This document shows, one piece after another, positions 1 to 64,000 of a DNA stretch of 64,000 bases; within the stretch, counting starts at the first letter, position 1; each line of letters begins with the position of its first letter. Source of the stretch: a bacterium. GTDB lineage: Bacteria > Zixibacteria > MSB-5A5 > WJJR01. The stretch is taken from positions 56,559 to 120,558 of the forward strand of contig JAKAKI010000040.1 in NCBI GenBank assembly GCA_021813505.1. Direction: 5' to 3'. Under the pieces are notes generated by a model. It worked only from the letters and a program-made list of their open reading frames with translations. It made no database searches and was not told the origin of the DNA. The translations under genes were made by a program, and so were the position numbers.

Positions 1-1116
1 TTTGGCATGCCCGCGCTGGCGCCCACTGGGTTCAACCTGGGGGTTGTCATCGGCGCCACGGTGTTGTCGACCTGGGCGAATCCGAGCATCGTTGGGTTGG
101 CCTGGGGCGTGGTGCTGGGAGGGGTGCTGCAGTGGGGATTCCAGGCGGTTTCATTGCACCGGCTGGGATTTCGTCATGCGATCGCGCCCGGGTGGCGCGA
201 CTCCAATGTTCATCACATCGCGAGGCTCATCCTGCCCTCGCTGGTCGGAACGGCCGCGGTGCAGATTAACATCTTTGCGATCACCCGGCTTGCCTGGTCG
301 CTGGGCGATGGGCCGGTGGCGTACTTGAACTACGCCTATCTGGTGATCTTCCTGCCCCTTGGTGTCTTTGCGGTCGCGACCGCGACAGTTGGCCTGCCCC
401 GGCTGTCGCAACTCGTTGCCGCCGGTGACGTGGATGAGGTGCGCCGGACATTCAGGCAGGGTGTCCAGACCGTTCTCTACTTGGTGATTCCCACCGCACT
501 GGCGTTCATCATTCTCGGGCAGCCGATTTGCGCCGCTCTCTTCCAACGGGGACGTTTTGACGCTGCCGCCAGTGTCCATACGGCGAGAGCGTTGGGATTT
601 TACGCGGTCGGCCTTCTGGCGATGGCGACCATTCGTGTGACCACGCCGCTTTTCTATGCCCATCATGACACGCGTACGCCGGCGCTGTGTGGTGTGATCT
701 CGGTAACAGCCAACTTGATCGGGATGTCGATCCTGGTCGGCTATCTAGGCTATGGCGGGCTGGCCCTGTCGGTTTCCTGCGCGGCGATCGTGCAGATCAC
801 CGTCCTGTTGGTGATCGCCCAGCGGCGGTACGGTCCTCTGGGGCTTCTCGATTTGGGGAAATCGCTTTTGACTCTTGCAGTCGTGGGACTGGGCTGCGTG
901 GGTGTGGGCTGGGGCGCCTGGCATCTTGGTGGTTTTGGGGCATCGGCCTGGTCACGGATCGGCGGGCTGGCCCTTGCGATTTTCATTGCCGCCCTGTTGT
1001 ACCTCGGGATAACTTGGCTGTTGGGGTACCGGCAAATCGGGGGCGTCAAAGTGAAACCACGGTGGCGCTCGGGGGCCGGTTCATCCAACGAGTCGGTCGA
1101 CAAGGGGGGCAGATGA
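1..1116 (+). CDS. murJ: Lipid II flippase MurJ/MviN, C-terminal part (5' end outside window)
   Basis: ORF open from the window edge. Polytopic membrane protein with MurJ-like segments (e.g. 'RLILPSLVGTAAVQINIF', 'LNYAYLVIFLPLGVFAVA'). Its stop overlaps the next start (ATGA). Confidence 0.75.
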   Translation, partial: FGMPALAPTGFNLGVVIGATVLSTWANPSIVGLAWGVVLGGVLQWGFQAVSLHRLGFRHAIAPGWRDSNVHHIARLILPSLVGTAAVQINIFAITRLAWSLGDGPVAYLNYAYLVIFLPLGVFAVATATVGLPRLSQLVAAGDVDEVRRTFRQGVQTVLYLVIPTALAFIILGQPICAALFQRGRFDAAASVHTARALGFYAVGLLAMATIRVTTPLFYAHHDTRTPALCGVISVTANLIGMSILVGYLGYGGLALSVSCAAIVQITVLLVIAQRRYGPLGLLDLGKSLLTLAVVGLGCVGVGWGAWHLGGFGASAWSRIGGLALAIFIAALLYLGITWLLGYRQIGGVKVKPRWRSGAGSSNESVDKGGR

Positions 1117-1838
1117 AATTCTCGAAAGTTCTATTGCTGGCGACAGGCGTTGCACTTTGCGGTCTCGCGCCCAGCCCAGCTCTTGGCCAGAACCCGCCAC
1201 GGGAAATCGTCACGGTCGGCCACGCGGTGCTCAAGTCGAAGCCGAGCATTCTCGTGCTTGAAATCGCCGTCACTGGGGCGGGGCCGACGGCCGAGGATGC
1301 CAAGACGCGTTCGGCGAGCAAGACCGAAGCGGTGGTATCGGATTTTCGGCGATTTGGTATCAAGCCGGACGACTGGGAACGCAACCTGTCGGTCGCCCGG
1401 CGTCCGGTGCCGGATGAGCCGAAGCGCATCGGATTTTGGGCCACCACGACCTTGATTGCCCGCCTCGATGACTATGCCGCCGGACTTGAGATGCTCGACC
1501 GCGCGACAATCCTGGAAGTCAGTTCTGTGCGGTTCCGTTTTGAGACCAGCGATCCACAGGGGGAATACGAGAAAGCGCTCAAGCGTGCCTTGGCCGATGC
1601 GCGATTCAAAGCGGAGGCGCTGGCTGCCGAGGGGAATGTGAAACTTGGCACGCTGGTTGGTTGTGAGGAGTTGAGTGGCATCGAAGGGCCGGTCCGTCAG
1701 CCGGGTTCTCCGGCAGGAGCGGACGCTCACGGGAGTCCGGGCGACGAACCGCCCATTCATCAGCAAGTTGCGGATCTCAAAACGCCGACTGTCACGACGG
1801 TGGCGGAGGTCCGGGCACGTTTCGCCATAGTCCAGTAG
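1113..1838 (+). CDS. SIMPL/YggE-like periplasmic protein (DUF541)
   Basis: Signal peptide 'MKFSKVLLLATGVALCGLAPSPALGQ'. SIMPL-family similarity across the length. Start chosen at the internal ATG 1113, just after the murJ stop. Confidence 0.65.
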   Translation: MKFSKVLLLATGVALCGLAPSPALGQNPPREIVTVGHAVLKSKPSILVLEIAVTGAGPTAEDAKTRSASKTEAVVSDFRRFGIKPDDWERNLSVARRPVPDEPKRIGFWATTTLIARLDDYAAGLEMLDRATILEVSSVRFRFETSDPQGEYEKALKRALADARFKAEALAAEGNVKLGTLVGCEELSGIEGPVRQPGSPAGADAHGSPGDEPPIHQQVADLKTPTVTTVAEVRARFAIVQ

Positions 1839-1850
1839 CAGGGATCCGTC

Positions 1851-3185
1851 ATGGCGCTTCGTTCCAGCATCGAGCGCTTCTTCGAATTCGGTGATCGCCA
1901 GGCCAGTTGGCGCGGCGAGATCATCGGCGGTTTTACAACGTTCCTGACAATGGCGTATATCGTCTTTGTCCAGCCGGCGGTGCTGGCGCAGGCGGGCATG
2001 GACTTTGGCGCCGTCATGGCCGCGACATGCCTATCGGCGGCGATTGCCACGCTGATCATGGCGTTGGCTGCAAACTATCCGATCGCGCTCGCGTCGGGCA
2101 TGGGGGAGAATTTCTTCTTCGTCTACGGTGTGGTCCTGGCCACCGGGATGCCATGGCCCGATGCCATGGGCGCCGTCTTTTTCGCGGGTGTTCTTTTCGT
2201 CATCCTTTCATTGGTCAGAGCGCGCGAAACGATTCTGAGCGGGATACCGGATTCTCTGAAGACAGCCTCAGCGGCCGGAATTGGACTTCTGATTGCGTTC
2301 TTCGGGCTGACCAATGCCGGATTAATCGTGAAAGGATCGGGCGCGCTGGTGGCGCTGGGGAAACTCACTCAGCCGCCCGTGCTCCTGGCGCTCGGGGGAT
2401 TGCTGGTCACTGTGATCATGTCAGTCCGCGGAATTCGTGGTGCGATCTTTTGGGGCATCCTGCTGTCCACATTGGCTGCGGCCGTCACCGACATGATTCA
2501 TATCGAAGGGGTCGTGGCGGCACCGCCCTCGCTGGCGCCGACATTTGGGAAACTGACGTGGACACCGGTTCTGTCTGCTGATTTCTTCGCGGCGGTTCTT
2601 GTCTTTCTGTTCATGGAGGTACTCGACACGGTCGGCACTCTCTCTGCCGTTGGGAAGCAGGGAGGCTTCTTTGTCGGCAACAAGCTGCCGCGTGCCAACC
2701 GCGCCTTTCTGGCCGATTCGCTTGGGATTGTGAGCGGCGCGATTCTGGGGACAACGACCGTGACAGCATACGCGGAATCATCGGCGGGAATCGCCGCCGG
2801 CGCGCGGACCGGCCTCTCCAACATGATCGTGATCCTTTGTTTTGTCCTGGCCTTGTTCTTTCACCCGCTGATCAGGGCGATTGGCGGCGGCATCGCGGCG
2901 CCGGACGGCAGTATCTTGAACCCGATCACGGCTCCCGCACTGATCATGGTTGGCGTCATGATGACCCGGCTGGTGGGACGGATTCCCTGGGACGATCTGA
3001 CCGAGGCGATACCGGCATTTCTGGTTATCATTGGCATACCGTTGACCTTTTCGATTTCCGACGGTCTGGCGCTGGGGTTTACGTTCTTCCCAATTGCCAA
3101 GATTGCGGCCGGACGCCATCGCGAGGTGCATCCGGTGATGTATGTGCTGGCCGCTGCCTCGATGGCGCGGTATGTGTTTCTGTAG
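1851..3185 (+). CDS. NCS2-family nucleobase permease (AzgA/PbuG-like guanine/hypoxanthine permease)
   Basis: 444 aa, ~12 TM segments. N-terminus 'FFEFGDRQASWRGEIIGGFTTFLTMAYIVFV' is typical of AzgA-like purine permeases. Confidence 0.8.
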   Translation: MALRSSIERFFEFGDRQASWRGEIIGGFTTFLTMAYIVFVQPAVLAQAGMDFGAVMAATCLSAAIATLIMALAANYPIALASGMGENFFFVYGVVLATGMPWPDAMGAVFFAGVLFVILSLVRARETILSGIPDSLKTASAAGIGLLIAFFGLTNAGLIVKGSGALVALGKLTQPPVLLALGGLLVTVIMSVRGIRGAIFWGILLSTLAAAVTDMIHIEGVVAAPPSLAPTFGKLTWTPVLSADFFAAVLVFLFMEVLDTVGTLSAVGKQGGFFVGNKLPRANRAFLADSLGIVSGAILGTTTVTAYAESSAGIAAGARTGLSNMIVILCFVLALFFHPLIRAIGGGIAAPDGSILNPITAPALIMVGVMMTRLVGRIPWDDLTEAIPAFLVIIGIPLTFSISDGLALGFTFFPIAKIAAGRHREVHPVMYVLAAASMARYVFL

Positions 3186-3227
3186 TCTTTCTTGAATTAC
3201 GTTTGACCACACCGCGGCCTGTTCCTG

Positions 3228-5558
3228 ATGATCGACGAGTGGCATGTAGCTGGACGCAAATCCGGATTGCCGGATAACCAGCAGCGTATTGCTGTCCGGG
3301 GTAAACGGCACCCGGCCCTGCTCCTGGCAGTGCTCGTTGCGCTCGGTGTTTGCCTTGCTGATCATGTTACGGCAGGCCTGACTCTCTGGCTTTGTACTTC
3401 CCTTGTCGCTCTGGCTGGAGTCGTTGCCTTACTGTTGACCCGACGTTGGCGAGGCTTGCTTGTTCTCGCCGGTGTCATGCTTGGCATTGCGCTGGGGGCG
3501 TGGCGCATGGCCGTCGAACTCCACGGACGACCTTCATTGCCGTTAGTCGACCTCATCGAGACACGCGAGCTGGTTGAAGTGTACGGGCGCCTGACCGGTA
3601 TCCCTCGGCAAAGGCTGAGTGGGTGGAGCGCACCCATTGAAGTAATGACGGTGCGCACCGATGCCGGGATTGTGCCCATCAAGTCCGCCGCGCTTCTCAG
3701 CATGCACAAATCACTTTCGGAGTTTCGCCACGGAGACCAGGTTCATTTCACCGGACGGTTCGAGGCACCGTTTGTCCGTCGCAATCCCGGAGGGTTCGAC
3801 TACGCCGCTCATCTGTTTCGACAGGGCATTGATGCCGTCGTCCGGCCGGTTGATTCTCTCGTTGATCGATACGGACTGAGCTCCACACCATCGCTGATGA
3901 ATATCGTCGAGCCGGTTCGCGCCTGGCTTCGCAATGTGTTCGGTGTGCACATGCCAAAAACAGCGCGCGCCCTGATCCTCGGCTTTCTCCTGGGCGACAC
4001 GGATCAGTTGTCTCCGGGCATTGTGGCGGCGTTCCGGGATTCCGGCACGCTTCATTTGCTGGCGGTTTCCGGGGCGAATGTCTGGCTTCTGGTTGGACTG
4101 GTGGCATGGCCGATGCGATTGCTGCGCATCCCGCGCTGGCCGCGATCGTTGATCATCCTGTCGGTCGTGACAGCCTTCTGTGTTTTGACTCGTAACGAAC
4201 CATCGGTGGTGCGCGCCTCGCTCATGGTGGGATTCTTCATTATTGGCCGCCTGATCTACCGGCCCATAACCTTGCTGAACGCCGTCGGCGCTTCGGCGCT
4301 CGTAATACTCATTGCCTCGCCATCCCAATTATTCCGTCCCGGGTTTCAACTGTCCTATGCGGCAGTCATCGGGATCGCGGTGGTCGCGCGGCAGATAACG
4401 CCATGGACGCAGTCATTGAAATCCCGATGGCTTCGGTCCGGCGTCCTGATCGTTTCTTCCTCGGTTGCGGCCACATTGGCAACCGCTCCCATTGTGGCCT
4501 GGCACTTCGGCAGCGTTTCCTTGGTATCGCTATTCGCGAATCTCGCGATGATCCCACTGGCGGCGGCCAGCCTGTACCTCTGCCTGGCGTTGGCGTTCTT
4601 GTCGGTGCTTTCGGTAGCGGCAGCCGGTTGGATCGCGTACCCGGCAGCCCGATTGCTTGATCTTTCTGCTTACCTGGCCACAACGTTTTCGAAGTTGCCA
4701 GGCGCCCATATTCCCTGGCCCAATCCCTCACCCATCTGGATCATCCACCTTTACGGTGCCGGAATTCTGGCGCTGAACTGGAGGCATCGTTACCGCTGGG
4801 TTCGTCCGGTAGCGTGGTATTCCGTAGGACTGACACTCCTAGTCTCGGCGAGTAGGACACTTCACGAAGACCCGCCGTCAATCACGCTGGCGTACCTGGA
4901 CACCGGCAACACGCGTGTCGCGGCTTGCCTTCATCCTAATGGGAATCTGACCTGGCTGGCCGACGACCCCGGCATTGACGACCAACTGGAGCAATGGGTG
5001 ACTCTGCCATTTGTCCGAACGTTATCGGTCCCTGTGCGGCACGCGGAAACTCATTCATGGCGGCGAATGGATTCTGTGGTCGGCCCCACTGTCAGATCAG
5101 CGCCCGCGCAAGGGCGGTTTCCGGCGCCGGGTTGGCGCAGATATGTCTCCGACCTCGACTCCGCCACAGATTCCCGCAGAGTCTGGTGCGATCGCTTCAC
5201 CTGGCAGGGTGACACGGTCATGTGCCTGCGGGACTATCCCACGTCGCCGCCTGGCGCGGCGTGGATCGACTCCACACTCGGCTCCGGGTGGACGATCGTG
5301 TTGCCGGCAAGAATCCCGGACCGGCTGGTCCGGCGGATCCTTGATCGTCATGCCCCCCGTCGGGTCGCGTTCTTCGGCCATGCCGGGGTTTGGCGCGACC
5401 CGGATCAGGTTCTGGAGTTGTGGCGCATGCGCTATCCAGTCATTGAGTTCTATTCCACCGCCGTTCATGGCTGTATGCAAATCCGCTTAGGCCGGGCGGG
5501 CGCCCCGATTCTGCCCACGATGGCGGAATCTCGCTGGGTCCCCTCTCCGGCGGGTTAA
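3228..5558 (+). CDS. comEC: DNA internalization competence protein ComEC/Rec2
   Basis: 776 aa. N-terminal DUF4131-like membrane region. Competence-domain motif 'LSPGIVAAFRDSGTLHLLAVSGANVWLLVG'. C-terminal metallo-beta-lactamase-like region lacking an obvious HxHxDH motif. Confidence 0.75.
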   Translation: MIDEWHVAGRKSGLPDNQQRIAVRGKRHPALLLAVLVALGVCLADHVTAGLTLWLCTSLVALAGVVALLLTRRWRGLLVLAGVMLGIALGAWRMAVELHGRPSLPLVDLIETRELVEVYGRLTGIPRQRLSGWSAPIEVMTVRTDAGIVPIKSAALLSMHKSLSEFRHGDQVHFTGRFEAPFVRRNPGGFDYAAHLFRQGIDAVVRPVDSLVDRYGLSSTPSLMNIVEPVRAWLRNVFGVHMPKTARALILGFLLGDTDQLSPGIVAAFRDSGTLHLLAVSGANVWLLVGLVAWPMRLLRIPRWPRSLIILSVVTAFCVLTRNEPSVVRASLMVGFFIIGRLIYRPITLLNAVGASALVILIASPSQLFRPGFQLSYAAVIGIAVVARQITPWTQSLKSRWLRSGVLIVSSSVAATLATAPIVAWHFGSVSLVSLFANLAMIPLAAASLYLCLALAFLSVLSVAAAGWIAYPAARLLDLSAYLATTFSKLPGAHIPWPNPSPIWIIHLYGAGILALNWRHRYRWVRPVAWYSVGLTLLVSASRTLHEDPPSITLAYLDTGNTRVAACLHPNGNLTWLADDPGIDDQLEQWVTLPFVRTLSVPVRHAETHSWRRMDSVVGPTVRSAPAQGRFPAPGWRRYVSDLDSATDSRRVWCDRFTWQGDTVMCLRDYPTSPPGAAWIDSTLGSGWTIVLPARIPDRLVRRILDRHAPRRVAFFGHAGVWRDPDQVLELWRMRYPVIEFYSTAVHGCMQIRLGRAGAPILPTMAESRWVPSPAG

Positions 5559-5623
5559 GCCCGATCCCTTTGCCCCCGATAACGATACATGGTGGCACAC
5601 CATGCCACCATCAGGGGTTGAAC

Positions 5624-6796
5624 ATGGGATTTACCGGCAATCTGAAAACTCTCTCGTTCGGAGACATTCTCCAGCTCATATCCACGGGGAAGAAGACTGG
5701 AGTTCTCCAGATTCTGCGGTCGAATTTCGCGAAGAAGATTTACTTCCGCGGCGGGAATATTATCGCCGCCGCGTCGCTGCCTTCGACGATCGAAGAGCGG
5801 CTGGGGCAGGTGCTGGCGCGCAAGGGACTCTTGACGGCGGAAGATCTGGACAAGGCGCTGAAGAGACACAAATCCTCCGGCAAACGGCTTGGCCAGGTGC
5901 TCATCGAAAACGGGATGCTGGACCGATCCGTCGTCCTCGACGCGTTACGCGCTCAGGTGGAAGAGGTCGTTTACAGCGTCTTCTCCTGGTCGGAGGCGGA
6001 ATTCCGGTTCCTGGACGATGAGATGCCGGATCAGGGGCAGATTCTGGTTGATCTCAACACCATGAACGTCATGATGGAAGGCGCCCGGCGATTCGATGAA
6101 TACGCCGAGGTCGCCCACGATCTTCCATCCGGTGAAACTGTCCTGCGCCTGTGCCCGTCGCCGCATCTGAATCAGCCGAGCATCGTCCTCACCGCCGACG
6201 ACGTGGAGATTCTGGCGGCGGTCAATGGCGAACGAAATCTGCTGGAGATTCTCGCCACGGCGCCAAACGGTGAATACAGTGCCTCGAAATCACTCCACAA
6301 ACTCGTGCAATCGAAACTGGTCGAGGCCTGTCCCGATGCTGCGGAGCGCGACAAGCGGCGCGGAGAGGAAGAGCAAGTCTACGATTTGATCTACCGCCTG
6401 TATTCGCACGCGCTTCAGGCGCTGCGCAAGTCTCTGGTCGAATACCTCGGCATGCTGGGTGAACGGTTGTTCGCGGCGGTGCCGGAGGGCTGGGATTCGG
6501 AGACCGCCGGTCTCCTGAGTGTTTTGACCGGCGGGAGCGACGGCGCGGAGGAAGCATTTCGCAAGGAGACTTCCCGCATTCCCGAGACGGTGCGTCTGCA
6601 TCGGGTTCTGGCGCTGGCGGGATCATTGTTGTCCGACAAAGTGCGGGTGATGACCGATCGAGTGGGACCCAACACCACCGGACACACAATCAATGGAATA
6701 CACAAGGACCTGACCTTCCTGCTGGCGCAGAAGCGCCAGCTGGCCGACAAGTATGATGTCGGCAGGGAGTTCCGTCAGGCATTGCGAGGAGCGTGA
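5624..6796 (+). CDS. DUF4388-type (PATAN-like) domain protein
   Basis: N-terminal 'GNLKTLSFGDILQLISTGKKTGVLQI...IYFRGGNIIAA' is the DUF4388 signature. Start taken at internal 'MGFTGNL' (5624). C-terminal 250 aa have no recognisable family. Confidence 0.5.
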   Translation: MGFTGNLKTLSFGDILQLISTGKKTGVLQILRSNFAKKIYFRGGNIIAAASLPSTIEERLGQVLARKGLLTAEDLDKALKRHKSSGKRLGQVLIENGMLDRSVVLDALRAQVEEVVYSVFSWSEAEFRFLDDEMPDQGQILVDLNTMNVMMEGARRFDEYAEVAHDLPSGETVLRLCPSPHLNQPSIVLTADDVEILAAVNGERNLLEILATAPNGEYSASKSLHKLVQSKLVEACPDAAERDKRRGEEEQVYDLIYRLYSHALQALRKSLVEYLGMLGERLFAAVPEGWDSETAGLLSVLTGGSDGAEEAFRKETSRIPETVRLHRVLALAGSLLSDKVRVMTDRVGPNTTGHTINGIHKDLTFLLAQKRQLADKYDVGREFRQALRGA

Positions 6797-6800
6797 GACG

Positions 6801-7193
6801 ATGATCGCGAGCTTCATTGTATCGATATCGCATGTCCTCCGCGCCGGCGCGGGGACGCTAATCCAGCAGTCGTCGGGTGCGCAAAGCGGCCAGTCCTCCG
6901 TTTCCGGGTTTTCCATCGGATCGCTGATTCTGTGCATACTAATGGTGCTGGTGCTGGCGGCGTGCATCATGAGTGCTTTCAAGATCTATGTTGCCGTCCG
7001 GGGTGGGAAGATTGCCCAGGGCTGGTTTCTGTTTGTCGTTGGATTTGGGCTGCTTGGCCTGGCTCAGGTGATACTGCTCGCGTCTCAGATGACGATCCTG
7101 CCGGTGTCGACGATGCTGGCGGATGCCATGCGCGCCGTGGCCCTGATTGTGATTTTGATCGGCGCCGGCCGTCTGAGAAGACTCCTGACATAG
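6801..7193 (+). CDS. Small integral membrane protein (hypothetical)
   Basis: ATG 6801 lies 5 nt after the previous stop, with an 'aggag' 9 nt upstream. ~3 TM helices. No family recognised. Confidence 0.4.
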   Translation: MIASFIVSISHVLRAGAGTLIQQSSGAQSGQSSVSGFSIGSLILCILMVLVLAACIMSAFKIYVAVRGGKIAQGWFLFVVGFGLLGLAQVILLASQMTILPVSTMLADAMRAVALIVILIGAGRLRRLLT

Positions 7194-7305
7194 AGTGCTA
7201 TTCGGTGCGCACTTACGTGCAGCCGCGGCCGTCACGGTATCGCGGGGTAATGGGGTTTTGGCAGGCGCAGCGCAAATGGTTGGTAAAGTTCCCCCCATGG
7301 GGCGT

Positions 7306-7326
7306 CGATATCAACAATTGTGATAT
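7306..7326. promoter_or_regulatory. AT-rich inverted repeat ATATCA-N7-TGATAT (candidate operator) ~67 nt upstream of the TPR gene
   Basis: 'GATATCAACAATTGTGATATG' with a palindromic CAATTG core, in an otherwise GC-rich 200-bp intergenic region. Confidence 0.2.
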
Positions 7327-7392
7327 GGGGATAGCCCTTGTCGCGCAGGCGGACGCGGGGCTGTCGCAGTGATTTGATTTCCAAGGGCGCAG

Positions 7393-8283
7393 ATGATCAA
7401 CGTCGCGGAATTAGACGAGCGCATCGAACGTTGCCTGGCCATTCTGGCTGATAATCCGCATTCCCAGGTTTTTGCGGCACTGGCCGAGGCATACCGGCGC
7501 CGTGGAGACTTTGGCCGGGCATTCTCGGTGTGCAAGAGCGGGCTGAAGCATCACCCGGATTATAGTCCGGCCTATGTTGTTCTGGCCAAGCTCTATTTGC
7601 ACCAGAAGATGCTGCCGGATGCATTGACTTCTCTGCAGCGTGCGGTTGAGCTCGATGGCACGACTCGCGTCACCGATGTGCTCGAAGCGGAGATTCAACT
7701 CGCGCTGGGAGACATCAAGGCGACGCAGGTTGTGATCGATCGCTTGCGCATGACGGATCCGGGGAATGTCTCGTTGCCGGAACTGGTGGAACAACTGAAG
7801 CTGCTGCGGTCCGGCCCAATTGTCCCTCCGGCGAATTCTTCGCCCCCGGATGATTGGTCCCAATCATCGCCGCGCGCAGCCTCAGTGTCACGACCCGAGC
7901 CGGAATGCACGAATTGGCCGGAGTGGGCGGTCGCCACCGGCAATCTTCCGGGAGTCGAGTTTGCGTTCGTTGCCGGAGCAAATGGCCGCGTTAGCGCACA
8001 ATCCCCCGAGTCCGAGGCGACTCCCTCCAAAGCCGAAATCATTCTGGATTCGTTGCGGGAGATCGAAGGCCGCTGGCAGGCCGACGTTTGGGGAACGGTC
8101 GGTGAACTTCGCATCGAGAGCACACACGGAGACGTGTGGATCGGACGGCTCAAGGACGTGATCGTCGGATTCGTAGGGTCAGAGCAATTGAAGTACGGTG
8201 CGGCGCGCCAGCGCTGTCTTGATTTGGCGGCGCGGGTCCTGGATGCGCAGATCGCGACAGGCAGTACTGAGGGGCGTGTGTGA
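7393..8283 (+). CDS. TPR-repeat protein
   Basis: N-terminal TPR-like helical repeats ('AEAYRRRGDFGRAFSVCKSGLKHHPDYSPAYVVLAKLYLHQKM...'). Pro/Ser-rich C-terminal half. Confidence 0.6.
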   Translation: MINVAELDERIERCLAILADNPHSQVFAALAEAYRRRGDFGRAFSVCKSGLKHHPDYSPAYVVLAKLYLHQKMLPDALTSLQRAVELDGTTRVTDVLEAEIQLALGDIKATQVVIDRLRMTDPGNVSLPELVEQLKLLRSGPIVPPANSSPPDDWSQSSPRAASVSRPEPECTNWPEWAVATGNLPGVEFAFVAGANGRVSAQSPESEATPSKAEIILDSLREIEGRWQADVWGTVGELRIESTHGDVWIGRLKDVIVGFVGSEQLKYGAARQRCLDLAARVLDAQIATGSTEGRV

Positions 8284-8310
8284 GCGTCTTGACTTGGAAG
8301 GGAATGTACA

Positions 8311-9270
8311 ATGGGCGCATATGACAGGGACACAACGGCCGGAACTGTGAGCACGGTCGTCCGACAGACAATTCTTCTCACGGGCGCCCTGTCCGTGTTA
8401 CCGCTGTTGCCGTATCCCAACACTTTTGGGATGGGGATGCTGGGGGCCGGCCCCTGGCTGGGAGCCGTGGAAACTCTCCTGTATCTGGGGATTCTCTCCC
8501 TTCTGGCCCGCTGGCTCACCGCGCCGCAACTGATTGTCGGCGCCGTGCTGACGTTTGCCTATCGCGCAGCGCTTGGCGCCGCATCCGGATCATTGCTTGC
8601 GGCCAGCAACAATGTGCCCTGGGGGGAGTCGGTCAGTCTCACTCTGTGGTCTTATCCCATCGCGGTCTTTCCGCATATTCTGGCAGCACCACTGGTCGTG
8701 CGTTCCATTCTGAAAGCGTTTTGGGATGAAGAACGCCCGTATTCGCGCCGTCGTGCCATGCCGGTGACGGCGTCGACTGTGTCCCGCCGCGCCGACGGAC
8801 TGGCGCGTACTGAGCCCACTCCCCGTATTGTGCAGCATGCCGCGACGGCACGCGCTGTCACTCATAACATGCCGGCCCTTGACAACGCCATGAGCTACAT
8901 CGGCGAGTACGACGGTGTGCGGATGTGCTGGCTGGTGGACCATGAAGGATTGCCACTGGCTTCCTGGCAGCGGCAGGAGTACACGGGCAGTGTCGAGTTT
9001 TGGGCGCCGATTTCGGTTGAGATTGTGGAATTCAACCGGCGCTGTTTGTCGGCGGGTGGCGATGTCCGGCCACTGCGCGTCGAGGTACGGACCGATGCGG
9101 GACGAATCATTCTGGAAACCGCCGGGGAGTTCTGGCTGGGTGTATTGACCGATCGCGAAACGGATGAGCTCATCGGTCTGCGTCTTTCCCAATCACGCGA
9201 AATGATCTTAAAACATCTGCAGGAGCGGTGTGCGCAGTACTCGGGATTGCAGGAGGCTCGGTATGTATGA
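8311..9270 (+). CDS. Membrane-anchored Roadblock/LC7-domain protein
   Basis: RBS 'ggaaggga' before ATG 8311. N-terminal ~140 aa with 4 predicted TM helices. C-terminal ~110 aa ('SYIGEYDGVRMCWLVDHEGLPLASW...VEIVEFNRRCL...') resemble a Roadblock/LC7 fold. Stop overlaps the next gene start. Confidence 0.5.
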   Translation: MGAYDRDTTAGTVSTVVRQTILLTGALSVLPLLPYPNTFGMGMLGAGPWLGAVETLLYLGILSLLARWLTAPQLIVGAVLTFAYRAALGAASGSLLAASNNVPWGESVSLTLWSYPIAVFPHILAAPLVVRSILKAFWDEERPYSRRRAMPVTASTVSRRADGLARTEPTPRIVQHAATARAVTHNMPALDNAMSYIGEYDGVRMCWLVDHEGLPLASWQRQEYTGSVEFWAPISVEIVEFNRRCLSAGGDVRPLRVEVRTDAGRIILETAGEFWLGVLTDRETDELIGLRLSQSREMILKHLQERCAQYSGLQEARYV

Positions 9271-9601
9271 AGTATTAACCCAGTTGAACAAGACAAATGG
9301 CGTTACCGGCAGCATGGTGGTCGGCAACGATGGCATCGTGATCGCCGCAGACCTCAACAGCCAGATCGAGGACGACACGGTCGGTGCAATGGCTTCGTCC
9401 ATTGTGGCGACTGTCCGGCGGTCGATGACCAGCCTCGGAAATGGTGAGTTCTCCCAGATTACGGTCGAGGCGGACAAGCGCAAGATGTTCCTCGCCGATG
9501 CGGGCGTCGGAACCCTGGTGGTGACGACGGAGCCGCGCGTGAATATCGGGCTGGTGAGGCTCGAGATTCGCAACGCGATCAACGAATTGCGCAACGCCTG
9601 A
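9263..9601 (+). CDS. Roadblock/LC7-domain protein (MglB paralogue, MglC-like)
   Basis: RBS 'aggagg' 9251-9256, then ATG 9263. 112 aa: 'MYEVLTQLNKTNGVTGSMVVGNDGIVIAADL...TVEADKRKMFLADAGVGTLVVTT' is a Roadblock/LC7 profile. Confidence 0.65.
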   Translation: MYEVLTQLNKTNGVTGSMVVGNDGIVIAADLNSQIEDDTVGAMASSIVATVRRSMTSLGNGEFSQITVEADKRKMFLADAGVGTLVVTTEPRVNIGLVRLEIRNAINELRNA

Positions 9602-9648
9602 GAGGACCGCCGGCAGCAGCGGCTGCAGGCCGCGGAGAAAAGCAGCGA

Positions 9649-10605
9649 ATGGTAACCATCAATTACGCGTTTCGGGAGATTAGTTGTAAGATCGTCTACT
9701 ATGGCCCGGGTCTGTCCGGCAAGACGACCAATCTCCAATACGTGCATGATCGTGTCCCGTCCAAGTCCCGGGGAGATCTGATCTCCCTGGCCACCGAGGC
9801 GGACCGGACACTCTTTTTCGATTTCCTGCCGATTCACGTCGGTGACATCGCCGGGTTCGCGACCAAATTCCAGTTGTACACCGTGCCGGGCCAGGTCTTC
9901 TACAACGCCACGCGGAAGCTGGTGCTTCGCGGCGTCGATGGGATCGTGTTTGTCGCCGATTCGCAGACGGCGAAGATGGACGAGAACATCGAGTCACTGA
10001 CCAATATGTTCGAAAATCTTCGCGAGAACGGTATTGATCCGGCGGATATCCCGATCGTGCTGCAATACAACAAGCGTGATTTGCCGGACATCGTTTCCAT
10101 CGAAGAACTCCAGAAACAGCTGAATCCCTCCGGGTGGCCGTACTCCGAGGCATCAGCGGTGAGTGGCATCGGCGTCTTCGACACCCTCAAGCGAATCACC
10201 AAAATGGTGCTGGAACAGACCAAACGGCGGACGGCCGTCACGCCTGACGGTTTGCCGCAGATGGGTGAGGGAGTGCAGCCGTCTCCTGTCCACGAGCCGC
10301 ACGCCGCTTCCAGCATTTTGGAATCGAGTGGAAAGATCGCCCGGCCCCAAGCGCCTGCCGTTGCGGAAAGCTGGCCGTCGCCCAGCGATGCGCCGGTGGC
10401 AGTCGCTGCCGAAGAACCTGCGGTTACCGTTGCCGCGCCGGCCTCCAGAGAATCCGTTTCATCGGAGCGCCTGGGCGGGGCACCTGAATCGAATTCGTCA
10501 TCCTCGCGTGGCCGGATTGTCATGGCTGCGCAGCCTAGTTTGCGTATCCGAACCCGGCAGCGCTCGTTCTGGGGGCGCGTGCTGGATTGGTTGTCCGGTC
10601 GTTAG
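9649..10605 (+). CDS. mglA: Ras-like small GTPase MglA with ~125-aa low-complexity C-terminal extension
   Basis: N-terminal 195 aa are near-colinear with Myxococcus MglA ('INYAFREISCKIVYYGPGLSGKTTNLQYV...TLFFDFLP...YTVPGQVFYNATRKL...VFVADSQ...QYNKRDLP'). They are followed by a Pro/Ala/Ser-rich tail ending 'RQRSFWGRVLDWLSGR'. Confidence 0.85.
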   Translation: MVTINYAFREISCKIVYYGPGLSGKTTNLQYVHDRVPSKSRGDLISLATEADRTLFFDFLPIHVGDIAGFATKFQLYTVPGQVFYNATRKLVLRGVDGIVFVADSQTAKMDENIESLTNMFENLRENGIDPADIPIVLQYNKRDLPDIVSIEELQKQLNPSGWPYSEASAVSGIGVFDTLKRITKMVLEQTKRRTAVTPDGLPQMGEGVQPSPVHEPHAASSILESSGKIARPQAPAVAESWPSPSDAPVAVAAEEPAVTVAAPASRESVSSERLGGAPESNSSSSRGRIVMAAQPSLRIRTRQRSFWGRVLDWLSGR

Positions 10606-10615
10606 GAGGTGACCG

Positions 10616-11095
10616 ATGGCGTCGCATTCATTTGTACTATTCGAAGAGCAGATCAATCAGATCAACGCAGCCTTGCTGCGGATGATCAAGAAGGCAGAGG
10701 CGAAGTGTGCTCTCCTGGTGGACAAGGATGGCCATCTGCTCACCCGACAGGGGTTCACTCAAACCCTGGATACAACTGCGCTGGCGGCGCTGCTGGCTGG
10801 GAGTTTTGCCTCTACCAAGGAGATCGCCCGTCTGGTGGGCGAGCCGGAGTTCTCGGTGCTATTCCACCAGGGGAAAAAGGACCACATCCACATTTCGCTG
10901 GTGGGTGAGCGGTGCATTCTCGCCGTCGTGTTCGATGATCGCACCACCATTGGAATGGTGCGCCTATACGCCAAGGAAACCGGCGACCGACTCAAGGAGA
11001 TACTGACAGTCACAGGGAATCGTGAGGAGCCCGCGTTAGATCCCGATTTCACCCGGTCCGCCGGGTCGAAGATCGACGCGGTCTTCAAAGAGTAG
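10616..11095 (+). CDS. mglB: MglB (Roadblock/LC7 GTPase-activating protein of MglA)
   Basis: 159 aa with strong similarity to M. xanthus MglB ('LLVDKDGHLLTRQGFTQTLDTTALAALLAGSFAS...EFSVLFHQGKKDHIHISLVGERCILAVVFDDRTTIGMVRLYAKE'). Confidence 0.85.
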   Translation: MASHSFVLFEEQINQINAALLRMIKKAEAKCALLVDKDGHLLTRQGFTQTLDTTALAALLAGSFASTKEIARLVGEPEFSVLFHQGKKDHIHISLVGERCILAVVFDDRTTIGMVRLYAKETGDRLKEILTVTGNREEPALDPDFTRSAGSKIDAVFKE

Positions 11096-11165
11096 AGGTT
11101 CCTCCAGCCTTTTTGCCGGCATGTGACCATTCACCGCGGTTCGCCCGCGTGTCAGACGAGAGACC

Positions 11166-12857
11166 ATGTCCCAAGAACTCGGCCATATGCTGGTCAAGGC
11201 TGGGAAGATCACGCCTGAGCAACTGGCTCAGGCGCTCGAACGGCAGAAATCCAGCAGTGAGAAATTCGCCGACATCCTCGTCCGCATGGGTGCGGTGGCC
11301 GATGAGGACGAGCTTACTCATTTCATCGGCCGCCAGCTCAACATCGGGGCTCTGCGCTTGTCCGATGTTGAACTCAACCCCGAGATCGTCAAGGTCATTC
11401 CGCTCGATATTGCCCGGCGTTTCAATGTCATCGCCATTTCCAAACTGAACAAGACGCTGGTGGTTGCCATCAGTGATCCGCACAACATCTATGTGCTGGA
11501 TGCACTCAAGTTCATCACGGGATGCACGATCCAGCCCGTCATTTCACCGGAACGGGCGATCGGACGCGCGATTGACCAATACTACCGCGACAGCGGCGGT
11601 ATCGGTGATCTGCTCAAGGGACTCGAGGATGATGGCGGGCTTCAGGTCATCGAAACGCAGGACGCGCTGGACGAATCCGATCTGCGTTCACAGGTGCAGG
11701 ATAAGCCCTTGGTCAAGCTCGTCGATGGCATCATCATGGAAGCCATCCGGCGGGGTGCCTCGGACATTCACATCGAGTCGTACGAAAAGCGCGTGCGCGT
11801 CCGTTACCGCATCGACGGCGTGCTGCATGAAACCGAGCCACTGCCGTTCAAATATCGGGCCGCCATCGTTTCGCGCGTCAAGATCATGGCCGAACTCGAC
11901 ATTTCGGAACGCCGTCTGCCGCAGGACGGACGCATCAAGGTCAAAGTCGGCGCGCGGGCGGTTGACCTTCGCGTATCGGTGCTGCCCACGATTTTCGGCG
12001 AAAAGGTCGTGATGCGAATTCTCGACCCGCAGTCCCTGATGGCTGACCTGACACAACTGGGATTCCCGGAGCTCGCGCTCAAGAACTTCCAGCATGCCAT
12101 TTCCCTTCCCTACGGGATGATCCTCGTCACGGGACCCACAGGCTCCGGCAAGACGACCACACTGTACTCGGCGCTGAAGACTCTGAACGATCCTGAGGTC
12201 AATATCCTGACCGCCGAGGACCCGGTGGAGTTCAATTTTGACGGAATCAATCAGGTGCTGGTCCGGAGCGACATCGGCCTGACCTTCGCGGCATCGCTGC
12301 GCTCCTTCTTGCGACAAGACCCCGACATCGTGATGGTCGGCGAGATTCGAGATGGAGAAACCGCGGAGATCGCGATCCGCGCGGCACTGACGGGGCACCT
12401 TGTGTTTTCCACGCTTCACACGAATGATGCGCCCTCCTCGATCAACCGTCTGATCGATATGGGCATTCCGCCATACCTGGTCGCCTCGGCCACGAAGCTG
12501 ATCATGGCCCAGCGAATGACCCGAAAGATCTGCCCGCATTGCCGCAAGGAAATCGAGCTTACGCCCGAGCATCTGGCGGCTCTGGGGATCGCCCCGGAAG
12601 AGGCAAAAGAGCTTCATGTCTTTGAAGGAGCGGGTTGCGCGGAGTGCAATCACACCGGACTGTCCGGGCGAACGGGTATTTTCGAGGTGATGCCGATTTC
12701 GCCAATTGTTGAGCGGATGGTCCTCGACTCCGCATCGGTGGATGAACTTCGGCAGCAGGCTGTCAAGGAAGGGATGCTCACCCTGCGTATGGCGGCGGTG
12801 GGGAAGATGAAGCTGGGACTCATTCCGATTGAGCAGGTTCTGGCAGAGTCCGCCTGA
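11166..12857 (+). CDS. pilB: Type IV pilus assembly ATPase PilB (GspE family)
   Basis: N-terminal T2SS_E_N-like domain. Walker A 'GPTGSGKTTTLY'. Tetracysteine motif 'CPHCRKE...CAEC'. Confidence 0.9.
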   Translation: MSQELGHMLVKAGKITPEQLAQALERQKSSSEKFADILVRMGAVADEDELTHFIGRQLNIGALRLSDVELNPEIVKVIPLDIARRFNVIAISKLNKTLVVAISDPHNIYVLDALKFITGCTIQPVISPERAIGRAIDQYYRDSGGIGDLLKGLEDDGGLQVIETQDALDESDLRSQVQDKPLVKLVDGIIMEAIRRGASDIHIESYEKRVRVRYRIDGVLHETEPLPFKYRAAIVSRVKIMAELDISERRLPQDGRIKVKVGARAVDLRVSVLPTIFGEKVVMRILDPQSLMADLTQLGFPELALKNFQHAISLPYGMILVTGPTGSGKTTTLYSALKTLNDPEVNILTAEDPVEFNFDGINQVLVRSDIGLTFAASLRSFLRQDPDIVMVGEIRDGETAEIAIRAALTGHLVFSTLHTNDAPSSINRLIDMGIPPYLVASATKLIMAQRMTRKICPHCRKEIELTPEHLAALGIAPEEAKELHVFEGAGCAECNHTGLSGRTGIFEVMPISPIVERMVLDSASVDELRQQAVKEGMLTLRMAAVGKMKLGLIPIEQVLAESA

Positions 12858-12960
12858 TCCATTTCTATCAAGTGGCCCCTGCCGGAAGCCGATAAATCCT
12901 AAAAGGGCGTATTGGGCAAGCGAAAGTCAACGAATCAGCTCGGGGAAAGACACTGATCAT

Positions 12961-14061
12961 ATGGTGACGTTAAGAGAATTGCTGGAATTGGCGCATCAGC
13001 GCAAAGCATCCGATCTGCACCTGACAGTGGGATCTCCCCCACAGTTGCGCATCGATGGCCGGCTGGTTCGTACCGAAATGGAGCCGCTGACGGCCGAGCA
13101 GACCAAGAAGCTGGCGTACAGCATCATGAACGAAAAGCAGCGGAAGAAATTCGAGGAATCCTGGGAGCTGGACCTCTCCTTTGGAATCGAGAATCTCAGC
13201 CGTTTTCGCTGCAACGTATTCGTCCAGCGCGGCAATGTGGCCGTGTCGATCCGGCAGATTCCGTTCAAAATCAGCACCTTCGAAGAGCTGGGCCTGCCCC
13301 GCGTGGTCAGCGAACTGGCCAACCTGCCGCGGGGACTCGTGCTCGTCACCGGACCGACCGGATCGGGCAAATCGACGACGCTGGCGGCGCTGATCGACAA
13401 GATCAACCGCGAACGCTATTGCCACATCATCACCGTCGAGGACCCGATCGAATATCTGCACCGGCACCACTGTTCGATCGTCAACCAGCGCGAGGTCTAC
13501 TCGGATACGACGTCGTTTTCTTCGGCGTTGAAGTATGCGCTGCGCGAAGACCCCGACGTCGTGCTGGTGGGCGAAATGCGCGATCTGGAGACGGTCGAAT
13601 CCGCCCTGCGGATTTCCGAAACGGGCCACCTGGCGTTTGCCACGTTGCACACGAATTCCTGCGCGGAGTCCATCAACCGCATCATTGACGTGTTTCCGGT
13701 CAATCAGCAGGAACAGATTCGCGTGACGCTGTCATTCGTGCTTCAGGCGGTCGTCTCGCAACAGCTGATTCCGCGCGTCGGCGGCGGCCGTGTGCTGGCC
13801 CTTGAGGTCATGATTTGCACGCCGGCGATTAGGGCGGTCATTCGTGACGACAAGATTCATCAGATATACAGTTTGATCCAGGCGGGGCAGAAGTTCGGCA
13901 TGCGCACGATGAATCAGTCGCTGGCGGAATTGTACCTGGGGCGGAAGCTGACGATGGGCGACGCGGTTGCCCGGTCGAGCAATCCGCAGGAAATCAATGA
14001 TATGATCCAGCGCAGCCAGGTGCTGGCCGGGACTCGCGACCACGCAACAGTAGGAGGTTGA
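12961..14061 (+). CDS. pilT: Twitching-motility retraction ATPase PilT
   Basis: Start at internal ATG 12961 (the ORF has a spurious N-extension). 'GPTGSGKSTTLAALID', 'AFATLHTNSCAESINRI'. Typical PilT length (366 aa). Confidence 0.9.
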   Translation: MVTLRELLELAHQRKASDLHLTVGSPPQLRIDGRLVRTEMEPLTAEQTKKLAYSIMNEKQRKKFEESWELDLSFGIENLSRFRCNVFVQRGNVAVSIRQIPFKISTFEELGLPRVVSELANLPRGLVLVTGPTGSGKSTTLAALIDKINRERYCHIITVEDPIEYLHRHHCSIVNQREVYSDTTSFSSALKYALREDPDVVLVGEMRDLETVESALRISETGHLAFATLHTNSCAESINRIIDVFPVNQQEQIRVTLSFVLQAVVSQQLIPRVGGGRVLALEVMICTPAIRAVIRDDKIHQIYSLIQAGQKFGMRTMNQSLAELYLGRKLTMGDAVARSSNPQEINDMIQRSQVLAGTRDHATVGG

Positions 14062-14062
14062 T

Positions 14063-15262
14063 GTGCCTCTGTTCGAATACAAAGGGAAGACACTTGCCGG
14101 CACCGCGGTGGCGGGCGAACTCCGCGCCAAGAGCCGGGCGGATCTCGAACGCCTGTTGCGCCGCAAGAAGATCATGATCTCGAACGTCAGCAAGAAGCCG
14201 TCGCAGCTCAAATTCAAGCTGGGAACCGGCATCAAGAAGATCGAGATCTCGCGTTTCACGCGGCAGTTCGCCACAATGATCGGGGCAGGTCTGCCGATGG
14301 TGCAGTGCCTGGACATCTTGTCCAAGCAGATGGAGTCCGCCGAACTGCGGCGCATTGTCGGGCAGGTTAAAGAGTCCGTCTCGAGCGGCTCGACCTTGGC
14401 CGAGGGACTCTCCAAGCACAAGAAGATTTTCGACGACCTGTACGTCAATATGGTCGAGGCCGGTGAGATTGGCGGTGCCCTGGACACGATCTTAGTCAGG
14501 CTGGCCAATTATCGTGAAAAGGCCGATGCCCTCATCCGCAAAGTGCGCGGGGCTCTCGTCTATCCGACCGTCATCGTGGTGGTGGCACTGGCCGTCACGT
14601 TCATTATGCTAACGTGGATTGTGCCGGTGTTCGCGAAGATGTTCTCGGGCCTCGGTGCGGAATTGCCGGCACCGACGCAGATCGTGCTCGGTATCTCCGA
14701 ATTCCTCCGTCAAAACGTCGGGAAGATCCTCCTGTCCTTCATTGCACTGGGTGTCCTCTTCCGGATGATGTTGCGAACCGACAAAGGACGGCTGAACTTT
14801 GACCGGTTTATGCTGAAGGCTCCATTGATCGGTACGCTGGTACGCAAGAGCGCGATCTCCCGCTTTACCCGCACGCTGGGAACGTTGATTTCATCGGGCG
14901 TTTCGATTCTTGACGCCCTGGAGATTACGGCCAAGACGGCGGGCAATCGTGTGATCCATGATGCCATCCGCCGATCAGTGCTGGCGATTGCCGAAGGTGA
15001 TACGATTACCGGACCTCTGGTCCAGACCGGCGTATTTCCGCCGATGGTCACGCAGATGATCTCGGTCGGCGAAAAGACCGGCGGGCTGGACGATATGCTT
15101 TCCAAAATTGCGGACTTCTATGACGAAGAGGTCGACGCTGCCGTCAGTGCGCTGACATCAATCATTGAGCCGGTCATCATCGTGTTCATGGGCGTGGTGA
15201 TTGGAGGCATTCTGATCGCCATGTATCTGCCGATGTTCGACATCATCGGGAAGATCAAGTAA
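14063..15262 (+). CDS. pilC: Type IV pilus inner-membrane platform protein PilC (GspF family)
   Basis: GTG start 2 nt after the pilT stop, with 'aggagg' RBS at 14053-58. Two GspF repeats. 399 aa. Confidence 0.9.
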   Translation: MPLFEYKGKTLAGTAVAGELRAKSRADLERLLRRKKIMISNVSKKPSQLKFKLGTGIKKIEISRFTRQFATMIGAGLPMVQCLDILSKQMESAELRRIVGQVKESVSSGSTLAEGLSKHKKIFDDLYVNMVEAGEIGGALDTILVRLANYREKADALIRKVRGALVYPTVIVVVALAVTFIMLTWIVPVFAKMFSGLGAELPAPTQIVLGISEFLRQNVGKILLSFIALGVLFRMMLRTDKGRLNFDRFMLKAPLIGTLVRKSAISRFTRTLGTLISSGVSILDALEITAKTAGNRVIHDAIRRSVLAIAEGDTITGPLVQTGVFPPMVTQMISVGEKTGGLDDMLSKIADFYDEEVDAAVSALTSIIEPVIIVFMGVVIGGILIAMYLPMFDIIGKIK

Positions 15263-15346
15263 TCAGTTGACGCAAACGTGACCGGCGCCCCCAGGGGCGC
15301 CGGTCATTCCCCAGGTTGCCTGAGAGCCGGGCCCGGAAATCCTCCC

Positions 15347-17119
15347 ATGTTTGTCTACAGCCGGCGCCATTCCGCAGTTGCTCTGCGGCCGTCCTGGGTG
15401 GTTAGCACGCGCCTGGTGGCCTATGCCGTGACGACAGCGCTGGCGTGGCCGCTGCTTCGAACCACGCCGTATCTCACCAGTTCGCTGATCATCTACACCA
15501 CGGCCACGATCACGACCGTCCTGGCGGTGCTCATGGGACGGCGGCACGCGGCGTCTCCGCTTGCCTCGGTCCTGAGGGCCGCACAGATTGCCTGCGAACT
15601 GGTTGTCGTCTCGCTGATCGTCCTTCACACCGGCGGGACACGGTCGCCGTCGTTCTACCTGTATCTGACCACCATCATCTCCGCGGCGGTGTCGTATCGC
15701 CTGATCGGAACGCTCTTTGTGGCATCGGCGGCGACGGCGGCCTACTGCGTCGTGGTATGGATCGACTCCGGCCACGGGCTCTCGATCTTTCAGCCCAATC
15801 AGTGGCTTGGGACTGTCCGGCAGCTGTCGGATGAGGACTTCTTCACGGCATTCGTACGACTGTGCATTTTCTACCTCTGCGCGTTTGTCGGAGGGTACTT
15901 GGCGGAGCGGCTGTCTTCGAACGATGAAGTGCTGGCACACACGACGGAGGCGCTTAAAGAGGCCAAGCTCGAAACCGGTGATATTCTGAAGCACCTGAAT
16001 TCCGGGATCTTTACGGTCGATCTGGAAGGCCGCATCGTCTATTTCAACCGGGCGGCGGAGGAAATTCTCAGACTTCCGGGACGGCGCGTGCGCGGACGCC
16101 ACTTCCATGAGGCCTTTGAGGGACGATACCCTGAGCTGGTCAGCCGGCTCGAGACGGTGCTGCACTCCCAGAAGATGGATACGCGCACCGAGCTGACGAT
16201 TGATCACGCCGATGGCACGAAGACGCCGATCGGTCTATCGACGTCGGTGCTTGCCGATGCCGAGGGGAAGGCCCGGGGCGTGATCGGAATCTTCCAGGAT
16301 TTGACCGAGCCCAAGATGCTGGAAGAGAAGTTGCGGGCAAAAGACCGCCTGGCAGCGGTGGGCGAACTCTCGGCGGCGATCGCGCATGAAATCCGCAATC
16401 CTCTGGCGGCCATCTCAGGATCCGTTGAGGTTCTCCGCGACGAATTGAAACTCGAAGACGACAACCGGCGGCTTTTGAACTTGATTGTCAAGGAATCCGA
16501 TCGGCTCAACAAGATCCTGACGGACTTCCTGATGTACGCGCGCATTCGTCCGACCGTCGCCGGGCGGGTCAGCATTGCGCCGGTGATCGATGACGTGCTC
16601 GAGATCACGCGGCGGCATTTCCAGGGGCGGTCGGTCCAGTTGCGAACACGGCAGGCCGACCAATCATTGGCGGTGCAGGCCGATGCCGACCATCTGAAAC
16701 AGATCTTGATCAACCTGGTCTTCAACGCCGTCGAGGCGGGCGAGAGTCCCGACAGCGCCGTGACCGTGATTGTCGAAATCCCGCACGTGTTGCCCTTTGA
16801 CCCAAGGTTTGATGCCGACCGGAACAACCCGGCCCAATGGGTTTCCATCGCGGTCCACGACAATGGCGGCGGCATACCCGTTGAGGTCCGCCACCGTCTC
16901 TTCGAACCGTTTGTGTCCTCCAAGCCATCCGGAACCGGTCTGGGACTGGCCATAACCTCCCGGCTCGTCGAGAACATCGGTGGCGCAATCACGGTGGAAA
17001 GCCAGCCCGGACGCGGCACCACGATGGGAGTACTCCTGCCCCGGTGCGCGGCCACTGGCGAGGCTTCGGCATCGGACGAGACTTCCCCGCAGGACCTCGC
17101 GGTCGTGGCTCACAGCTAG
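15347..17119 (+). CDS. pilS: PilS-like sensor histidine kinase (6-TM N-domain, PAS, HisKA, HATPase_c)
   Basis: Start at internal ATG 15347. Six N-terminal TM helices. PAS ('FTVDLEGRIVYFNRAAEEIL'). H-box 'ELSAAIAHEIRNPLAAI'. N/G boxes 'HDNGGGIP...GTGLGLAI'. Adjacent to pilC. Confidence 0.75.
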   Translation: MFVYSRRHSAVALRPSWVVSTRLVAYAVTTALAWPLLRTTPYLTSSLIIYTTATITTVLAVLMGRRHAASPLASVLRAAQIACELVVVSLIVLHTGGTRSPSFYLYLTTIISAAVSYRLIGTLFVASAATAAYCVVVWIDSGHGLSIFQPNQWLGTVRQLSDEDFFTAFVRLCIFYLCAFVGGYLAERLSSNDEVLAHTTEALKEAKLETGDILKHLNSGIFTVDLEGRIVYFNRAAEEILRLPGRRVRGRHFHEAFEGRYPELVSRLETVLHSQKMDTRTELTIDHADGTKTPIGLSTSVLADAEGKARGVIGIFQDLTEPKMLEEKLRAKDRLAAVGELSAAIAHEIRNPLAAISGSVEVLRDELKLEDDNRRLLNLIVKESDRLNKILTDFLMYARIRPTVAGRVSIAPVIDDVLEITRRHFQGRSVQLRTRQADQSLAVQADADHLKQILINLVFNAVEAGESPDSAVTVIVEIPHVLPFDPRFDADRNNPAQWVSIAVHDNGGGIPVEVRHRLFEPFVSSKPSGTGLGLAITSRLVENIGGAITVESQPGRGTTMGVLLPRCAATGEASASDETSPQDLAVVAHS

Positions 17120-17302
17120 CGAGACACGTGGCGAGTGCGACCGTCACGGGAGCGCCCTGCATTCCCCTCGAAGTGATTTGTCTGTGACCGTCATGGTCCT
17201 CTAACTCCATCGTGCACAACAAGGTTTTGCCCGCACGTTCGGGGTTTTCCATTGACTCACCGCTTTGGCTTGCCGTATGATCCTGTGCTCAAGAAGGATC
17301 AG

Positions 17303-18280
17303 ATGGAAAAGACGCTTCAAAAGACCCTCGCCCCGATTGCTGATGGGTTGCGGGATTTTGAGGAGGCGTTTGCCGCAGCGCTCGGCGACCACGCCGGACT
17401 GATCGGGGCCATGGCTGCCCATGTTCTGGCGTCGCCGGGCAAGAGGATTCGCCCGGCAATGTATCTTCTGACCTCTTCGATTGCCCGGACAGGGGAGAGA
17501 CCGACCCCAATTGACGGCGCTGTCGCCATTGAACTGATCCACACGGCCACTTTGCTGCATGACGACGTAAACGACGGTGCCGAGCAACGCCGGGGCCGTC
17601 CCGCAGTCAATCGTCTCTGGGGCAATCTCTCGGCCGTTCTGATGGGAGACCACCTGTTTGCCAAGGCGTTCCGAATCATGGTTCGCCTGGGCGATGCCCG
17701 CATCCTCGATTCCATCTCCCACGCCACAGAACGCGTGGCGGTCGGGGAACTGTTGCAGGTTCAGGAAGTTCGGAATTTCCAGCTTGAGGAATCCGGCTAC
17801 CTCCGGATCATCGGCGACAAAACGGCGTCCCTGTTTGCGGCGGCTTGCGAGTCGGGGTCTCTGCTCAGCGGGACAGATCGCTGGGCCTCACGTTTCCGCC
17901 AGTTTGGCGAGTCGGTCGGGCTTGGATTTCAGATTGCCGACGATCTTTTGGATTATGTGGGCGACCAATCACTGACCGGCAAGCCTGTTGGCAATGACCT
18001 GAGGGAGGGAAAAGTAACACTCCCCTTGATCTTTGCCCTCAAGCATGGGCCGGAGTCGGAACGCCGCCATATCCTGGAGCACATCTCCAACGGGCACGCC
18101 GAAAGCAGTTTTTCGGAGGTTGTCGGCTTTGTCGAACGGTATGGGGGATTTGCCTATGCCCGCGGGCGCGCCGAGGAGTATTGCGCCCGGGCACTCGATA
18201 TCATCAAAGACGCCGGAGACTCGGATCACAAACTGGCGTTGGAGGCAGTCGTTAATCACGTCGTCAGCCGCCAGTCGTGA
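17303..18280 (+). CDS. Polyprenyl diphosphate synthase (IspB/HepT-like trans-isoprenyl diphosphate synthase)
   Basis: First Asp-rich motif 'LLHDDVNDGAEQRRG' and second 'FQIADDLLD'. An alternative upstream ATG at 17252 is in frame. Confidence 0.8.
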   Translation: MEKTLQKTLAPIADGLRDFEEAFAAALGDHAGLIGAMAAHVLASPGKRIRPAMYLLTSSIARTGERPTPIDGAVAIELIHTATLLHDDVNDGAEQRRGRPAVNRLWGNLSAVLMGDHLFAKAFRIMVRLGDARILDSISHATERVAVGELLQVQEVRNFQLEESGYLRIIGDKTASLFAAACESGSLLSGTDRWASRFRQFGESVGLGFQIADDLLDYVGDQSLTGKPVGNDLREGKVTLPLIFALKHGPESERRHILEHISNGHAESSFSEVVGFVERYGGFAYARGRAEEYCARALDIIKDAGDSDHKLALEAVVNHVVSRQS

Positions 18281-18422
18281 CTCAAGGCCAAACCGGCGGA
18301 TGAATTCTTCACTCCCACCGTTGCCGTGTGACTCCAGACGCCAATTTCCTGCCAACGGGATGCCTGCCGGAGTGTAGAAGCATCCGTTGTTCGGTGACAC
18401 GTAAGCTGGGCCGCCAGCAGCT

Positions 18423-20576
18423 ATGACCTTACTCGCGCTCATACGTTTGACCTCGTCCGGTTGGTACTGGGCAGCGCTCGCGTTGGTTTCGGCACTCGTC
18501 GGAATTGTGTTCTACTACCGGCGGACTGTTCCACCCCTTCGCCGGCCGGTCAAGCTCCCACTGATCGCACTTCGCACAATTGCGGCCGTTGCGCTATTCC
18601 TGGCTCTGGCCGATGCGCTTTGGGCGGCCATCAAAACCCAGCGCCAGCTTCACGATCTCATCGTGCTGACGGACCACTCCGCCAGCATGAAGGAGCTCGA
18701 TGATCTGAAGGATGGGCGTTACGATCGAGCGGGCTCCTACGCGGATCGCATTCTGAGTTCCATGAAGGAACGGGCGGCCATTCACCGGTACACTTTTGCG
18801 GAGTCGTTGAGAACTGAGCCGGCGCTCCCCGATTCGTTTGGAATGTCGACCGATCTTGGGGATGCCCTTCTTGATCTGTCCCGGAAGCTGCGGGAGTTGA
18901 ATCCTCGGGCCGTTGTGGTCTTGTCGGACGGAGCGAATAACCGGGGCACCGATCCCGCCGAGGCAGTATCGCGACTGGGGATTCCGGTCGTCACGGTTGG
19001 ATTTGGCAAAACCGCCGGCACGGAGGCGCGCGTCGTCGAGGCCATCGCCCCGGAGGTCGCCCTGACAGGGAAGTCATTTGAGATTACCGGGGCGCTGCAA
19101 GGCGGAGCGGGAGACCAGAAGGCTACCCTTCGCCTGACCAGCCATGGCCGAACCCTTCTCCAGCAGCCGGCCGATCTGGGCAGCGGCGGGGCGAGAACCC
19201 CTTTTACGATGTCCACCGTGGTGGATTCACCCGGTGTCCATGACTTCCGCATTGATGTCGTCGGCGCCGACGGCCGGGCCAATCCGGCGGCGGGTCGTTC
19301 GCTGTTTGTCCGCGTGCTCAAGGGCCGGATCAAGGTGATGCTCTTTGCCGGGGAACTCGACTGGGAGTTCTCCTACCTCAAGCGATTCCTCGAACGGCAG
19401 TCACGGATCGAGTTGATTCCGATCATCCTGTCCAAGCCGACGATAGGGCACGCCATGCCGACGGCCTCGGATTGGAATGACGCTGACGTCGTTGTCTTTA
19501 TGCATCTGTCGAGGCAACAATTGGAGACTGTTTGGTCGCCCCACGCCGCCCAGTTTAGCGCGCCTGGGCACGGAGTCGCTTTCATCCTGAATAAACGATT
19601 CACCGAAGGGGCGCCGCGTTCAACGGCCTATCCATTTGAGTTTCTCAAGGGGAATCCGGTCACCCTGAGCGGGGAATTTCCCCTGCGTCCCCAATCGACA
19701 CGGCAGAATCACCCGATCATCCGGCTTGATCCGGCCAGTGACTGGGCCAAAACAAGTGCTCTTTGGTCCGACCGTCCGCCGTGGACAGACATGGTTTGCA
19801 TCGGCGGTTTGCCCGCTAATGCGGATGTGCTGGTGCGGTCAGGGAGGAGCGTGTCGGGTGAAGAGTGCCCGGCGATCTGGACTCGTATATCCCGCGGGGG
19901 CAAGTCGCTGGTCGTTTCCGGCGGCCCGTTCTGGCGATGGGCTGCCGACCGGGCTGGGTCGGGGATGCCCGCCCGGGAGTACGAAGCATTCTGGAGCAAC
20001 GCCATCCATTGGCTGTCGCTGCGCGATGAGACCGACCGGCTGGCGGTACGCTCCGACCAGCAAGTCTACCATGTCGGCGAGCCGATTATCCTCAGTGGCT
20101 CGGTCTACGATGAAGTCTACCGCTTTATGGACCGGGCCGAAGTCACAGCGCATGTCTGGTCGGATTCGGCGGCCCACGAGTCACTGAGTGTGTTCTTGCC
20201 TCCAGGCTCCGGGGATCGCTTTGAGGGTCGCGTGACTCATCTTGCACCGGGCACCTACCACTACAATGGCCAGGCCAAAGTTGACAGTACCGTCATGCCG
20301 CTGACCGGCGGGGTGTTTCGGGTTGAGCCCTACGGGCTGGAACAACAAGCCACCGGGTTGAACGAGACAGGTCTCCGGGCCGTGGCGCGCCAATCCGGGG
20401 GACGGTACTACAGCGAAAACGAGCCACCGGCCGTGTTGGATTCCCTCGATTGGACAGCTTCCATACGGCAGACGGTCCACGAGGTGCCGTTGTGGAACCA
20501 GTCGCTCCTGCTCGGCATTTTCATTGCTACTCTTCTGGCAGAATGGTTTGTCCGGCGGCGAAAACAACTTCTGTAG
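18423..20576 (+). CDS. VWA-domain membrane protein with N-terminal double-TM anchor and C-terminal TM
   Basis: N-terminal 'LLALIRLTSSGWYWAALALVSALVGIVFYYRR' resembles a TIGR02226-type double-TM domain. VWA-like 'LIVLTDHSASM...VVVLSDGANN'. C-terminal TM 'LLLGIFIATLLAEWFVRRRK'. Confidence 0.5.
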   Translation: MTLLALIRLTSSGWYWAALALVSALVGIVFYYRRTVPPLRRPVKLPLIALRTIAAVALFLALADALWAAIKTQRQLHDLIVLTDHSASMKELDDLKDGRYDRAGSYADRILSSMKERAAIHRYTFAESLRTEPALPDSFGMSTDLGDALLDLSRKLRELNPRAVVVLSDGANNRGTDPAEAVSRLGIPVVTVGFGKTAGTEARVVEAIAPEVALTGKSFEITGALQGGAGDQKATLRLTSHGRTLLQQPADLGSGGARTPFTMSTVVDSPGVHDFRIDVVGADGRANPAAGRSLFVRVLKGRIKVMLFAGELDWEFSYLKRFLERQSRIELIPIILSKPTIGHAMPTASDWNDADVVVFMHLSRQQLETVWSPHAAQFSAPGHGVAFILNKRFTEGAPRSTAYPFEFLKGNPVTLSGEFPLRPQSTRQNHPIIRLDPASDWAKTSALWSDRPPWTDMVCIGGLPANADVLVRSGRSVSGEECPAIWTRISRGGKSLVVSGGPFWRWAADRAGSGMPAREYEAFWSNAIHWLSLRDETDRLAVRSDQQVYHVGEPIILSGSVYDEVYRFMDRAEVTAHVWSDSAAHESLSVFLPPGSGDRFEGRVTHLAPGTYHYNGQAKVDSTVMPLTGGVFRVEPYGLEQQATGLNETGLRAVARQSGGRYYSENEPPAVLDSLDWTASIRQTVHEVPLWNQSLLLGIFIATLLAEWFVRRRKQLL

Positions 20577-20676
20577 CGGCATCCGCTCGACCAAGTTAAG
20601 GCCACGAATTCCATTGACGCATGTGGACCGGCCACTTTCTTTGTGAGTCCCGCCCCTCGATGCCATGGCGCATTGA

Positions 20677-22002
<1,326 letters not shown>

Positions 22003-22021
22003 AGCCGTTGAGCCAGATCCC

Positions 22022-22417
22022 ATGATGAATCGTCCACCCCATCGTCTGTCACGGCAGGAACGGCGCCGCCAAAGCGGACCCGTGGCCGTTACCGCGTTTC
22101 AACGCGCCGTGTTTGACCGCGAACGCGGTGGTCTGCCACCGAAGACGCGATTGATACTTCGGGTGATCGGTTGTGCCGTGCTGCTGTATGTGTTTGTCGC
22201 CGGGAACATGGGTATTCTGAAGATGATGGATCTGCGGCGTTCCGAGCGGACGCTGACGCGCCGTGACACCCGATTGGCGGCGCAGGTCATGTCTTTGGAT
22301 ACGCGCCGGCGCATGCTTGAATCCGATACAACGTACATCGAGAAAGTGGCCCGCACCGAATACCATCTGTCGCGGCCGGGCGAAGTCATCTACGAAATCG
22401 AAAAGCCCACACCGTGA
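22022..22417 (+). CDS. ftsB: Septum formation initiator FtsB/DivIC family
   Basis: Single TM plus coiled coil. C-terminus 'IEKVARTEYHLSRPGEVIYEIE' is similar to the FtsB tail. Start at ATG 22022, just after the eno stop. Confidence 0.65.
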   Translation: MMNRPPHRLSRQERRRQSGPVAVTAFQRAVFDRERGGLPPKTRLILRVIGCAVLLYVFVAGNMGILKMMDLRRSERTLTRRDTRLAAQVMSLDTRRRMLESDTTYIEKVARTEYHLSRPGEVIYEIEKPTP

Positions 22418-22423
22418 GCCGCC

Positions 22424-23239
22424 ATGCCCGGACCTGCCGTCACTGAGGCGATCTGCCTGACGGTGCAGAAGTTCTCGGAAACTTCCAAGATTGCCATCCT
22501 GTACACGCGGGCCTGGGGGCGCATCTCGGTGATCGCCAAAGGTGCGTACCGTCCCAAGTCCCAATTCTGGGGACACCTCGATCCGCTATCCGTGGCCGAG
22601 TGCGTGATCTACAAGAAACCGACCGAGAGGCTGCAGCTTCTATCGTCGTGCCGGGCAATAGCGCCATGGACCGGGCTGACCGGGTCGCTGACCAGAGCGG
22701 CATTCGGATTTGCCGTGGGGGAATTTCTCTATCGGCACACGTACGAGGAGAACGATCCGGAATTGTTCGGCCTGGCCTGCAACACGCTCCAGTCGATTTC
22801 GCGGCTCCCCGAGCGGCTCACCGCCCGCCAGTTCTGGGGATTCATGCTCGGCGCGGTTGGGTGCTTGGGGTTCCGTCCGGAGTTTGATGTCTGCGACGGA
22901 TGCGGACGCAAGCCGGCTGCCGATCAGAGAGTGGTGTTCGATGCCATTGCCGGAAAGATCATCTGCCGGCAATGCCGTCGCGAGGGAGGCCGTCCGCATG
23001 TCCTCTCCCCGGAAGCGCTGAATGAGTTGATAAAGCGGCAGCGCCAGCCGATATTGGACCCTAATGGGGCGGAACTCACTCCAGCCGCGCTGGAGGAGAT
23101 TGCCGCCTCAATTGAGGACTTCACTGTGTACCATCTCGGCGGGAGCCGGTTGAGATCGCTGGGATTCGCACGGCGGGTGGGCTCAGTGGAGCAGGTGAAC
23201 CAACGGGAGTCGAAAAAAACGGACGAAATGGAGGCATAG
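22424..23239 (+). CDS. recO: DNA repair protein RecO
   Basis: RecO OB-fold N-terminus. Zinc-binding 'CDGCG...CRQC'. Confidence 0.8.
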   Translation: MPGPAVTEAICLTVQKFSETSKIAILYTRAWGRISVIAKGAYRPKSQFWGHLDPLSVAECVIYKKPTERLQLLSSCRAIAPWTGLTGSLTRAAFGFAVGEFLYRHTYEENDPELFGLACNTLQSISRLPERLTARQFWGFMLGAVGCLGFRPEFDVCDGCGRKPAADQRVVFDAIAGKIICRQCRREGGRPHVLSPEALNELIKRQRQPILDPNGAELTPAALEEIAASIEDFTVYHLGGSRLRSLGFARRVGSVEQVNQRESKKTDEMEA

Positions 23240-24585
23240 TGGCCAAGCCCGGTACCGATCAAACGATGGACAAGATTGTTTCGCTCTGTAAGCGAAAGGG
23301 GTTCGTATTCGGCTCGTCAGAGATCTACGGCGGCATCAATTCCTGCTGGGATTTCGGGCCTCTGGGCGTGGAGCTGAAGCGCAACATCAAGGATCACTGG
23401 TGGAGGACCATGACCCACCGGCGTGATGATGTCGAGGGACTCGACGCCGCGATTCTGATGCATCCCAAAGTGTGGGAGACCTCCGGGCACGTCGCGGGAT
23501 TCACCGATCCGCTCGTGGATTGCAAGGAATGCAAGTCGCGGTTCCGCCTCGATCAGCTCGAAGAATCGATGTGCGGCAGCCCGGCGTACAAGGGACGAAA
23601 AGCCTCCAAGTGCCATGCCGAGGGGAAATTCACCGAGGCGCGGCAGTTCAATCTCATGTTCAAGACATTTATGGGACCGGTTGAGGACGAAGCCAATATC
23701 GTGTTCCTGCGTCCCGAAACCGCGCAGGGGATTTACGTCAATTTCCTGAACGTCATGCAGCCCATGCGGCGGAAGGTTCCCTTCGGCATCGCCCAGATCG
23801 GAAAGGCCTTCCGTAATGAAATTTCTCCAGGGAATTTCATCTTCCGCTCACGCGAGTTTGAGCAAATGGAGATGCAATTCTTTATTGACCCCAAGGATGA
23901 CTTGAAGTGGTTCGAGTACTGGAAGGAAGAGCGGCTGAACTGGTATTTGAATCTGGGCATACGCCGCGAAAAGATGCGGTTTCACCAGCACGGCCCCGGT
24001 GAATTGGCGCATTATGCCAAGGATGCTTTCGATATCGAATACGAGTTTCCATTCGGCTGGAAGGAATTCGAAGGCATTCACAATCGCACCGATTTCGATC
24101 TGAGCCGCCACAAGGAAGCGACCGGCGTCGATCTGACCTATTTTGACGAAGAAACGCGAGTCCGATTTGTCCCCTACATCATTGAGACCTCGGCCGGTGC
24201 GGATCGGTCCACGCTGGTCTGCCTCGTTGACGGTTATCGTGAAGAAGAAGTGAAAGGGGAGATGCGGGTCGTAATTCGCCTCGATCCGCGCATTGCTCCG
24301 ATCAAAGTCGCGATCTTCCCGCTGGTCAATCGCGACGGGATGCCGGAAACCGCCTTGAAACTGGATGCCGATTTGCGCCGCAAGTTCAAGACCTTCTATG
24401 ACGACAAGGGCGCGGTCGGACGCCGGTATCGCCGCATGGATGAAGTTGGGACACCATACTGTGTCACGATCGATTCACAAACCGCGGAAGATCAGACCGT
24501 CACGATCCGCGATCGTGACTCGATGGAGCAAATTCGCCTGCCGATGGACCGGCTGGCGGGTTGGTTGGACGAGAAGCTGGCCTAA
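23239..24585 (+). CDS. glyQS: Glycine--tRNA ligase (class II, homodimeric GlyQS type)
   Basis: GTG start overlapping the recO stop. 'FVFGSSEIYGG...WDFGPLGVELKRNI', 'FRNEISPGNFIFRSREFEQMEMQFF'. Confidence 0.9.
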   Translation: MAKPGTDQTMDKIVSLCKRKGFVFGSSEIYGGINSCWDFGPLGVELKRNIKDHWWRTMTHRRDDVEGLDAAILMHPKVWETSGHVAGFTDPLVDCKECKSRFRLDQLEESMCGSPAYKGRKASKCHAEGKFTEARQFNLMFKTFMGPVEDEANIVFLRPETAQGIYVNFLNVMQPMRRKVPFGIAQIGKAFRNEISPGNFIFRSREFEQMEMQFFIDPKDDLKWFEYWKEERLNWYLNLGIRREKMRFHQHGPGELAHYAKDAFDIEYEFPFGWKEFEGIHNRTDFDLSRHKEATGVDLTYFDEETRVRFVPYIIETSAGADRSTLVCLVDGYREEEVKGEMRVVIRLDPRIAPIKVAIFPLVNRDGMPETALKLDADLRRKFKTFYDDKGAVGRRYRRMDEVGTPYCVTIDSQTAEDQTVTIRDRDSMEQIRLPMDRLAGWLDEKLA

Positions 24586-24603
24586 GGACCTCTCGGCGTT
24601 GCG

Positions 24604-26232
24604 ATGCCTGCCGGGCCTCCCCCTATGGAAACGGCCTCAAGCGGGTTTGATCCGCCTCACGAAGGATTGCCGGTGCGCCTTCCGGCGGTCACTGTTCTTG
24701 TACTGGTGATTGCGTGGGCGCTCATCGACGTCTGGCGATCCTACCCGCAAGAATTCTTTCCCCGATTCTGGGACGAAGCCATCTACATGGTCGACGTGAA
24801 CACCCCCGGTGTGCTCGCGGGCCGATTCACCGGAGACATGCATTACGCGGCGGCCAAGCCGGGTTACGGCTGGTCATTGGCCGGGGCGGTCGCGATATTT
24901 GGCGACCGCGGCGCCATGTACTTGTCCACCTTCTGGTGGCTCCTGACCATCGGGGTGATCAGTTTGGCTATCCTGCGCCGGTTTGGAGGAATCGCTGGCC
25001 TGTTTGCGGCGGCTCTCCTGGCCTATTCGCCGCTATTCGGAAAATATGTCGCGGAGGCGGGGCCGACCACGATGGCCGCCTGTTCCTTTTCGTTATTGTG
25101 GATCAGCTATGACCGGCGCCGCTGGTGGGCCGCCGGCCTGGCCATTGGCGGCCTGGCCCTGATTGATTTCAAGTGGATACCACCGGTAGTGATTGCGGTG
25201 GTTCTGATCGAGGTTCTTCTGGAACGCAATCGGCCCTGGCGGCATCGAGTGGCTTTCGTCGGCCGTGCCGCGCTGGTTGCCGCATCTATTCCAGCGTTGT
25301 TGATTCTGGTTCACCGTCCATTCGGCGACTACTTGTGGAACTACCTATTTGTTCACGAGCGAATCATGGGGTTGCACGTGTCCCCCGTGCTACTGTACTT
25401 CCTGCTTCGCTTCGGAATGGGATTGGCGATAGCCGCCGCCGCCGTATCATTATTGCTGACTCCGATTCGTGAGCGCCTTGGCAATCTGGGAGAGACACAA
25501 GTCAGATCACTTCTCGTGGCCCTTGTTCTTGCCATTGTTCCAATCGCGTTCTACTCGGTGTTTGGACCGCTCAAGGCTCTGCGGTTCTTTGCCGTCCCGT
25601 TCCCATTGCTGGTGATTCCCGTCGCGGTCGTCATCAGTCTCGCATTCGAGTGGGGCCGGGAGCGGCTCCGGAGCTGCCGTCCGATTGCACGTTGGACCAT
25701 GGCCGCGGTGCTCGCGGCCATGCTGAGCCTTCCAATTCTGGTTGCCTCCGATGGTCCGGCACGTCATCTCAGAATCCCGACATGCTACCCGCAGGCGTTG
25801 ACCCGGCTGGCGGAGATTGCTCCGGAGAGCGGCGTGATTTCCTCCTATATCTGGCCGGTGCCCTTCTACGGCCAGCGGGGGACCTTAAAGACATACCCAT
25901 TCACATTCTGGGGCGTGAAGCCGGGGGTAAAATGGCTGGCCTCCGACCGTGTGCTTGACGTCGTAACAGTCGAGAATCGCCAGCGACTCAGTTCCGCAGC
26001 GTCAGCGTCCCCCGAGTCTTTCCTTGCCGGTCAGCGTGAGAGTTTCCTCCCCTACCTGGATTCGCTATTTTCCGTACCCAGTGACTTTTATGCTTCCGAC
26101 TATTTCCTTGCCGAACAGGTCGTCGGGGGAATTGGCACGATGCGGCGGTGGGAGGCGCTCAGTCGGGACCGACAGAATGTCCTCACGCTCTACCGAATCA
26201 ATCCGGGGCTGTGGCAGCAACCCGGTCATTGA
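24604..26232 (+). CDS. Polytopic membrane protein, ArnT/PMT-like GT-C glycosyltransferase fold (paralogue A)
   Basis: 542 aa. ~11 TM helices followed by a soluble C-domain. 'RFWDEAIYM' (DE motif in the first loop) and 'LLAYSPLFGKY(V/I)AEAGPTT'. ~45% identical to the next gene. Confidence 0.5.
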   Translation: MPAGPPPMETASSGFDPPHEGLPVRLPAVTVLVLVIAWALIDVWRSYPQEFFPRFWDEAIYMVDVNTPGVLAGRFTGDMHYAAAKPGYGWSLAGAVAIFGDRGAMYLSTFWWLLTIGVISLAILRRFGGIAGLFAAALLAYSPLFGKYVAEAGPTTMAACSFSLLWISYDRRRWWAAGLAIGGLALIDFKWIPPVVIAVVLIEVLLERNRPWRHRVAFVGRAALVAASIPALLILVHRPFGDYLWNYLFVHERIMGLHVSPVLLYFLLRFGMGLAIAAAAVSLLLTPIRERLGNLGETQVRSLLVALVLAIVPIAFYSVFGPLKALRFFAVPFPLLVIPVAVVISLAFEWGRERLRSCRPIARWTMAAVLAAMLSLPILVASDGPARHLRIPTCYPQALTRLAEIAPESGVISSYIWPVPFYGQRGTLKTYPFTFWGVKPGVKWLASDRVLDVVTVENRQRLSSAASASPESFLAGQRESFLPYLDSLFSVPSDFYASDYFLAEQVVGGIGTMRRWEALSRDRQNVLTLYRINPGLWQQPGH

Positions 26233-26253
26233 GAGTACGTTTGGTGATGTCAG

Positions 26254-27861
26254 ATGCACGGTTCGGATGAATACATGGCAACGGGCAGGATGAAGACACC
26301 CAGGGCGATCTTGATCGTTCTGGCGCTCATTGTGGTTTGGGCCGTTGTCGACATTATCCGCTCGTATCCGTCTGAGTTTCACCCGCGCTTCTGGGATGAG
26401 GCGATCTACATGATCGATGTTCGGGCGCCTGGAGCGTTGTTTGCCCCCGATGTCGGCTCCATTCGGTACGCGCCGGCCAAGCTCGGTTACGGTCTGTTGC
26501 TCGATGGAGCGGACAAACTCTTTGGTCCCTCCGGGGCCATGTATCTTTCGACTACCTGCTGGCTTCTGGCGATTGTGCTCGTTGCGCTCACCCTCGGGCG
26601 TCGCATCGGAAGCTTTGCCGGTTTGTTTGCCGCTGCGATGCTCGCGTATTCCCCGCTGTTTGGTAAGTATATCGCGGAGGCGGGCCCTACCACGCTGGCA
26701 GCGCTTGTCTTTGTCCTGCTCTGGCTGATCTATCCGCGCCGGCGGTTCTGGGCCACCGGATTGATCGTTGGAGTTCTGGCGGCGGTCGATTTCAAATGGA
26801 TACCTCCGGTGGCGTTGTCGGTTGTTGTGGCCGAGCTGATCATTGAACGGCACAGGACATGGAAGGAACGGATCGTGTTTGTCGCCGGGGTGGCACTGAC
26901 GGCATTCGCCATGCTGACTGTCATCAAGATTCTCCATCCCCCGTTCCGCGATTACCTGTTGGGATATATTTCCAAACATAGTGGCATCGTCGGCCTGGCA
27001 CCTTCAGGAATATTCTTCTATTACCTTCTCCTGTTTGGCGCATTTCCTGTCTTCGCGGTGGCCGCAATCGCCTGGGCGATCGCAGCGTTGAAGCGCAAAC
27101 CTATTGGGCTGACAGCAGATTCGTCGAGAGTGATCTGGTACGGATGCGTACTTTCCTGTGTGCCGATTCTGTTCTATTCGGTCTTCGGTTCGCTGAAGGC
27201 GATGCGTTTCTACGCGGTCCTGTTTCCTCTCCTCGCTGTGCCGGTCAGTTATGGACTCCACCTGGCGGTGACGCGGTTTCTTGATTATTCAGACCGGAGC
27301 AGGACAGTTGGCCGGCCCGTCATCGTTTGGGGCAGTGCGTTAGTCCTTGCCAGCCTGATTGTGATTGGATCCGATGGTCCGGCGCGCCATCTGCGCTTGC
27401 GTTCGTGTTTCCCTGACGCCTTGGTACGTCTCGAAGAGATGGAAGGCCACGAAGGGGCGATCTCTTCGTACATCTGGCCGGTTGTGCATTACGAGTGGAG
27501 CTACCCGTTGAAAGAGGCGCCATTCACGCTGTGGGGCATCAGCTCGGGGGAGAGGTGGCTGGCGACGGATCCGATCCTCGACCGCGTCACGATCGAAGGG
27601 CGCCTCGCCCTCGATCCCAGTATTGGGATCACGGCGGATTCCCTATGGAATCTCCAACAGGTGATGCGACGCGGTTTCTGTGATTCGTTGTTCAGTGTTC
27701 CGAGTGAATTCTACGCTTCGGATTATTTCATGTGTGAGCAGACCGTTCTGGGCATTCCGGCCTTGCGACGCTGGCGCTCGTTTCGGCGGCCGGATGGGAA
27801 TTTCGTCACCATGTATCGCATCGATCAGGCCCGGCTGAAGCTGGGTGCACGTGAGCGTTAA
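26254..27861 (+). CDS. Polytopic membrane protein, ArnT/PMT-like GT-C glycosyltransferase fold (paralogue B)
   Basis: 535 aa. Collinear with paralogue A ('RFWDEAIYMIDV', 'FAGLFAAAMLAYSPLFGKYIAEAGPTT', 'VPSEFYASDYF'). Confidence 0.5.
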   Translation: MHGSDEYMATGRMKTPRAILIVLALIVVWAVVDIIRSYPSEFHPRFWDEAIYMIDVRAPGALFAPDVGSIRYAPAKLGYGLLLDGADKLFGPSGAMYLSTTCWLLAIVLVALTLGRRIGSFAGLFAAAMLAYSPLFGKYIAEAGPTTLAALVFVLLWLIYPRRRFWATGLIVGVLAAVDFKWIPPVALSVVVAELIIERHRTWKERIVFVAGVALTAFAMLTVIKILHPPFRDYLLGYISKHSGIVGLAPSGIFFYYLLLFGAFPVFAVAAIAWAIAALKRKPIGLTADSSRVIWYGCVLSCVPILFYSVFGSLKAMRFYAVLFPLLAVPVSYGLHLAVTRFLDYSDRSRTVGRPVIVWGSALVLASLIVIGSDGPARHLRLRSCFPDALVRLEEMEGHEGAISSYIWPVVHYEWSYPLKEAPFTLWGISSGERWLATDPILDRVTIEGRLALDPSIGITADSLWNLQQVMRRGFCDSLFSVPSEFYASDYFMCEQTVLGIPALRRWRSFRRPDGNFVTMYRIDQARLKLGARER

Positions 27862-27906
27862 GCTCGCTTGTCTGCATCGATACATTCGTTCGGAGATCAA
27901 CCTGAT

Positions 27907-29004
27907 ATGTCCACGTCATCATTGACCGATCTGGAAATCCTTGCGCTCGACTTCTGGCCAATCACCGTCCCGCTGACCGACACATTTGCGATCTCAAGCG
28001 GGTCGATCACCAGTGCCGAAAGCGTTTTCATTCGCGTGACACTCCGTGGAGGCGCCACGGGGTTCGGCGAGTGCGCGCCATTCACCAGCATCACCGGTGA
28101 GGATCAGGGCGGGACACTTAAGGCTGTTGAACGGCTCAAGGAGGCCGTTGTGGGCAACTCCTGCGGAGCTTTGCGGGCGCTCAGCCGGATGCTGGCCGAG
28201 CGGGCGACCTCGGCTCCGGCGGCGCGATGTGGAATCGAGACCGCGGTATTGGATGCCTTCTGTCATGCCGCGGGAATTCCGATGTGGACCTATTTCGGAG
28301 GGGCCTCCCAGGATGGGTTCGAGACCGATATTACCCTGCCGATGCTGGGACGGGAGAAATGCCTGCAACTGGCGGACTACTGGCATCGCCGGGGATTCCG
28401 GGTCTTGAAGGTCAAAGTCGGCAGCCATGTCGATTCGGACATTGCCGTGATCCACGACATCTTCGCGCGTTATCCCGACACCTCGTTTGTTGTCGATGCC
28501 AATCAGGGATTCAGCGAGCCCGATGCCTTGCTCTTGATGCGGGCTCTCCAGAAAAGCGGCGTTGCGGTCCGCATAATCGAGCAGCCGGTTCAGAAGTCCG
28601 ATCTCGAGGCGATGGCGCGGTTGCGCCGGGAGAGGATCTACCCGATCTGCGCGGATGAATCGGCGGCGTCGCGGCAGGATGCCGTCGAGCTCGTGCGGGC
28701 CGGTGCCGCTGACATCATCAATATCAAGATCATGAAATGCGGCGTTGTCGAGGCGTTCGACATCGCGCTCTACGGTCTCACGGCCGGTCTTCAAATCATG
28801 TTCGGCGGCATGATGGAAACACGTCTGGCGATGGGCTGCTCGCTGGCCATGGCCGCCGGGATCGGTTCGGTGCACACGCTGGATTTGGACACACCTCTTC
28901 TGATGGCCGAGGACCCGCTCACCGGTGGATATCAATACGATGGCCCGCGGATGGTACTGGCCGAGGGGGCAGGGATGGGGGTTGCGGCTCAACTCAAGAT
29001 GTAA
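27907..29004 (+). CDS. Enolase-superfamily dipeptide epimerase / MLE-subgroup enzyme (L-Ala-D/L-Glu epimerase-like)
   Basis: KxK 'VLKVKVG'. Metal ligands 'DANQG', 'IEQP', 'CADES'. Second base 'INIKIMKCG'. Confidence 0.7.
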
Positions 29005-29032
29005 TTCCTATCGCTTTCCATCGCGACTTAGC

Positions 29033-29782
29033 ATGGCACAGACCTCCTCCATCGAATGGACCAACTCCACCTGGAACCCCATCACCGGGTGCGACAAGGT
29101 CAGCCCGGGGTGCAAATTCTGCTACGCAGAGCGGATGGCGCGGCGGTTGAAAGCCATGGGTTCCGAGAACTACCGGAATGGGTTCGAGTTGACACTTCAC
29201 CCACTGGTCCTGGAAACGCCACTTCGCTGGAAGAAGCCGCAGGTGATCTTTGTCAATTCGATGAGCGACCTGTTCCATAAGGATGTCCCGCTCGCCTTCG
29301 TTCAGAAGACTTTTGACGTGATGGCCAAAGCGTCGTGGCACCAGTTCCAAGTTCTCACCAAGCGGGCAGACCGACTGGCCGCGGTGCACGCCAGTCTGCC
29401 TTGGCCGCAGAACGTTTGGATGGGTGTGAGTGTCGAGAACGCGGACTACGTTCACCGCATTCACGATCTGCGCAAGGTGCCGGCGGCCGTGCGTTTTCTC
29501 TCGGTTGAGCCCCTGCTTGCACCGATCCCAAACCTGCCATTGACCGGTATTGACTGGGTCATTGTGGGCGGTGAATCCGGCCCTGGCTGCCGACCGATGG
29601 ATGCAGATTGGGTACGCCAGATTCGCGACCGGTGTATTTCGCAGGACGTACCGTTCTTCTTCAAGCAGTGGGGAGGCGTGCATAAGAAGCGGAATGGCCG
29701 GGAACTCGATGGCCGTACTTGGAGCCAGATGCCGGCCCCAAAGGCACGGCGAGCGTCACGCCGGGTGTTGGTGAAGGCTTAG
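29033..29782 (+). CDS. Phage Gp37/Gp68-family protein (DUF5131)
   Basis: Start at internal ATG 29033. Hallmark N-terminus '[34 protein letters not shown]'. Confidence 0.7.
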
Positions 29783-29804
29783 AGCAGATTTCTCCCGGTC
29801 AGTC

Positions 29805-30473
29805 CTAATTCGCAGCCGGTTGTGTTGATTCTGAAGTCGCCGAATGCCCTGCTGATTCGGGGACAATCCTGTACACTCGATTCATGTAAACCGGCGCCTT
29901 CGGTCGCTCCCCGTTACACGGAACTTTCTCGATTGTATGGACAACATCCAGCCCCTGCACAACCTTGCCGAAGACGGTGTATTTCCGATCCAGAGATGAC
30001 AATCGCCCCAGGGCGATGAAGAACTGCGATCCGGCGGAGTTGATGTCGTCCCAGTGAACCATCGACAAAGTTCCGTCGGTAATTGGTTCCGAGGAAAACT
30101 CCGCGGGCACGGTATAGCCTGGTCCACCGGAGCCGTTTCCAAACGGATCGCCCCCTTGGATGACGAATCCAGGCACAACGCGATAAAACGGGACGCTGTT
30201 GTAGAATCCCTTTTCGGCCAGGTAGACCATGCTCTGGCAGTGTTTGGGAGCCAGGTCCGGACGGAGTTCAAGCACGATCTGCCCGAAGTCGGTGTCGATC
30301 CCGACGCGTGGCCGCTCATCGAGAGTGATCATGACATTTCGATAGGGCGCCGGATCATACGGTTCGTTGGACTTGTGAGTGCAGGCGCTCTGCCCAGCCA
30401 GGACAATTGTGAGAAGACAACCGAGAACCCGCCTTATGAGTGAAGTCGATTTCAATCGTAGCCTCCCATCCAC
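29805..30473 (-). CDS. Peptidyl-prolyl cis-trans isomerase, cyclophilin type (lipoprotein)
   Basis: Lipobox 'LAGQSAC'. 'FYRVVPGFVIQGGDP', 'GTLSMVHWDDINSAGSQFFIALG'. Confidence 0.85.
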   Translation of the reverse strand: MDGRLRLKSTSLIRRVLGCLLTIVLAGQSACTHKSNEPYDPAPYRNVMITLDERPRVGIDTDFGQIVLELRPDLAPKHCQSMVYLAEKGFYNSVPFYRVVPGFVIQGGDPFGNGSGGPGYTVPAEFSSEPITDGTLSMVHWDDINSAGSQFFIALGRLSSLDRKYTVFGKVVQGLDVVHTIEKVPCNGERPKAPVYMNRVYRIVPESAGHSATSESTQPAAN

Positions 30474-30599
30474 CAGTGGCAGCCCGACGTTTGATGTTAA
30501 GTTACAACTATACTACCATTTCATGCAAGTGAAATGAACCGGCATTGCAGCCGCGATCGTCTACGCCACTCTCTGCTCACATGATGCCGGGTGAGCGGG

Positions 30600-31104
30600 T
30601 CACGGCTCGACGAAGGCCCGCTCGCTCCGGTACGCGAATGACCGCCCGTCGATGGCGCGTTCGACGGCGAGGATGCCGTCCAGATGGTCACATTCATGCT
30701 GAAGCAGTTCTGACATGGTAAATGAGGCGTCAAGCGAGTGTTCCCGCCAATCCAGGTCGCGGAAGACGATGCGGCAGGAGTTGTGCCGCCGCACTTTGAC
30801 CAGGAAATGGGGAAATGAAAAGCAGTCGTCCCAGAGTTCGAACATCTCTGTACTCAAGTTCTCCAATCGGGGATTGACCAGCAAGACCGGGGAATCGATG
30901 TGCATGTAAATCAGCCGTTTCAGCACGCCGATCTGCGGGGCCGCGATCGCCCGCCCGACCCCCCCAGCGGCCGCGGAAATCCAAAAGCGTGTCGTGCATG
31001 TCGGCCACGACAGTCCGAAGGGATTCGGCCTCGTCTCTGGCGACCGGTGGGCAACGTACGTTTAGTGCCGGGTTGCCCAAGAGGAGAATTTCACGAACGG
31101 CCAT
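30600..31104 (-). pseudogene. def: Peptide deformylase with a frameshift in a G7 homopolymer (pseudogene or assembly error)
   Basis: Frame A (31104 downward) gives 'MAVREILLLGNPALNVRCPPV...TLLDFRG'. After the G7 run (plus-strand C7 at 30959-30965), a shifted frame continues 'GVGRAIAAPQIGVLKRLIYMHI...EGCLS-like DDCFSFP...QHECDHLDG'. All three Def motifs are present across the two frames. Confidence 0.7.
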
Positions 31105-31229
31105 TCGATGATACCTCCGGCTCCAATATGCTCAACACGGGCCATACCGCCAATCGAATGGAGCACGAACCAAAGTTGAAGAGACTGCGATCAGAAGGGG
31201 AGAAGGCTACGAGAAGTTCACTTGGCGTT

Positions 31230-31315
31230 TGGTGCCGAAGGCGGGATTTGAACCCGCACGGGGGGTACCCACCACCCCCTCAAGATGGCGTGTCTGCCAA
31301 TTCCACCACTTCGGC
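31230..31315 (-). tRNA. tRNA-Leu (anticodon GAG), class II with long variable arm, CCA encoded
   Basis: Reverse complement gives acceptor GCCGAAG/CTTCGGC, anticodon stem CCATC/GGTGG with loop TTGAGGG, variable arm and T-arm GCGGGTTCAAATCCCGC. 86 nt. Confidence 0.85.
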
Positions 31316-31382
31316 ACAAGTGCAATCTATCAACACAAACTCTACTTTAACAAAGTCACACTGCGTCACAGAGGCCGGCACG

Positions 31383-31862
31383 CTACTTCTTGCCCGAATC
31401 AGGCGTTGTGGCCGGTGTTGTCTGTTGTGTAGCCGGTGTTGTCTGCTGCGTCGCGGGTGGTGTCTGATTGAACAGCTCTTCACCCGGTCCTGACGGCGGC
31501 TGGCCGGTTGTCGCCGGCTGCGTTCCCTCGGCTCCCGGCTGCTGGACTGGAGGTGCTGCCGGCGTCTGCCCCGACCTGGCCGCTTCCTCAACGGCGCTCG
31601 AGCCGCCGGTGACGGCATTGGAGGAGGAGGAAGACGGGCGAATCAACGCGATGACGATGCACGACGCCATGAAGGCTACGGCGAGCACCGACGTCGCACG
31701 AGACAGAAAAGTGGCCGCGCCGCGTCCACCGAACACGGTGCCGGTCAGCGAAGTGCCCCCGAACGCGCCGGCCAGACCTTCACCCTTGGCCGACTGCAGG
31801 AGCACGGAGATAATCAGTGCCGTGCAAATCAATACATGAAGAGTAATCAACAAACTGTACAC
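31383..31862 (-). CDS. secG: Preprotein translocase subunit SecG with Pro/Thr/Gln-rich C-terminal tail
   Basis: 'MYSLLITLHVLICTALIISVLLQSAKGEGLAGAFGG' is typical of SecG. The tail carries 'TPATQQTTPATQQTTPATTP' repeats. Confidence 0.8.
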   Translation of the reverse strand: MYSLLITLHVLICTALIISVLLQSAKGEGLAGAFGGTSLTGTVFGGRGAATFLSRATSVLAVAFMASCIVIALIRPSSSSSNAVTGGSSAVEEAARSGQTPAAPPVQQPGAEGTQPATTGQPPSGPGEELFNQTPPATQQTTPATQQTTPATTPDSGKK

Positions 31863-31901
31863 GATACCTCCCGACTTCTTTTGCTATTTCCAGCCGGCCC
31901 G

Positions 31902-32684
31902 TCACGCTACCAACGGAACCGAACGAATGATCCGGTCAAACTGATCGGCGTCGAGCGATGCGCCGCCTACAAGAGCGCCATCAATATCGGGGTCGGCGAG
32001 AAGTTCCTTTGCGTTGTCCGCCTTGACCGATCCGCCGTACAAGATTCTGATCCGGGAGGCGGCCTCGGATGAGTGCGCCTTACTGATCCAGCCCCGGATG
32101 AACCGGTGAACATCTCCCGCTTGTTGGACTGTCGCGACTTTGCCTGTTCCAATTGCCCACACGGGTTCGTAGGCAATCACAACGTGCTTTAAGTCCGCGT
32201 CAGTCAGTCCTTTCAATCCGCCAGCCAACTGGCGCTCAACAACTTCGTGCGTCCGACCGGACTCACGTTCGTCCAGACTCTCACCAACACAAACAATCGG
32301 ATTAAGCCCGACTGCCAAGGCGGCCAGCGCCTTGCGGTTGATCCCCGCGTCGGTTTCGCCGAAAAACTGGCGCCGCTCGGAGTGTCCCAAGATAACCATT
32401 TGACACCCCGCCGTCAATAACATAGGTCCGGACACCTCACCGGTGAATGCCCCCGACGGCGCCTCATGCATGTTCTGGGCGCCCAACAGGATAGGGAATC
32501 CCTGCAAGGCTGCGGCTGCGGTCGCCAGCGAAACAGCCGGGGGGAAGACCGCCACTTCGACACCGCGCCCGCTTGGCGCCGGCCAACTCGCCGATCTCTT
32601 GGCGAGGTTTGTGCACAGTTCACGGGTCCAGGGAATGTCCCCGTTCATCTTCCAGTTGCCGGCAATGAGAGGTGTGCGTGTCAT
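31902..32684 (-). CDS. tpiA: Triosephosphate isomerase
   Basis: 'IAGNWKMNG', 'AYEPVWAIGTGK', 'ILYGGSV'. Confidence 0.95.
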   Translation of the reverse strand: MTRTPLIAGNWKMNGDIPWTRELCTNLAKRSASWPAPSGRGVEVAVFPPAVSLATAAAALQGFPILLGAQNMHEAPSGAFTGEVSGPMLLTAGCQMVILGHSERRQFFGETDAGINRKALAALAVGLNPIVCVGESLDERESGRTHEVVERQLAGGLKGLTDADLKHVVIAYEPVWAIGTGKVATVQQAGDVHRFIRGWISKAHSSEAASRIRILYGGSVKADNAKELLADPDIDGALVGGASLDADQFDRIIRSVPLVA

Positions 32685-32770
32685 GATGAACCTCCATCCG
32701 AGCGCAGTGGCACGTACTCCCGCGCCCCTGCCTCATCTCAGTATCGGATCAGCAATAGCCCTTGGCGCGT

Positions 32771-33964
32771 TCAACGGTCGTTGAGCGCAGCTACCCCGGG
32801 CAATGTCTTGCCTTCAATGAATTCCAGGGACGCACCGCCGCCGGTCGAGATATGCGAAATCCGCGACGCCACATTCGTCTTGTGAACCGCCGCCACCGAA
32901 TCGCCGCCTCCCACGACCGACACCGCTCCCTTGTCTGTGGCATCGGCGACTGCGTGGCTGACAACCACTGTGCCCGAATCGAACGGCTCGGTTTCGAACA
33001 CGCCCATCGGCCCGTTCCAGAAGATCGTACCCGCCTGTTTCAATTCGGTGGAGAACTGCTTGGCGGTTCTCGGACCGATATCATACCCAGCGAGATCAGT
33101 GCCGAGTTTGTCTCCATCCACGATGACAGGTCGTCCGGTGTCCTTGAGATCTTTGGCCGCCACGAAATCGCAGGGTAGCAGGAATTTCCGTTTTTGCGCG
33201 CTCGCTTGGGCCAGAATCCTGCCGGCTGTCTCGATCAACTCAGGTTCAATCAGGGACTTTCCGACTTCTTTGCCCTGAGCTTTCAGAAACGTGAACGCCA
33301 TGCCCCCGCCGATCATGAAACCGTCAACGGTCTTCATGAGATTGGTGATGACCTCGAGCTTGCCGGAAACCTTGGCGCCTCCCAGAAGTGCCACAAAGGG
33401 CCGCTTCGGCGCCTGCAGAAGTTTGCCGAGGTAGCGGAGTTCCTTTTCCATCAGGTAGCCGGCCACGGCGATCTTGATGAAGCGTGTAACGCCCTCGGTG
33501 GAGGCGTGCGCACGGTGGGCGCTGCCAAAAGCGTCGTTCACATAGATTTCACCCCATGCGGCAAGCTGCCGGGAGAACTCCGGATCGTTCTTCTCCTCCT
33601 CGGCATGGAAGCGGAGATTCTCCAGCAGGCAGACTTCGCCGTCACGCAACGCGTTGACAACGGCACCCGCCTTGTCTCCGATGCAGTCCTCTGCGAATGG
33701 CACCGGTTTGCCCAGAAGCTTGCCGAGGTGCGCAGCGACCGGCCGCAGTGAGAATTCGGGTTTGGGCTGCCCCTTGGGCCGTCCGAGGTGTGACATCAGG
33801 ATCACGCGCGCGCCGGAATCGGCGAGCTTGCGAATCGACGGCAACGATGCGACGATACGCGTATCATCGGTCACCTGGTCGCCCGCGAGCGGCACATTGA
33901 AATCGACACGCACCAGAACGCGTTTGCCCGCCGGCGCGATGTCGTCAATAGTTTTCTTGTTCAT
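32771..33964 (-). CDS. pgk: Phosphoglycerate kinase
   Basis: 'VLVRVDFNVP', 'ILMSHLGRPKG'. Full-length PGK. Confidence 0.95.
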   Translation of the reverse strand: MNKKTIDDIAPAGKRVLVRVDFNVPLAGDQVTDDTRIVASLPSIRKLADSGARVILMSHLGRPKGQPKPEFSLRPVAAHLGKLLGKPVPFAEDCIGDKAGAVVNALRDGEVCLLENLRFHAEEEKNDPEFSRQLAAWGEIYVNDAFGSAHRAHASTEGVTRFIKIAVAGYLMEKELRYLGKLLQAPKRPFVALLGGAKVSGKLEVITNLMKTVDGFMIGGGMAFTFLKAQGKEVGKSLIEPELIETAGRILAQASAQKRKFLLPCDFVAAKDLKDTGRPVIVDGDKLGTDLAGYDIGPRTAKQFSTELKQAGTIFWNGPMGVFETEPFDSGTVVVSHAVADATDKGAVSVVGGGDSVAAVHKTNVASRISHISTGGGASLEFIEGKTLPGVAALNDR

Positions 33965-33967
33965 CGC

Positions 33968-35753
<1,786 letters not shown>

Positions 35754-35759
35754 TGTGTG

Positions 35760-36638
35760 TTAGCGCGTTCTTAGAGTTAATCCGGCGGAAAGCCAGAACC
35801 CGGACAGATCAATCTTGCCTCTGTTGGCGTAGTCGAACTTCGTGTAGCGATAGGCAACATCCGCTACGAGAAAGAAATTCCCCATGTAATGGAACTCGAC
35901 ACCGGTGCCGACGGCGAACCCCAGGGCCAGCTTGCTGCCTGGATCGTAGAAGTGGTACTTCATCAGGGTATCATGGACATGACTTGGCGATTCGTTGGCG
36001 ATGACCATCGAGAGTCCGGCACGCGCGTAAACGTTGTGCGGGGCGTCGACATTCCCGAATTCGTGCACCGCGCGCACACCGGCAAACATGGGAAAGAAAT
36101 CAATCCGCCCGATCCCCAGAAGGACCGTGTCCTTATCCTCAGGAGCGAATCCCGCCACGTCCACATCGCGGCGCCCAGACCACCCCAAATCACCCTCGGC
36201 CCACCAGGAATTGCGAATATGGAATAGCCCCTGAACCTCAATGAACGGTGCGATTGAAGCCGCCTTAGCCAGCCTCGCCTGATAGTGGGTCGTGTCGGTC
36301 GGTGAAAGCCTGACGGATCCAAAGATCGCGGAGATCGCCCGATGCGGCCAAATCCCTCCACGCAGAGAAAACCGATCCCCCCTCGTCGGACTGGCCCAGC
36401 ATCCGCCAGAACTGCCCATGATGCTCACCAGAGTCAGAATCGCGAGGAGAAAGACGCGCTTTGAAGCGACACCACGCTCAGGTCGAGCTGTCGGAATCGG
36501 GAGGTTTTTCACAGTATCATCCAAAGAATAGGGCCGCCTCTTGGAACAACTCCTCAGAGACTGTCCGGGTTCGCCCGGCAACTTCCGATAACGGTATCGA
36601 TGAAACCTGGTTTCCGCGCAAGCACACCATTTTGCCAA
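35760..36638 (-). CDS. Outer-membrane beta-barrel protein (paralogue 2). True start probably internal
   Basis: Similar to paralogue 1 ('AGLSMVIANE...', 'VGTGVEFHYM'). The ORF's first 40 codons overlap the pfkA 3' end, so translation likely begins near the 'KRVFLLAILTLVSIMG' signal region. Confidence 0.4.
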   Translation of the reverse strand: MAKWCACAETRFHRYRYRKLPGEPGQSLRSCSKRRPYSLDDTVKNLPIPTARPERGVASKRVFLLAILTLVSIMGSSGGCWASPTRGDRFSLRGGIWPHRAISAIFGSVRLSPTDTTHYQARLAKAASIAPFIEVQGLFHIRNSWWAEGDLGWSGRRDVDVAGFAPEDKDTVLLGIGRIDFFPMFAGVRAVHEFGNVDAPHNVYARAGLSMVIANESPSHVHDTLMKYHFYDPGSKLALGFAVGTGVEFHYMGNFFLVADVAYRYTKFDYANRGKIDLSGFWLSAGLTLRTR

Positions 36639-37566
36639 ACTCTTTCCGCTCGATCAGGCGAACCGCCTCAAGGCCATACCGGGTGCACAGGTACCGGTCA
36701 AACGCGAGAGGTGAGCCGCCTCGTTGCACGTGGCCGAGCATCACCATCCGTGTCTCATATCCCGTGCATTTCTCGATTTGCTCAGAGAGAGTCTGTCCGA
36801 TTCCACCCAGTCGAACATGTCCAAATTCATCCAGTTTGGCGTCCTGGAGAATCATCGTCTGCTTTCCGCTGGCGCCATCAACTGAGACTTTGGCGCCCTC
36901 GGCCACGACGACGATGGAAAAGTCTTTGCCGCTCTCGTGGCGCCGTTTGATCAAAGCGCAGATCTCATTCAGATCGGATTCGCGCTCTGGCAGCAGAATC
37001 TCGTCTGCGCCTCCCGCCATGCCGCCCTGCAGGGCGATCCAGCCAGCGTGCCGGCCCATGACTTCTACCACCATGACCCGTTTGTGTGATTCGGTGGTGG
37101 TTCTGACCCGGTCAATCGCTTCCATGACCGTGTTCACGGCGGTGTCGAACCCGAAACAGTAGTCGGTCCCCACGATGTCGTTGTCAATCGTCTTGGGAAC
37201 TCCGATGACATTCAGCCCGTGGTCCTGGAGCGCCGAGGCGACGCCCAGGGTGTCCTCGCCACCGATGGCAATAACGGCGTCCAGCCCAAGCTTCTTCGAC
37301 CGGCTAAGAACTTCGTCATATCCGCCGGGTGTTTTCCCGGGATTTGTTCGGGATGTCTTAAGAATGGTCCCGCCCCGTCCGAGGATTCCGGAGACCTCAG
37401 GCAGAAGAATTTCGCGCGCCAGACCGTCCTTCATCAGGCCGCGCCACCCTTCCAGAATTCCGGTGACGCGCCAATGGTTGTGCTTTGTTGCTTTGACGAC
37501 TACGGCCCGGATCACAGCGTTGAGTCCGGGACAGTCACCCCCGCCAGTCAATATGCCGATGTTCAC
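36517..37566 (-). CDS. pfkA: 6-phosphofructokinase
   Basis: GTG start at 37566 with 'aggggagg' RBS 6 nt upstream. 'VNIGILTGGGDCPGLNAVIRAVV', 'GGEDTLGVA', 'PKTIDNDI', 'MGRHAGWIAL'. Confidence 0.85.
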   Translation of the reverse strand: MNIGILTGGGDCPGLNAVIRAVVVKATKHNHWRVTGILEGWRGLMKDGLAREILLPEVSGILGRGGTILKTSRTNPGKTPGGYDEVLSRSKKLGLDAVIAIGGEDTLGVASALQDHGLNVIGVPKTIDNDIVGTDYCFGFDTAVNTVMEAIDRVRTTTESHKRVMVVEVMGRHAGWIALQGGMAGGADEILLPERESDLNEICALIKRRHESGKDFSIVVVAEGAKVSVDGASGKQTMILQDAKLDEFGHVRLGGIGQTLSEQIEKCTGYETRMVMLGHVQRGGSPLAFDRYLCTRYGLEAVRLIERKEFGKMVCLRGNQVSSIPLSEVAGRTRTVSEELFQEAALFFG

Positions 37567-37977
37567 GGCCACCCTCCCCTTTGGCGCCCACGCATCACGA
37601 TGGGCGGCAGTCGAATATACCCCACGTCCCCTTGATGTCAAGAAAACTGCCCGGCGCACGGAGGGGGGGCAGTCAAAATCCACTTGTAATTGGCCGCTGG
37701 AAGCGTACACTGGCGGGCTGGAGTGGATGGTCCGGTGGTTCCGATCCGCGCGGAAGTGCCTGAATCGATACCGGACAAAGGCCAGATGGGCGTGCTAAGA
37801 AGATTGCGAGTCCGCGAACGGAGGAAAAGAAAGGTGGGCACAGCCCATCCTACCTTCCTGACTCGCACGGAAATCGTACGGTGGGCCCCGCCCACCAGTT
37901 TTCGCGGGAACGATCCAACGGCGGAATCTCAACACGCCCAAGCGATCACTACTCCGTGATTGGGAGCTTTCAGTCTC

Positions 37978-38964
37978 ATGACCAACGTGATCATTCCAGC
38001 CGCCGGAATCGGCAGCCGCCTGCGGCCTCACACACACACGCTGTCCAAGGCGCTCCTGCCCGTCGCGGGCAAACCCATCCTGGGCCACATCATTGACCGT
38101 CTGGTTGGTGTGCCGAACCTCGGCACTGTGTGGATTGTCGTCGGTTTCCTTGCCGATCAGATCCAATCGTATGTGACCAGTCACTACGATCTCGACGTGC
38201 GCTTCGTCCACCAGAGTGACCTGCGCGGGTTGGGTTTCGCCATCCACCTGGCGCTCAAGGAAATTCCCAGCGATGACCCATTGATGGTGATTCTGAGTGA
38301 CACGATCATCGAAACAAGTTTTGCGACGTTTATGGCCGGTCCCGATGATGCACTGGGCGTTCGTGAGGTGGCCGACCCGCGCCGTTTCGGTGTGGTTGAG
38401 GTTGAGGGGGGATGGATCAAACGGCTGGTTGAAAAACCGGAGGTCCCTCCCTCACATCTGGCGGTCGTGGGGCTTTACGGAATCAAGAATACGAAGCTCT
38501 TGCGAGAGTGTCTCGATACGGTGGTGTCGCGCAATCAGGCCGTCGCCGGAGAACTCCAGGTCACTGATGCGCTGCAATTGATGGTTGAACGTGGCAGCCG
38601 CATGGCAGCCGTCACCGTTGAGGGTTGGTATGACTGCGGCAAACTGGAGACGATGCTTCTGACCAATCGCCACCTGCTGGATCAGCGTGGCCGCCACGTC
38701 GAGATTCCCGGCTCGCTGGTGCTGCCGCCATCGTATGTGTCACCAACGGCGCGGCTCGAACATGCGATCGTTGGGCCGTACGCCTCGATCGGCGACCGGG
38801 CGGAGATCGTCGAGGCGATCGTGTCGAATTCCATCGTTTCGGAGGGTGCCAGCATTCGCCGGTGCGTGATTGAGGATTCCATGATCGGTTCCAATGCCAA
38901 TGTCGTGGGCGGGGCCGAGCACTTGAATATCGGAGATTCTTCGGAAGTCGGGTTCGAGTTTTGA
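37978..38964 (+). CDS. Sugar-phosphate nucleotidyltransferase (RmlA/GlmU-like N-domain plus left-handed beta-helix C-domain)
   Basis: '[32 protein letters not shown]'. C-terminal hexapeptide repeats. Confidence 0.7.
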
Positions 38965-39010
38965 ACGTCCGGCTTTGTTGTGGGCATTTGTGGGAGGATT
39001 GAGGGACGCA

Positions 39011-40171
39011 ATGGTTGAAGACTTTCTGTTTACTTCCGAATCGGTTACAGAAGGACATCCGGATAAAGTTTGCGATCAGATCTCGGATGCTGTCCTGGAC
39101 GACGTTCTCAGGCAGGATCCCAAAGGACGTGTGGCCTGCGAGACGTTTATCACCGTCGGGCTGGTCATCGTCGGTGGTGAAATCACCACCGACGTGTATG
39201 TCGATATTCACAATCTGGTCCGCCGGTTGATTTGTGATATCGGCTACACCGACAGCCGGTACGGATTCAACTACAAGACCTGCGCCATCCTCAACGCGAT
39301 CGGGCCGCAATCCCCGGACATTTCGCAGGGGGTTGATGCCGGCGGCGCGGGTGACCAGGGCCTGATGGTCGGCTTCGCCTGCCGCGAAACGCCGGAATTG
39401 ATGCCACTGCCGATCACTCTCGCGCACAAACTGACGCGCCGGCTCTCCACGGTGCGCAAACAGGGCATTCTCAAGTACCTCGGTCCGGACGGCAAGTCGC
39501 AAGTCACGGTCGAGTATCGTGGCGGCAAGCCCGCACGCATTCACACGATCGTGCTCTCCTCGCAGCACACCACGGAAATTCTCGATGCGAGTGGAGAGCA
39601 CATTACCGAGGAGGCCCGCCAGGAGATTATCAAGCATGTCGCCAAGGCGGTCATCGACCCGTCCATGCTGGATGACCGCACGATTTACCACGTGAATCCG
39701 ACCGGGAAATTCGTCGTCGGCGGTCCGCAATGCGACACAGGAATGACCGGCCGCAAGATCATCGTCGACACCTATGGCGGGATGGCGCCCCATGGCGGCG
39801 GCGCGTTCTCCGGCAAGGATCCAACAAAAGTAGATCGCTCAGCCACTTATATGGCGCGGTACATCGCCAAGAATATCGTAGCGGCCGATCTGGCCGACCG
39901 GTGCACGGTGCAACTGGCCTACGCAATTGGCGTGGCCGAGCCGGTATCAGTAATGGTGTTTTGCGATGGTACCGAGAGGCTCCCCAATGGCCGGCTCGAA
40001 AAACTCATTCGCAAGAACTTCGATCTGACCCCGCGGGGGATTATCGATACCCTCAAGCTCCGCCGTCCGATATACACCCCCACGGCAGCCTATGGACACT
40101 TCGGGCGGACCGAGGAGACATTTACCTGGGAGAAGACCGACAAGGTTGCTGATCTTCAGAAAGGTGCATGA
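39011..40171 (+). CDS. metK: S-adenosylmethionine synthetase
   Basis: Start at ATG 39011. '[24 protein letters not shown]', '[12 protein letters not shown]', '[16 protein letters not shown]'. Confidence 0.95.
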
Positions 40172-40212
40172 GTCCAACTAGAAACTTCTGGCACCCCGGC
40201 CGGGTACCGTGA

Positions 40213-41475
<1,263 letters not shown>

Positions 41476-41544
41476 GAAGCGGCAGCTGGAACGGCACCAC
41501 ACGATATGGGTGGGCAAAGCCCGCCCCACGGTTTCGGGGGACTG

Positions 41545-42630
41545 CTACTTCCTCGATTTGAGCAGGATCAGCGAGCCCACCACAAAGCACACAATGTCGG
41601 GAGTCCAGGCGGCAACCCAGGCTGGGATGTCGCCATTGTGCCCAAAGGAGCGGAACACTTCGATCACGACGCGGAGAGCGAATGTGATCATCATCGCGAT
41701 CCCGAAATTCAGTGCCGTGCCGGAATGCCGCGCCCGGGCTGCGATGGGAAAGCCGATAAGCACCACCAGAAAGTTCAAGAACGGGTACGCGATCTTCAGG
41801 ACCAGCTCCGTCTCCTGGAATGTTGGATCGCCTCCGGTGGCACGGATCCGCGCGATGGCGGCTTTGAGATCGAAGTATCCTGTTCGCTCCGGTTCGACCC
41901 ATTTGCGCATCAAATCGCTTGGCAATTCACGCCATTCCCGGAATTCCCGGCTTTCAAATGTCTCGTAATGAGTAGCGGAATCGCCCGCCGTCTCGAATAA
42001 TCGTCTCTGTCCCGTTGAACCGACCCAGACTGAGTCCTGGAAACGCAGGCTCTTCATCTCCAGCAGCTCGGTCATTCGTCCCTGGTCGAACGTTTGAACT
42101 GTGACGTCAGTTCCACTCTGCTGCAGGGCATTGAATGACTTGAAATAGAAGATGCGCCCCTCCATGCCCGGAGAGAACAGGGCTTGATAGATCACGCGCG
42201 AAGGTTTTGAACCACCGGACAGGAACTGTTCCGTGAGATCGGTCCGGCGCTGTTCCATCTTGGGATAGATGGTTTCCCCCGCCACCATAACGATACCGGT
42301 GATCACAAGACCCAAAAACAGCAGCGGCATAGCAGTGCGGAAAAGCGAGACGCCCGCAGCGCGCATCGCCAATAGTTCGTTGCGACGGCTCAGGAATCCG
42401 ATGCTGAACAACGTCGCCAGCAGGACCGCGACGGGAATGACCAGGATGAGAATGAACGGCGTGTAATAGTAATAATACAGCGCGACGAATCTCGCCGGCA
42501 CTCCCTTGTCGATGAACTTGTCGAGGTGCTCGATCAGATGAACGATCAGGTAGATCGTCCAAAAACCAATGAGCGACCAGACCAGGCTGAACATGAACCG
42601 GCTCATGACGTAGCGGTCGAGACGGTTCAT
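41545..42630 (-). CDS. lptG: LPS export ABC permease LptG
   Basis: LptF/LptG (YjgP/YjgQ) family: N-terminal 'MNRLDRYVMSRFMFSLVWSLIGF'. 6 TM with periplasmic beta-jellyroll. Confidence 0.8.
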   Translation of the reverse strand: MNRLDRYVMSRFMFSLVWSLIGFWTIYLIVHLIEHLDKFIDKGVPARFVALYYYYYTPFILILVIPVAVLLATLFSIGFLSRRNELLAMRAAGVSLFRTAMPLLFLGLVITGIVMVAGETIYPKMEQRRTDLTEQFLSGGSKPSRVIYQALFSPGMEGRIFYFKSFNALQQSGTDVTVQTFDQGRMTELLEMKSLRFQDSVWVGSTGQRRLFETAGDSATHYETFESREFREWRELPSDLMRKWVEPERTGYFDLKAAIARIRATGGDPTFQETELVLKIAYPFLNFLVVLIGFPIAARARHSGTALNFGIAMMITFALRVVIEVFRSFGHNGDIPAWVAAWTPDIVCFVVGSLILLKSRK

Positions 42631-44045
42631 GATGCCGGCCTTTCGCTGACCGATTTGGTGCGCACGCCCAGCCTGCCGGCGGTCAGATAGCCAAGCAGAT
42701 GGCGCGGCCCAAGCTGCACTTCACTGTTGACCGACCAAAGCAGGATCAGACCGACCAGTCCGATCAGAATATCCGCCGACCACATGGCCGTGAATGGGGT
42801 AATGAATTCGCGATCAGCCAATTCTTCACCCCCGATCAGAAATGCCCAGTAGACCAGGAACAATCCCAGCGAGACGCCGATTCCCACGCCGAAGCCGCCC
42901 CGTCGGGCCCGGACGCCGAGGGGACAACCGATCAATACAAAAACCACGCAGGCGGCGGGGATCGAGTACTTCTTGTAAATCTCGATCAAGTACTGGTTGA
43001 TCATCCGTTCCTGACTGTCGATTGCCGCTTCTTCGCGTTGAATCAGCGAGGTGACGCGATGCACACGGTCCAAGGCCCGCTGCTGAGCAGACAGCGAATC
43101 GGGCGCCGGTGTATAACTGGCGTCAGCCAATGGCAGCGACACTTCAGCCACAGCCGCAAGGGGTGGCGCAACAAGGATGGCCGAAACCATAGTGGAACAA
43201 ACGCGGTTGATTTCCGCGAGGTGCGGGCCGATCGATTTCTCCCACGTGGCAATATCCTCCCGCATGAGCGCGGAGGATTTTTCGCGGTCGGTGCGATAAT
43301 CCGAACTGGTGCGCGACCATTCGTCTTCGACACCCCCGAGATAAAACGTCTGCTCCTGGAACGCCGTACGCCGGTATTTCCGAGGATCGGCGGGATCAAT
43401 CTCATGAATCTCCCCATCCCGGAGTTTCATGATAAGTGTACGTCCGTCGGCGGAATAGTTCATGACGCCGGACTTGGCGACAACCGTGCGGGGACTTCTC
43501 TGCTCCTGCTGGTCGAAGATGGTGACATCAGCAATGGCGGAGGTCTTCTGATCGATGGTCTTGATCAGGATGTGGTAGCCGGGTATGCGATCCTCGATCA
43601 CGTTGGGTTTCAAATCGAGAGTAGGGCGCTTGCGGCGAATATCCGACATTAGTAAACGGGCCTGATGATTGGCGTCGGGGAGCACCTCGTTGTTGAATTC
43701 CACTAGCCCGGCACCGACAATGGCGGCGAGGAGAAGGACGGGTGCGATGATCCGGTACAGTGAAACGCCGGAAGCCTTCATCGCCAGCACTTCGGAGTCG
43801 GACGAGAGCCGTCCGAAGCCCATCAGAGTTCCCGACAGCACCGCCATTGGCACAGAAAGCGCGAGCATCCAGGCAAGATTCAGAACAAAGACCTGGATGA
43901 TGACGCCAGTGGCCAGACCTTTGGAGATCACCATCGAAACAACTTCGGGCACAAAGTCGACGACCAGCACCAGTGTGATGACGACGAGCGCAAACCAAAA
44001 CGGACCGTTGAGTTCGCGGAGAATGTAGCGATCAAACCGGCTCAC
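42627..44045 (-). CDS. lptF: LPS export ABC permease LptF (enlarged, 472 aa)
   Basis: 'MSRFDRYILRELNGPFWFALVVITLVLVV'. ATGA overlap with lptG. Contains an extra ~100-aa insertion in the periplasmic domain. Confidence 0.75.
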   Translation of the reverse strand: MSRFDRYILRELNGPFWFALVVITLVLVVDFVPEVVSMVISKGLATGVIIQVFVLNLAWMLALSVPMAVLSGTLMGFGRLSSDSEVLAMKASGVSLYRIIAPVLLLAAIVGAGLVEFNNEVLPDANHQARLLMSDIRRKRPTLDLKPNVIEDRIPGYHILIKTIDQKTSAIADVTIFDQQEQRSPRTVVAKSGVMNYSADGRTLIMKLRDGEIHEIDPADPRKYRRTAFQEQTFYLGGVEDEWSRTSSDYRTDREKSSALMREDIATWEKSIGPHLAEINRVCSTMVSAILVAPPLAAVAEVSLPLADASYTPAPDSLSAQQRALDRVHRVTSLIQREEAAIDSQERMINQYLIEIYKKYSIPAACVVFVLIGCPLGVRARRGGFGVGIGVSLGLFLVYWAFLIGGEELADREFITPFTAMWSADILIGLVGLILLWSVNSEVQLGPRHLLGYLTAGRLGVRTKSVSERPAS

Positions 44046-44261
44046 GAGCGGAATATAGACCCGACGGCAGGTACCCTCAACAACGCATCTTCAGCGAACC
44101 GCGAGCAATCACCAGAACGGTTCTTCGATCATGGGCCGGTTATGAAGCCAACGGGGTTGCCAAAGGCGTTTTCCCTTGACTTTGTCCCCCGCCGACGGAA
44201 CGTTAAGCAATTCCCGCGGTCGAAGCCGTTGGGGTGGAAAGGGATTGGGGGACGTTCCGGA

Positions 44262-45221
44262 ATGTCCATCCGGGAGTGGGAACCGGGTCAAAGGGTCGAG
44301 GCTTTCGTTGCGCTTCGGAAGTTGGAGCGGCGGGAGCATACCGGTGGCGAACGCCTGGCGCTGGAATTCGGCGATCAGAGCGGGCGGATAGAAGCGGTGA
44401 TGTGGGAGGGATTCGACTCAGTTCTGGATGAACTGACAATCGGGGGAGTGGTCAAGGTCCGAGGGATCGTCGGAAGTTACCGAGACCGCGCCCAGTTGAG
44501 GGTCGAGAAGATCCGTCCGGCCACGGCAGAAGAAGCCAGCCCTGCAGATTTCCTGCCCCATTCACCAGTGGACCCTGATGAACTGTCGCGTGGGCTTGCC
44601 GCCTGCCTGGGAAGCCTGTCGAATCCCGATCTGCGCCGTCTGATGGACCGGATGTTCACGACAGGCGATCTGCGCGAGCGGTATCTCGCGGCCCCGGCCG
44701 GAAAGCTGTGGCACCACAATACGGTCGGCGGGCTGGCTGAGCATTCTTTGAATGTTGTCCGGCTATGTGAGTTCGCCTGTCAGATGTACCCCGATTTGGA
44801 TCGGGACCTGCTTGTGTGCGGGGCAATACTCCACGATTTGGGAAAGGTCGACCAGTACGAGGCCAAGGCGATGTTCGATTATACCGACGCTGGACGGCTG
44901 ATCGGACACATCAACACCGGGGACCAGCGCGTGGCCTCCGCGATTGAGGCATTGCCGGAGTTCCCGGTCGAGATGGCAATGGTTCTCCGCCACCTGATCG
45001 TTTCCCATCAAGGGGAACTGGCCAAGGGATCGCCGGTGGTCCCTATGATGCCCGAGGCCTTTGTACTCAACTTTGCCGACGAGCTCGACTCGAAAATGGG
45101 CGCGCTGCGCCACGTAGGCGAAAAGACCGGAGATGCGCCATGGAGCGAATTTGTGAACTTAATCGGAAGATATGTGTACTTTGGTCATCGCCATGACCAC
45201 GTTGAAAAGGCTGAAACATAG
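44262..45221 (+). CDS. OB-fold plus HD-domain phosphohydrolase (YhaM-like 3'-5' exoribonuclease family)
   Basis: N-terminal OB fold. HD motif 'HSLNVVRLC...ILHDLGK'. Confidence 0.6.
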   Translation: MSIREWEPGQRVEAFVALRKLERREHTGGERLALEFGDQSGRIEAVMWEGFDSVLDELTIGGVVKVRGIVGSYRDRAQLRVEKIRPATAEEASPADFLPHSPVDPDELSRGLAACLGSLSNPDLRRLMDRMFTTGDLRERYLAAPAGKLWHHNTVGGLAEHSLNVVRLCEFACQMYPDLDRDLLVCGAILHDLGKVDQYEAKAMFDYTDAGRLIGHINTGDQRVASAIEALPEFPVEMAMVLRHLIVSHQGELAKGSPVVPMMPEAFVLNFADELDSKMGALRHVGEKTGDAPWSEFVNLIGRYVYFGHRHDHVEKAET

Positions 45222-45230
45222 GAAACCGAC

Positions 45231-46259
45231 ATGTCATTCTTCGATTTGATATCCAGTGATATAGGGATCGATCTCGGGACGGCCAACACCCTGGTTTTTG
45301 TCCGGGGGATCGGAATTGTTCTCAACGAGCCATCGGTCGTGGCCACCGAGGTCGGCACCGGCCGTGTGGTCGCGGTGGGGGCCGCCGCCAAGGAGATGCT
45401 GGGACGCACACCTGAGGACATCCGGGCGGTGCGCCCGCTCAAGGACGGCGTTATCGCCGACTTCGAGATTTCCGAAAAGCTGCTCTCGGATTTCATCCGC
45501 CGCGTGGTGCGCCATCGGTATCTGATGAAGCCCAAGATCGTGATCTCGGTCCCATCGGGAATCACCGAAGTGGAAAAGCGGGCGGTACGCGACTCGGCGG
45601 AAAACGCCGGCGCCCGTGAGGTCTACCTGATCCAGGAGCCGATGGCAGCCGCCATTGGGGTGGGACTTCCGGTTGATGCGGCATCGGGGATCATGGTCAT
45701 CGACATCGGCGGCGGGACATCGGAAATCGCGGTCATCGCCTTGTCGGGAATCGTCAACAACAAGTCCATTCGCATCGCCGGCGACGAGATGAACGAGGCC
45801 ATCGTTCTCTACCTGAAAAAGAACTACAATATCCTGATCGGTGAACTCACCGCCGAGGAAATCAAGATTCGCATTGGATCGGCGTTCTCGCTGGATCGCG
45901 AGGAATCCATGGAGATCAAGGGACGCGATCTCATCGCCGGCGTGCCCAAGACGATGAAGCTCTCCTCGGTCCAGGTCCGCGAGGCCCTAACCGAGCCGGT
46001 CGACGCGATTGTCGAAGCAGTGCGGCAATCGCTGGAACGCACACCACCTGAGTTGTCGAGCGATATTCTGGATCGCGGCATCGTACTCACCGGCGGCGGC
46101 GCATTGCTGCGCGGGCTGGACAAACGCCTGCGGCAGGAGACGAATTTGCCGGTGAATGTGGCCGATGATCCCTTGACCTGCGTCGTTCGCGGCACAGGGC
46201 GCGTGCTGGAAAACATGGCTCAGTACAGCAAGGTTCTGATCCGCAGCCGGCGGGATTAG
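45231..46259 (+). CDS. mreB: Rod shape-determining protein MreB
   Basis: 'IGIDLGTANTLVFV', 'VIDIGGGTSEIAVI'. Full-length actin-like ATPase. Confidence 0.95.
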   Translation: MSFFDLISSDIGIDLGTANTLVFVRGIGIVLNEPSVVATEVGTGRVVAVGAAAKEMLGRTPEDIRAVRPLKDGVIADFEISEKLLSDFIRRVVRHRYLMKPKIVISVPSGITEVEKRAVRDSAENAGAREVYLIQEPMAAAIGVGLPVDAASGIMVIDIGGGTSEIAVIALSGIVNNKSIRIAGDEMNEAIVLYLKKNYNILIGELTAEEIKIRIGSAFSLDREESMEIKGRDLIAGVPKTMKLSSVQVREALTEPVDAIVEAVRQSLERTPPELSSDILDRGIVLTGGGALLRGLDKRLRQETNLPVNVADDPLTCVVRGTGRVLENMAQYSKVLIRSRRD

Positions 46260-46309
46260 GCGCCTGCGGGTCTGCTGCGCCGCCCTTGACGGCCGGATGA
46301 CCGTCTGGA

Positions 46310-48499
46310 ATGAATCCACCGACTCCCGAGAGCATTATCCGGTTCATGACCGATGAGGCCGGCCGGCCTGTTCGCGCACGCGAACTCGCCCACCTGATGG
46401 GCGTGGCCGATCGGGACTACCCCGCCTTCCGCGATGCATTGAAACGGCTTCTTGATGAAGGCCGGATTGTCCGTCTGAAACGCGGCCGCCTGGCGCCCCC
46501 CGACCCATTGAACCTGGTCGTTGGAACGGTCGTCGTGCGGCGTGGCGGGCACATGTTCTGCCGGAGCGATGAGCGTGACGGTGTTCCGCCCGAAATCTTC
46601 CTGCGTCCACGGGAACGCATGACTGCGCTGGACGGAGACCGCGTGATGGTGCGGCTGCATCCAGATCGCGATGGACCGTCGCCCGAAGGGGAAGTCATTC
46701 GCGTCATCAGCCGTGGGAGCACACCGATACTCGGGGTGTTTCGCCGTGCCAAGCACTTTTGGTATGTCACCCCCGATCAGCCGCATCCCCTGCGGGAAAT
46801 CTACATTCCCACCAACGCGGCCAGAGGAGTGGAAGTCGGGCAGCAAGTGATGGTCGTGATCACTGATTGGGAGTTCCCCGATCAGACTCCCACTGGCAAG
46901 ATCATCCAGATTCTCGGGTTCCCGGATGAACCGGGTGTCGACATTCTGCGAATCATCGCGGAATACCAGTTGCCGCAGTCGTTCCCCAAGGACGTATTGG
47001 CGGAGGCGCGGCAATTTCCGGAGGAGATCGATCCGGCGGATTTGACCGCGCGCGAGGATTTTCGCGGCCTCGTTACATTCACGATCGACCCGGCCGATGC
47101 GAAAGACCACGACGATGCGGTATCGCTCGAGCCTCGTGATGGTGGTTGGCGGCTGGGCGTACACATCGCCGATGTGTCGCATTACGTTCGGGAAGAGTCT
47201 GCGCTAGATCGGGAAGCGTACGAGCGCGGTACCAGCGTCTATCTGGTCGACCGCGTGATTCCCATGTTGCCGCAACGACTTTCGAATGATCTTTGCAGCC
47301 TGCGTCCCAAACGCGACCGCCTGACATTCAGTTGTATGATCGACCTGACCGCCGACGGGGAACTTCTGAAGTACCGGTTCTGCCGCTCGATCATCCACTC
47401 GCGCGCCAAATTGAGCTACGACGAGGTGTCAGACTTCTTTTACAAGGGCGAGGCGTCGAAAGCCGTCAGGCCGCACGAAACTCTGTTGAGCGACATGCGC
47501 ACATTGTCACAGAATCTGCGCCGCCACCGGTTCAAGAACGGCAGTCTGGATCTGGATGTGCCGGAAGCGAAGGTGATTCTGGACGACGACGGCAATCCGG
47601 TGCGCATCGAAATCCGCCGCTCCGATGATTCCCATCAACTGGTCGAAGAGTTCATGCTGATTGCGAATCAGTGTGCGGCCCATCAGTTCCTGCGGCGCAA
47701 TCGTCCCTGCCTGTTTCGAGTTCATGCGCCGCCGGACCAGACGAAAATGGAAGAGTTCGCGAGTTTCGCCACCAGCCTTGGGTATCGATTTTCGGTCAAG
47801 GGCGGGGTCAATTCGCAGTTGCTGGCACGGCTGCTCGACCGATTGAAGGATGATCCCCGGCGGGAGATGATTCACCAGGTCTTGCTTCGGTCATTGATGA
47901 AGGCGGTCTACCAGCCGGAGAACGTGGGGCATTTCGGGCTGGCATTTCCCCATTACGCCCATTTCACCTCGCCGATACGGCGGTACCCTGATTTGTGGCT
48001 GCACCGGCACCTTGCTGGAATTCTTGATGGCACCTGGACGACCACTCAACAGAATCTCACCAGAGCGAACCTTCCTGCGGTGGGAAAGAAAACCTCGGAG
48101 CGCGAACGTGCTGCGGAGGAAGCGGAACGTGAATCGGTGCGGATCAAGCAGCTTGAGCTTTTGGAGACTAAGGTCGGTGACGAATTCGACGGGCAGGTCT
48201 CCGGATTTCTGGAGTTTGGCTTCTTCGTGTCGCTGGTGGGAATCGGCGCCGATGGACTCATTCGGTTCTCGAGCATTGATGATGATTACTACACTTGGGA
48301 ACGCGAAGCTTGGCGGGTTCGCGGACGGCGCACGGGACGGACGTTCAATCTCGGCGACAAAATTCGCGTGCGATTGATCAAGACCGACTCGGACCGGCAG
48401 GAAATCGACTTGGTCCTGGCAGAAACTGCTGACAGCGATGAACTCGCGGGCTCAGGTAGAAGACGGTCCGGACGGGGACGGCGGCGATTTAAAATGTGA
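46310..48499 (+). CDS. rnr: Ribonuclease R
   Basis: RNB catalytic domain ('DPADAKDHDDAVSLE'). Cold-shock/OB N-terminus. C-terminal S1 domain and Arg-rich tail. Confidence 0.9.
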   Translation: MNPPTPESIIRFMTDEAGRPVRARELAHLMGVADRDYPAFRDALKRLLDEGRIVRLKRGRLAPPDPLNLVVGTVVVRRGGHMFCRSDERDGVPPEIFLRPRERMTALDGDRVMVRLHPDRDGPSPEGEVIRVISRGSTPILGVFRRAKHFWYVTPDQPHPLREIYIPTNAARGVEVGQQVMVVITDWEFPDQTPTGKIIQILGFPDEPGVDILRIIAEYQLPQSFPKDVLAEARQFPEEIDPADLTAREDFRGLVTFTIDPADAKDHDDAVSLEPRDGGWRLGVHIADVSHYVREESALDREAYERGTSVYLVDRVIPMLPQRLSNDLCSLRPKRDRLTFSCMIDLTADGELLKYRFCRSIIHSRAKLSYDEVSDFFYKGEASKAVRPHETLLSDMRTLSQNLRRHRFKNGSLDLDVPEAKVILDDDGNPVRIEIRRSDDSHQLVEEFMLIANQCAAHQFLRRNRPCLFRVHAPPDQTKMEEFASFATSLGYRFSVKGGVNSQLLARLLDRLKDDPRREMIHQVLLRSLMKAVYQPENVGHFGLAFPHYAHFTSPIRRYPDLWLHRHLAGILDGTWTTTQQNLTRANLPAVGKKTSERERAAEEAERESVRIKQLELLETKVGDEFDGQVSGFLEFGFFVSLVGIGADGLIRFSSIDDDYYTWEREAWRVRGRRTGRTFNLGDKIRVRLIKTDSDRQEIDLVLAETADSDELAGSGRRRSGRGRRRFKM

Positions 48500-48506
48500 G
48501 CACCTG

Positions 48507-49679
48507 ATGCGTGAGTACTTCCTTCCATTTTCCGCCCCAACCATCGGCGATGACGAAATCGCCGAGGTGGTGGACACGCTTCAGAGCGGGTGGTTGACCA
48601 CCGGCCCAAAAGTGAAGCGGTTCGAGGAGCAGTTTGCCTCGTATGTGGGATGCCGCCACGCCGTCGCGGTGAACTCCTGCACGGCCGCGCTTCATCTGGC
48701 GTTGGAGGCAATCGGTGTGCGCGCGGGCGATGAGGTCATCACCTCACCGATGACTTTTGCCGCCACCGGAGAAGTGATTCATTACCTGGGTGCCAAGCCA
48801 GTCTTCGTGGATATCGATCCGGTCACGATGAATTTGGACGTCTCGCTCTTGGAAGGCGTTACCAAGCGTTGCTTACGTCCAAAGGCGATACTTCCGGTGC
48901 ATATGGCGGGGCTGGCATGCGAGATGGATGAGATTCTCGCCATCGCCAAAGCACACGAACTCAAAGTGATCGAAGATGCGGCGCATACGTTTCCAACGCT
49001 CTACAAAGGGCGAATGATCGGCACGATTGGTGACGTGACGTGCTTTTCGTTCTACTCGACCAAAACGATCACGACCGGCGAAGGCGGGATGGCTGTGACA
49101 GGGGATGAGGCCCTGGCCGAGCGTATGCGGGTCATGAGTCTGCACGGAATCAGCAAGAACGCCTGGACGCGATATACGGCTTCCGGAAGCTGGTTTTACG
49201 AAATCCTGGCACCGGGATTCAAATACAACCTGACCGATCTGGCGGCGTCATTGGGAATCGCCCAGATGAAGCGCGCCGATGAATTCCACCAAAAGCGCCA
49301 GGCCATCGCCCGTCGGTACTCGGCTGCGTTCAACGCGATCTCCGAGTTCATTGAGATTCCCGCCGAGGCATCGTCAGGGAGTATGCACTCCTGGCACCTT
49401 TACATCATCAAAGTGAATTCCGGCCGTTTGAGGATTGGCCGTGATCAGTTCATCGAGGAATTGAAGGAAGCGAAGATCGGAACGTCGGTGCACTTTATTC
49501 CATTGCACTTGCATCCGTACTATCGCGAAATGTACGCGTACAAGCCGGACGATTTCCCCAACGCGACGGCAACTTACCAGCGGTCGATCAGCCTCCCCAT
49601 CTACCCCAAGATGACCGAGGACGATGCTGATTCGGTTATCGAAGCAGTTTCTTCCATTTGCCGCAAGCACGCGAAGTAA
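48507..49679 (+). CDS. DegT/DnrJ/EryC1/StrS-family sugar aminotransferase (PglE/ArnB-like)
   Basis: Start at ATG 48507. 'FEEQFASYVGCRHAVAVNSCTAALHLAL'. PLP-lysine region 'FSFYSTKTITTGEGGM'. Confidence 0.85.
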   Translation: MREYFLPFSAPTIGDDEIAEVVDTLQSGWLTTGPKVKRFEEQFASYVGCRHAVAVNSCTAALHLALEAIGVRAGDEVITSPMTFAATGEVIHYLGAKPVFVDIDPVTMNLDVSLLEGVTKRCLRPKAILPVHMAGLACEMDEILAIAKAHELKVIEDAAHTFPTLYKGRMIGTIGDVTCFSFYSTKTITTGEGGMAVTGDEALAERMRVMSLHGISKNAWTRYTASGSWFYEILAPGFKYNLTDLAASLGIAQMKRADEFHQKRQAIARRYSAAFNAISEFIEIPAEASSGSMHSWHLYIIKVNSGRLRIGRDQFIEELKEAKIGTSVHFIPLHLHPYYREMYAYKPDDFPNATATYQRSISLPIYPKMTEDDADSVIEAVSSICRKHAK

Positions 49680-49680
49680 G

Positions 49681-50262
49681 ATGGGGAAGCGCATCTTCGA
49701 TTTGGTCTTCTCTGCACTGGGACTAATCATTCTGTCGCCGGTCATCCTCGTGGCCGCGATTGGCGTCAAGCTCTCCTCACCGGGTCCGGTCTTCTTCCGG
49801 CAGGAGAGAGTGGGACGGAATTTCAACGTCTTTCGGATTTGCAAATTCCGAACAATGAGAAGCAATGCCGTTTCCGATCCGCCGATCACCGTGTATGGTG
49901 ATCCACGTGTGACTCGATTCGGCCGCTTTCTCCGGCGAACAAAACTGGACGAAATACCCCAACTCTTCAATGTATTCAAAGGCGAAATGAGTTTCGTAGG
50001 GCCGCGTCCGGAAGTGCGATTCTACGTCGAGAAATTCCGCGCGGACTACGAGGAGATTCTCAAGGTCCGCCCCGGCATCACCGACGAAGCGAGCATCGAG
50101 TTCCGCCACGAGGGCGCGCTTCTCGCCGCCGCCTCCGATCCGCAGGATCTCTATCTGAGGCAAGTCCTGCCACGCAAAATTGAACTGGCCCACAGATATG
50201 TGCGCAACGGACGAATGTTCGATGACCTTTCGATCATCATCCGGACGCTGATGCACCTGTAG
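49681..50262 (+). CDS. Small monotopic phosphoglycosyl transferase (bacterial sugar transferase, PglC-like)
   Basis: 194 aa. 'RIFDLVFSALGLIILSPVILV...FFRQERVG...FRTM...DEIPQLFNVFKGEMSFVGPRP'. Confidence 0.8.
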   Translation: MGKRIFDLVFSALGLIILSPVILVAAIGVKLSSPGPVFFRQERVGRNFNVFRICKFRTMRSNAVSDPPITVYGDPRVTRFGRFLRRTKLDEIPQLFNVFKGEMSFVGPRPEVRFYVEKFRADYEEILKVRPGITDEASIEFRHEGALLAAASDPQDLYLRQVLPRKIELAHRYVRNGRMFDDLSIIIRTLMHL

Positions 50263-50307
50263 GGAAGAGTGCGGCGGATGACCACCGCACTCAGTCGGGG
50301 ATTCGGA

Positions 50308-50964
50308 TTATTGCTTCTTGACGGATTCGACGAGTTGCTGGAAATCGTCGAGCCCCTGGATCACCGTCTGCTCTGGTCCAGTGATCTTGAAGAAGACCGG
50401 TCCGTCCGGCGCTTCCACGATCGCACCCAACAGCCGGTAACCCATCTGCTGCTCGGGTTTGCCGGTCATCGGGCCACCCATTGCCGAGGACATGTAGATG
50501 CCGGTCAAATCGACTGTTGTCACCTTGAGGCTGCTGACCGTGTGGTTGCCAATCTTTGCCGCCTTGCGCGAGTCGGATCCATCCGGCTGGGCGAACTGGC
50601 TGATCCACCGTTCGACATTGGCGTCCACCGCGCCGCCTTGGCCGGGACCGAAATAGAAAACAGCACAATCGGCCTCTTTACCTTCGGGTCCGAAGGCATA
50701 CGACGCCACGCGCATCGGCTTCTCGGCGCCCGGCTTCCATGTGGCCGGAACCGCCCAACTGACCCCGGCTGCATTGGTGACCGCTCCGGATGGGGAACCA
50801 TGGGGATTGGCCATCTGCGGTGTCGTCCCCGGCGCTGTTTGCGAGGCCGTCTCGGCTTTCTTAACCTCGGCTTTTTCCACATTGGAATCACGGCACCCGA
50901 CAACGGCAATCGCAATCGTCAGAGTTGAGGCCGTCAGAATCTTGAAGATCATGTGTTGGTTCAT
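50308..50964 (-). CDS. Hypothetical lipoprotein
   Basis: Start at ATG 50964 with RBS 'ggaagggg'. Lipobox 'IAIAVVGCRDS'. No family recognised. Confidence 0.45.
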   Translation of the reverse strand: MNQHMIFKILTASTLTIAIAVVGCRDSNVEKAEVKKAETASQTAPGTTPQMANPHGSPSGAVTNAAGVSWAVPATWKPGAEKPMRVASYAFGPEGKEADCAVFYFGPGQGGAVDANVERWISQFAQPDGSDSRKAAKIGNHTVSSLKVTTVDLTGIYMSSAMGGPMTGKPEQQMGYRLLGAIVEAPDGPVFFKITGPEQTVIQGLDDFQQLVESVKKQ

Positions 50965-51041
50965 CAATCCTACCCCTTCCCAGCGAGTGTTAATGCGATG
51001 TCCTTGGACGCCGGCTACCAGATGCTTCGGCGGTGTCAAAG

Positions 51042-51115
51042 AGCGGGAGACGGGATTCGAACCCGCGACCAACAGCTTGGAAGGCTGTGACTCTAGCCAA
51101 CTGAGTTACTCCCGC
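51042..51115 (-). tRNA. tRNA-Gly (anticodon TCC). CCA not encoded
   Basis: Reverse complement gives GCGGGAG..ACAGC-CTTCCAA-GCTGT..GCGGGTTCGAATCCCGTCTCCCGC. Anticodon loop CTTCCAA. Confidence 0.85.
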
Positions 51116-51188
51116 GTCATCGCGCGGCAACGATTATACGTGGCGCCTCGTGATTGATCAATGCCAAATCGTTCCTGATTGGACGGCC

Positions 51189-52862
51189 CTATCTCCGGCG
51201 AATCAACGCCAACTTCACCAGTCCCTCCCGTACAGGTGTCCGCACCCATACAAGATATATGCCTGACGCCACCGGATGATTGGACTCATTCGTCGCCAGC
51301 CACAGAGAAGATTTCCCCCAAAACTCACCCGAGTAGACCGGGTCTCCAGCAGTGGTAAAGACATCGAAGTGCGACGGTGCATTCGTGGCTGCGTCCGGCG
51401 TACCAATCCACACCGAGTCGGAGGCGGGGTTGGGCCAGACTTCGATTCCGCTCGCTTCGTGACCTGAAGGCAGGGCGGCGAACGCATGGTCGGCCCGCAA
51501 CATTCCCCAGCCGACGTCGTTGTTTGGATGGCTTGCGTTTGTCGCCGTCGCCCGGAGAACATCAATCACCTGCGTCGGTGACAGACTTGGTTTCTCCTGC
51601 AACAATAGCGCACACACGCCGGCGACGAGCGGCGTAGCGAAGGACGTCCCGCTGCGGCCAAGGAACGCTCCGGGGCGCGTCAACGCAGTCCACACACCAA
51701 CTCCGGGAGCAACCACATCCGGCTTGATCCGATTATCCGCGGTCGGCCCGCGCGAGGAGAAATCGGCGACCGCTCCTTGGAGGTCGGACGCGCCGATTGT
51801 CAGAACGGAATCACCGTCGGCAGGTGCAACGAGTCCGTCAAAGCCCTCATTGCCGGCGGCGTTGACAACCAGCAGCCCCCGTGCTACTGCAAGTTCGGCA
51901 GCCTTGGTGGTCGTGGCCGTGTGGCCATCAAGGTCAGCACGCGTGTACCAGTTGTTATAGCCTAGGGAACTCGAGACGATGTCACACCCGAGAGAGTCGA
52001 TCCACCACAACCCGGCTACCCAGTAATCCTCCTCGATGCGCGTCTCAGTGCCCATAACTTCAGTCTTCGCCAGGGCGTATTCGGCACGAGGAGCGACACC
52101 GATTAGTTCGCCGGGGAGATAGCCGCCGCACACGGACAGGGTTGAGGTCCCGTGATCCATCTGCACCGAATCCTCATCGCCGACATCCGTGTCGCCGTTG
52201 ATGAAGTCCCGCGTGCCGATCACCTTAAGCGAATCGAAGACATTAAGATGGAGCGAATAACCTGTGTCGAGGAATCCGATCCTTATTCCCTGCCCGTCCA
52301 ATCCACGGTTGTGCAGAAGGTCGGCCTCGATTGCTTCGATCTGCGCCGCCGAGTTTCCGTAATCGAAGGTGGTGGGCTTTGTCAGTCCATACCCGGCGGG
52401 CGGCAGATAACTGGGCAGAGGTGTGTCGATCGCGCGGTGGTAAATCGCGACAGGCCGGATCGAGTCCACAAAGCCGTACGCGGCCAAGGCATCCATCCGA
52501 TCTGAAGGGACAATTCCCGAAACGGCGTTAAGCCAACGGCTTTCGGTTCGGATGGTGAGTCCAGCCGAAGTCAGTGCATCGAGATAGTCAATGAAGATCG
52601 GCTGATCCAGTGTCGGATTGTAAGCCGCGCCGCGACTGGCGATCCGGGACGCGGCGCGCTCAGATATCCATTCTTGTTCCACAAGGCCGGCTGTTGTGAC
52701 CGATGGGCCCTTGTCTTTGAGAAATACCCAGACAGGGGCTCCGGCTGAGGCGGCACTCTGCGCGCGCGGGGAGATGACCGCCGCGTTCGCCCCCGAAGAC
52801 AGTATCAATGTCACCGCTGCCCCCAATGACGCGAGCAACCGGAAGTGGCCAGGCCGAACCAT
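51189..52862 (-). CDS. Subtilisin-like serine peptidase (S8) with T9SS-type C-terminal sorting domain
   Basis: Start at internal ATG 52862 before the signal peptide. Catalytic D/H/S in 'IGFLDTGYS', 'MDHGTST', 'GTSFATPLVAGV'. C-terminus 'WPNPASDSVWI...DVFTTAGDPVY...ASGIYLVWVRT...VKLALIR' matches the T9SS CTD pattern. Confidence 0.8.
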   Translation of the reverse strand: MVRPGHFRLLASLGAAVTLILSSGANAAVISPRAQSAASAGAPVWVFLKDKGPSVTTAGLVEQEWISERAASRIASRGAAYNPTLDQPIFIDYLDALTSAGLTIRTESRWLNAVSGIVPSDRMDALAAYGFVDSIRPVAIYHRAIDTPLPSYLPPAGYGLTKPTTFDYGNSAAQIEAIEADLLHNRGLDGQGIRIGFLDTGYSLHLNVFDSLKVIGTRDFINGDTDVGDEDSVQMDHGTSTLSVCGGYLPGELIGVAPRAEYALAKTEVMGTETRIEEDYWVAGLWWIDSLGCDIVSSSLGYNNWYTRADLDGHTATTTKAAELAVARGLLVVNAAGNEGFDGLVAPADGDSVLTIGASDLQGAVADFSSRGPTADNRIKPDVVAPGVGVWTALTRPGAFLGRSGTSFATPLVAGVCALLLQEKPSLSPTQVIDVLRATATNASHPNNDVGWGMLRADHAFAALPSGHEASGIEVWPNPASDSVWIGTPDAATNAPSHFDVFTTAGDPVYSGEFWGKSSLWLATNESNHPVASGIYLVWVRTPVREGLVKLALIRRR

Positions 52863-52884
52863 CGCGAGATGCGGATATGCCGTT

Positions 52885-64000: not shown

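Follow-up and report, generated by a model that had tools for sequence, protein, structure and literature searches.

In Myxococcus xanthus, the GTPase MglA belongs to a polarity module that also comprises MglB, MglC, RomR/RomX and RomY. MglA acts there via the TPR protein SgmX (PMC7519303, PMC7668184), and RomR, MglC and MglB form a Roadblock complex (PMC10329633). In Bdellovibrio, MglA partners with a TPR protein, as a sequence-only reading of the DNA studied here had stated, and this MglA-TPR (Bd2492)-RomR hub controls pili at one pole (PMC3983030); in Thermus, pili are mislocalised in mglAB mutants (PMC12024867). The PATAN domains of Synechocystis bind the N-terminal domains of PilB1 and PilC, an experimental tie that covers PixG, PixE and PilG (10.1101/2021.06.11.447907). 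Furthermore, neighbourhoods in which PATAN, Roadblock and MglA genes co-occur are known (Makarova 2006; Wuichet and Sogaard-Andersen 2015). For Group 1 mglA, the surrounding genes are reported to vary and to include PATAN genes occasionally (PMC4316618). The route from MglA to the pilus motor and the roles of the Roadblock paralogues are still under study in a single model organism, whose genes for these proteins are scattered. In the literature that could be searched, no description was found of an arrangement uniting MglA/MglB, further Roadblock proteins, a PATAN protein, ComEC and the pilus motor.

Such an arrangement is present in Zixibacteria, an uncultured phylum. The window analysed here (a stretch of 64,000 nucleotides of Zixibacteria DNA) contains twelve genes in the order comEC–PATAN–small membrane protein–TPR-Roadblock–TM-Roadblock–Roadblock–mglA–mglB–pilB–pilT–pilC–pilS (Table 1). 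The sequence-only reading had listed eleven of them as consecutive same-strand genes with ComEC immediately upstream, and both statements held; its short or overlapping junctions were found as well (-8 to 103 nt), the sole exception being 199 nt before the TPR gene. The genes pilA, pilMNOPQ and pilR are absent from the window. We consider that this block probably encodes a phylum-specific, self-contained GTPase regulator of the type IVa pilus motor, encoded together with PilB, PilT, PilC and ComEC.

Table 1. Features of the conserved block in Zixibacteria assembly GCA_021813505.1, contig JAKAKI010000040.1, positions 56,559-120,558 (coordinates are those of the window).
Feature	Position	Strand	Assignment and remarks
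comEC	3228..5558	+	DNA-uptake channel; Pfam Competence 189 bits and DUF4131; opens the conserved block
PATAN (PatA_N/DUF4388) protein	5624..6796	+	PF14332 114 bits (cutoff 25)
Small membrane protein	6801..7193	+	Signal-peptide-like N-terminus and 3 TM helices; ORF opens at 6753, start chosen from orthologues
18-nt motif	7304..7321	+	GTCGATATCAAnAAnTGT; inside the 199-nt gap before the TPR-Roadblock gene
TPR-Roadblock fusion	7393..8283	+	Several TPR families (Pfam)
TM-Roadblock protein	8311..9270	+	About 4 TM helices (hydropathy) and a C-terminal Roadblock domain
Stand-alone Roadblock/LC7	9263..9601	+	112 aa; Robl_LC7 (PF03259) 56.9 bits (cutoff 23); ORF opens at GTG 9230, orthologues favour ATG 9263
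mglA	9649..10605	+	E 3e-76 to M. xanthus MglA
mglB	10616..11095	+	Roadblock GAP of MglA (predicted activity); Robl_LC7 50 bits
pilB	11166..12857	+	Extension ATPase; TIGR02538 693 bits (cutoff 675.65)
pilT	12961..14061	+	Retraction ATPase; TIGR01420 492.8 bits (cutoff 319.1); start is Met45 of the ORF, inferred from orthologues and sequence
pilC	14063..15262	+	Inner-membrane platform protein; T2SSF twice, 217 bits
PilS-like sensor histidine kinase	15278..17119	+	Closes the conserved block

The complete order from comEC to pilS recurs in 15 Zixibacteria MAGs, which speaks against a chance arrangement. It persists across GC contents of 0.44-0.64 and although the identity of the PATAN protein drops from 96% to 26-31%. 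The flanking genes vary from locus to locus (murJ, SIMPL or permease genes upstream; polyprenyl synthase, ThrE or a convergent ABC transporter downstream) while the 12-gene block is constant, and thus the block moves as a unit. In related genomes the genes indeed stay linked to pilB-pilT-pilC and are not dispersed. Outside the Zixibacteria, comparable linkage was not found in the three PATAN and four mglA loci examined; the known PATAN-MglB/MglA neighbourhoods share the co-occurring genes, whereas here they belong to a fixed array with the pilus motor and comEC across the phylum. The block is operon-like throughout the Zixibacteria and may be co-transcribed. In the low-GC clade, every gap from comEC to pilC is at most 70 nt. 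In the high-GC clade, a gap of 190-460 nt with a conserved motif precedes the TPR gene, so that two or more transcription units are possible. This 18-nt motif, GTCGATATCAAnAAnTGT, has a core that is invariant in 10 high-GC loci, and the motif is found once in the window; its region matched no Rfam family, and we regard it as a candidate internal promoter or operator. Terminator-like sites were not found between the block genes, the counts being no higher than in shuffled controls.

The MglA of the block aligns without gaps to M. xanthus MglA (residues 3-193) and also matches T. thermophilus MglA (E 3e-71). R53 (the intrinsic Arg finger), T78 and the catalytic Q82 are retained in register with 5ymx_A, as in the group 1-type MglA of Myxococcus; the G3 motif is TVPGQ, with Thr in place of Asp. 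Unlike Myxococcus MglA, however, the protein carries a predicted membrane-targeting tail, which had been overlooked when mglA was correctly recognised from the sequence alone. It has 318 aa, beyond the ~195-aa single-domain form of MglA: the G domain (aa 1-195) is followed by an A/S/P-rich linker, a polybasic stretch and a C-terminal amphipathic helix, RSFWGRVLDWLSGR, the extra ~120 aa being a low-complexity disordered tail with a basic, MinD-like amphipathic end. Such tails are present in all Zixibacteria orthologues (120-450 aa; one example ends in KKKFSLFGWLKRLGRK), and their last ~27 residues have a hydrophobic moment of 0.47-0.76 and a net charge of +5 to +11, which suggests a membrane tether. 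An analogy is the hypervariable-region anchor of Ras, likewise a flexible linker with a polybasic membrane-binding end on a GTPase; unlike in Ras, the predicted anchors of the system as a whole are a TM domain and an amphipathic helix, with no lipid modification. MglB, whose gene starts 10 nt downstream of mglA, matches M. xanthus MglB (6izw_B) over its full length, as residues 6-159 (E 2e-34), and keeps the C-terminal helix region; its score with the NCBIfam equivalog NF052242 (91 bits) is under the cutoff of 200.

The pilB-pilT-pilC-pilS order is presumably that of the Myxococcus pil cluster; unlike in Myxococcus, the polarity genes are contiguous with it. The N-terminus of PilB (aa 5-54) is MshEN-like (NF053729, 52 bits), but despite this NCBIfam domain match the published MshEN motif pattern is not matched there. 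For PilC, the top NCBIfam match is Myxococcus-type PilC (494 bits, under the equivalog cutoff of 700). The PilS-like kinase contains 6TM_PilS (28.5 bits; cutoff 27), PAS, HisKA and HATPase_c domains. No pilR adjoins its gene; the next genes differ among loci and are those of the downstream flanks named above.

At the other end of the block, comEC directly precedes the PATAN gene in every locus that extends that far; the two genes are 2-11 nt apart in low-GC clade members and 53-103 nt apart in high-GC ones. This proximity would fit a block that is primarily a competence pilus unit, in which the GTPase, Roadblock, PATAN and TPR proteins would turn on a transformation pilus or place it beside ComEC rather than act on a front-rear motility axis. 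We see this as a real but minor possibility, as motile type IVa pilus systems typically have PilT and a PilS-type kinase, the catalytic set of MglA is that of the Myxococcus polarity GTPase, and the MreB encoded in the window indicates a rod shape and therefore the existence of poles. Competence and motility outputs may also hold together.

The block encodes four Roadblock domains, i.e., MglB and three further ones. The two extra Roadblock paralogues named by the sequence-only reading, one of them membrane-bound, were upheld by profile and fold searches; its count was too low, since the protein that it took for a plain TPR protein does have TPR helices but ends in a Roadblock domain. In this fusion, the TPR helices (aa 4-140), a disordered linker (aa 141-174) and the Roadblock fold (aa 175-288) follow each other. 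By profile, its C-terminus matches the family of the stand-alone Roadblock protein (hhalign 96%, E 3e-9), and the AF2 model (pLDDT 89.5) has the alpha-beta-beta-alpha-beta-beta-beta-alpha Roadblock topology. Foldseek retrieved LAMTOR2 (the best Roadblock-fold match), Asgard Roadblock and MglB for this domain (E 5e-5 to 7e-4), and three homologues have a precomputed PF03259 match. The family has 92 members of about 300 aa each; among 53 homologues, residues 1-100 are nearly invariant and the Roadblock end is variable.

The TM-Roadblock protein consists of TM helices (aa 15-130), a linker and the Roadblock domain (aa ~190-300). Its single sequence gave 19.6 bits with Robl_LC7, under the cutoff of 23, whereas its family profile matched the Roadblock family (hhalign 94.9%, E 4e-8) and, in PDB, Asgard Roadblock (7f8f, E 1.3e-7) as well as dynein Roadblock chains. 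The stand-alone Roadblock protein is strongly conserved (48-95% identity). Its nearest solved relatives by profile are Asgard Roadblock (7yh1, 1.5e-12) and then MglB (1.6e-4); MglC was not among its PDB matches.

The extra Roadblock proteins could be alternative GAPs, co-GAPs or GEF-like regulators acting on MglA, not a scaffold. The C-terminal helix of MglB has GEF-like activity. The MglB fold is common to all four domains, and the Myxococcus GAP composed of RomY and MglB is bipartite (PMC9481161); nevertheless, we consider this role unlikely, as the stand-alone protein is nearer to Asgard/dynein-type Roadblock than to MglB, and the domains of the TM-Roadblock and TPR-Roadblock proteins show little relatedness to MglB (hhalign 50.6% and 2.9%, respectively).

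The PATAN protein had been identified as PATAN-like, which its Pfam match supports, but the putative c-di-GMP module inserted into it had been missed. Its PF14332 match falls into two stretches separated by an MshEN-type insert (aa 59-111); a winged-helix-like segment and an all-helical C-terminal domain follow, the latter with no match in PDB. The insert scores 56.8 bits with the NF053729 c-di-GMP motif (cutoff 38) and contains two 24-residue motifs with 5 residues between them. Motif 2 matches the relaxed MshEN pattern of PMC5013675, and motif 1 departs from it at the last residue alone (H). In the AF2 model (pLDDT 86.5), the insert superposes on the c-di-GMP-bound GSPII-B domain of T. thermophilus PilF (1.2 Å, 52 columns). 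The PATAN protein is a likely c-di-GMP sensor. Both motifs are matched in 5 of 50 orthologues and neither in the low-GC clade, where they are degenerate; hence, c-di-GMP input is possibly not universal. The PATAN domain of cyanobacterial PixG, PixE and PilG likewise contains an alpha-helical insert, which is related to PilB N1 repeats. In contrast to these proteins, the PATAN protein described here has the winged-helix-like segment and helical C-terminal domain instead of a receiver domain, its insert has the NF053729 score of a full c-di-GMP-binding MshEN module, and its gene is encoded with those of MglA and MglB.

From the domain identities, the conserved gene order and the tight spacing, we infer a scheme of interactions, membrane binding, c-di-GMP binding and physiological output. 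A long flexible linker ending in the polybasic amphipathic C-terminus would tether MglA to the inner membrane, and MglB would be the GAP of this tethered GTPase. Pairing is known for Roadblock domains, and the three extra ones (those of the 4TM-Roadblock protein, the stand-alone protein and the TPR fusion) would accordingly build a membrane-anchored scaffold that positions MglB or shields MglA from it; these membrane-anchored proteins and MglB together would set the nucleotide state of MglA. The analogue of this scaffold in Myxococcus would be RomR/MglC/MglB, and Ragulator would be a looser parallel. As in the case of SgmX or Bd2492, MglA-GTP would act through the TPR domain, which is very strongly conserved. 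The state of MglA, together with c-di-GMP, would then be relayed to PilB/PilC by the TPR and PATAN proteins, favouring the engagement of PilB with PilC; the MshEN insert may supply the c-di-GMP input. The output would be the place and timing of pilus extension and retraction, in twitching, DNA uptake or both.

Every pairwise link in this scheme has precedent (SgmX, Bd2492, PATAN–PilB, MglB/MglC). Gene linkage by itself does not distinguish polarity control from simple on/off control; the self-contained switch for twitching or DNA uptake suggested by the sequence-only reading is consistent with all findings. With the Myxococcus module the block shares a full-length MglB, extra Roadblock paralogue(s) and a TPR protein as the likely link to the pilus machine. 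It differs in having three extra Roadblock domains, one fused to TPRs and one on a 4-TM anchor; RomR, RomX, RomY and MglC are not encoded in the block. Bdellovibrio is not known to encode MglB, whereas the Zixibacteria encode MglB and three more Roadblock domains; both systems have a TPR protein as the partner of MglA, a predicted one in the Zixibacteria. The resemblance to Ragulator-Rag, i.e., several Roadblock domains and a membrane anchor on a small GTPase, is an analogy in which homology is limited to the Roadblock fold; unlike in that system, MglA has no Roadblock C-terminal domain.

Of the regulator proposed above, a bolder version can be put forward tentatively, as possible rather than probable: a membrane-resident GTPase system in which tail-tethered MglA and a Ragulator-like Roadblock platform would gate PilB versus PilT by c-di-GMP, with no RomR/RomX-type landmarks. 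Each pilus machine would be gated individually, and the system would extend from Zixibacteria to many uncultured relatives whose MglA is long-tailed. The tether would be a Ras-HVR-like linker with a polybasic, amphipathic anchor, and the platform would be heteromeric, with one integral membrane protein and one member fused to the TPR effector. If true, bacteria would possess a second and simpler kind of GTPase-based spatial control, one that parallels the membrane-anchored GTPase/Roadblock signalling of eukaryotes.

It is very improbable that the neighbourhood is conserved without coupling, with the mgl, Roadblock and PATAN genes regulating gliding, division or the envelope and lying beside pilBTC by inherited synteny: other phyla do have variable Group 1 mglA neighbourhoods (PMC4316618), Myxococcus MglA also governs gliding via MreB (PMC4508894) and the 199-nt gap with its own conserved motif divides the block, but the order outlasts a fall in identity to 26-31% and a change in GC content of 15 points (0.45 to 0.60) even as the genes on either side differ, the low-GC gaps amount to a few nucleotides, and the PATAN and TPR partners have independent experimental ties to PilB/PilC and MglA elsewhere.

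The regulator that we favour thus comes with a compact, conserved and probably full set of parts (GTPase, GAP, three Roadblock partners, TPR adaptor, PATAN/c-di-GMP sensor, motor and ComEC), which gives a short, testable list of interactions for reconstitution. The TPR-Roadblock fusion argues that the effector and the Roadblock scaffold share one complex. The predicted tether of MglA, in turn, suggests that bacterial Ras-like GTPases are commonly anchored to membranes and that this has been overlooked.

The small membrane protein encoded between the PATAN and TPR-Roadblock genes had no Pfam or NCBIfam match. All 15 loci encode it, and the stretch A-x-R-G-G-[KR]-x-A-x-G-W is conserved among them.

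The block from comEC to the gene for the PilS-like kinase would be a system of MglA/MglB control of type IV pili, which is a known kind of system. In contrast to known cases, this block shows a fixed linkage to the motor genes and comEC, has TPR-Roadblock and TM-Roadblock architectures, and encodes a tailed MglA. The sequence-only reading had named eleven same-strand genes with ComEC upstream; the position of comEC was confirmed, and the ORF listing and profile searches bore out each of the eleven identities. The junctions, described as short or overlapping, are indeed so (-8 to 103 nt), except for a single gap of 199 nt ahead of the TPR gene. No pilR was found downstream of the PilS-like kinase gene.

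Genes of the comEC-pilS block (positions along the window)
Gene or product	Position	Strand	Basis
comEC	3228-5558	+	ORF listing + profile searches
PATAN protein	5624-6796	+	ORF listing + profile searches
Small membrane protein	6801-7193	+	ORF listing
TPR protein (TPR-Roadblock fusion, predicted)	7393-8283	+	ORF listing + profile searches
Membrane-anchored Roadblock protein	8311-9270	+	ORF listing + profile searches
Stand-alone Roadblock protein	9263-9601	+	ORF listing + profile searches
mglA	9649-10605	+	ORF listing + profile searches
mglB	10616-11095	+	ORF listing + profile searches
pilB	11166-12857	+	ORF listing + profile searches
pilT	12961-14061	+	ORF listing + profile searches
pilC	14063-15262	+	ORF listing + profile searches
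PilS-like kinase	15278-17119	+	ORF listing + profile searches

The linkage to the pil genes is kept in relatives. Gene order was surveyed in 22 related loci by tblastn and ORF analysis, and the order comEC-PATAN-small TM-TPR-Roadblock-TM-Roadblock-Roadblock-mglA-mglB-pilB-pilT-pilC-pilS is complete in 15 of them, which are all the Zixibacteria contigs of sufficient length. Members of a deep low-GC clade (GC 0.44-0.46) are among these loci; their PATAN and TPR proteins share only 26-31% identity with those of the window, and in this clade every gap from comEC through pilC is at most 70 nt. The genes flanking the block vary from locus to locus. The window itself belongs to a Candidatus Zixiibacteriota genome, and the closest public contig is that of a groundwater MAG (JACRMA010000002; MglA 94% identical). 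Only Zixibacteria-type sequences make up the TPR-Roadblock family (92 proteins) and the set of full-length PATAN orthologues, and the same module was not found in other phyla at the loci checked. No mgl or pil neighbours were found for three distant PATAN relatives of other lineages (on long contigs), and no pilB was found within 10 kb at four mglA loci of Fibrobacterota and Verrucomicrobiota, where at most mglB adjoins mglA. This absence of pil linkage at the loci examined agrees with the published variability of group 1 mglA neighbourhoods, in which PATAN genes are occasional (PMC4316618). A literature search on the Zixibacteria block found nothing specific.

Profile comparison and structure prediction identify the TPR protein as a TPR-Roadblock fusion. 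Its C-terminal 125 residues (alignment of 16 genomes) match the stand-alone Roadblock family (hhalign probability 96%, E 3e-9). The AlphaFold2 model (mean pLDDT 89.5) consists of TPR helices (4-140), a disordered linker (141-174) and an alpha-beta-beta-alpha-beta-beta-beta-alpha domain (175-288), for which Foldseek retrieved LAMTOR2/p14, Asgard Roadblock proteins and M. xanthus MglB. By profile, the C-terminus of the membrane-anchored protein is a Roadblock domain, too: its single-sequence Pfam score is sub-threshold (19.6 bits), and the family profile matched the Roadblock family at 94.9% and the structure of an Asgard Roadblock protein at E 1.3e-7. Therefore, the block has four Roadblock domains: one fused to TPR helices, one anchored by TM helices, one free and that of MglB. 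Both extra Roadblock proteins proposed beside MglB were thus recovered by profiles, and a third extra domain, missed in that count, sits in the TPR protein. Residues 1-100 of the latter (window 7393-7700) are nearly invariant over 53 homologues that are otherwise 27-92% identical, whereas the Roadblock end is variable, which implies a highly constrained binding partner. This pattern would fit a conserved partner, e.g., MglA or PilB.

The G domain of MglA is, as judged from its alignment, of canonical group 1 type: residues 3-193 align with M. xanthus MglA without gaps, and R53, T78 and Q82 are retained. It is followed by ~100 residues rich in A, S and P, then by a basic stretch and a C-terminal helix, RSFWGRVLDWLSGR; this tail comprises residues ~196-318 (window 10234-10605). 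Every Zixibacteria MglA orthologue has a tail (120-450 aa), with one example from the deep clade ending in KKKFSLFGWLKRLGRK. The hydrophobic moments and net charge of the tail resemble those of a membrane-targeting sequence of the MinD type. These features suggest a conserved tail with a predicted membrane-targeting function. Furthermore, long C-terminal tails on MglA appear to be widespread. The best 150 matches in a representative library of 1.84 billion proteins are all 255-800 aa long, and many of these end in a KKKGFFxRLFG-like helix or a hydrophobic tail-anchor-like segment. Three classes of ends were seen: amphipathic helices that are polybasic and MinD-like, hydrophobic segments resembling a tail anchor, and a conserved ...LRLVLEIRVE...RAA. 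A literature search on MglA membrane-targeting tails found nothing specific. In a Fibrobacterota MAG (locus L017, 4675-6710), a 521-aa MglA has a Q/P/E-rich tail ending in KKGFLDNLFNKS; its gene adjoins mglB and is flanked by genes for an Mla transporter and a polysaccharide deacetylase. Therefore, tailed MglA occurs outside Zixibacteria without the pilus block.

According to its profile score (PF14332, 114 bits), the PATAN protein is a bona fide member of its family. An insert (residues 59-111) splits the PATAN domain; it comprises two motifs of 24 residues each, RLGQVLARKGLLTAEDLDKALKRH and RLGQVLIENGMLDRSVVLDALRAQ, connected by the five-residue joint KSSGK, which is the architecture of the c-di-GMP-binding MshEN module (PMC5013675). 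The insert scores 56.8 bits with NCBIfam NF053729 (cutoff 38), and in the model (pLDDT 86.5) it superimposes on c-di-GMP-bound Thermus PilF GSPII-B with 1.2 A over 52 columns. The published relaxed MshEN pattern is matched by motif 2 and missed by one residue in motif 1; low-GC orthologues match it in neither motif. Therefore, c-di-GMP binding by the PATAN protein of the window genome is plausible; across the phylum it is probably not universal. The C-terminal half (residues ~190-390, window 6194-6796) is confidently predicted to fold into a winged-helix-like unit and, C-terminal to it, a helical bundle. A fold search of the PDB found no global match for the protein and no significant one for this half; the MshEN-like insert alone was matched. 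Some orthologues carry the JGI label 'predicted transcriptional regulator'. Note also that the PilB N-terminus (residues 5-54, window 11166-11330) scores 52 bits with an MshE-related c-di-GMP domain of NCBIfam (cutoff 38). The published pattern of 24-residue motifs is not matched there, which leaves it uncertain whether PilB itself binds c-di-GMP.

MglA-GTP is known to control pili via the TPR protein SgmX (PMC7519303, PMC7668184), and in Bdellovibrio, too, a TPR protein is a binding partner of MglA (PMC3983030). PATAN domains bind the N-terminal domains of PilB and PilC (10.1101/2021.06.11.447907), RomR forms a complex with the Roadblock proteins MglB and MglC (PMC10329633), and pili are mislocalised in Thermus mglAB mutants (PMC12024867). 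The most economical model would combine tethered MglA/MglB, a Roadblock scaffold and a TPR/PATAN relay. MglB would control tethered MglA, the membrane-anchored Roadblock scaffold would modulate this control, and the TPR and PATAN proteins would relay GTPase state and c-di-GMP to PilB/PilC, with twitching and/or ComEC-dependent DNA uptake as the output. Every pairwise link of this model has experimental precedent elsewhere; within the block, all interactions are inferred. The self-contained polarity switch for twitching or DNA uptake proposed earlier is supported as a hypothesis.

In the high-GC clade, a gap of 190-460 nt precedes the TPR gene. In the window (7194-7392) it holds an invariant 18-nt motif, GTCGATATCAAnAAnTGT (7304-7321), which precedes the TPR-Roadblock gene at 10 high-GC Zixibacteria loci and has a single copy in the window; the low-GC clade lacks the gap with this motif, and the genes abut there. 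The motif may be an internal promoter, operator or regulator site, in which case the block may form more than one transcript. The idea that the gap holds an RNA element such as a c-di-GMP riboswitch was rejected, as Rfam at gathering score gave no match there (two tRNAs, both elsewhere, were the only matches in the whole window). Promoter and terminator counts at 3000-18500 were not above shuffled controls, and no intergenic terminator was found; the scan is therefore silent on operon breaks, either way.

A Pfam scan of the window ORFs to ~position 46,000 found no pilA, pilMNOPQ or pilR elsewhere; the remaining ORFs are housekeeping genes only. A DUF5131 protein (PF07505, 347 bits) is encoded in their midst at 28925-29782, next to a mandelate racemase-like gene. 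An MreB gene is located at 45231-46259, consistent with a rod-shaped cell with defined poles.

Follow-up and report, generated by a model that had tools for sequence, protein, structure and literature searches.

The locus described here raises the question of whether a bacterium can fix the regulation of the small GTPase MglA at its inner membrane. In the bacteria that have been studied, MglA and its Roadblock regulators are soluble and reach the cell poles through other proteins, and anchoring to a membrane, for small GTPases as for Roadblock scaffolds such as Ragulator, is regarded as a eukaryotic design. Roadblock domains characteristically dimerise, with themselves or with one another, through beta3/alpha2, and such dimers serve as binding platforms for MglA (as MglB) and for Rag GTPases (as Ragulator), and also in the conservon. 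In the window, the whole 64,000-nt stretch of a Zixibacteria contig (GenBank JAKAKI010000040.1) that was analysed, the gene for a four-helix membrane protein with a Roadblock domain (ORF1, the 4TM-Roadblock protein) is paired by overlap with the gene for a soluble Roadblock protein (ORF2, Robl112) and lies beside mglA, an arrangement that suggests a membrane-fixed regulatory platform.

Both genes belong to an array of 11, all features described being on the forward strand: ComEC-PATAN-small membrane protein-TPR/Robl-4TM/Robl-Robl-MglA-MglB-PilB-PilT-PilC. Within the reach of its contig, each related locus shows this same order, the comparison covering 10 genome loci plus one metagenome contig from Zixibacteria, 55 metagenome loci and one member of ~19% identity. 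All organism-labelled relatives, including two distant ones, are Zixibacteria MAGs, except for three close loci labelled Ignavibacteria or Acidobacteriota. The metagenome scan used a 20-member sub-alignment of the ORF1 family; a word-indexed search for homologues with the alignment of all 79 members added almost nothing to the known close relatives. A promoter and terminator scan within the array gave no signal above chance. A conserved operon sets the MglA polarity module amid type IV pilus motor genes.

The first regulatory gene of the array (5624–6796) encodes a PATAN (DUF4388) protein with an MshEN-type c-di-GMP-binding motif (Pfam DUF4388, E=6e-33; NCBIfam motif NF053729, 56.7 bits against a cut-off of 38). 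On an identical contig (L001) it is called as PatA_N, 390 aa, and its position is kept in the related loci that reach it. It is followed by a gene, called in L001, for a small protein (6801–7193) whose 130-aa translation has about three hydrophobic segments and no Pfam match. By tblastn this protein is detected, at 24–64% identity and with its place in the array unchanged, in each of the 11 Zixibacteria genome loci that extend this far and in roughly half of the distant metagenome loci.

ORF1 (8311–9270; ATG at 8311, TGA at 9268–9270) encodes 319 aa. Four hydrophobic segments (residues ~17–35, 43–65, 71–99 and 108–134) make up an N-terminal domain (residues ~17–134; 8359–8712) that was delimited from hydropathy, Lys/Arg distribution, the AlphaFold model and invariant columns. 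In the window protein these segments are moderately hydrophobic, with Kyte-Doolittle peaks of only ~1.4–1.6, but they are strongly so across 79 relatives, where mean hydropathy exceeds 2.5–3 in most columns of the four segments. Lys and Arg are enriched family-wise at the N-terminus (15–18), in the TM2-TM3 loop (67–68) and after TM4 (131–148), and AlphaFold places helices at residues 7–32, 49–65, 71–100 and 104–141. The segments are of bilayer-spanning length and their flanking charges fit the positive-inside rule, from which an N-in/C-in topology is predicted; ORF1 is thus probably an integral inner-membrane protein. The domain is followed by a cytoplasmic linker (residues ~135–187; 8713–8871) that is Lys/Arg-rich and Pro-rich, with pLDDT <50 at residues 141–187, poor conservation and a length that varies between aligned relatives. 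The AlphaFold model as a whole is of moderate confidence (mean pLDDT 60).

The modest hydropathy of the window protein, together with database matches that span the N- or C-half alone, could mean that ORF1 is an annotation artefact, such as an assembly fusion of two genes or a protein with a hydrophobic yet soluble N-terminus. Against this stand the strongly membrane-like hydropathy of the family, a protein identical to ORF1 on 16 contigs, and more than 100 full-length representatives (300–350 aa) from independent assemblies, aligned from about residue 15 to 319. Relatives comprise 14 close homologue clusters and 170 representatives at 50% identity, and the matches confined to the N-terminal domain, rejected as split genes, look like fragments or frameshifted calls. 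An artefact is therefore so improbable as to be effectively refuted.

The C-terminal part of ORF1 (residues ~188–313; 8872–9249) is a divergent Roadblock/LC7 domain. Alone, the window protein scores below the gathering threshold of Pfam Robl_LC7 (PF03259; E=7.8e-4, 19.6 bits against 23), but homology is supported at family level by Robl_LC7 matches in 31 of the 79 members at E<=0.01 (best E=2e-7) and by 39 matches of the family profile to PDB sequences, every one a Roadblock protein (best E=6e-8). The predicted elements (H190–198, E203–210, E215–224, E256–261, E264–271, E274–280 and H287–313) give the alpha-beta-beta-alpha-beta-beta-beta-alpha fold, the alpha2 region (235–252) being of low confidence (pLDDT <50), and all 50 listed Foldseek matches in the PDB are Roadblock proteins, with target-normalised TM-scores mostly of 0.5–0.7. 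Profile-profile hhalign comparisons of the C-domain with Robl112 (E=0.14) and MglB (E=0.039), made with shallow Zixibacteria-only alignments, were non-significant, and the deeper family profiles were used in their place. The initial annotation had proposed a four-TM N-terminal domain and a C-terminal Roadblock fold from the window alone. Both proposals are borne out, the former by family hydropathy, the Lys/Arg pattern and predicted helices, the latter by Pfam matches at family level, the family profile and AlphaFold/Foldseek; a non-Roadblock fold, set beforehand as the contrary outcome, was not seen in structure prediction.

The membrane domain may be more than an anchor. It could act as a sensor or transducer of a membrane signal, which the linker would pass to the Roadblock domain and this in turn to MglA. 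In a family whose 79 members share only ~25% identity, Glu54 (TM2) and Arg85 (TM3), both mid-helix, are invariant, Tyr58, Tyr115 and Pro127 are conserved, and a Pro at window residue 117 is near-invariant; a plain anchor needs neither four helices nor such conservation, which favours a sensory role. A soluble sister subfamily of the ORF1 Roadblock domain was also found (an example is NCBI UCE66997.1, from a 3.7-Mb Zixibacteria contig), so the membrane domain is an added module, and the operon encodes a second conserved small membrane protein; both are in keeping with sensing. However, the domain matched no Pfam family in any of the 79 members and so has no similarity to known sensor domains, Glu54 and Arg85 may have no more than a structural role, as an intramembrane salt bridge, and a disordered, variable linker is a poor conduit for conformational signals. 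A sensory role is accordingly possible if rather unlikely, and is compatible with the anchored platform. Candidate signals are the proton-motive force, the lipid state, and the state of PilC or of the small 130-aa membrane protein; the analogue is the CvnA kinase with the CvnB Roadblock protein and CvnD GTPase of Streptomyces conservons.

Robl112 (9263–9601), a soluble single-domain protein of 112 aa, is a full member of Robl_LC7 (E=1.4e-15, 57.2 bits against a gathering score of 23, residues 3–87 of 112), and its profile matches an Asgard Roadblock protein (7yh1; E=3e-9) and MglB (E=2.6e-4) in the PDB. Identity in the most distant loci is still 54–62%. Neither ORF1 nor ORF2 is MglB: the NCBIfam MglB model has no match in ORF1 and scores 15.8 bits with ORF2 against a cut-off of 200, and Robl112, being only 112 aa, has no room for the C-terminal extension of MglB. 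A64 and G68 of M. xanthus MglB, reported as critical for MglA binding, align to Ala49 and Arg/Lys53 of Robl112, a correspondence of little weight at ~20% alignment identity. Nor is Robl112 MglC, as MglC (7ct3) is absent from the profile matches of both Robl112 and the ORF1 family against the PDB.

The two reading frames share a translational coupling signal (9252–9270), in which GGAGG (9252–9256), within the last codons of ORF1, sits 6 nt 5′ of the ORF2 ATG, and the ORF1 stop overlaps this start by 8 nt (ATGTATGA, 9263–9270). An overlap of 8, 17, 20 or 26 nt with upstream GGAG is present in 53 of 55 distinct related loci (one further locus, cut by a contig end, was left out), the other two having a gap of 2 nt. 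This conservation argues for co-production of ORF1 and Robl112 at a fixed ratio, and the two are most likely made from one mRNA by coupled translation. The overlap, described in the initial annotation, thus recurs far beyond the window. The same annotation placed the pair directly upstream of mglA, and this too is upheld, the neighbouring gene, 47 nt 3′ of ORF2, matching M. xanthus MglA at E=3e-76 (phmmer, residues 3–193).

Whether coupled production means pairing is complicated by the gene upstream of ORF1 (7393–8283), which encodes a TPR region (residues 1–140; Pfam TPR matches), a disordered linker and a C-terminal Roadblock domain (175–288). AlphaFold (mean pLDDT 90) gives this last segment the alpha-beta-beta-alpha-beta-beta-beta-alpha topology, Foldseek matches include LAMTOR2, MglB and Asgard Roadblock proteins (TM-score 0.65–0.77, normalised to target), hhalign with Robl112 gives E=0.0016, and 6 of 63 homologues match Robl_LC7 (best E=3.8e-8). 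The TPR protein carries the third non-MglB Roadblock domain of the operon. With three such domains other pairings are open: the 4TM-Roadblock protein might homodimerise through its membrane domain or pair with the TPR Roadblock domain, leaving Robl112 as a separate homodimeric adaptor of MglC type. MglB and MglC form homodimers, as do most prokaryotic Roadblock proteins with a solved structure, in line with PDB titles. The 4TM-Roadblock protein evolves about 2–3 times faster than Robl112, MglA or MglB, which is unusual for an obligate partner of the slow Robl112; its C-domain and that of the TPR protein are both fast-evolving, with Robl112 slow like MglA and MglB. A mirror-tree test (partial correlation of distance matrices, with PilB/T/C controlled), weak at 24 genomes and with saturated distances, gave no specific signal between the 4TM-Roadblock protein and Robl112, the partial correlation of the 4TM-Roadblock C-domain with Robl112 being the lowest (r=0.22 against 0.42 for the 4TM-Roadblock and TPR C-domains); this is no disproof of pairing. 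Separate partners would nevertheless leave the overlap and GGAG, which persist across very deep divergence in 53 of 55 loci despite varying overlap length, without the selection on coupling to which they point, and Robl112 has no sequence match to the adaptor it would resemble. Separate pairing is judged unlikely. Were it correct, Robl112 would bridge MglB or MglA to other partners, and the gene overlap would be mere operon compaction.

MglA (9649–10605) consists of a canonical G domain (residues 1–193), a low-complexity, disordered linker of ~110 aa and a basic, amphipathic C-terminal tail. MglA-type GTPases are defined by a GxxxxGKT P-loop, TxxGQ in place of DxxGQ and an intrinsic Arg in switch I; the window protein has GPGLSGKT, ADRTLFFDF (TDRTLFFDF in M. 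xanthus MglA) and YTVPGQVFY. Its tail (RQRSFWGRVLDWLSGR, 10555–10602) is kept as ...KKKRGFFKRLFGIK in distant loci, and the linker ahead of it varies from 110 to 270 aa. The tail resembles a MinD-like basic amphipathic motif and is a candidate for membrane binding; its hydrophobic moment is not above that of shuffled peptides of equal composition. The next gene (10616–11095) encodes a canonical MglB of 159 aa (profile against M. xanthus MglB structures, E=1.6e-39; NCBIfam MglB, E=7e-26; Pfam Robl_LC7, E=2.6e-13). The type IV pilus motor genes follow (11166–15262): pilB (11166–12857), pilT (12961–14061) and pilC (14063–15262), with Pfam matches on the identical contig L001 to MshEN plus T2SSE, T2SSE and T2SSF, respectively. 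A PilS-like histidine kinase gene (15278–17119; 6TM_PilS, PAS, HisKA, HATPase_c) lies directly after pilC.

This neighbourhood would also suit Roadblock proteins that act on PilB/PilT or PilC and not on MglA, since the pair appears to share an operon with pilB, pilT and pilC, the intervening DNA showing no terminator-like signal beyond chance, and a general NTPase-regulatory role has been proposed for the Roadblock superfamily (Koonin and Aravind 2000, as cited in PMC4316618). The pair, however, is immediately upstream of mglA, with mglA and mglB intervening before pilB, and the prokaryotic Roadblock proteins so far characterised by experiment are all known to act with MglA-type GTPases (PMC4316618, PMC9481161, PMC10329633). 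A pilus target in place of MglA is decidedly improbable.

We consider it somewhat probable that a membrane-anchored Roadblock platform serves as a docking site for membrane-tethered MglA, or regulates it, at the motor of the type IV pilus. The four TM helices and flexible 50-aa linker would hold the ORF1 Roadblock domain at the cytoplasmic face, where, most likely as a heterodimer with Robl112, it would form a membrane-fixed platform comparable to Ragulator, the lipid-anchored scaffold of Rag GTPases. This platform would bind MglA, whose own basic amphipathic tail, at the C-terminus, would draw it to the membrane, and would set the site of MglA retention or switching relative to the pilus base. 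GAP activity would come from MglB, and the TPR-Roadblock protein may connect MglA-GTP to PilB, as SgmX does in Myxococcus. Membrane-fixed regulation, the idea put forward in the initial annotation, is made more plausible by the conserved MglA tail and by the position of the module within the pilus motor operon, neither of which that annotation had noted; as MglB and the TPR Roadblock domain, likewise absent from it, are also present, the heterodimer of the 4TM-Roadblock protein with Robl112 is only one of several possible pairings.

The module shares with the MglA-MglB switch of M. xanthus and T. thermophilus its GTPase family, an MglB orthologue in the operon, Roadblock-fold regulators and a link to type IV pili, but here neither ORF1 nor ORF2 is MglB, ORF1 encodes a polytopic membrane protein, MglA has a long tail with a membrane-targeting-like end, and mglB is downstream, not upstream, of mglA. 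MglC, a soluble, homodimeric Roadblock paralogue of M. xanthus, bridges RomR and MglB. Like MglC, the proteins described here would be extra Roadblock components of an MglA module, predicted to be non-GAP, but they lack a sequence match to it, ORF1 is membrane-bound, and no RomR or RomX gene is present in the array; MglC (7ct3) ranks 29th among the Foldseek matches of ORF1, a resemblance at fold level only. Several Roadblock domains holding a small GTPase at a membrane, as inferred here, would recall Ragulator-Rag (LAMTOR1-5, RagA/C), and for ORF1 and the TPR protein alike the best structural matches include LAMTOR2 (ORF1 family profile against LAMTOR2, E=3e-4; Pfam LAMTOR5 against ORF2, E=0.054). 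This resemblance is one of shared superfamily and design, and not orthology to LAMTOR subunits. In Ragulator, by contrast, the anchor is the lipidated non-Roadblock LAMTOR1 in place of four TM helices fused to a Roadblock domain, and Rag GTPases carry Roadblock domains of their own, which MglA lacks.

The Streptomyces conservon (CvnA membrane kinase, CvnB Roadblock protein, CvnC and CvnD GTPase) likewise combines genes for a membrane component, a Roadblock protein and a GTPase of the MglA family, whose products are reported to assemble into a membrane-associated complex (Komatsu 2006, as cited in PMC4316618; PMC13343842). Its membrane component, however, is a separate, histidine-kinase-like protein, its GTPase is from another MglA group and it has no pilus link, whereas in the present locus the membrane domain is part of the Roadblock protein itself and carries no kinase. 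Fusion of Roadblock to other modules, and PATAN genes beside mglA/mglB, have precedents in Response_reg-Robl_LC7 proteins and PATAN-MglB neighbourhoods (Wuichet and Sogaard-Andersen 2015; Makarova 2006), and PATAN proteins are known to occur as genomic neighbours of MglB homologues (PMC4316618). A term search of the Wuichet and Sogaard-Andersen survey turned up Response_reg-Robl_LC7 as the only Roadblock fusion; the survey excluded GTPases >240 aa, so the Zixibacteria MglA would have dropped out. Literature searches found no description of a transmembrane-Roadblock fusion or of a membrane-fixed Roadblock arrangement beside MglA.

A bolder extension, which we regard as quite unlikely, would confine the whole MglA GTPase cycle to the membrane at the pilus base. 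A Ragulator-like Roadblock assembly (4TM-Roadblock protein with Robl112, the TPR-Roadblock protein and MglB) would act on MglA held by a MinD-like amphipathic tether, and the four-helix domain with its invariant intramembrane Glu/Arg pair would sense a membrane signal, for instance the proton-motive force or the state of the PilC platform, and gate MglA activation. If true, prokaryotes would have, with an origin independent of Asgard archaea, their own equivalent of the membrane-anchored GTPase/Roadblock scaffolds of eukaryotes.

In the bacterial phylum to which this locus belongs, a polytopic membrane protein incorporates a Roadblock domain and the GTPase has a likely membrane-targeting helix, with four Roadblock-domain proteins around one MglA, within the pilus motor genes. 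If the proposed interactions hold, surveys that, like the one cited, discard GTPases >240 aa would miss such systems, the known range of Roadblock family architectures would be wider, and the module would offer a compact, reconstitutable model for the organisation of a membrane-borne Ras-like switch by Roadblock platforms.

ORF1 (ATG 8311 to TGA 9270, forward strand; 319 aa) carries a Roadblock domain, cytoplasmic by inferred topology, on a conserved four-helix membrane domain. It is co-produced with the soluble Roadblock protein Robl112 (ORF2, ATG 9263 to 9601, forward strand; 112 aa), beside MglA and MglB and inside a pilus motor operon. The coordinates, the overlap between the two genes and their place upstream of mglA in the initial annotation agree with the ORFs read here. 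Its proposal of a Roadblock fold for the ORF1 C-terminal domain also stands, since Pfam matches of family members, profile matches to PDB sequences and AlphaFold/Foldseek comparisons all identify Roadblock rather than another fold, and at family level the assignment is firm.

For the window ORF1 alone the Pfam Robl_LC7 match is sub-threshold (residues 199–279; E=7.8e-4; 19.6 bits, gathering score 23). Starting from a profile built on 14 close homologues, exhaustive HMMER searching yielded 170 family representatives at 50% identity, more than 100 of them full length (300–350 aa). Robl_LC7 is matched singly by 31 of 79 diverse members (best E 2e-7), among which Pfam gave no other recurring family. 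The 79-sequence profile has 39 matches among all PDB sequences, every one Roadblock (dynein LC7, E=6e-8; LAMTOR2, 3e-4; MglB, 0.04). In the AlphaFold model (mean pLDDT 60; strands and last helix ~75–78) the C-domain begins with a helix and two strands and, after a stretch of poor model quality at the expected alpha2, continues with three strands and a long helix. The 50 PDB matches that Foldseek lists are Roadblock proteins without exception; among them are Asgard Roadblock, a Streptomyces Robl_LC7 protein, LAMTOR2, MglB and MglC. The automatic JGI annotation of some family members reads ‘predicted regulator of Ras-like GTPase activity (Roadblock/LC7/MglB family)’; annotation pipelines therefore pick up the Roadblock part of some members. 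A soluble sister subfamily of this domain (132–156 aa, ~30–38% identical to the ORF1 C-domain) includes a protein from a 3.7-Mb Zixibacteria contig (NCBI UCE66997.1).

Hydropathy of the window ORF1 gives four moderate peaks. Segments ~17–35, 43–65, 71–99 and 108–134 are strongly hydrophobic across 79 relatives and form helices in the AlphaFold model. Lys/Arg clusters in the family lie on the N-terminal side of TM1, in the TM2-TM3 loop and beyond TM4, which by the positive-inside rule would place both termini, and therefore the Roadblock domain, in the cytoplasm. Residues ~135–187 form a disordered, variable, basic, proline-rich linker. Overall identity across the 79 members is ~25%, with Glu54 (TM2; 8470–8472) and Arg85 (TM3; 8563–8565) invariant in 79/79 and Tyr58, Tyr115, Pro127 and the Pro at window residue 117 invariant or nearly so. 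No Pfam family matched the membrane domain in any of the 79. Glu54 and Arg85 could pair in a salt bridge within the membrane or make up a functional site. This conserved pair and the second membrane protein of the operon (130 aa) suggest that the membrane domain may have a role beyond anchoring.

The ORF1 and ORF2 genes overlap by 8 nt (ATGTATGA, 9263–9270), and GGAGG (9252–9256) lies within the final ORF1 codons, 6 nt 5′ of the ORF2 ATG. In 55 distinct loci with both genes present, the overlap is 8 nt (20 loci), 17 nt (25), 20 nt (7) or 26 nt (1), or is replaced by a 2-nt gap (2), and GGAG precedes the ORF2 ATG in nearly all. The C-terminal motif of ORF1, E..YV, occupies the same site as the Shine-Dalgarno GGAG and the next ATG (window 9252–9270; equivalent in 53/55 loci). 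Because the core of the Shine-Dalgarno site comes from its GAG codon and the ATG falls within TAT-GTA, conservation of the motif is, at least in part, a dual-coding constraint. Many soluble sister-subfamily proteins end in E..HV or E..YV, and from these endings their genes may also overlap a downstream ATG.

Robl112 is by sequence an unambiguous Roadblock/LC7 protein (Pfam Robl_LC7, E=1.4e-15). Profile search against PDB sequences gave Asgard archaeal Roadblock proteins as its nearest solved relatives (E=3e-9), with MglB further off (E=2.6e-4) and no match to MglC. The gene after ORF2 begins at 9649 (9649–10605) and is identified by alignment as a true MglA: residues 3–193 align to M. xanthus MglA (E=3e-76), with the GPGLSGKT P-loop and TVPGQ motif kept. 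The 318-aa protein consists of a G domain, a low-complexity linker (about 110–270 aa across loci) and a conserved basic/hydrophobic end (tail, 10555–10602), which reads RQRSFWGRVLDWLSGR in the window’s clade and, in the distant one, KKKRGFFKRLFGIK. The second form is very similar to the E. coli MinD membrane-targeting sequence (KKGFLKRLFGG). The basic/amphipathic motif suggests, as a lead, that MglA is membrane-tethered; the hydrophobic moment of the tail did not discriminate it from shuffled peptides. Canonical MglB (10616–11095; 159 aa; E=1.6e-39 to M. xanthus MglB structures, NCBIfam MglB E=7e-26) follows, then pilB, pilT, pilC and a PilS-like kinase gene.

Upstream of ORF1, a TPR protein (7393–8283) has as its C-terminal part a third Roadblock domain other than MglB (residues 175–288; modelled with high confidence), which brings the Roadblock-domain proteins of the operon to four. 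Its AlphaFold model (63 homologues; mean pLDDT 90) has a textbook alpha-beta-beta-alpha-beta-beta-beta-alpha unit at 175–288 that matches LAMTOR2, Asgard Roadblock and MglB (target-normalised TM-scores 0.65–0.77); hhalign relates the protein to Robl112 (E=0.0016), and 6/63 homologues match Robl_LC7. A 130-aa protein (6801–7193), assigned to no family and with ~3 hydrophobic segments, may partner ORF1 in the membrane; by tblastn it holds the same position in 11/11 Zixibacteria genome loci that extend this far and, among the distant metagenome loci, in about half. The PATAN (DUF4388) protein (5624–6796) has an MshEN-type c-di-GMP-binding motif (NCBIfam NF053729, 56.7 bits). An MshEN domain is present in the operon’s PilB too, and on these two features the module may respond to c-di-GMP. 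Immediately 5′ of the PATAN gene lies a ComEC-type competence channel gene (3228–5558), present by tblastn in nearly every sufficiently long locus. Its position links genes of DNA uptake with the pilus/MglA operon.

The order ComEC, PATAN protein, 130-aa membrane protein, TPR protein, 4TM-Roadblock, Roadblock, MglA, MglB, PilB, PilT, PilC is identical, as far as contigs extend, in 10 genome loci, one further same-clade metagenome contig, 55 metagenome loci with distant ORF1 relatives (25–33% identical) and a ~19%-identical member, and most related loci hold the complete array. Of the genome loci, seven carry the label Candidatus Zixiibacteriota and the other three, probably mislabelled, Ignavibacteria or Acidobacteriota; organism-named distant members are Zixibacteria too.

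The system resembles in its working other Roadblock/small-GTPase modules (MglB/MglC with MglA, Ragulator with Rag GTPases, the conservon), although ORF1 and ORF2 are not orthologues of MglB, MglC or LAMTOR. Receiver-domain fusions of Roadblock and PATAN-MglB neighbourhoods are already known (PMC4316618), and this 2015 survey left out GTPases >240 aa. The literature searched yielded no paper on the ORF1 family or a membrane-fused Roadblock protein, and no polytopic membrane-Roadblock fusion, four-Roadblock array around one MglA, or MglA with a membrane-targeting-like tail.

We infer the function of ORF1 from architecture and context. Its pairing is uncertain: three Roadblock domains other than MglB are present, Robl112 evolves far more slowly than ORF1 and the C-domain of the TPR protein, and no co-evolution signal specific to ORF1 and Robl112 emerged from a crude test. 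Since Roadblock dimers are established platforms for MglA-type and Rag GTPases, ORF1, probably with Robl112, would be a platform fixed in the membrane for the docking or regulation of MglA. In the uncultivated phylum that hosts this 4TM-Roadblock/MglA array, the MglA tail would keep MglA itself near the membrane, MglB would take the GAP role, and the TPR-Roadblock protein may join MglA to PilB, as SgmX, a TPR protein of Myxococcus, couples the two (PMC11580455).

Follow-up and report, generated by a model that had tools for sequence, protein, structure and literature searches.

The main bacterial model for Ras-like spatial regulation is MglA, whose behavior is explained by a cytosolic protein that is captured at one pole. 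The open reading frame at positions 9649–10605 (plus strand) of the window, i.e. the whole 64,000 nt stretch of Zixibacteria DNA analyzed here, raises the question of whether an MglA can carry a long C-terminal extension and what such an extension would do. The open reading frame starts with an ATG, terminates with a TAG (10603–10605) and encodes 318 aa. These consist of the full G domain of a group-1 MglA (aa 1–193) and a 125 aa tail (aa 194–318) that ends in RIRTRQRSFWGRVLDWLSGR. No description of an extended MglA with a C-terminal linker and putative membrane helix was found in open-access papers or bioRxiv preprints, and extended MglAs currently carry the annotation of a generic GTPase or of a 'signal recognition particle receptor subunit beta'.

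The G domain

The G domain (positions 9649–10227, plus strand) shows high similarity to characterized MglA proteins. Positions 3–193 of the aa sequence align without gaps to Myxococcus xanthus MglA (5ymx/6h17; phmmer E-value ~3e-76) and positions 1–190 match Thermus thermophilus MglA (3t12; E-value = 3e-71). The MglA chains in the PDB end where the tail starts, in agreement with the initial annotation of this DNA, which had described a G domain collinear with an MglA of ~195 aa. The low complexity, in-frame continuation of ~125 residues described there is also present; it counts 125 aa and is enriched in Ser (16%), Ala (14.4%) and Pro (11.2%) compared with the G domain (6.2, 5.7 and 4.7%, respectively), and the terminal sequence quoted there is identical to RIRTRQRSFWGRVLDWLSGR.

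The domain is Ras-like, carries the G1–G5 motifs and is nearest to characterized MglA. The motifs include the P-loop GPGLSGKT (aa 19–26), an intrinsic Arg finger beside the G2 Thr (R53-T54), the G3 motif TVPGQ (aa 78–82) and the G4 motif NKRD (aa 141–144). The P-loop, the DRT with its Arg finger, TVPGQ and NKRD are invariant in alignments of 28 and of 97 sequences, and this includes the columns R53-T54 and T78-V79-P80-G81-Q82. The Arg finger and the TVPGQ form of G3 are defining features of group 1 (PMC4316618). The mean top-residue frequency of the domain is 0.89 in 66 close homologs, dN/dS is ~0.015, and the AF2 block-mean pLDDT ranges from 67 to 97, with values of 85–97 across most of the C-terminal half. 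A coupled gene for MglB (Roadblock/LC7) is present as well, with the gene order reversed relative to canonical loci. Judged from these motifs, the MglA switch encoded here is catalytically complete. In length, the 318 aa protein departs from the single domain of 150–240 aa that is characteristic of group 1. The classification by Wuichet and Sogaard-Andersen (2014) left out sequences of the MglA clade that are longer than 240 aa, 39 of 488 (PMC4316618).

The tail as a translated sequence

The open frame alone is weak evidence for the tail, since 4.5% of mononucleotide shuffles of its 375 nt remain without an in-frame stop (the window has 59% GC). However, no frameshift or stop is present near codon ~195, where one would have overturned the claim according to the initial annotation. 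A product identical over all 318 aa is found on 16 contigs of a public collection, and the two listed come from an ENA assembly and from a Logan assembly of another run. An NCBI Zixibacteria MAG holds a copy at 94% identity. The best 120 homologs are all 286–475 aa in length, and all except one partial record keep the C-terminal motif in frame despite variable linkers. Orthologs devoid of the tail and its terminal motif, the other outcome that would have told against the extension, are not what is found; the architecture of G domain, linker and terminal motif is common to >110 homologs. The dN/dS is 0.013–0.019 in the G domain, 0.24–0.29 in the linker and 0–0.11 over the last 28 codons, and the value of ~0.25 in the linker indicates a sequence that is translated and weakly constrained.

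The tail is real and under selection: it is shared across assemblies, its motif is kept in frame and its dN/dS is low. An artefact, whereby the true MglA ends near codon 195 and the remainder reflects a frameshift or a missed stop, might draw on the proportion of shuffled tails that stay open by chance and on long spurious open reading frames that overlap the region in other frames, but it is rejected as virtually impossible given contigs of different source (ENA, Logan), a motif that stays in frame across linker indels and a dN/dS of <0.3 over the entire tail.

The linker and the terminal module

Positions 194–290 (nucleotides 10228–10518, plus strand) form a disordered, Ala/Pro/Ser-rich linker. 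AF2 predicts no secondary structure there, with pLDDT <50 from 28 sequences and 46–58 from 97 sequences. The mean top-residue frequency is 0.28 in the 66 close homologs, with weak islands of conservation at W242 and in the A249–P255 region (..AVAV..), and dN/dS is ~0.25. In about 120 homologs the linker is 76–254 aa long (median ~104), and its composition is 19.6% A, 15.8% P and 10.4% S. Thus, in its low conservation, variable length, composition and predicted coil, the linker behaves like a spacer.

The terminal 28 aa form a module in which an SLR box is followed by a polybasic run and an amphipathic aromatic helix. Its mean top-residue frequency is 0.77 in the 66 close homologs, so the tail is conserved in the lineage. 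The SLR box (VMAAQPSLRIR, aa 291–301; 10519–10551, plus strand) is supported by column statistics from 112 unique termini and the 66 close homologs. In the 112 termini S297 is found in 94% and Q295 in 72% (81/112), and both R299 and R301 are basic positions; S297 is near-invariant in the 28- and 97-sequence alignments as well. The polybasic run (RIRTRQR, aa 299–305; 10543–10563, plus strand), also from column statistics, has 88–99% Lys/Arg at positions 299, 301, 303 and 305 of the 112 termini, with position 299 being 99% basic. Most homologs carry 7–11 K/R in the last 25 residues.

The helix, RSFWGRVLDWLSGR (aa 305–318; 10561–10602, plus strand), is a putative membrane-targeting sequence on the basis of its hydrophobic moment, helical wheel and AF2 prediction. 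Over 11 residues the hydrophobic moment reaches 0.69, comparable with that of the MreB and FtsA membrane helices under the same scoring, and all hydrophobic residues fall on one 160-degree arc of the wheel (180–340 degrees). In the 112 unique termini, positions 307, 308, 311, 312, 314 and 315 are 88–100% hydrophobic with F, L, W, I and M interchangeable, and positions 309 and 313 are variable. AF2 places a helix at 308–316 or 308–315 (pLDDT about 58–66), behind ~110 unstructured residues; the disorder and the amphipathic helix anticipated by the initial annotation are both predicted. Over the terminal helix dN is ~0. As in membrane-targeting sequences of the MinD/FtsA type, the helix is at the extreme C-terminus (aa 305–318 of 318) after a flexible segment, and its hydrophobic and basic/polar faces are conserved by class. 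The helix of the window is short (about 11–14 aa), contains the acidic D313 and is less basic than the versions in sister clades, and the monomer might therefore bind a membrane only weakly.

Synonymous divergence is unusually low in the last 28 codons of mglA and at its junction with mglB, and this conservation is gone in relatives of ≤68% identity. A structured RNA at this site was rejected: folded as a single sequence, the site does no better than its shuffled versions (z = −0.48), the RNAalifold covariation term of +1.2 gives no support, and there is no Rfam match at E ≤ 1.

A profile of the terminal 30 aa, which is too short to recover MinD itself, gave 52 matches in 1.84 billion representatives. 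The 24 that were retrieved are nearly all fragments of the MglA family, together with two unrelated proteins. The latter show tandem KxGFFKRLFG-like repeats, which in one of the two proteins precede a multipass membrane domain; this fits a self-contained, portable motif.

Termini of related MglA proteins

Sister-clade relatives from Zixibacteria and Ignavibacteria end in K(K/R)GFFKRLFG(I/L)K. In relatives from Planctomycetota, a hydrophobic C-terminal segment of ~20 aa is found in place of the helix, after a similar A/P-rich linker. The segment is present in 4/4 complete genome loci and in 114/115 full-length database homologs, and Kyte-Doolittle values of 2.3–3.0 fit a tail-anchored transmembrane segment. 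No such segment was found in the tail of the window, where the maximum 19-residue Kyte-Doolittle mean is 0.94 and none reaches 1.2. Neither is a lipidated anchor of the Ras type (CAAX/Cys) found, as the tail is without any Cys and ends in LSGR.

A neighbor-joining tree of the G domain, without support values, places the extended MglAs in a cluster apart from the canonical ones. The Planctomycetota homologs share this branch with the protein of the window, as well as the similar linker and an mglB gene downstream; they differ in having a transmembrane-like anchor of ~20 aa and not an amphipathic helix, and pilB is not adjacent within the flanks that were fetched. Three extended MglAs, L022, L034 and L063, end in neither a helix of the window type nor a hydrophobic segment, thus not all tails in the branch are membrane anchors.

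The locus

The gene following mglA encodes an MglB-like Roadblock/LC7 protein of 159 aa (10616–11095, plus strand; Pfam Robl_LC7 E-value = 2.6e-13), a presumed GAP, which matches the NCBIfam MglB model (Thermus type) with an E-value of 7e-26, under the model cut-off. At the junction (10603–10618, plus strand) the mglA TAG overlaps the Shine-Dalgarno sequence AGGAGGTG (10604–11), and the mglB ATG at 10616 starts 11 nt past the stop. The same layout is present in five relatives, and on this sequence arrangement the junction is translationally coupled.

Gene order was compared in 23 extended and 57 canonical loci; these are the best 80 of at least 600 stretches found in the genome scan, and the list of phyla is a sample. 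Among these best 80, mglB is downstream of mglA in 17/23 extended loci and 0/57 canonical loci, and upstream in 51/57 canonical loci; a PATAN homolog is found near 16/23 extended versus 5/57 canonical loci. The PATAN (DUF4388/PatA_N) protein of the window is encoded at 5570–6796 (plus strand; PF14332, E-value = 6e-33). A TPR-repeat protein of 296 aa (7393–8283, plus strand; Pfam TPR_19 and TPR_14, E-value = 1.4e-9) is conserved in the cluster by synteny. A BLASTP comparison of its C-terminal half with the neighboring Roadblock protein showed no similarity that would indicate a Roadblock domain.

A 319 aa protein (8311–9270, plus strand) displays a hydrophobic N-terminal half by hydropathy (aa about 12–138) and a weak Roadblock-like C-terminal half (Robl_LC7 E-value = 7.8e-4, under the Pfam cut-off), and may be a membrane-anchored Roadblock protein. 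Among the best 80 of at least 600 stretches it is syntenic in 10 loci of the Zixibacteria/Ignavibacteria type and in no canonical locus. A second Roadblock/LC7 protein is encoded by a 123 aa open reading frame (9230–9601, plus strand; Pfam E-value = 1.8e-15), which other assemblies give as 112 aa from 9263, and its position is kept in relatives. ComEC is encoded upstream, within the same syntenic block.

On the other side, extended mglA genes of the Zixibacteria/Ignavibacteria type are situated directly upstream of pilB-pilT-pilC. In the window these are pilB (11166–12857; Pfam T2SSE and MshEN), a pilT-like ATPase gene (12829/12961–14061; T2SSE) and pilC (14063–15262; T2SSF), followed by a PilS-like kinase gene (15278–17119; 6TM_PilS and HisKA), all on the plus strand. 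The order with pilB-pilT-pilC downstream is kept in 11 relatives among the best 80 of at least 600 stretches.

A probable membrane tether or a possible docking motif

The initial annotation had proposed that the terminus could be a membrane- or partner-binding helix that alters localization of the GTPase. The sequence comparisons and AF2 models support this proposal and favor the membrane. The reading that we consider likely is that of a membrane-tethered MglA that would regulate type IV pili, with a linker of ~100 residues and a targeting module that is polybasic and amphipathic with Trp/Phe. In several mostly uncultured phyla, MglA probably acts while tethered in this way to the inner membrane, next to the motor of the type IV pilus, unlike the MglA of the model organisms, which is free in the cytoplasm. 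The membrane is favored because hydrophobic positions conserved by class exchange freely and positions 309/313 vary, because AF2 gives only a short end helix after ~110 unstructured residues, because the sister-clade motif is very near the MinD membrane-targeting sequence, and because Planctomycetota carry a transmembrane-like hydrophobic segment instead. We infer from these features that the tail binds lipid, and further that the neighboring MglB has GAP activity and that the extended MglA controls pili.

In the proposed mechanism, anionic lipids in the inner membrane would attract the basic residues, and the helix would insert its hydrophobic face into the cytoplasmic leaflet, as do the C-terminal helices of MinD and FtsA, so that MglA would stay at the membrane and diffuse in two dimensions. 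Through the linker the G domain would reach its partners, which are probably MglB, the Roadblock, TPR and PATAN proteins of the cluster, and PilB/PilT/PilC at the base of the pilus. The GTP/GDP state would then set the choice of partner and not presence at the membrane, a design like that of the hypervariable region and anchor of eukaryotic Ras.

The strongest competitor, which we hold to be unlikely on balance, is that the module is a linear motif docking on a protein (TPR, PATAN, Roadblock or PilB/PilT) with the linker as a leash. It is suggested by the SLR box, where conservation is at the level of identity (S297 94%, Q295 72%) or of basic charge (R299 99%), which a generic lipid binder does not need; the box has no counterpart in MinD/FtsA targeting sequences and resembles a protein-recognition or modification site. 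Genes for the TPR, TM-Roadblock and Roadblock proteins also accompany the helix tail in 10–12 loci and are absent or rare at canonical loci, among the best 80 of at least 600 stretches. Extended or C-terminal peptides are common ligands of TPR domains. The M. xanthus TPR protein SgmX is reported to be an MglA-GTP effector for type IV pili (PMC7519303, PMC7668184). However, F, L, W, I and M swap freely and the polar face varies, which is typical of lipid-binding helices and not of specific interfaces, and the motif is near that of MinD. In addition, Planctomycetota put a plain hydrophobic segment in place of the helix, and their loci show no homolog of the TM-Roadblock or TPR protein of the window (best 80 of at least 600 stretches). 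The two readings are compatible, as the SLR box could contact a protein while the helix lies on the membrane. That the Ser of the SLR box, beside the polybasic run, is a switch releasing the anchor is pure speculation.

It is also conceivable, with very low probability, that the helix folds onto its own G domain in an autoregulatory manner, for example on the surface bound by the C-terminal helix of MglB in M. xanthus. The MglB helix is reported to regulate MglA allosterically (PMC6785124), and a tethered helix would be at high local concentration. But the AF2 helix confidence is low and the linker has no defined structure in the model, an intramolecular latch needs no variable linker of 76–254 aa, and the transmembrane-like segment that replaces the helix in Planctomycetota could not dock on a soluble domain. 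Slightly less probable again is binding of nucleic acid by the Arg-rich end (RIRTRQRS...), in a DNA-uptake context suggested by ComEC, whose gene belongs to this syntenic block. Conservation of the polybasic run speaks for it, but such binding leaves the aromatic amphipathic helix and its hydrophobic replacement unexplained, and the module is always at the extreme C-terminus, as are the membrane-targeting helices of MinD and FtsA.

Returning to the membrane tether, a broader and more tentative proposal, which may well prove wrong, is that a branch of MglA absent from existing classifications consists of membrane-tethered switches. Zixibacteria, Ignavibacteria and Fibrobacterota would use an amphipathic helix as the anchor, and Planctomycetota a transmembrane tail. 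Such switches would be a counterpart of Ras without lipidation and, together with Roadblock, TPR and PATAN proteins, would run a polarity module for type IV pili at the membrane surface. If so, a large conserved MglA subfamily would be tethered permanently or conditionally, and subject to a different physics in which it diffuses in two dimensions and the length of the linker determines its reach, with polarity organized on the membrane surface instead of by the cytosolic pole-to-pole MglA cycle of Myxococcus. It would also offer a handle on type IV pilus positioning in phyla with almost no genetics (Zixibacteria, Ignavibacteria, Fibrobacterota, Planctomycetota), and the peptide predicted to target the membrane is no longer than ~25 residues.

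Comparison with known systems

Canonical group-1 MglA proteins (M. xanthus, T. thermophilus and Bdellovibrio; 195–197 aa) have a G domain 60–65% identical to that of the window and share the intrinsic Arg finger, TVPGQ, NKRD, a coupled MglB gene and a link to type IV pili. They stop at ~residue 195, whereas the protein of the window adds the 125 aa linker and anchor, with mglB downstream and not upstream. The M. xanthus paralog SofG is, like the protein of the window, a GTPase of the group-1 MglA family that exceeds the core domain in length, and it is involved in the positioning of PilB and PilT. SofG acts together with bactofilins and is not known to carry a membrane helix. With its extensions SofG is 239 aa long and is an orphan without a cognate MglB (PMC4316618). 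Canonical MglA is described as cytosolic (bioRxiv 10.64898/2026.07.23.738820).

Short, basic C-terminal amphipathic helices are known from MinD and FtsA. The E. coli MinD membrane tag used experimentally is KGFLKRLFGG (PMC5471200), to be compared with RGFFKRLFGIK of the relatives, and the FtsA helix is GSWIKRLNSWLRKEF (PMC9098913), which RSFWGRVLDWLSGR of the window resembles. MinD is a ParA-type ATPase and FtsA an actin homolog, whereas the host of the helix in the window is a Ras-like GTPase, and unlike the MglA of the window neither has an upstream SLR box. Their tethers are also far shorter than the ~100 aa linker of extended MglA.

Within the Ras superfamily, archaeal ArcoA, Asgard Arf-like proteins and eukaryotic Arf/Sar1 are switches that bind membranes by an amphipathic helix, with experimental evidence for ArcoA (bioRxiv 10.64898/2026.07.23.738820) and the Asgard Arfs (PMC11914678). 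Their helix is N-terminal and adjoins the G domain; that of the window is C-terminal, behind a long disordered linker, in a bacterial MglA. Closer in layout are eukaryotic Ras/Rho proteins such as K-Ras4B, which likewise combine a small G domain, a disordered and poorly conserved region and a polybasic anchor. Extended MglA differs in the absence of a CAAX motif or Cys, with an amphipathic helix and not prenylation, in a linker five to ten times longer and in its independent origin. If the membrane tether is correct, bacteria would have arrived independently at the layout of Ras, in which the G domain is followed by a disordered linker and a membrane anchor.

The open reading frame and its G domain

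The open reading frame at positions 9649–10605 (+) is genuine and encodes an MglA of 318 aa. Residues 3–193 give a gapless alignment to the M. xanthus MglA structures 5ymx and 6h17 (E ~3e-76), and residues 1–190 align to T. thermophilus MglA 3t12 (E = 3e-71); the structures from both species stop where the tail (aa 194–318) starts. Pfam finds only Ras, Arf and Gtr1 domains, all in the first 190 residues, with no match in the tail, and no NCBIfam model is specific to the protein. The G domain contains the complete set of group-1 MglA catalytic features. The protein displays the sequence-defined features of group 1 and departs from it in size; the reference classification left out MglA-clade sequences of >240 aa (39 of 488, 14 of them mglB-coupled) (PMC4316618).

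Translation of the tail

Ser, Ala and Pro make up 42% of the tail vs. 17% of the G domain, and the tail terminates in RIRTRQRSFWGRVLDWLSGR; the initial annotation had described the frame, its Ser/Ala/Pro-rich extension and the terminal residues accurately to the residue. The open frame of 125 codons alone is no proof of translation, since 4.5% of shuffled tails also stay open in this 59% GC DNA. Three independent lines show that the tail is translated. Sixteen contigs carry the identical 318 aa protein; the two locations displayed belong to an ENA assembly and to a Logan assembly from another run. The best 120 database homologues (286–475 aa) all carry the same terminal motif in frame, bar one partial record, despite variable length and sequence in between. 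Nei-Gojobori dN/dS values, computed with relatives that are 94% and 83% identical, are 0.013–0.019 for the G domain, 0.24–0.29 for the linker (aa 194–290) and 0–0.11 for the last 28 codons. A frameshift origin is rejected by the copies in other assemblies, which include a 94%-identical one in an NCBI Zixibacteria MAG, by the conserved in-frame terminus and by dN/dS.

The linker

Among 66 close homologues, the most common residue at a position has a mean frequency of 0.89 in the G domain, compared with 0.28 in the linker (aa 201–290) and 0.77 over the last 28 residues, so the tail is conserved in the lineage at its terminus. Linker length varies from 76 to 254 aa across homologues (median ~104), and the composition is rich in Ala, Pro, Ser, Val and Thr with aromatic residues nearly absent. 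AlphaFold2 predicts no secondary structure for residues 196–307; linker pLDDT is <50 with a 28-sequence alignment and 46–58 with 97 sequences.

The linkers at two MglA loci, L003 and L004, are strongly acidic, and that of L007, from a MAG labelled Terriglobales, has a long Lys/Glu-rich stretch resembling a charged single alpha-helix or coiled coil. These three differ in linker chemistry yet share the basic amphipathic type of terminal motif. Such wide variation beside a constant terminal motif type suggests that the linker is a spacer with physical properties tuned per lineage. A (Y)RP(Y/F)PG motif recurs, sometimes twice, in Ignavibacteria and Zixibacteria linkers (loci L001, L006, L008, L009, L010, L016; database proteins P0086, P0091, P0111, P0133-P0166) and is absent from the window MglA linker. 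Linkers of the window type display weakly conserved islands at W242 and A249–P255 (AVAV). The islands and the (Y)RP(Y/F)PG motif may be short linear motifs for partner binding inside the spacer.

The terminal module

Three elements are seen in 112 unique termini. The first is an SLR box (aa 291–301), where 94% of termini have S297 and 72% have Q295; a polybasic run has Lys/Arg in 88–99% at positions 299, 301, 303 and 305; and an amphipathic helix is hydrophobic in 88–100% at positions 307, 308, 311, 312, 314 and 315. At the hydrophobic positions F, L, W, I and M interchange freely, and residues 309 and 313 vary. A helical-wheel projection puts every hydrophobic residue within one arc, 180–340 degrees. 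AlphaFold2 places a single short helix at 308–315/316 after the unstructured linker, and the hydrophobic moment over 11 residues is 0.69, within the range for FtsA and MreB membrane helices computed identically. The window terminus resembles the C-terminal amphipathic helix of FtsA, GSWIKRLNSWLRKEF (PMC9098913). Window MglA has no transmembrane segment, and its tail lacks a CAAX box or Cys and thus is not a lipidated Ras-type anchor.

Canonical and extended MglA

In a scan of genome contigs the best 80 MglA loci were taken and each open reading frame was read to its stop codon. Canonical MglA (188–209 aa) is found at 57 loci, from Gemmatimonadota, Acidobacteriota, Myxococcota, Desulfuromonadota and others, and the extended form at 23. 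The terminus is basic and amphipathic at 15 of the 23, from Zixibacteria, Ignavibacteria, Fibrobacterota, Chitinivibrionales, one Nitrospiraceae, one unclassified MAG and the MAG labelled Terriglobales. Most of these 15 termini read K(K/R)GFFKRLFG(I/L)K, which nearly matches KGFLKRLFGG, the membrane-targeting sequence of E. coli MinD that has served as an experimental membrane tag (PMC5471200). Two proteins unrelated to MglA carry similar sequences: P0143 (307 aa) has KPGFFKRLFG in three tandem copies, and P0124 (1502 aa) has KKSFFAKLFGDEEDD in seven tandem copies, which precede a large multipass membrane domain. It seems that the MinD-like motif can be reused as a unit.

Four Planctomycetota extended loci among the best 80 end instead in a ~20 aa hydrophobic segment (Kyte-Doolittle 2.3–3.0) behind an A/P-rich linker; a fifth locus is truncated by the contig end. 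The remaining three of 23 (L022, L034, L063) have a terminus of neither type. A search seeded with one Planctomycetota protein gave a hydrophobic C-terminus in 114 of 115 full-length homologues (294–427 aa). The strongest argument that membrane tethering may be the function of the extension is that two attachment devices, helix and hydrophobic segment, occupy one and the same place after a linker of one kind. The initial reading of the tail as a possible membrane- or partner-binding helix holds up.

JGI records give many extended MglAs, of either anchor type, the name 'signal recognition particle receptor subunit beta', which was probably carried over wrongly from SR-beta, a membrane-anchored small GTPase of eukaryotes. 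When the G domains are placed in a neighbour-joining tree, all extended forms cluster apart from canonical ones; the tree carries no bootstrap values, so the clustering is no more than indicative.

Gene neighbourhood

Gene order divides the two forms cleanly. Among the best 80 loci, mglB is upstream of mglA in 51/57 canonical loci (downstream in none) and downstream in 17/23 extended loci (upstream in none). The Zixibacteria/Ignavibacteria-type neighbourhood is conserved across ~15 kb, in the order MurJ, ComEC, PATAN (DUF4388), small membrane protein, TPR, hydrophobic Roadblock-like protein, Roadblock, extended MglA, MglB, PilB, PilT, PilC, PilS.

The PATAN (DUF4388/PatA_N) protein is at 5570–6796 in the window and also at loci L024, L026, L027, L028, L063 and L064. 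A homologue lies upstream or near in 16/23 extended loci, from several phyla, vs. 5/57 canonical ones (among the best 80). Wuichet and Sogaard-Andersen (PMC4316618) had noted an MglA-PATAN association, which this enrichment broadens. Between the PATAN and TPR genes, a ~130 aa protein (6801–7193) has 3–4 segments of strong hydrophobicity, with Kyte-Doolittle values reaching 3.0; its position is kept in relatives L081, L083, L085, L087 and L088, and the gene tables of related contigs record no Pfam match for it. A 319 aa protein (8311–9270), overlapping the next gene (9230/9263–9601), has a hydrophobic N-terminal half (aa ~12–138) and a weakly Roadblock-like, sub-threshold C-terminal half, and is syntenic only with the amphipathic-helix type of MglA. 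With MglB and a 112 aa Roadblock protein, the cluster has up to three Roadblock-type proteins, loosely recalling Ragulator, the membrane-anchored scaffold for Rag GTPases.

The mglA stop codon overlaps the mglB Shine-Dalgarno, with an identical junction in five relatives. The segment 10504–10632 (last ~33 mglA codons, a 10 nt spacer and first ~6 mglB codons) barely differs in nucleotides between the window and relatives whose protein identity is 94%, 83% and 73%: the share of identical codons is 0.71–0.96 vs. 0.46–0.84 in the G domain, and dS is 0.05–0.21 vs. 0.27–2.3 elsewhere in mglA. This synonymous conservation is lost in more distant relatives. No structured RNA was found at the junction (fold z = −0.48, no covariation, no Rfam match).

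Proposed mechanism and comparison with known systems

The G domain would be expected from homology to cycle between GTP and GDP, with adjacent MglB as GAP, because it holds every group-1 catalytic feature. The terminal helix probably binds the membrane directly: the module would sit on the cytoplasmic face of the inner membrane, its basic residues acting via anionic lipids and its aromatic face inserted. Tethered by the disordered linker, the G domain would range through a zone about ten nanometres or more deep beneath the membrane (a rough estimate from linker length and not a computed value), in which the PilB and PilT ATPases sit. Like Ras, the switch would then act in two dimensions, not by diffusing through the cytosol and being captured at a pole. 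The main alternative, that the module is a protein-docking motif, is favoured by conservation of the SLR box at the identity level and by co-occurrence with TPR and Roadblock genes, and is considered unlikely; docking and membrane binding are compatible and both can hold together.

The extended MglA is real, conserved and widespread, and is not a new class of system. The window protein appears to be an MglA joined through a disordered linker to a MinD/FtsA-like putative membrane helix, and would belong to a wider, unclassified branch of putative membrane-anchored MglAs. Searches of the open-access literature and bioRxiv turned up no account of an MglA that ends in a membrane-targeting sequence or a tail anchor. 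The MglA family has been called cytosolic (bioRxiv 10.64898/2026.07.23.738820), a working assumption that the extended form, as read from sequence, would contradict. The archaeal GTPase ArcoA binds membrane by an N-terminal amphipathic helix (bioRxiv 10.64898/2026.07.23.738820), whereas the putative helix of window MglA is C-terminal. After ArcoA, the Asgard Arf-like proteins (PMC11914678) are a second prokaryotic precedent for a helix-anchored small GTPase.
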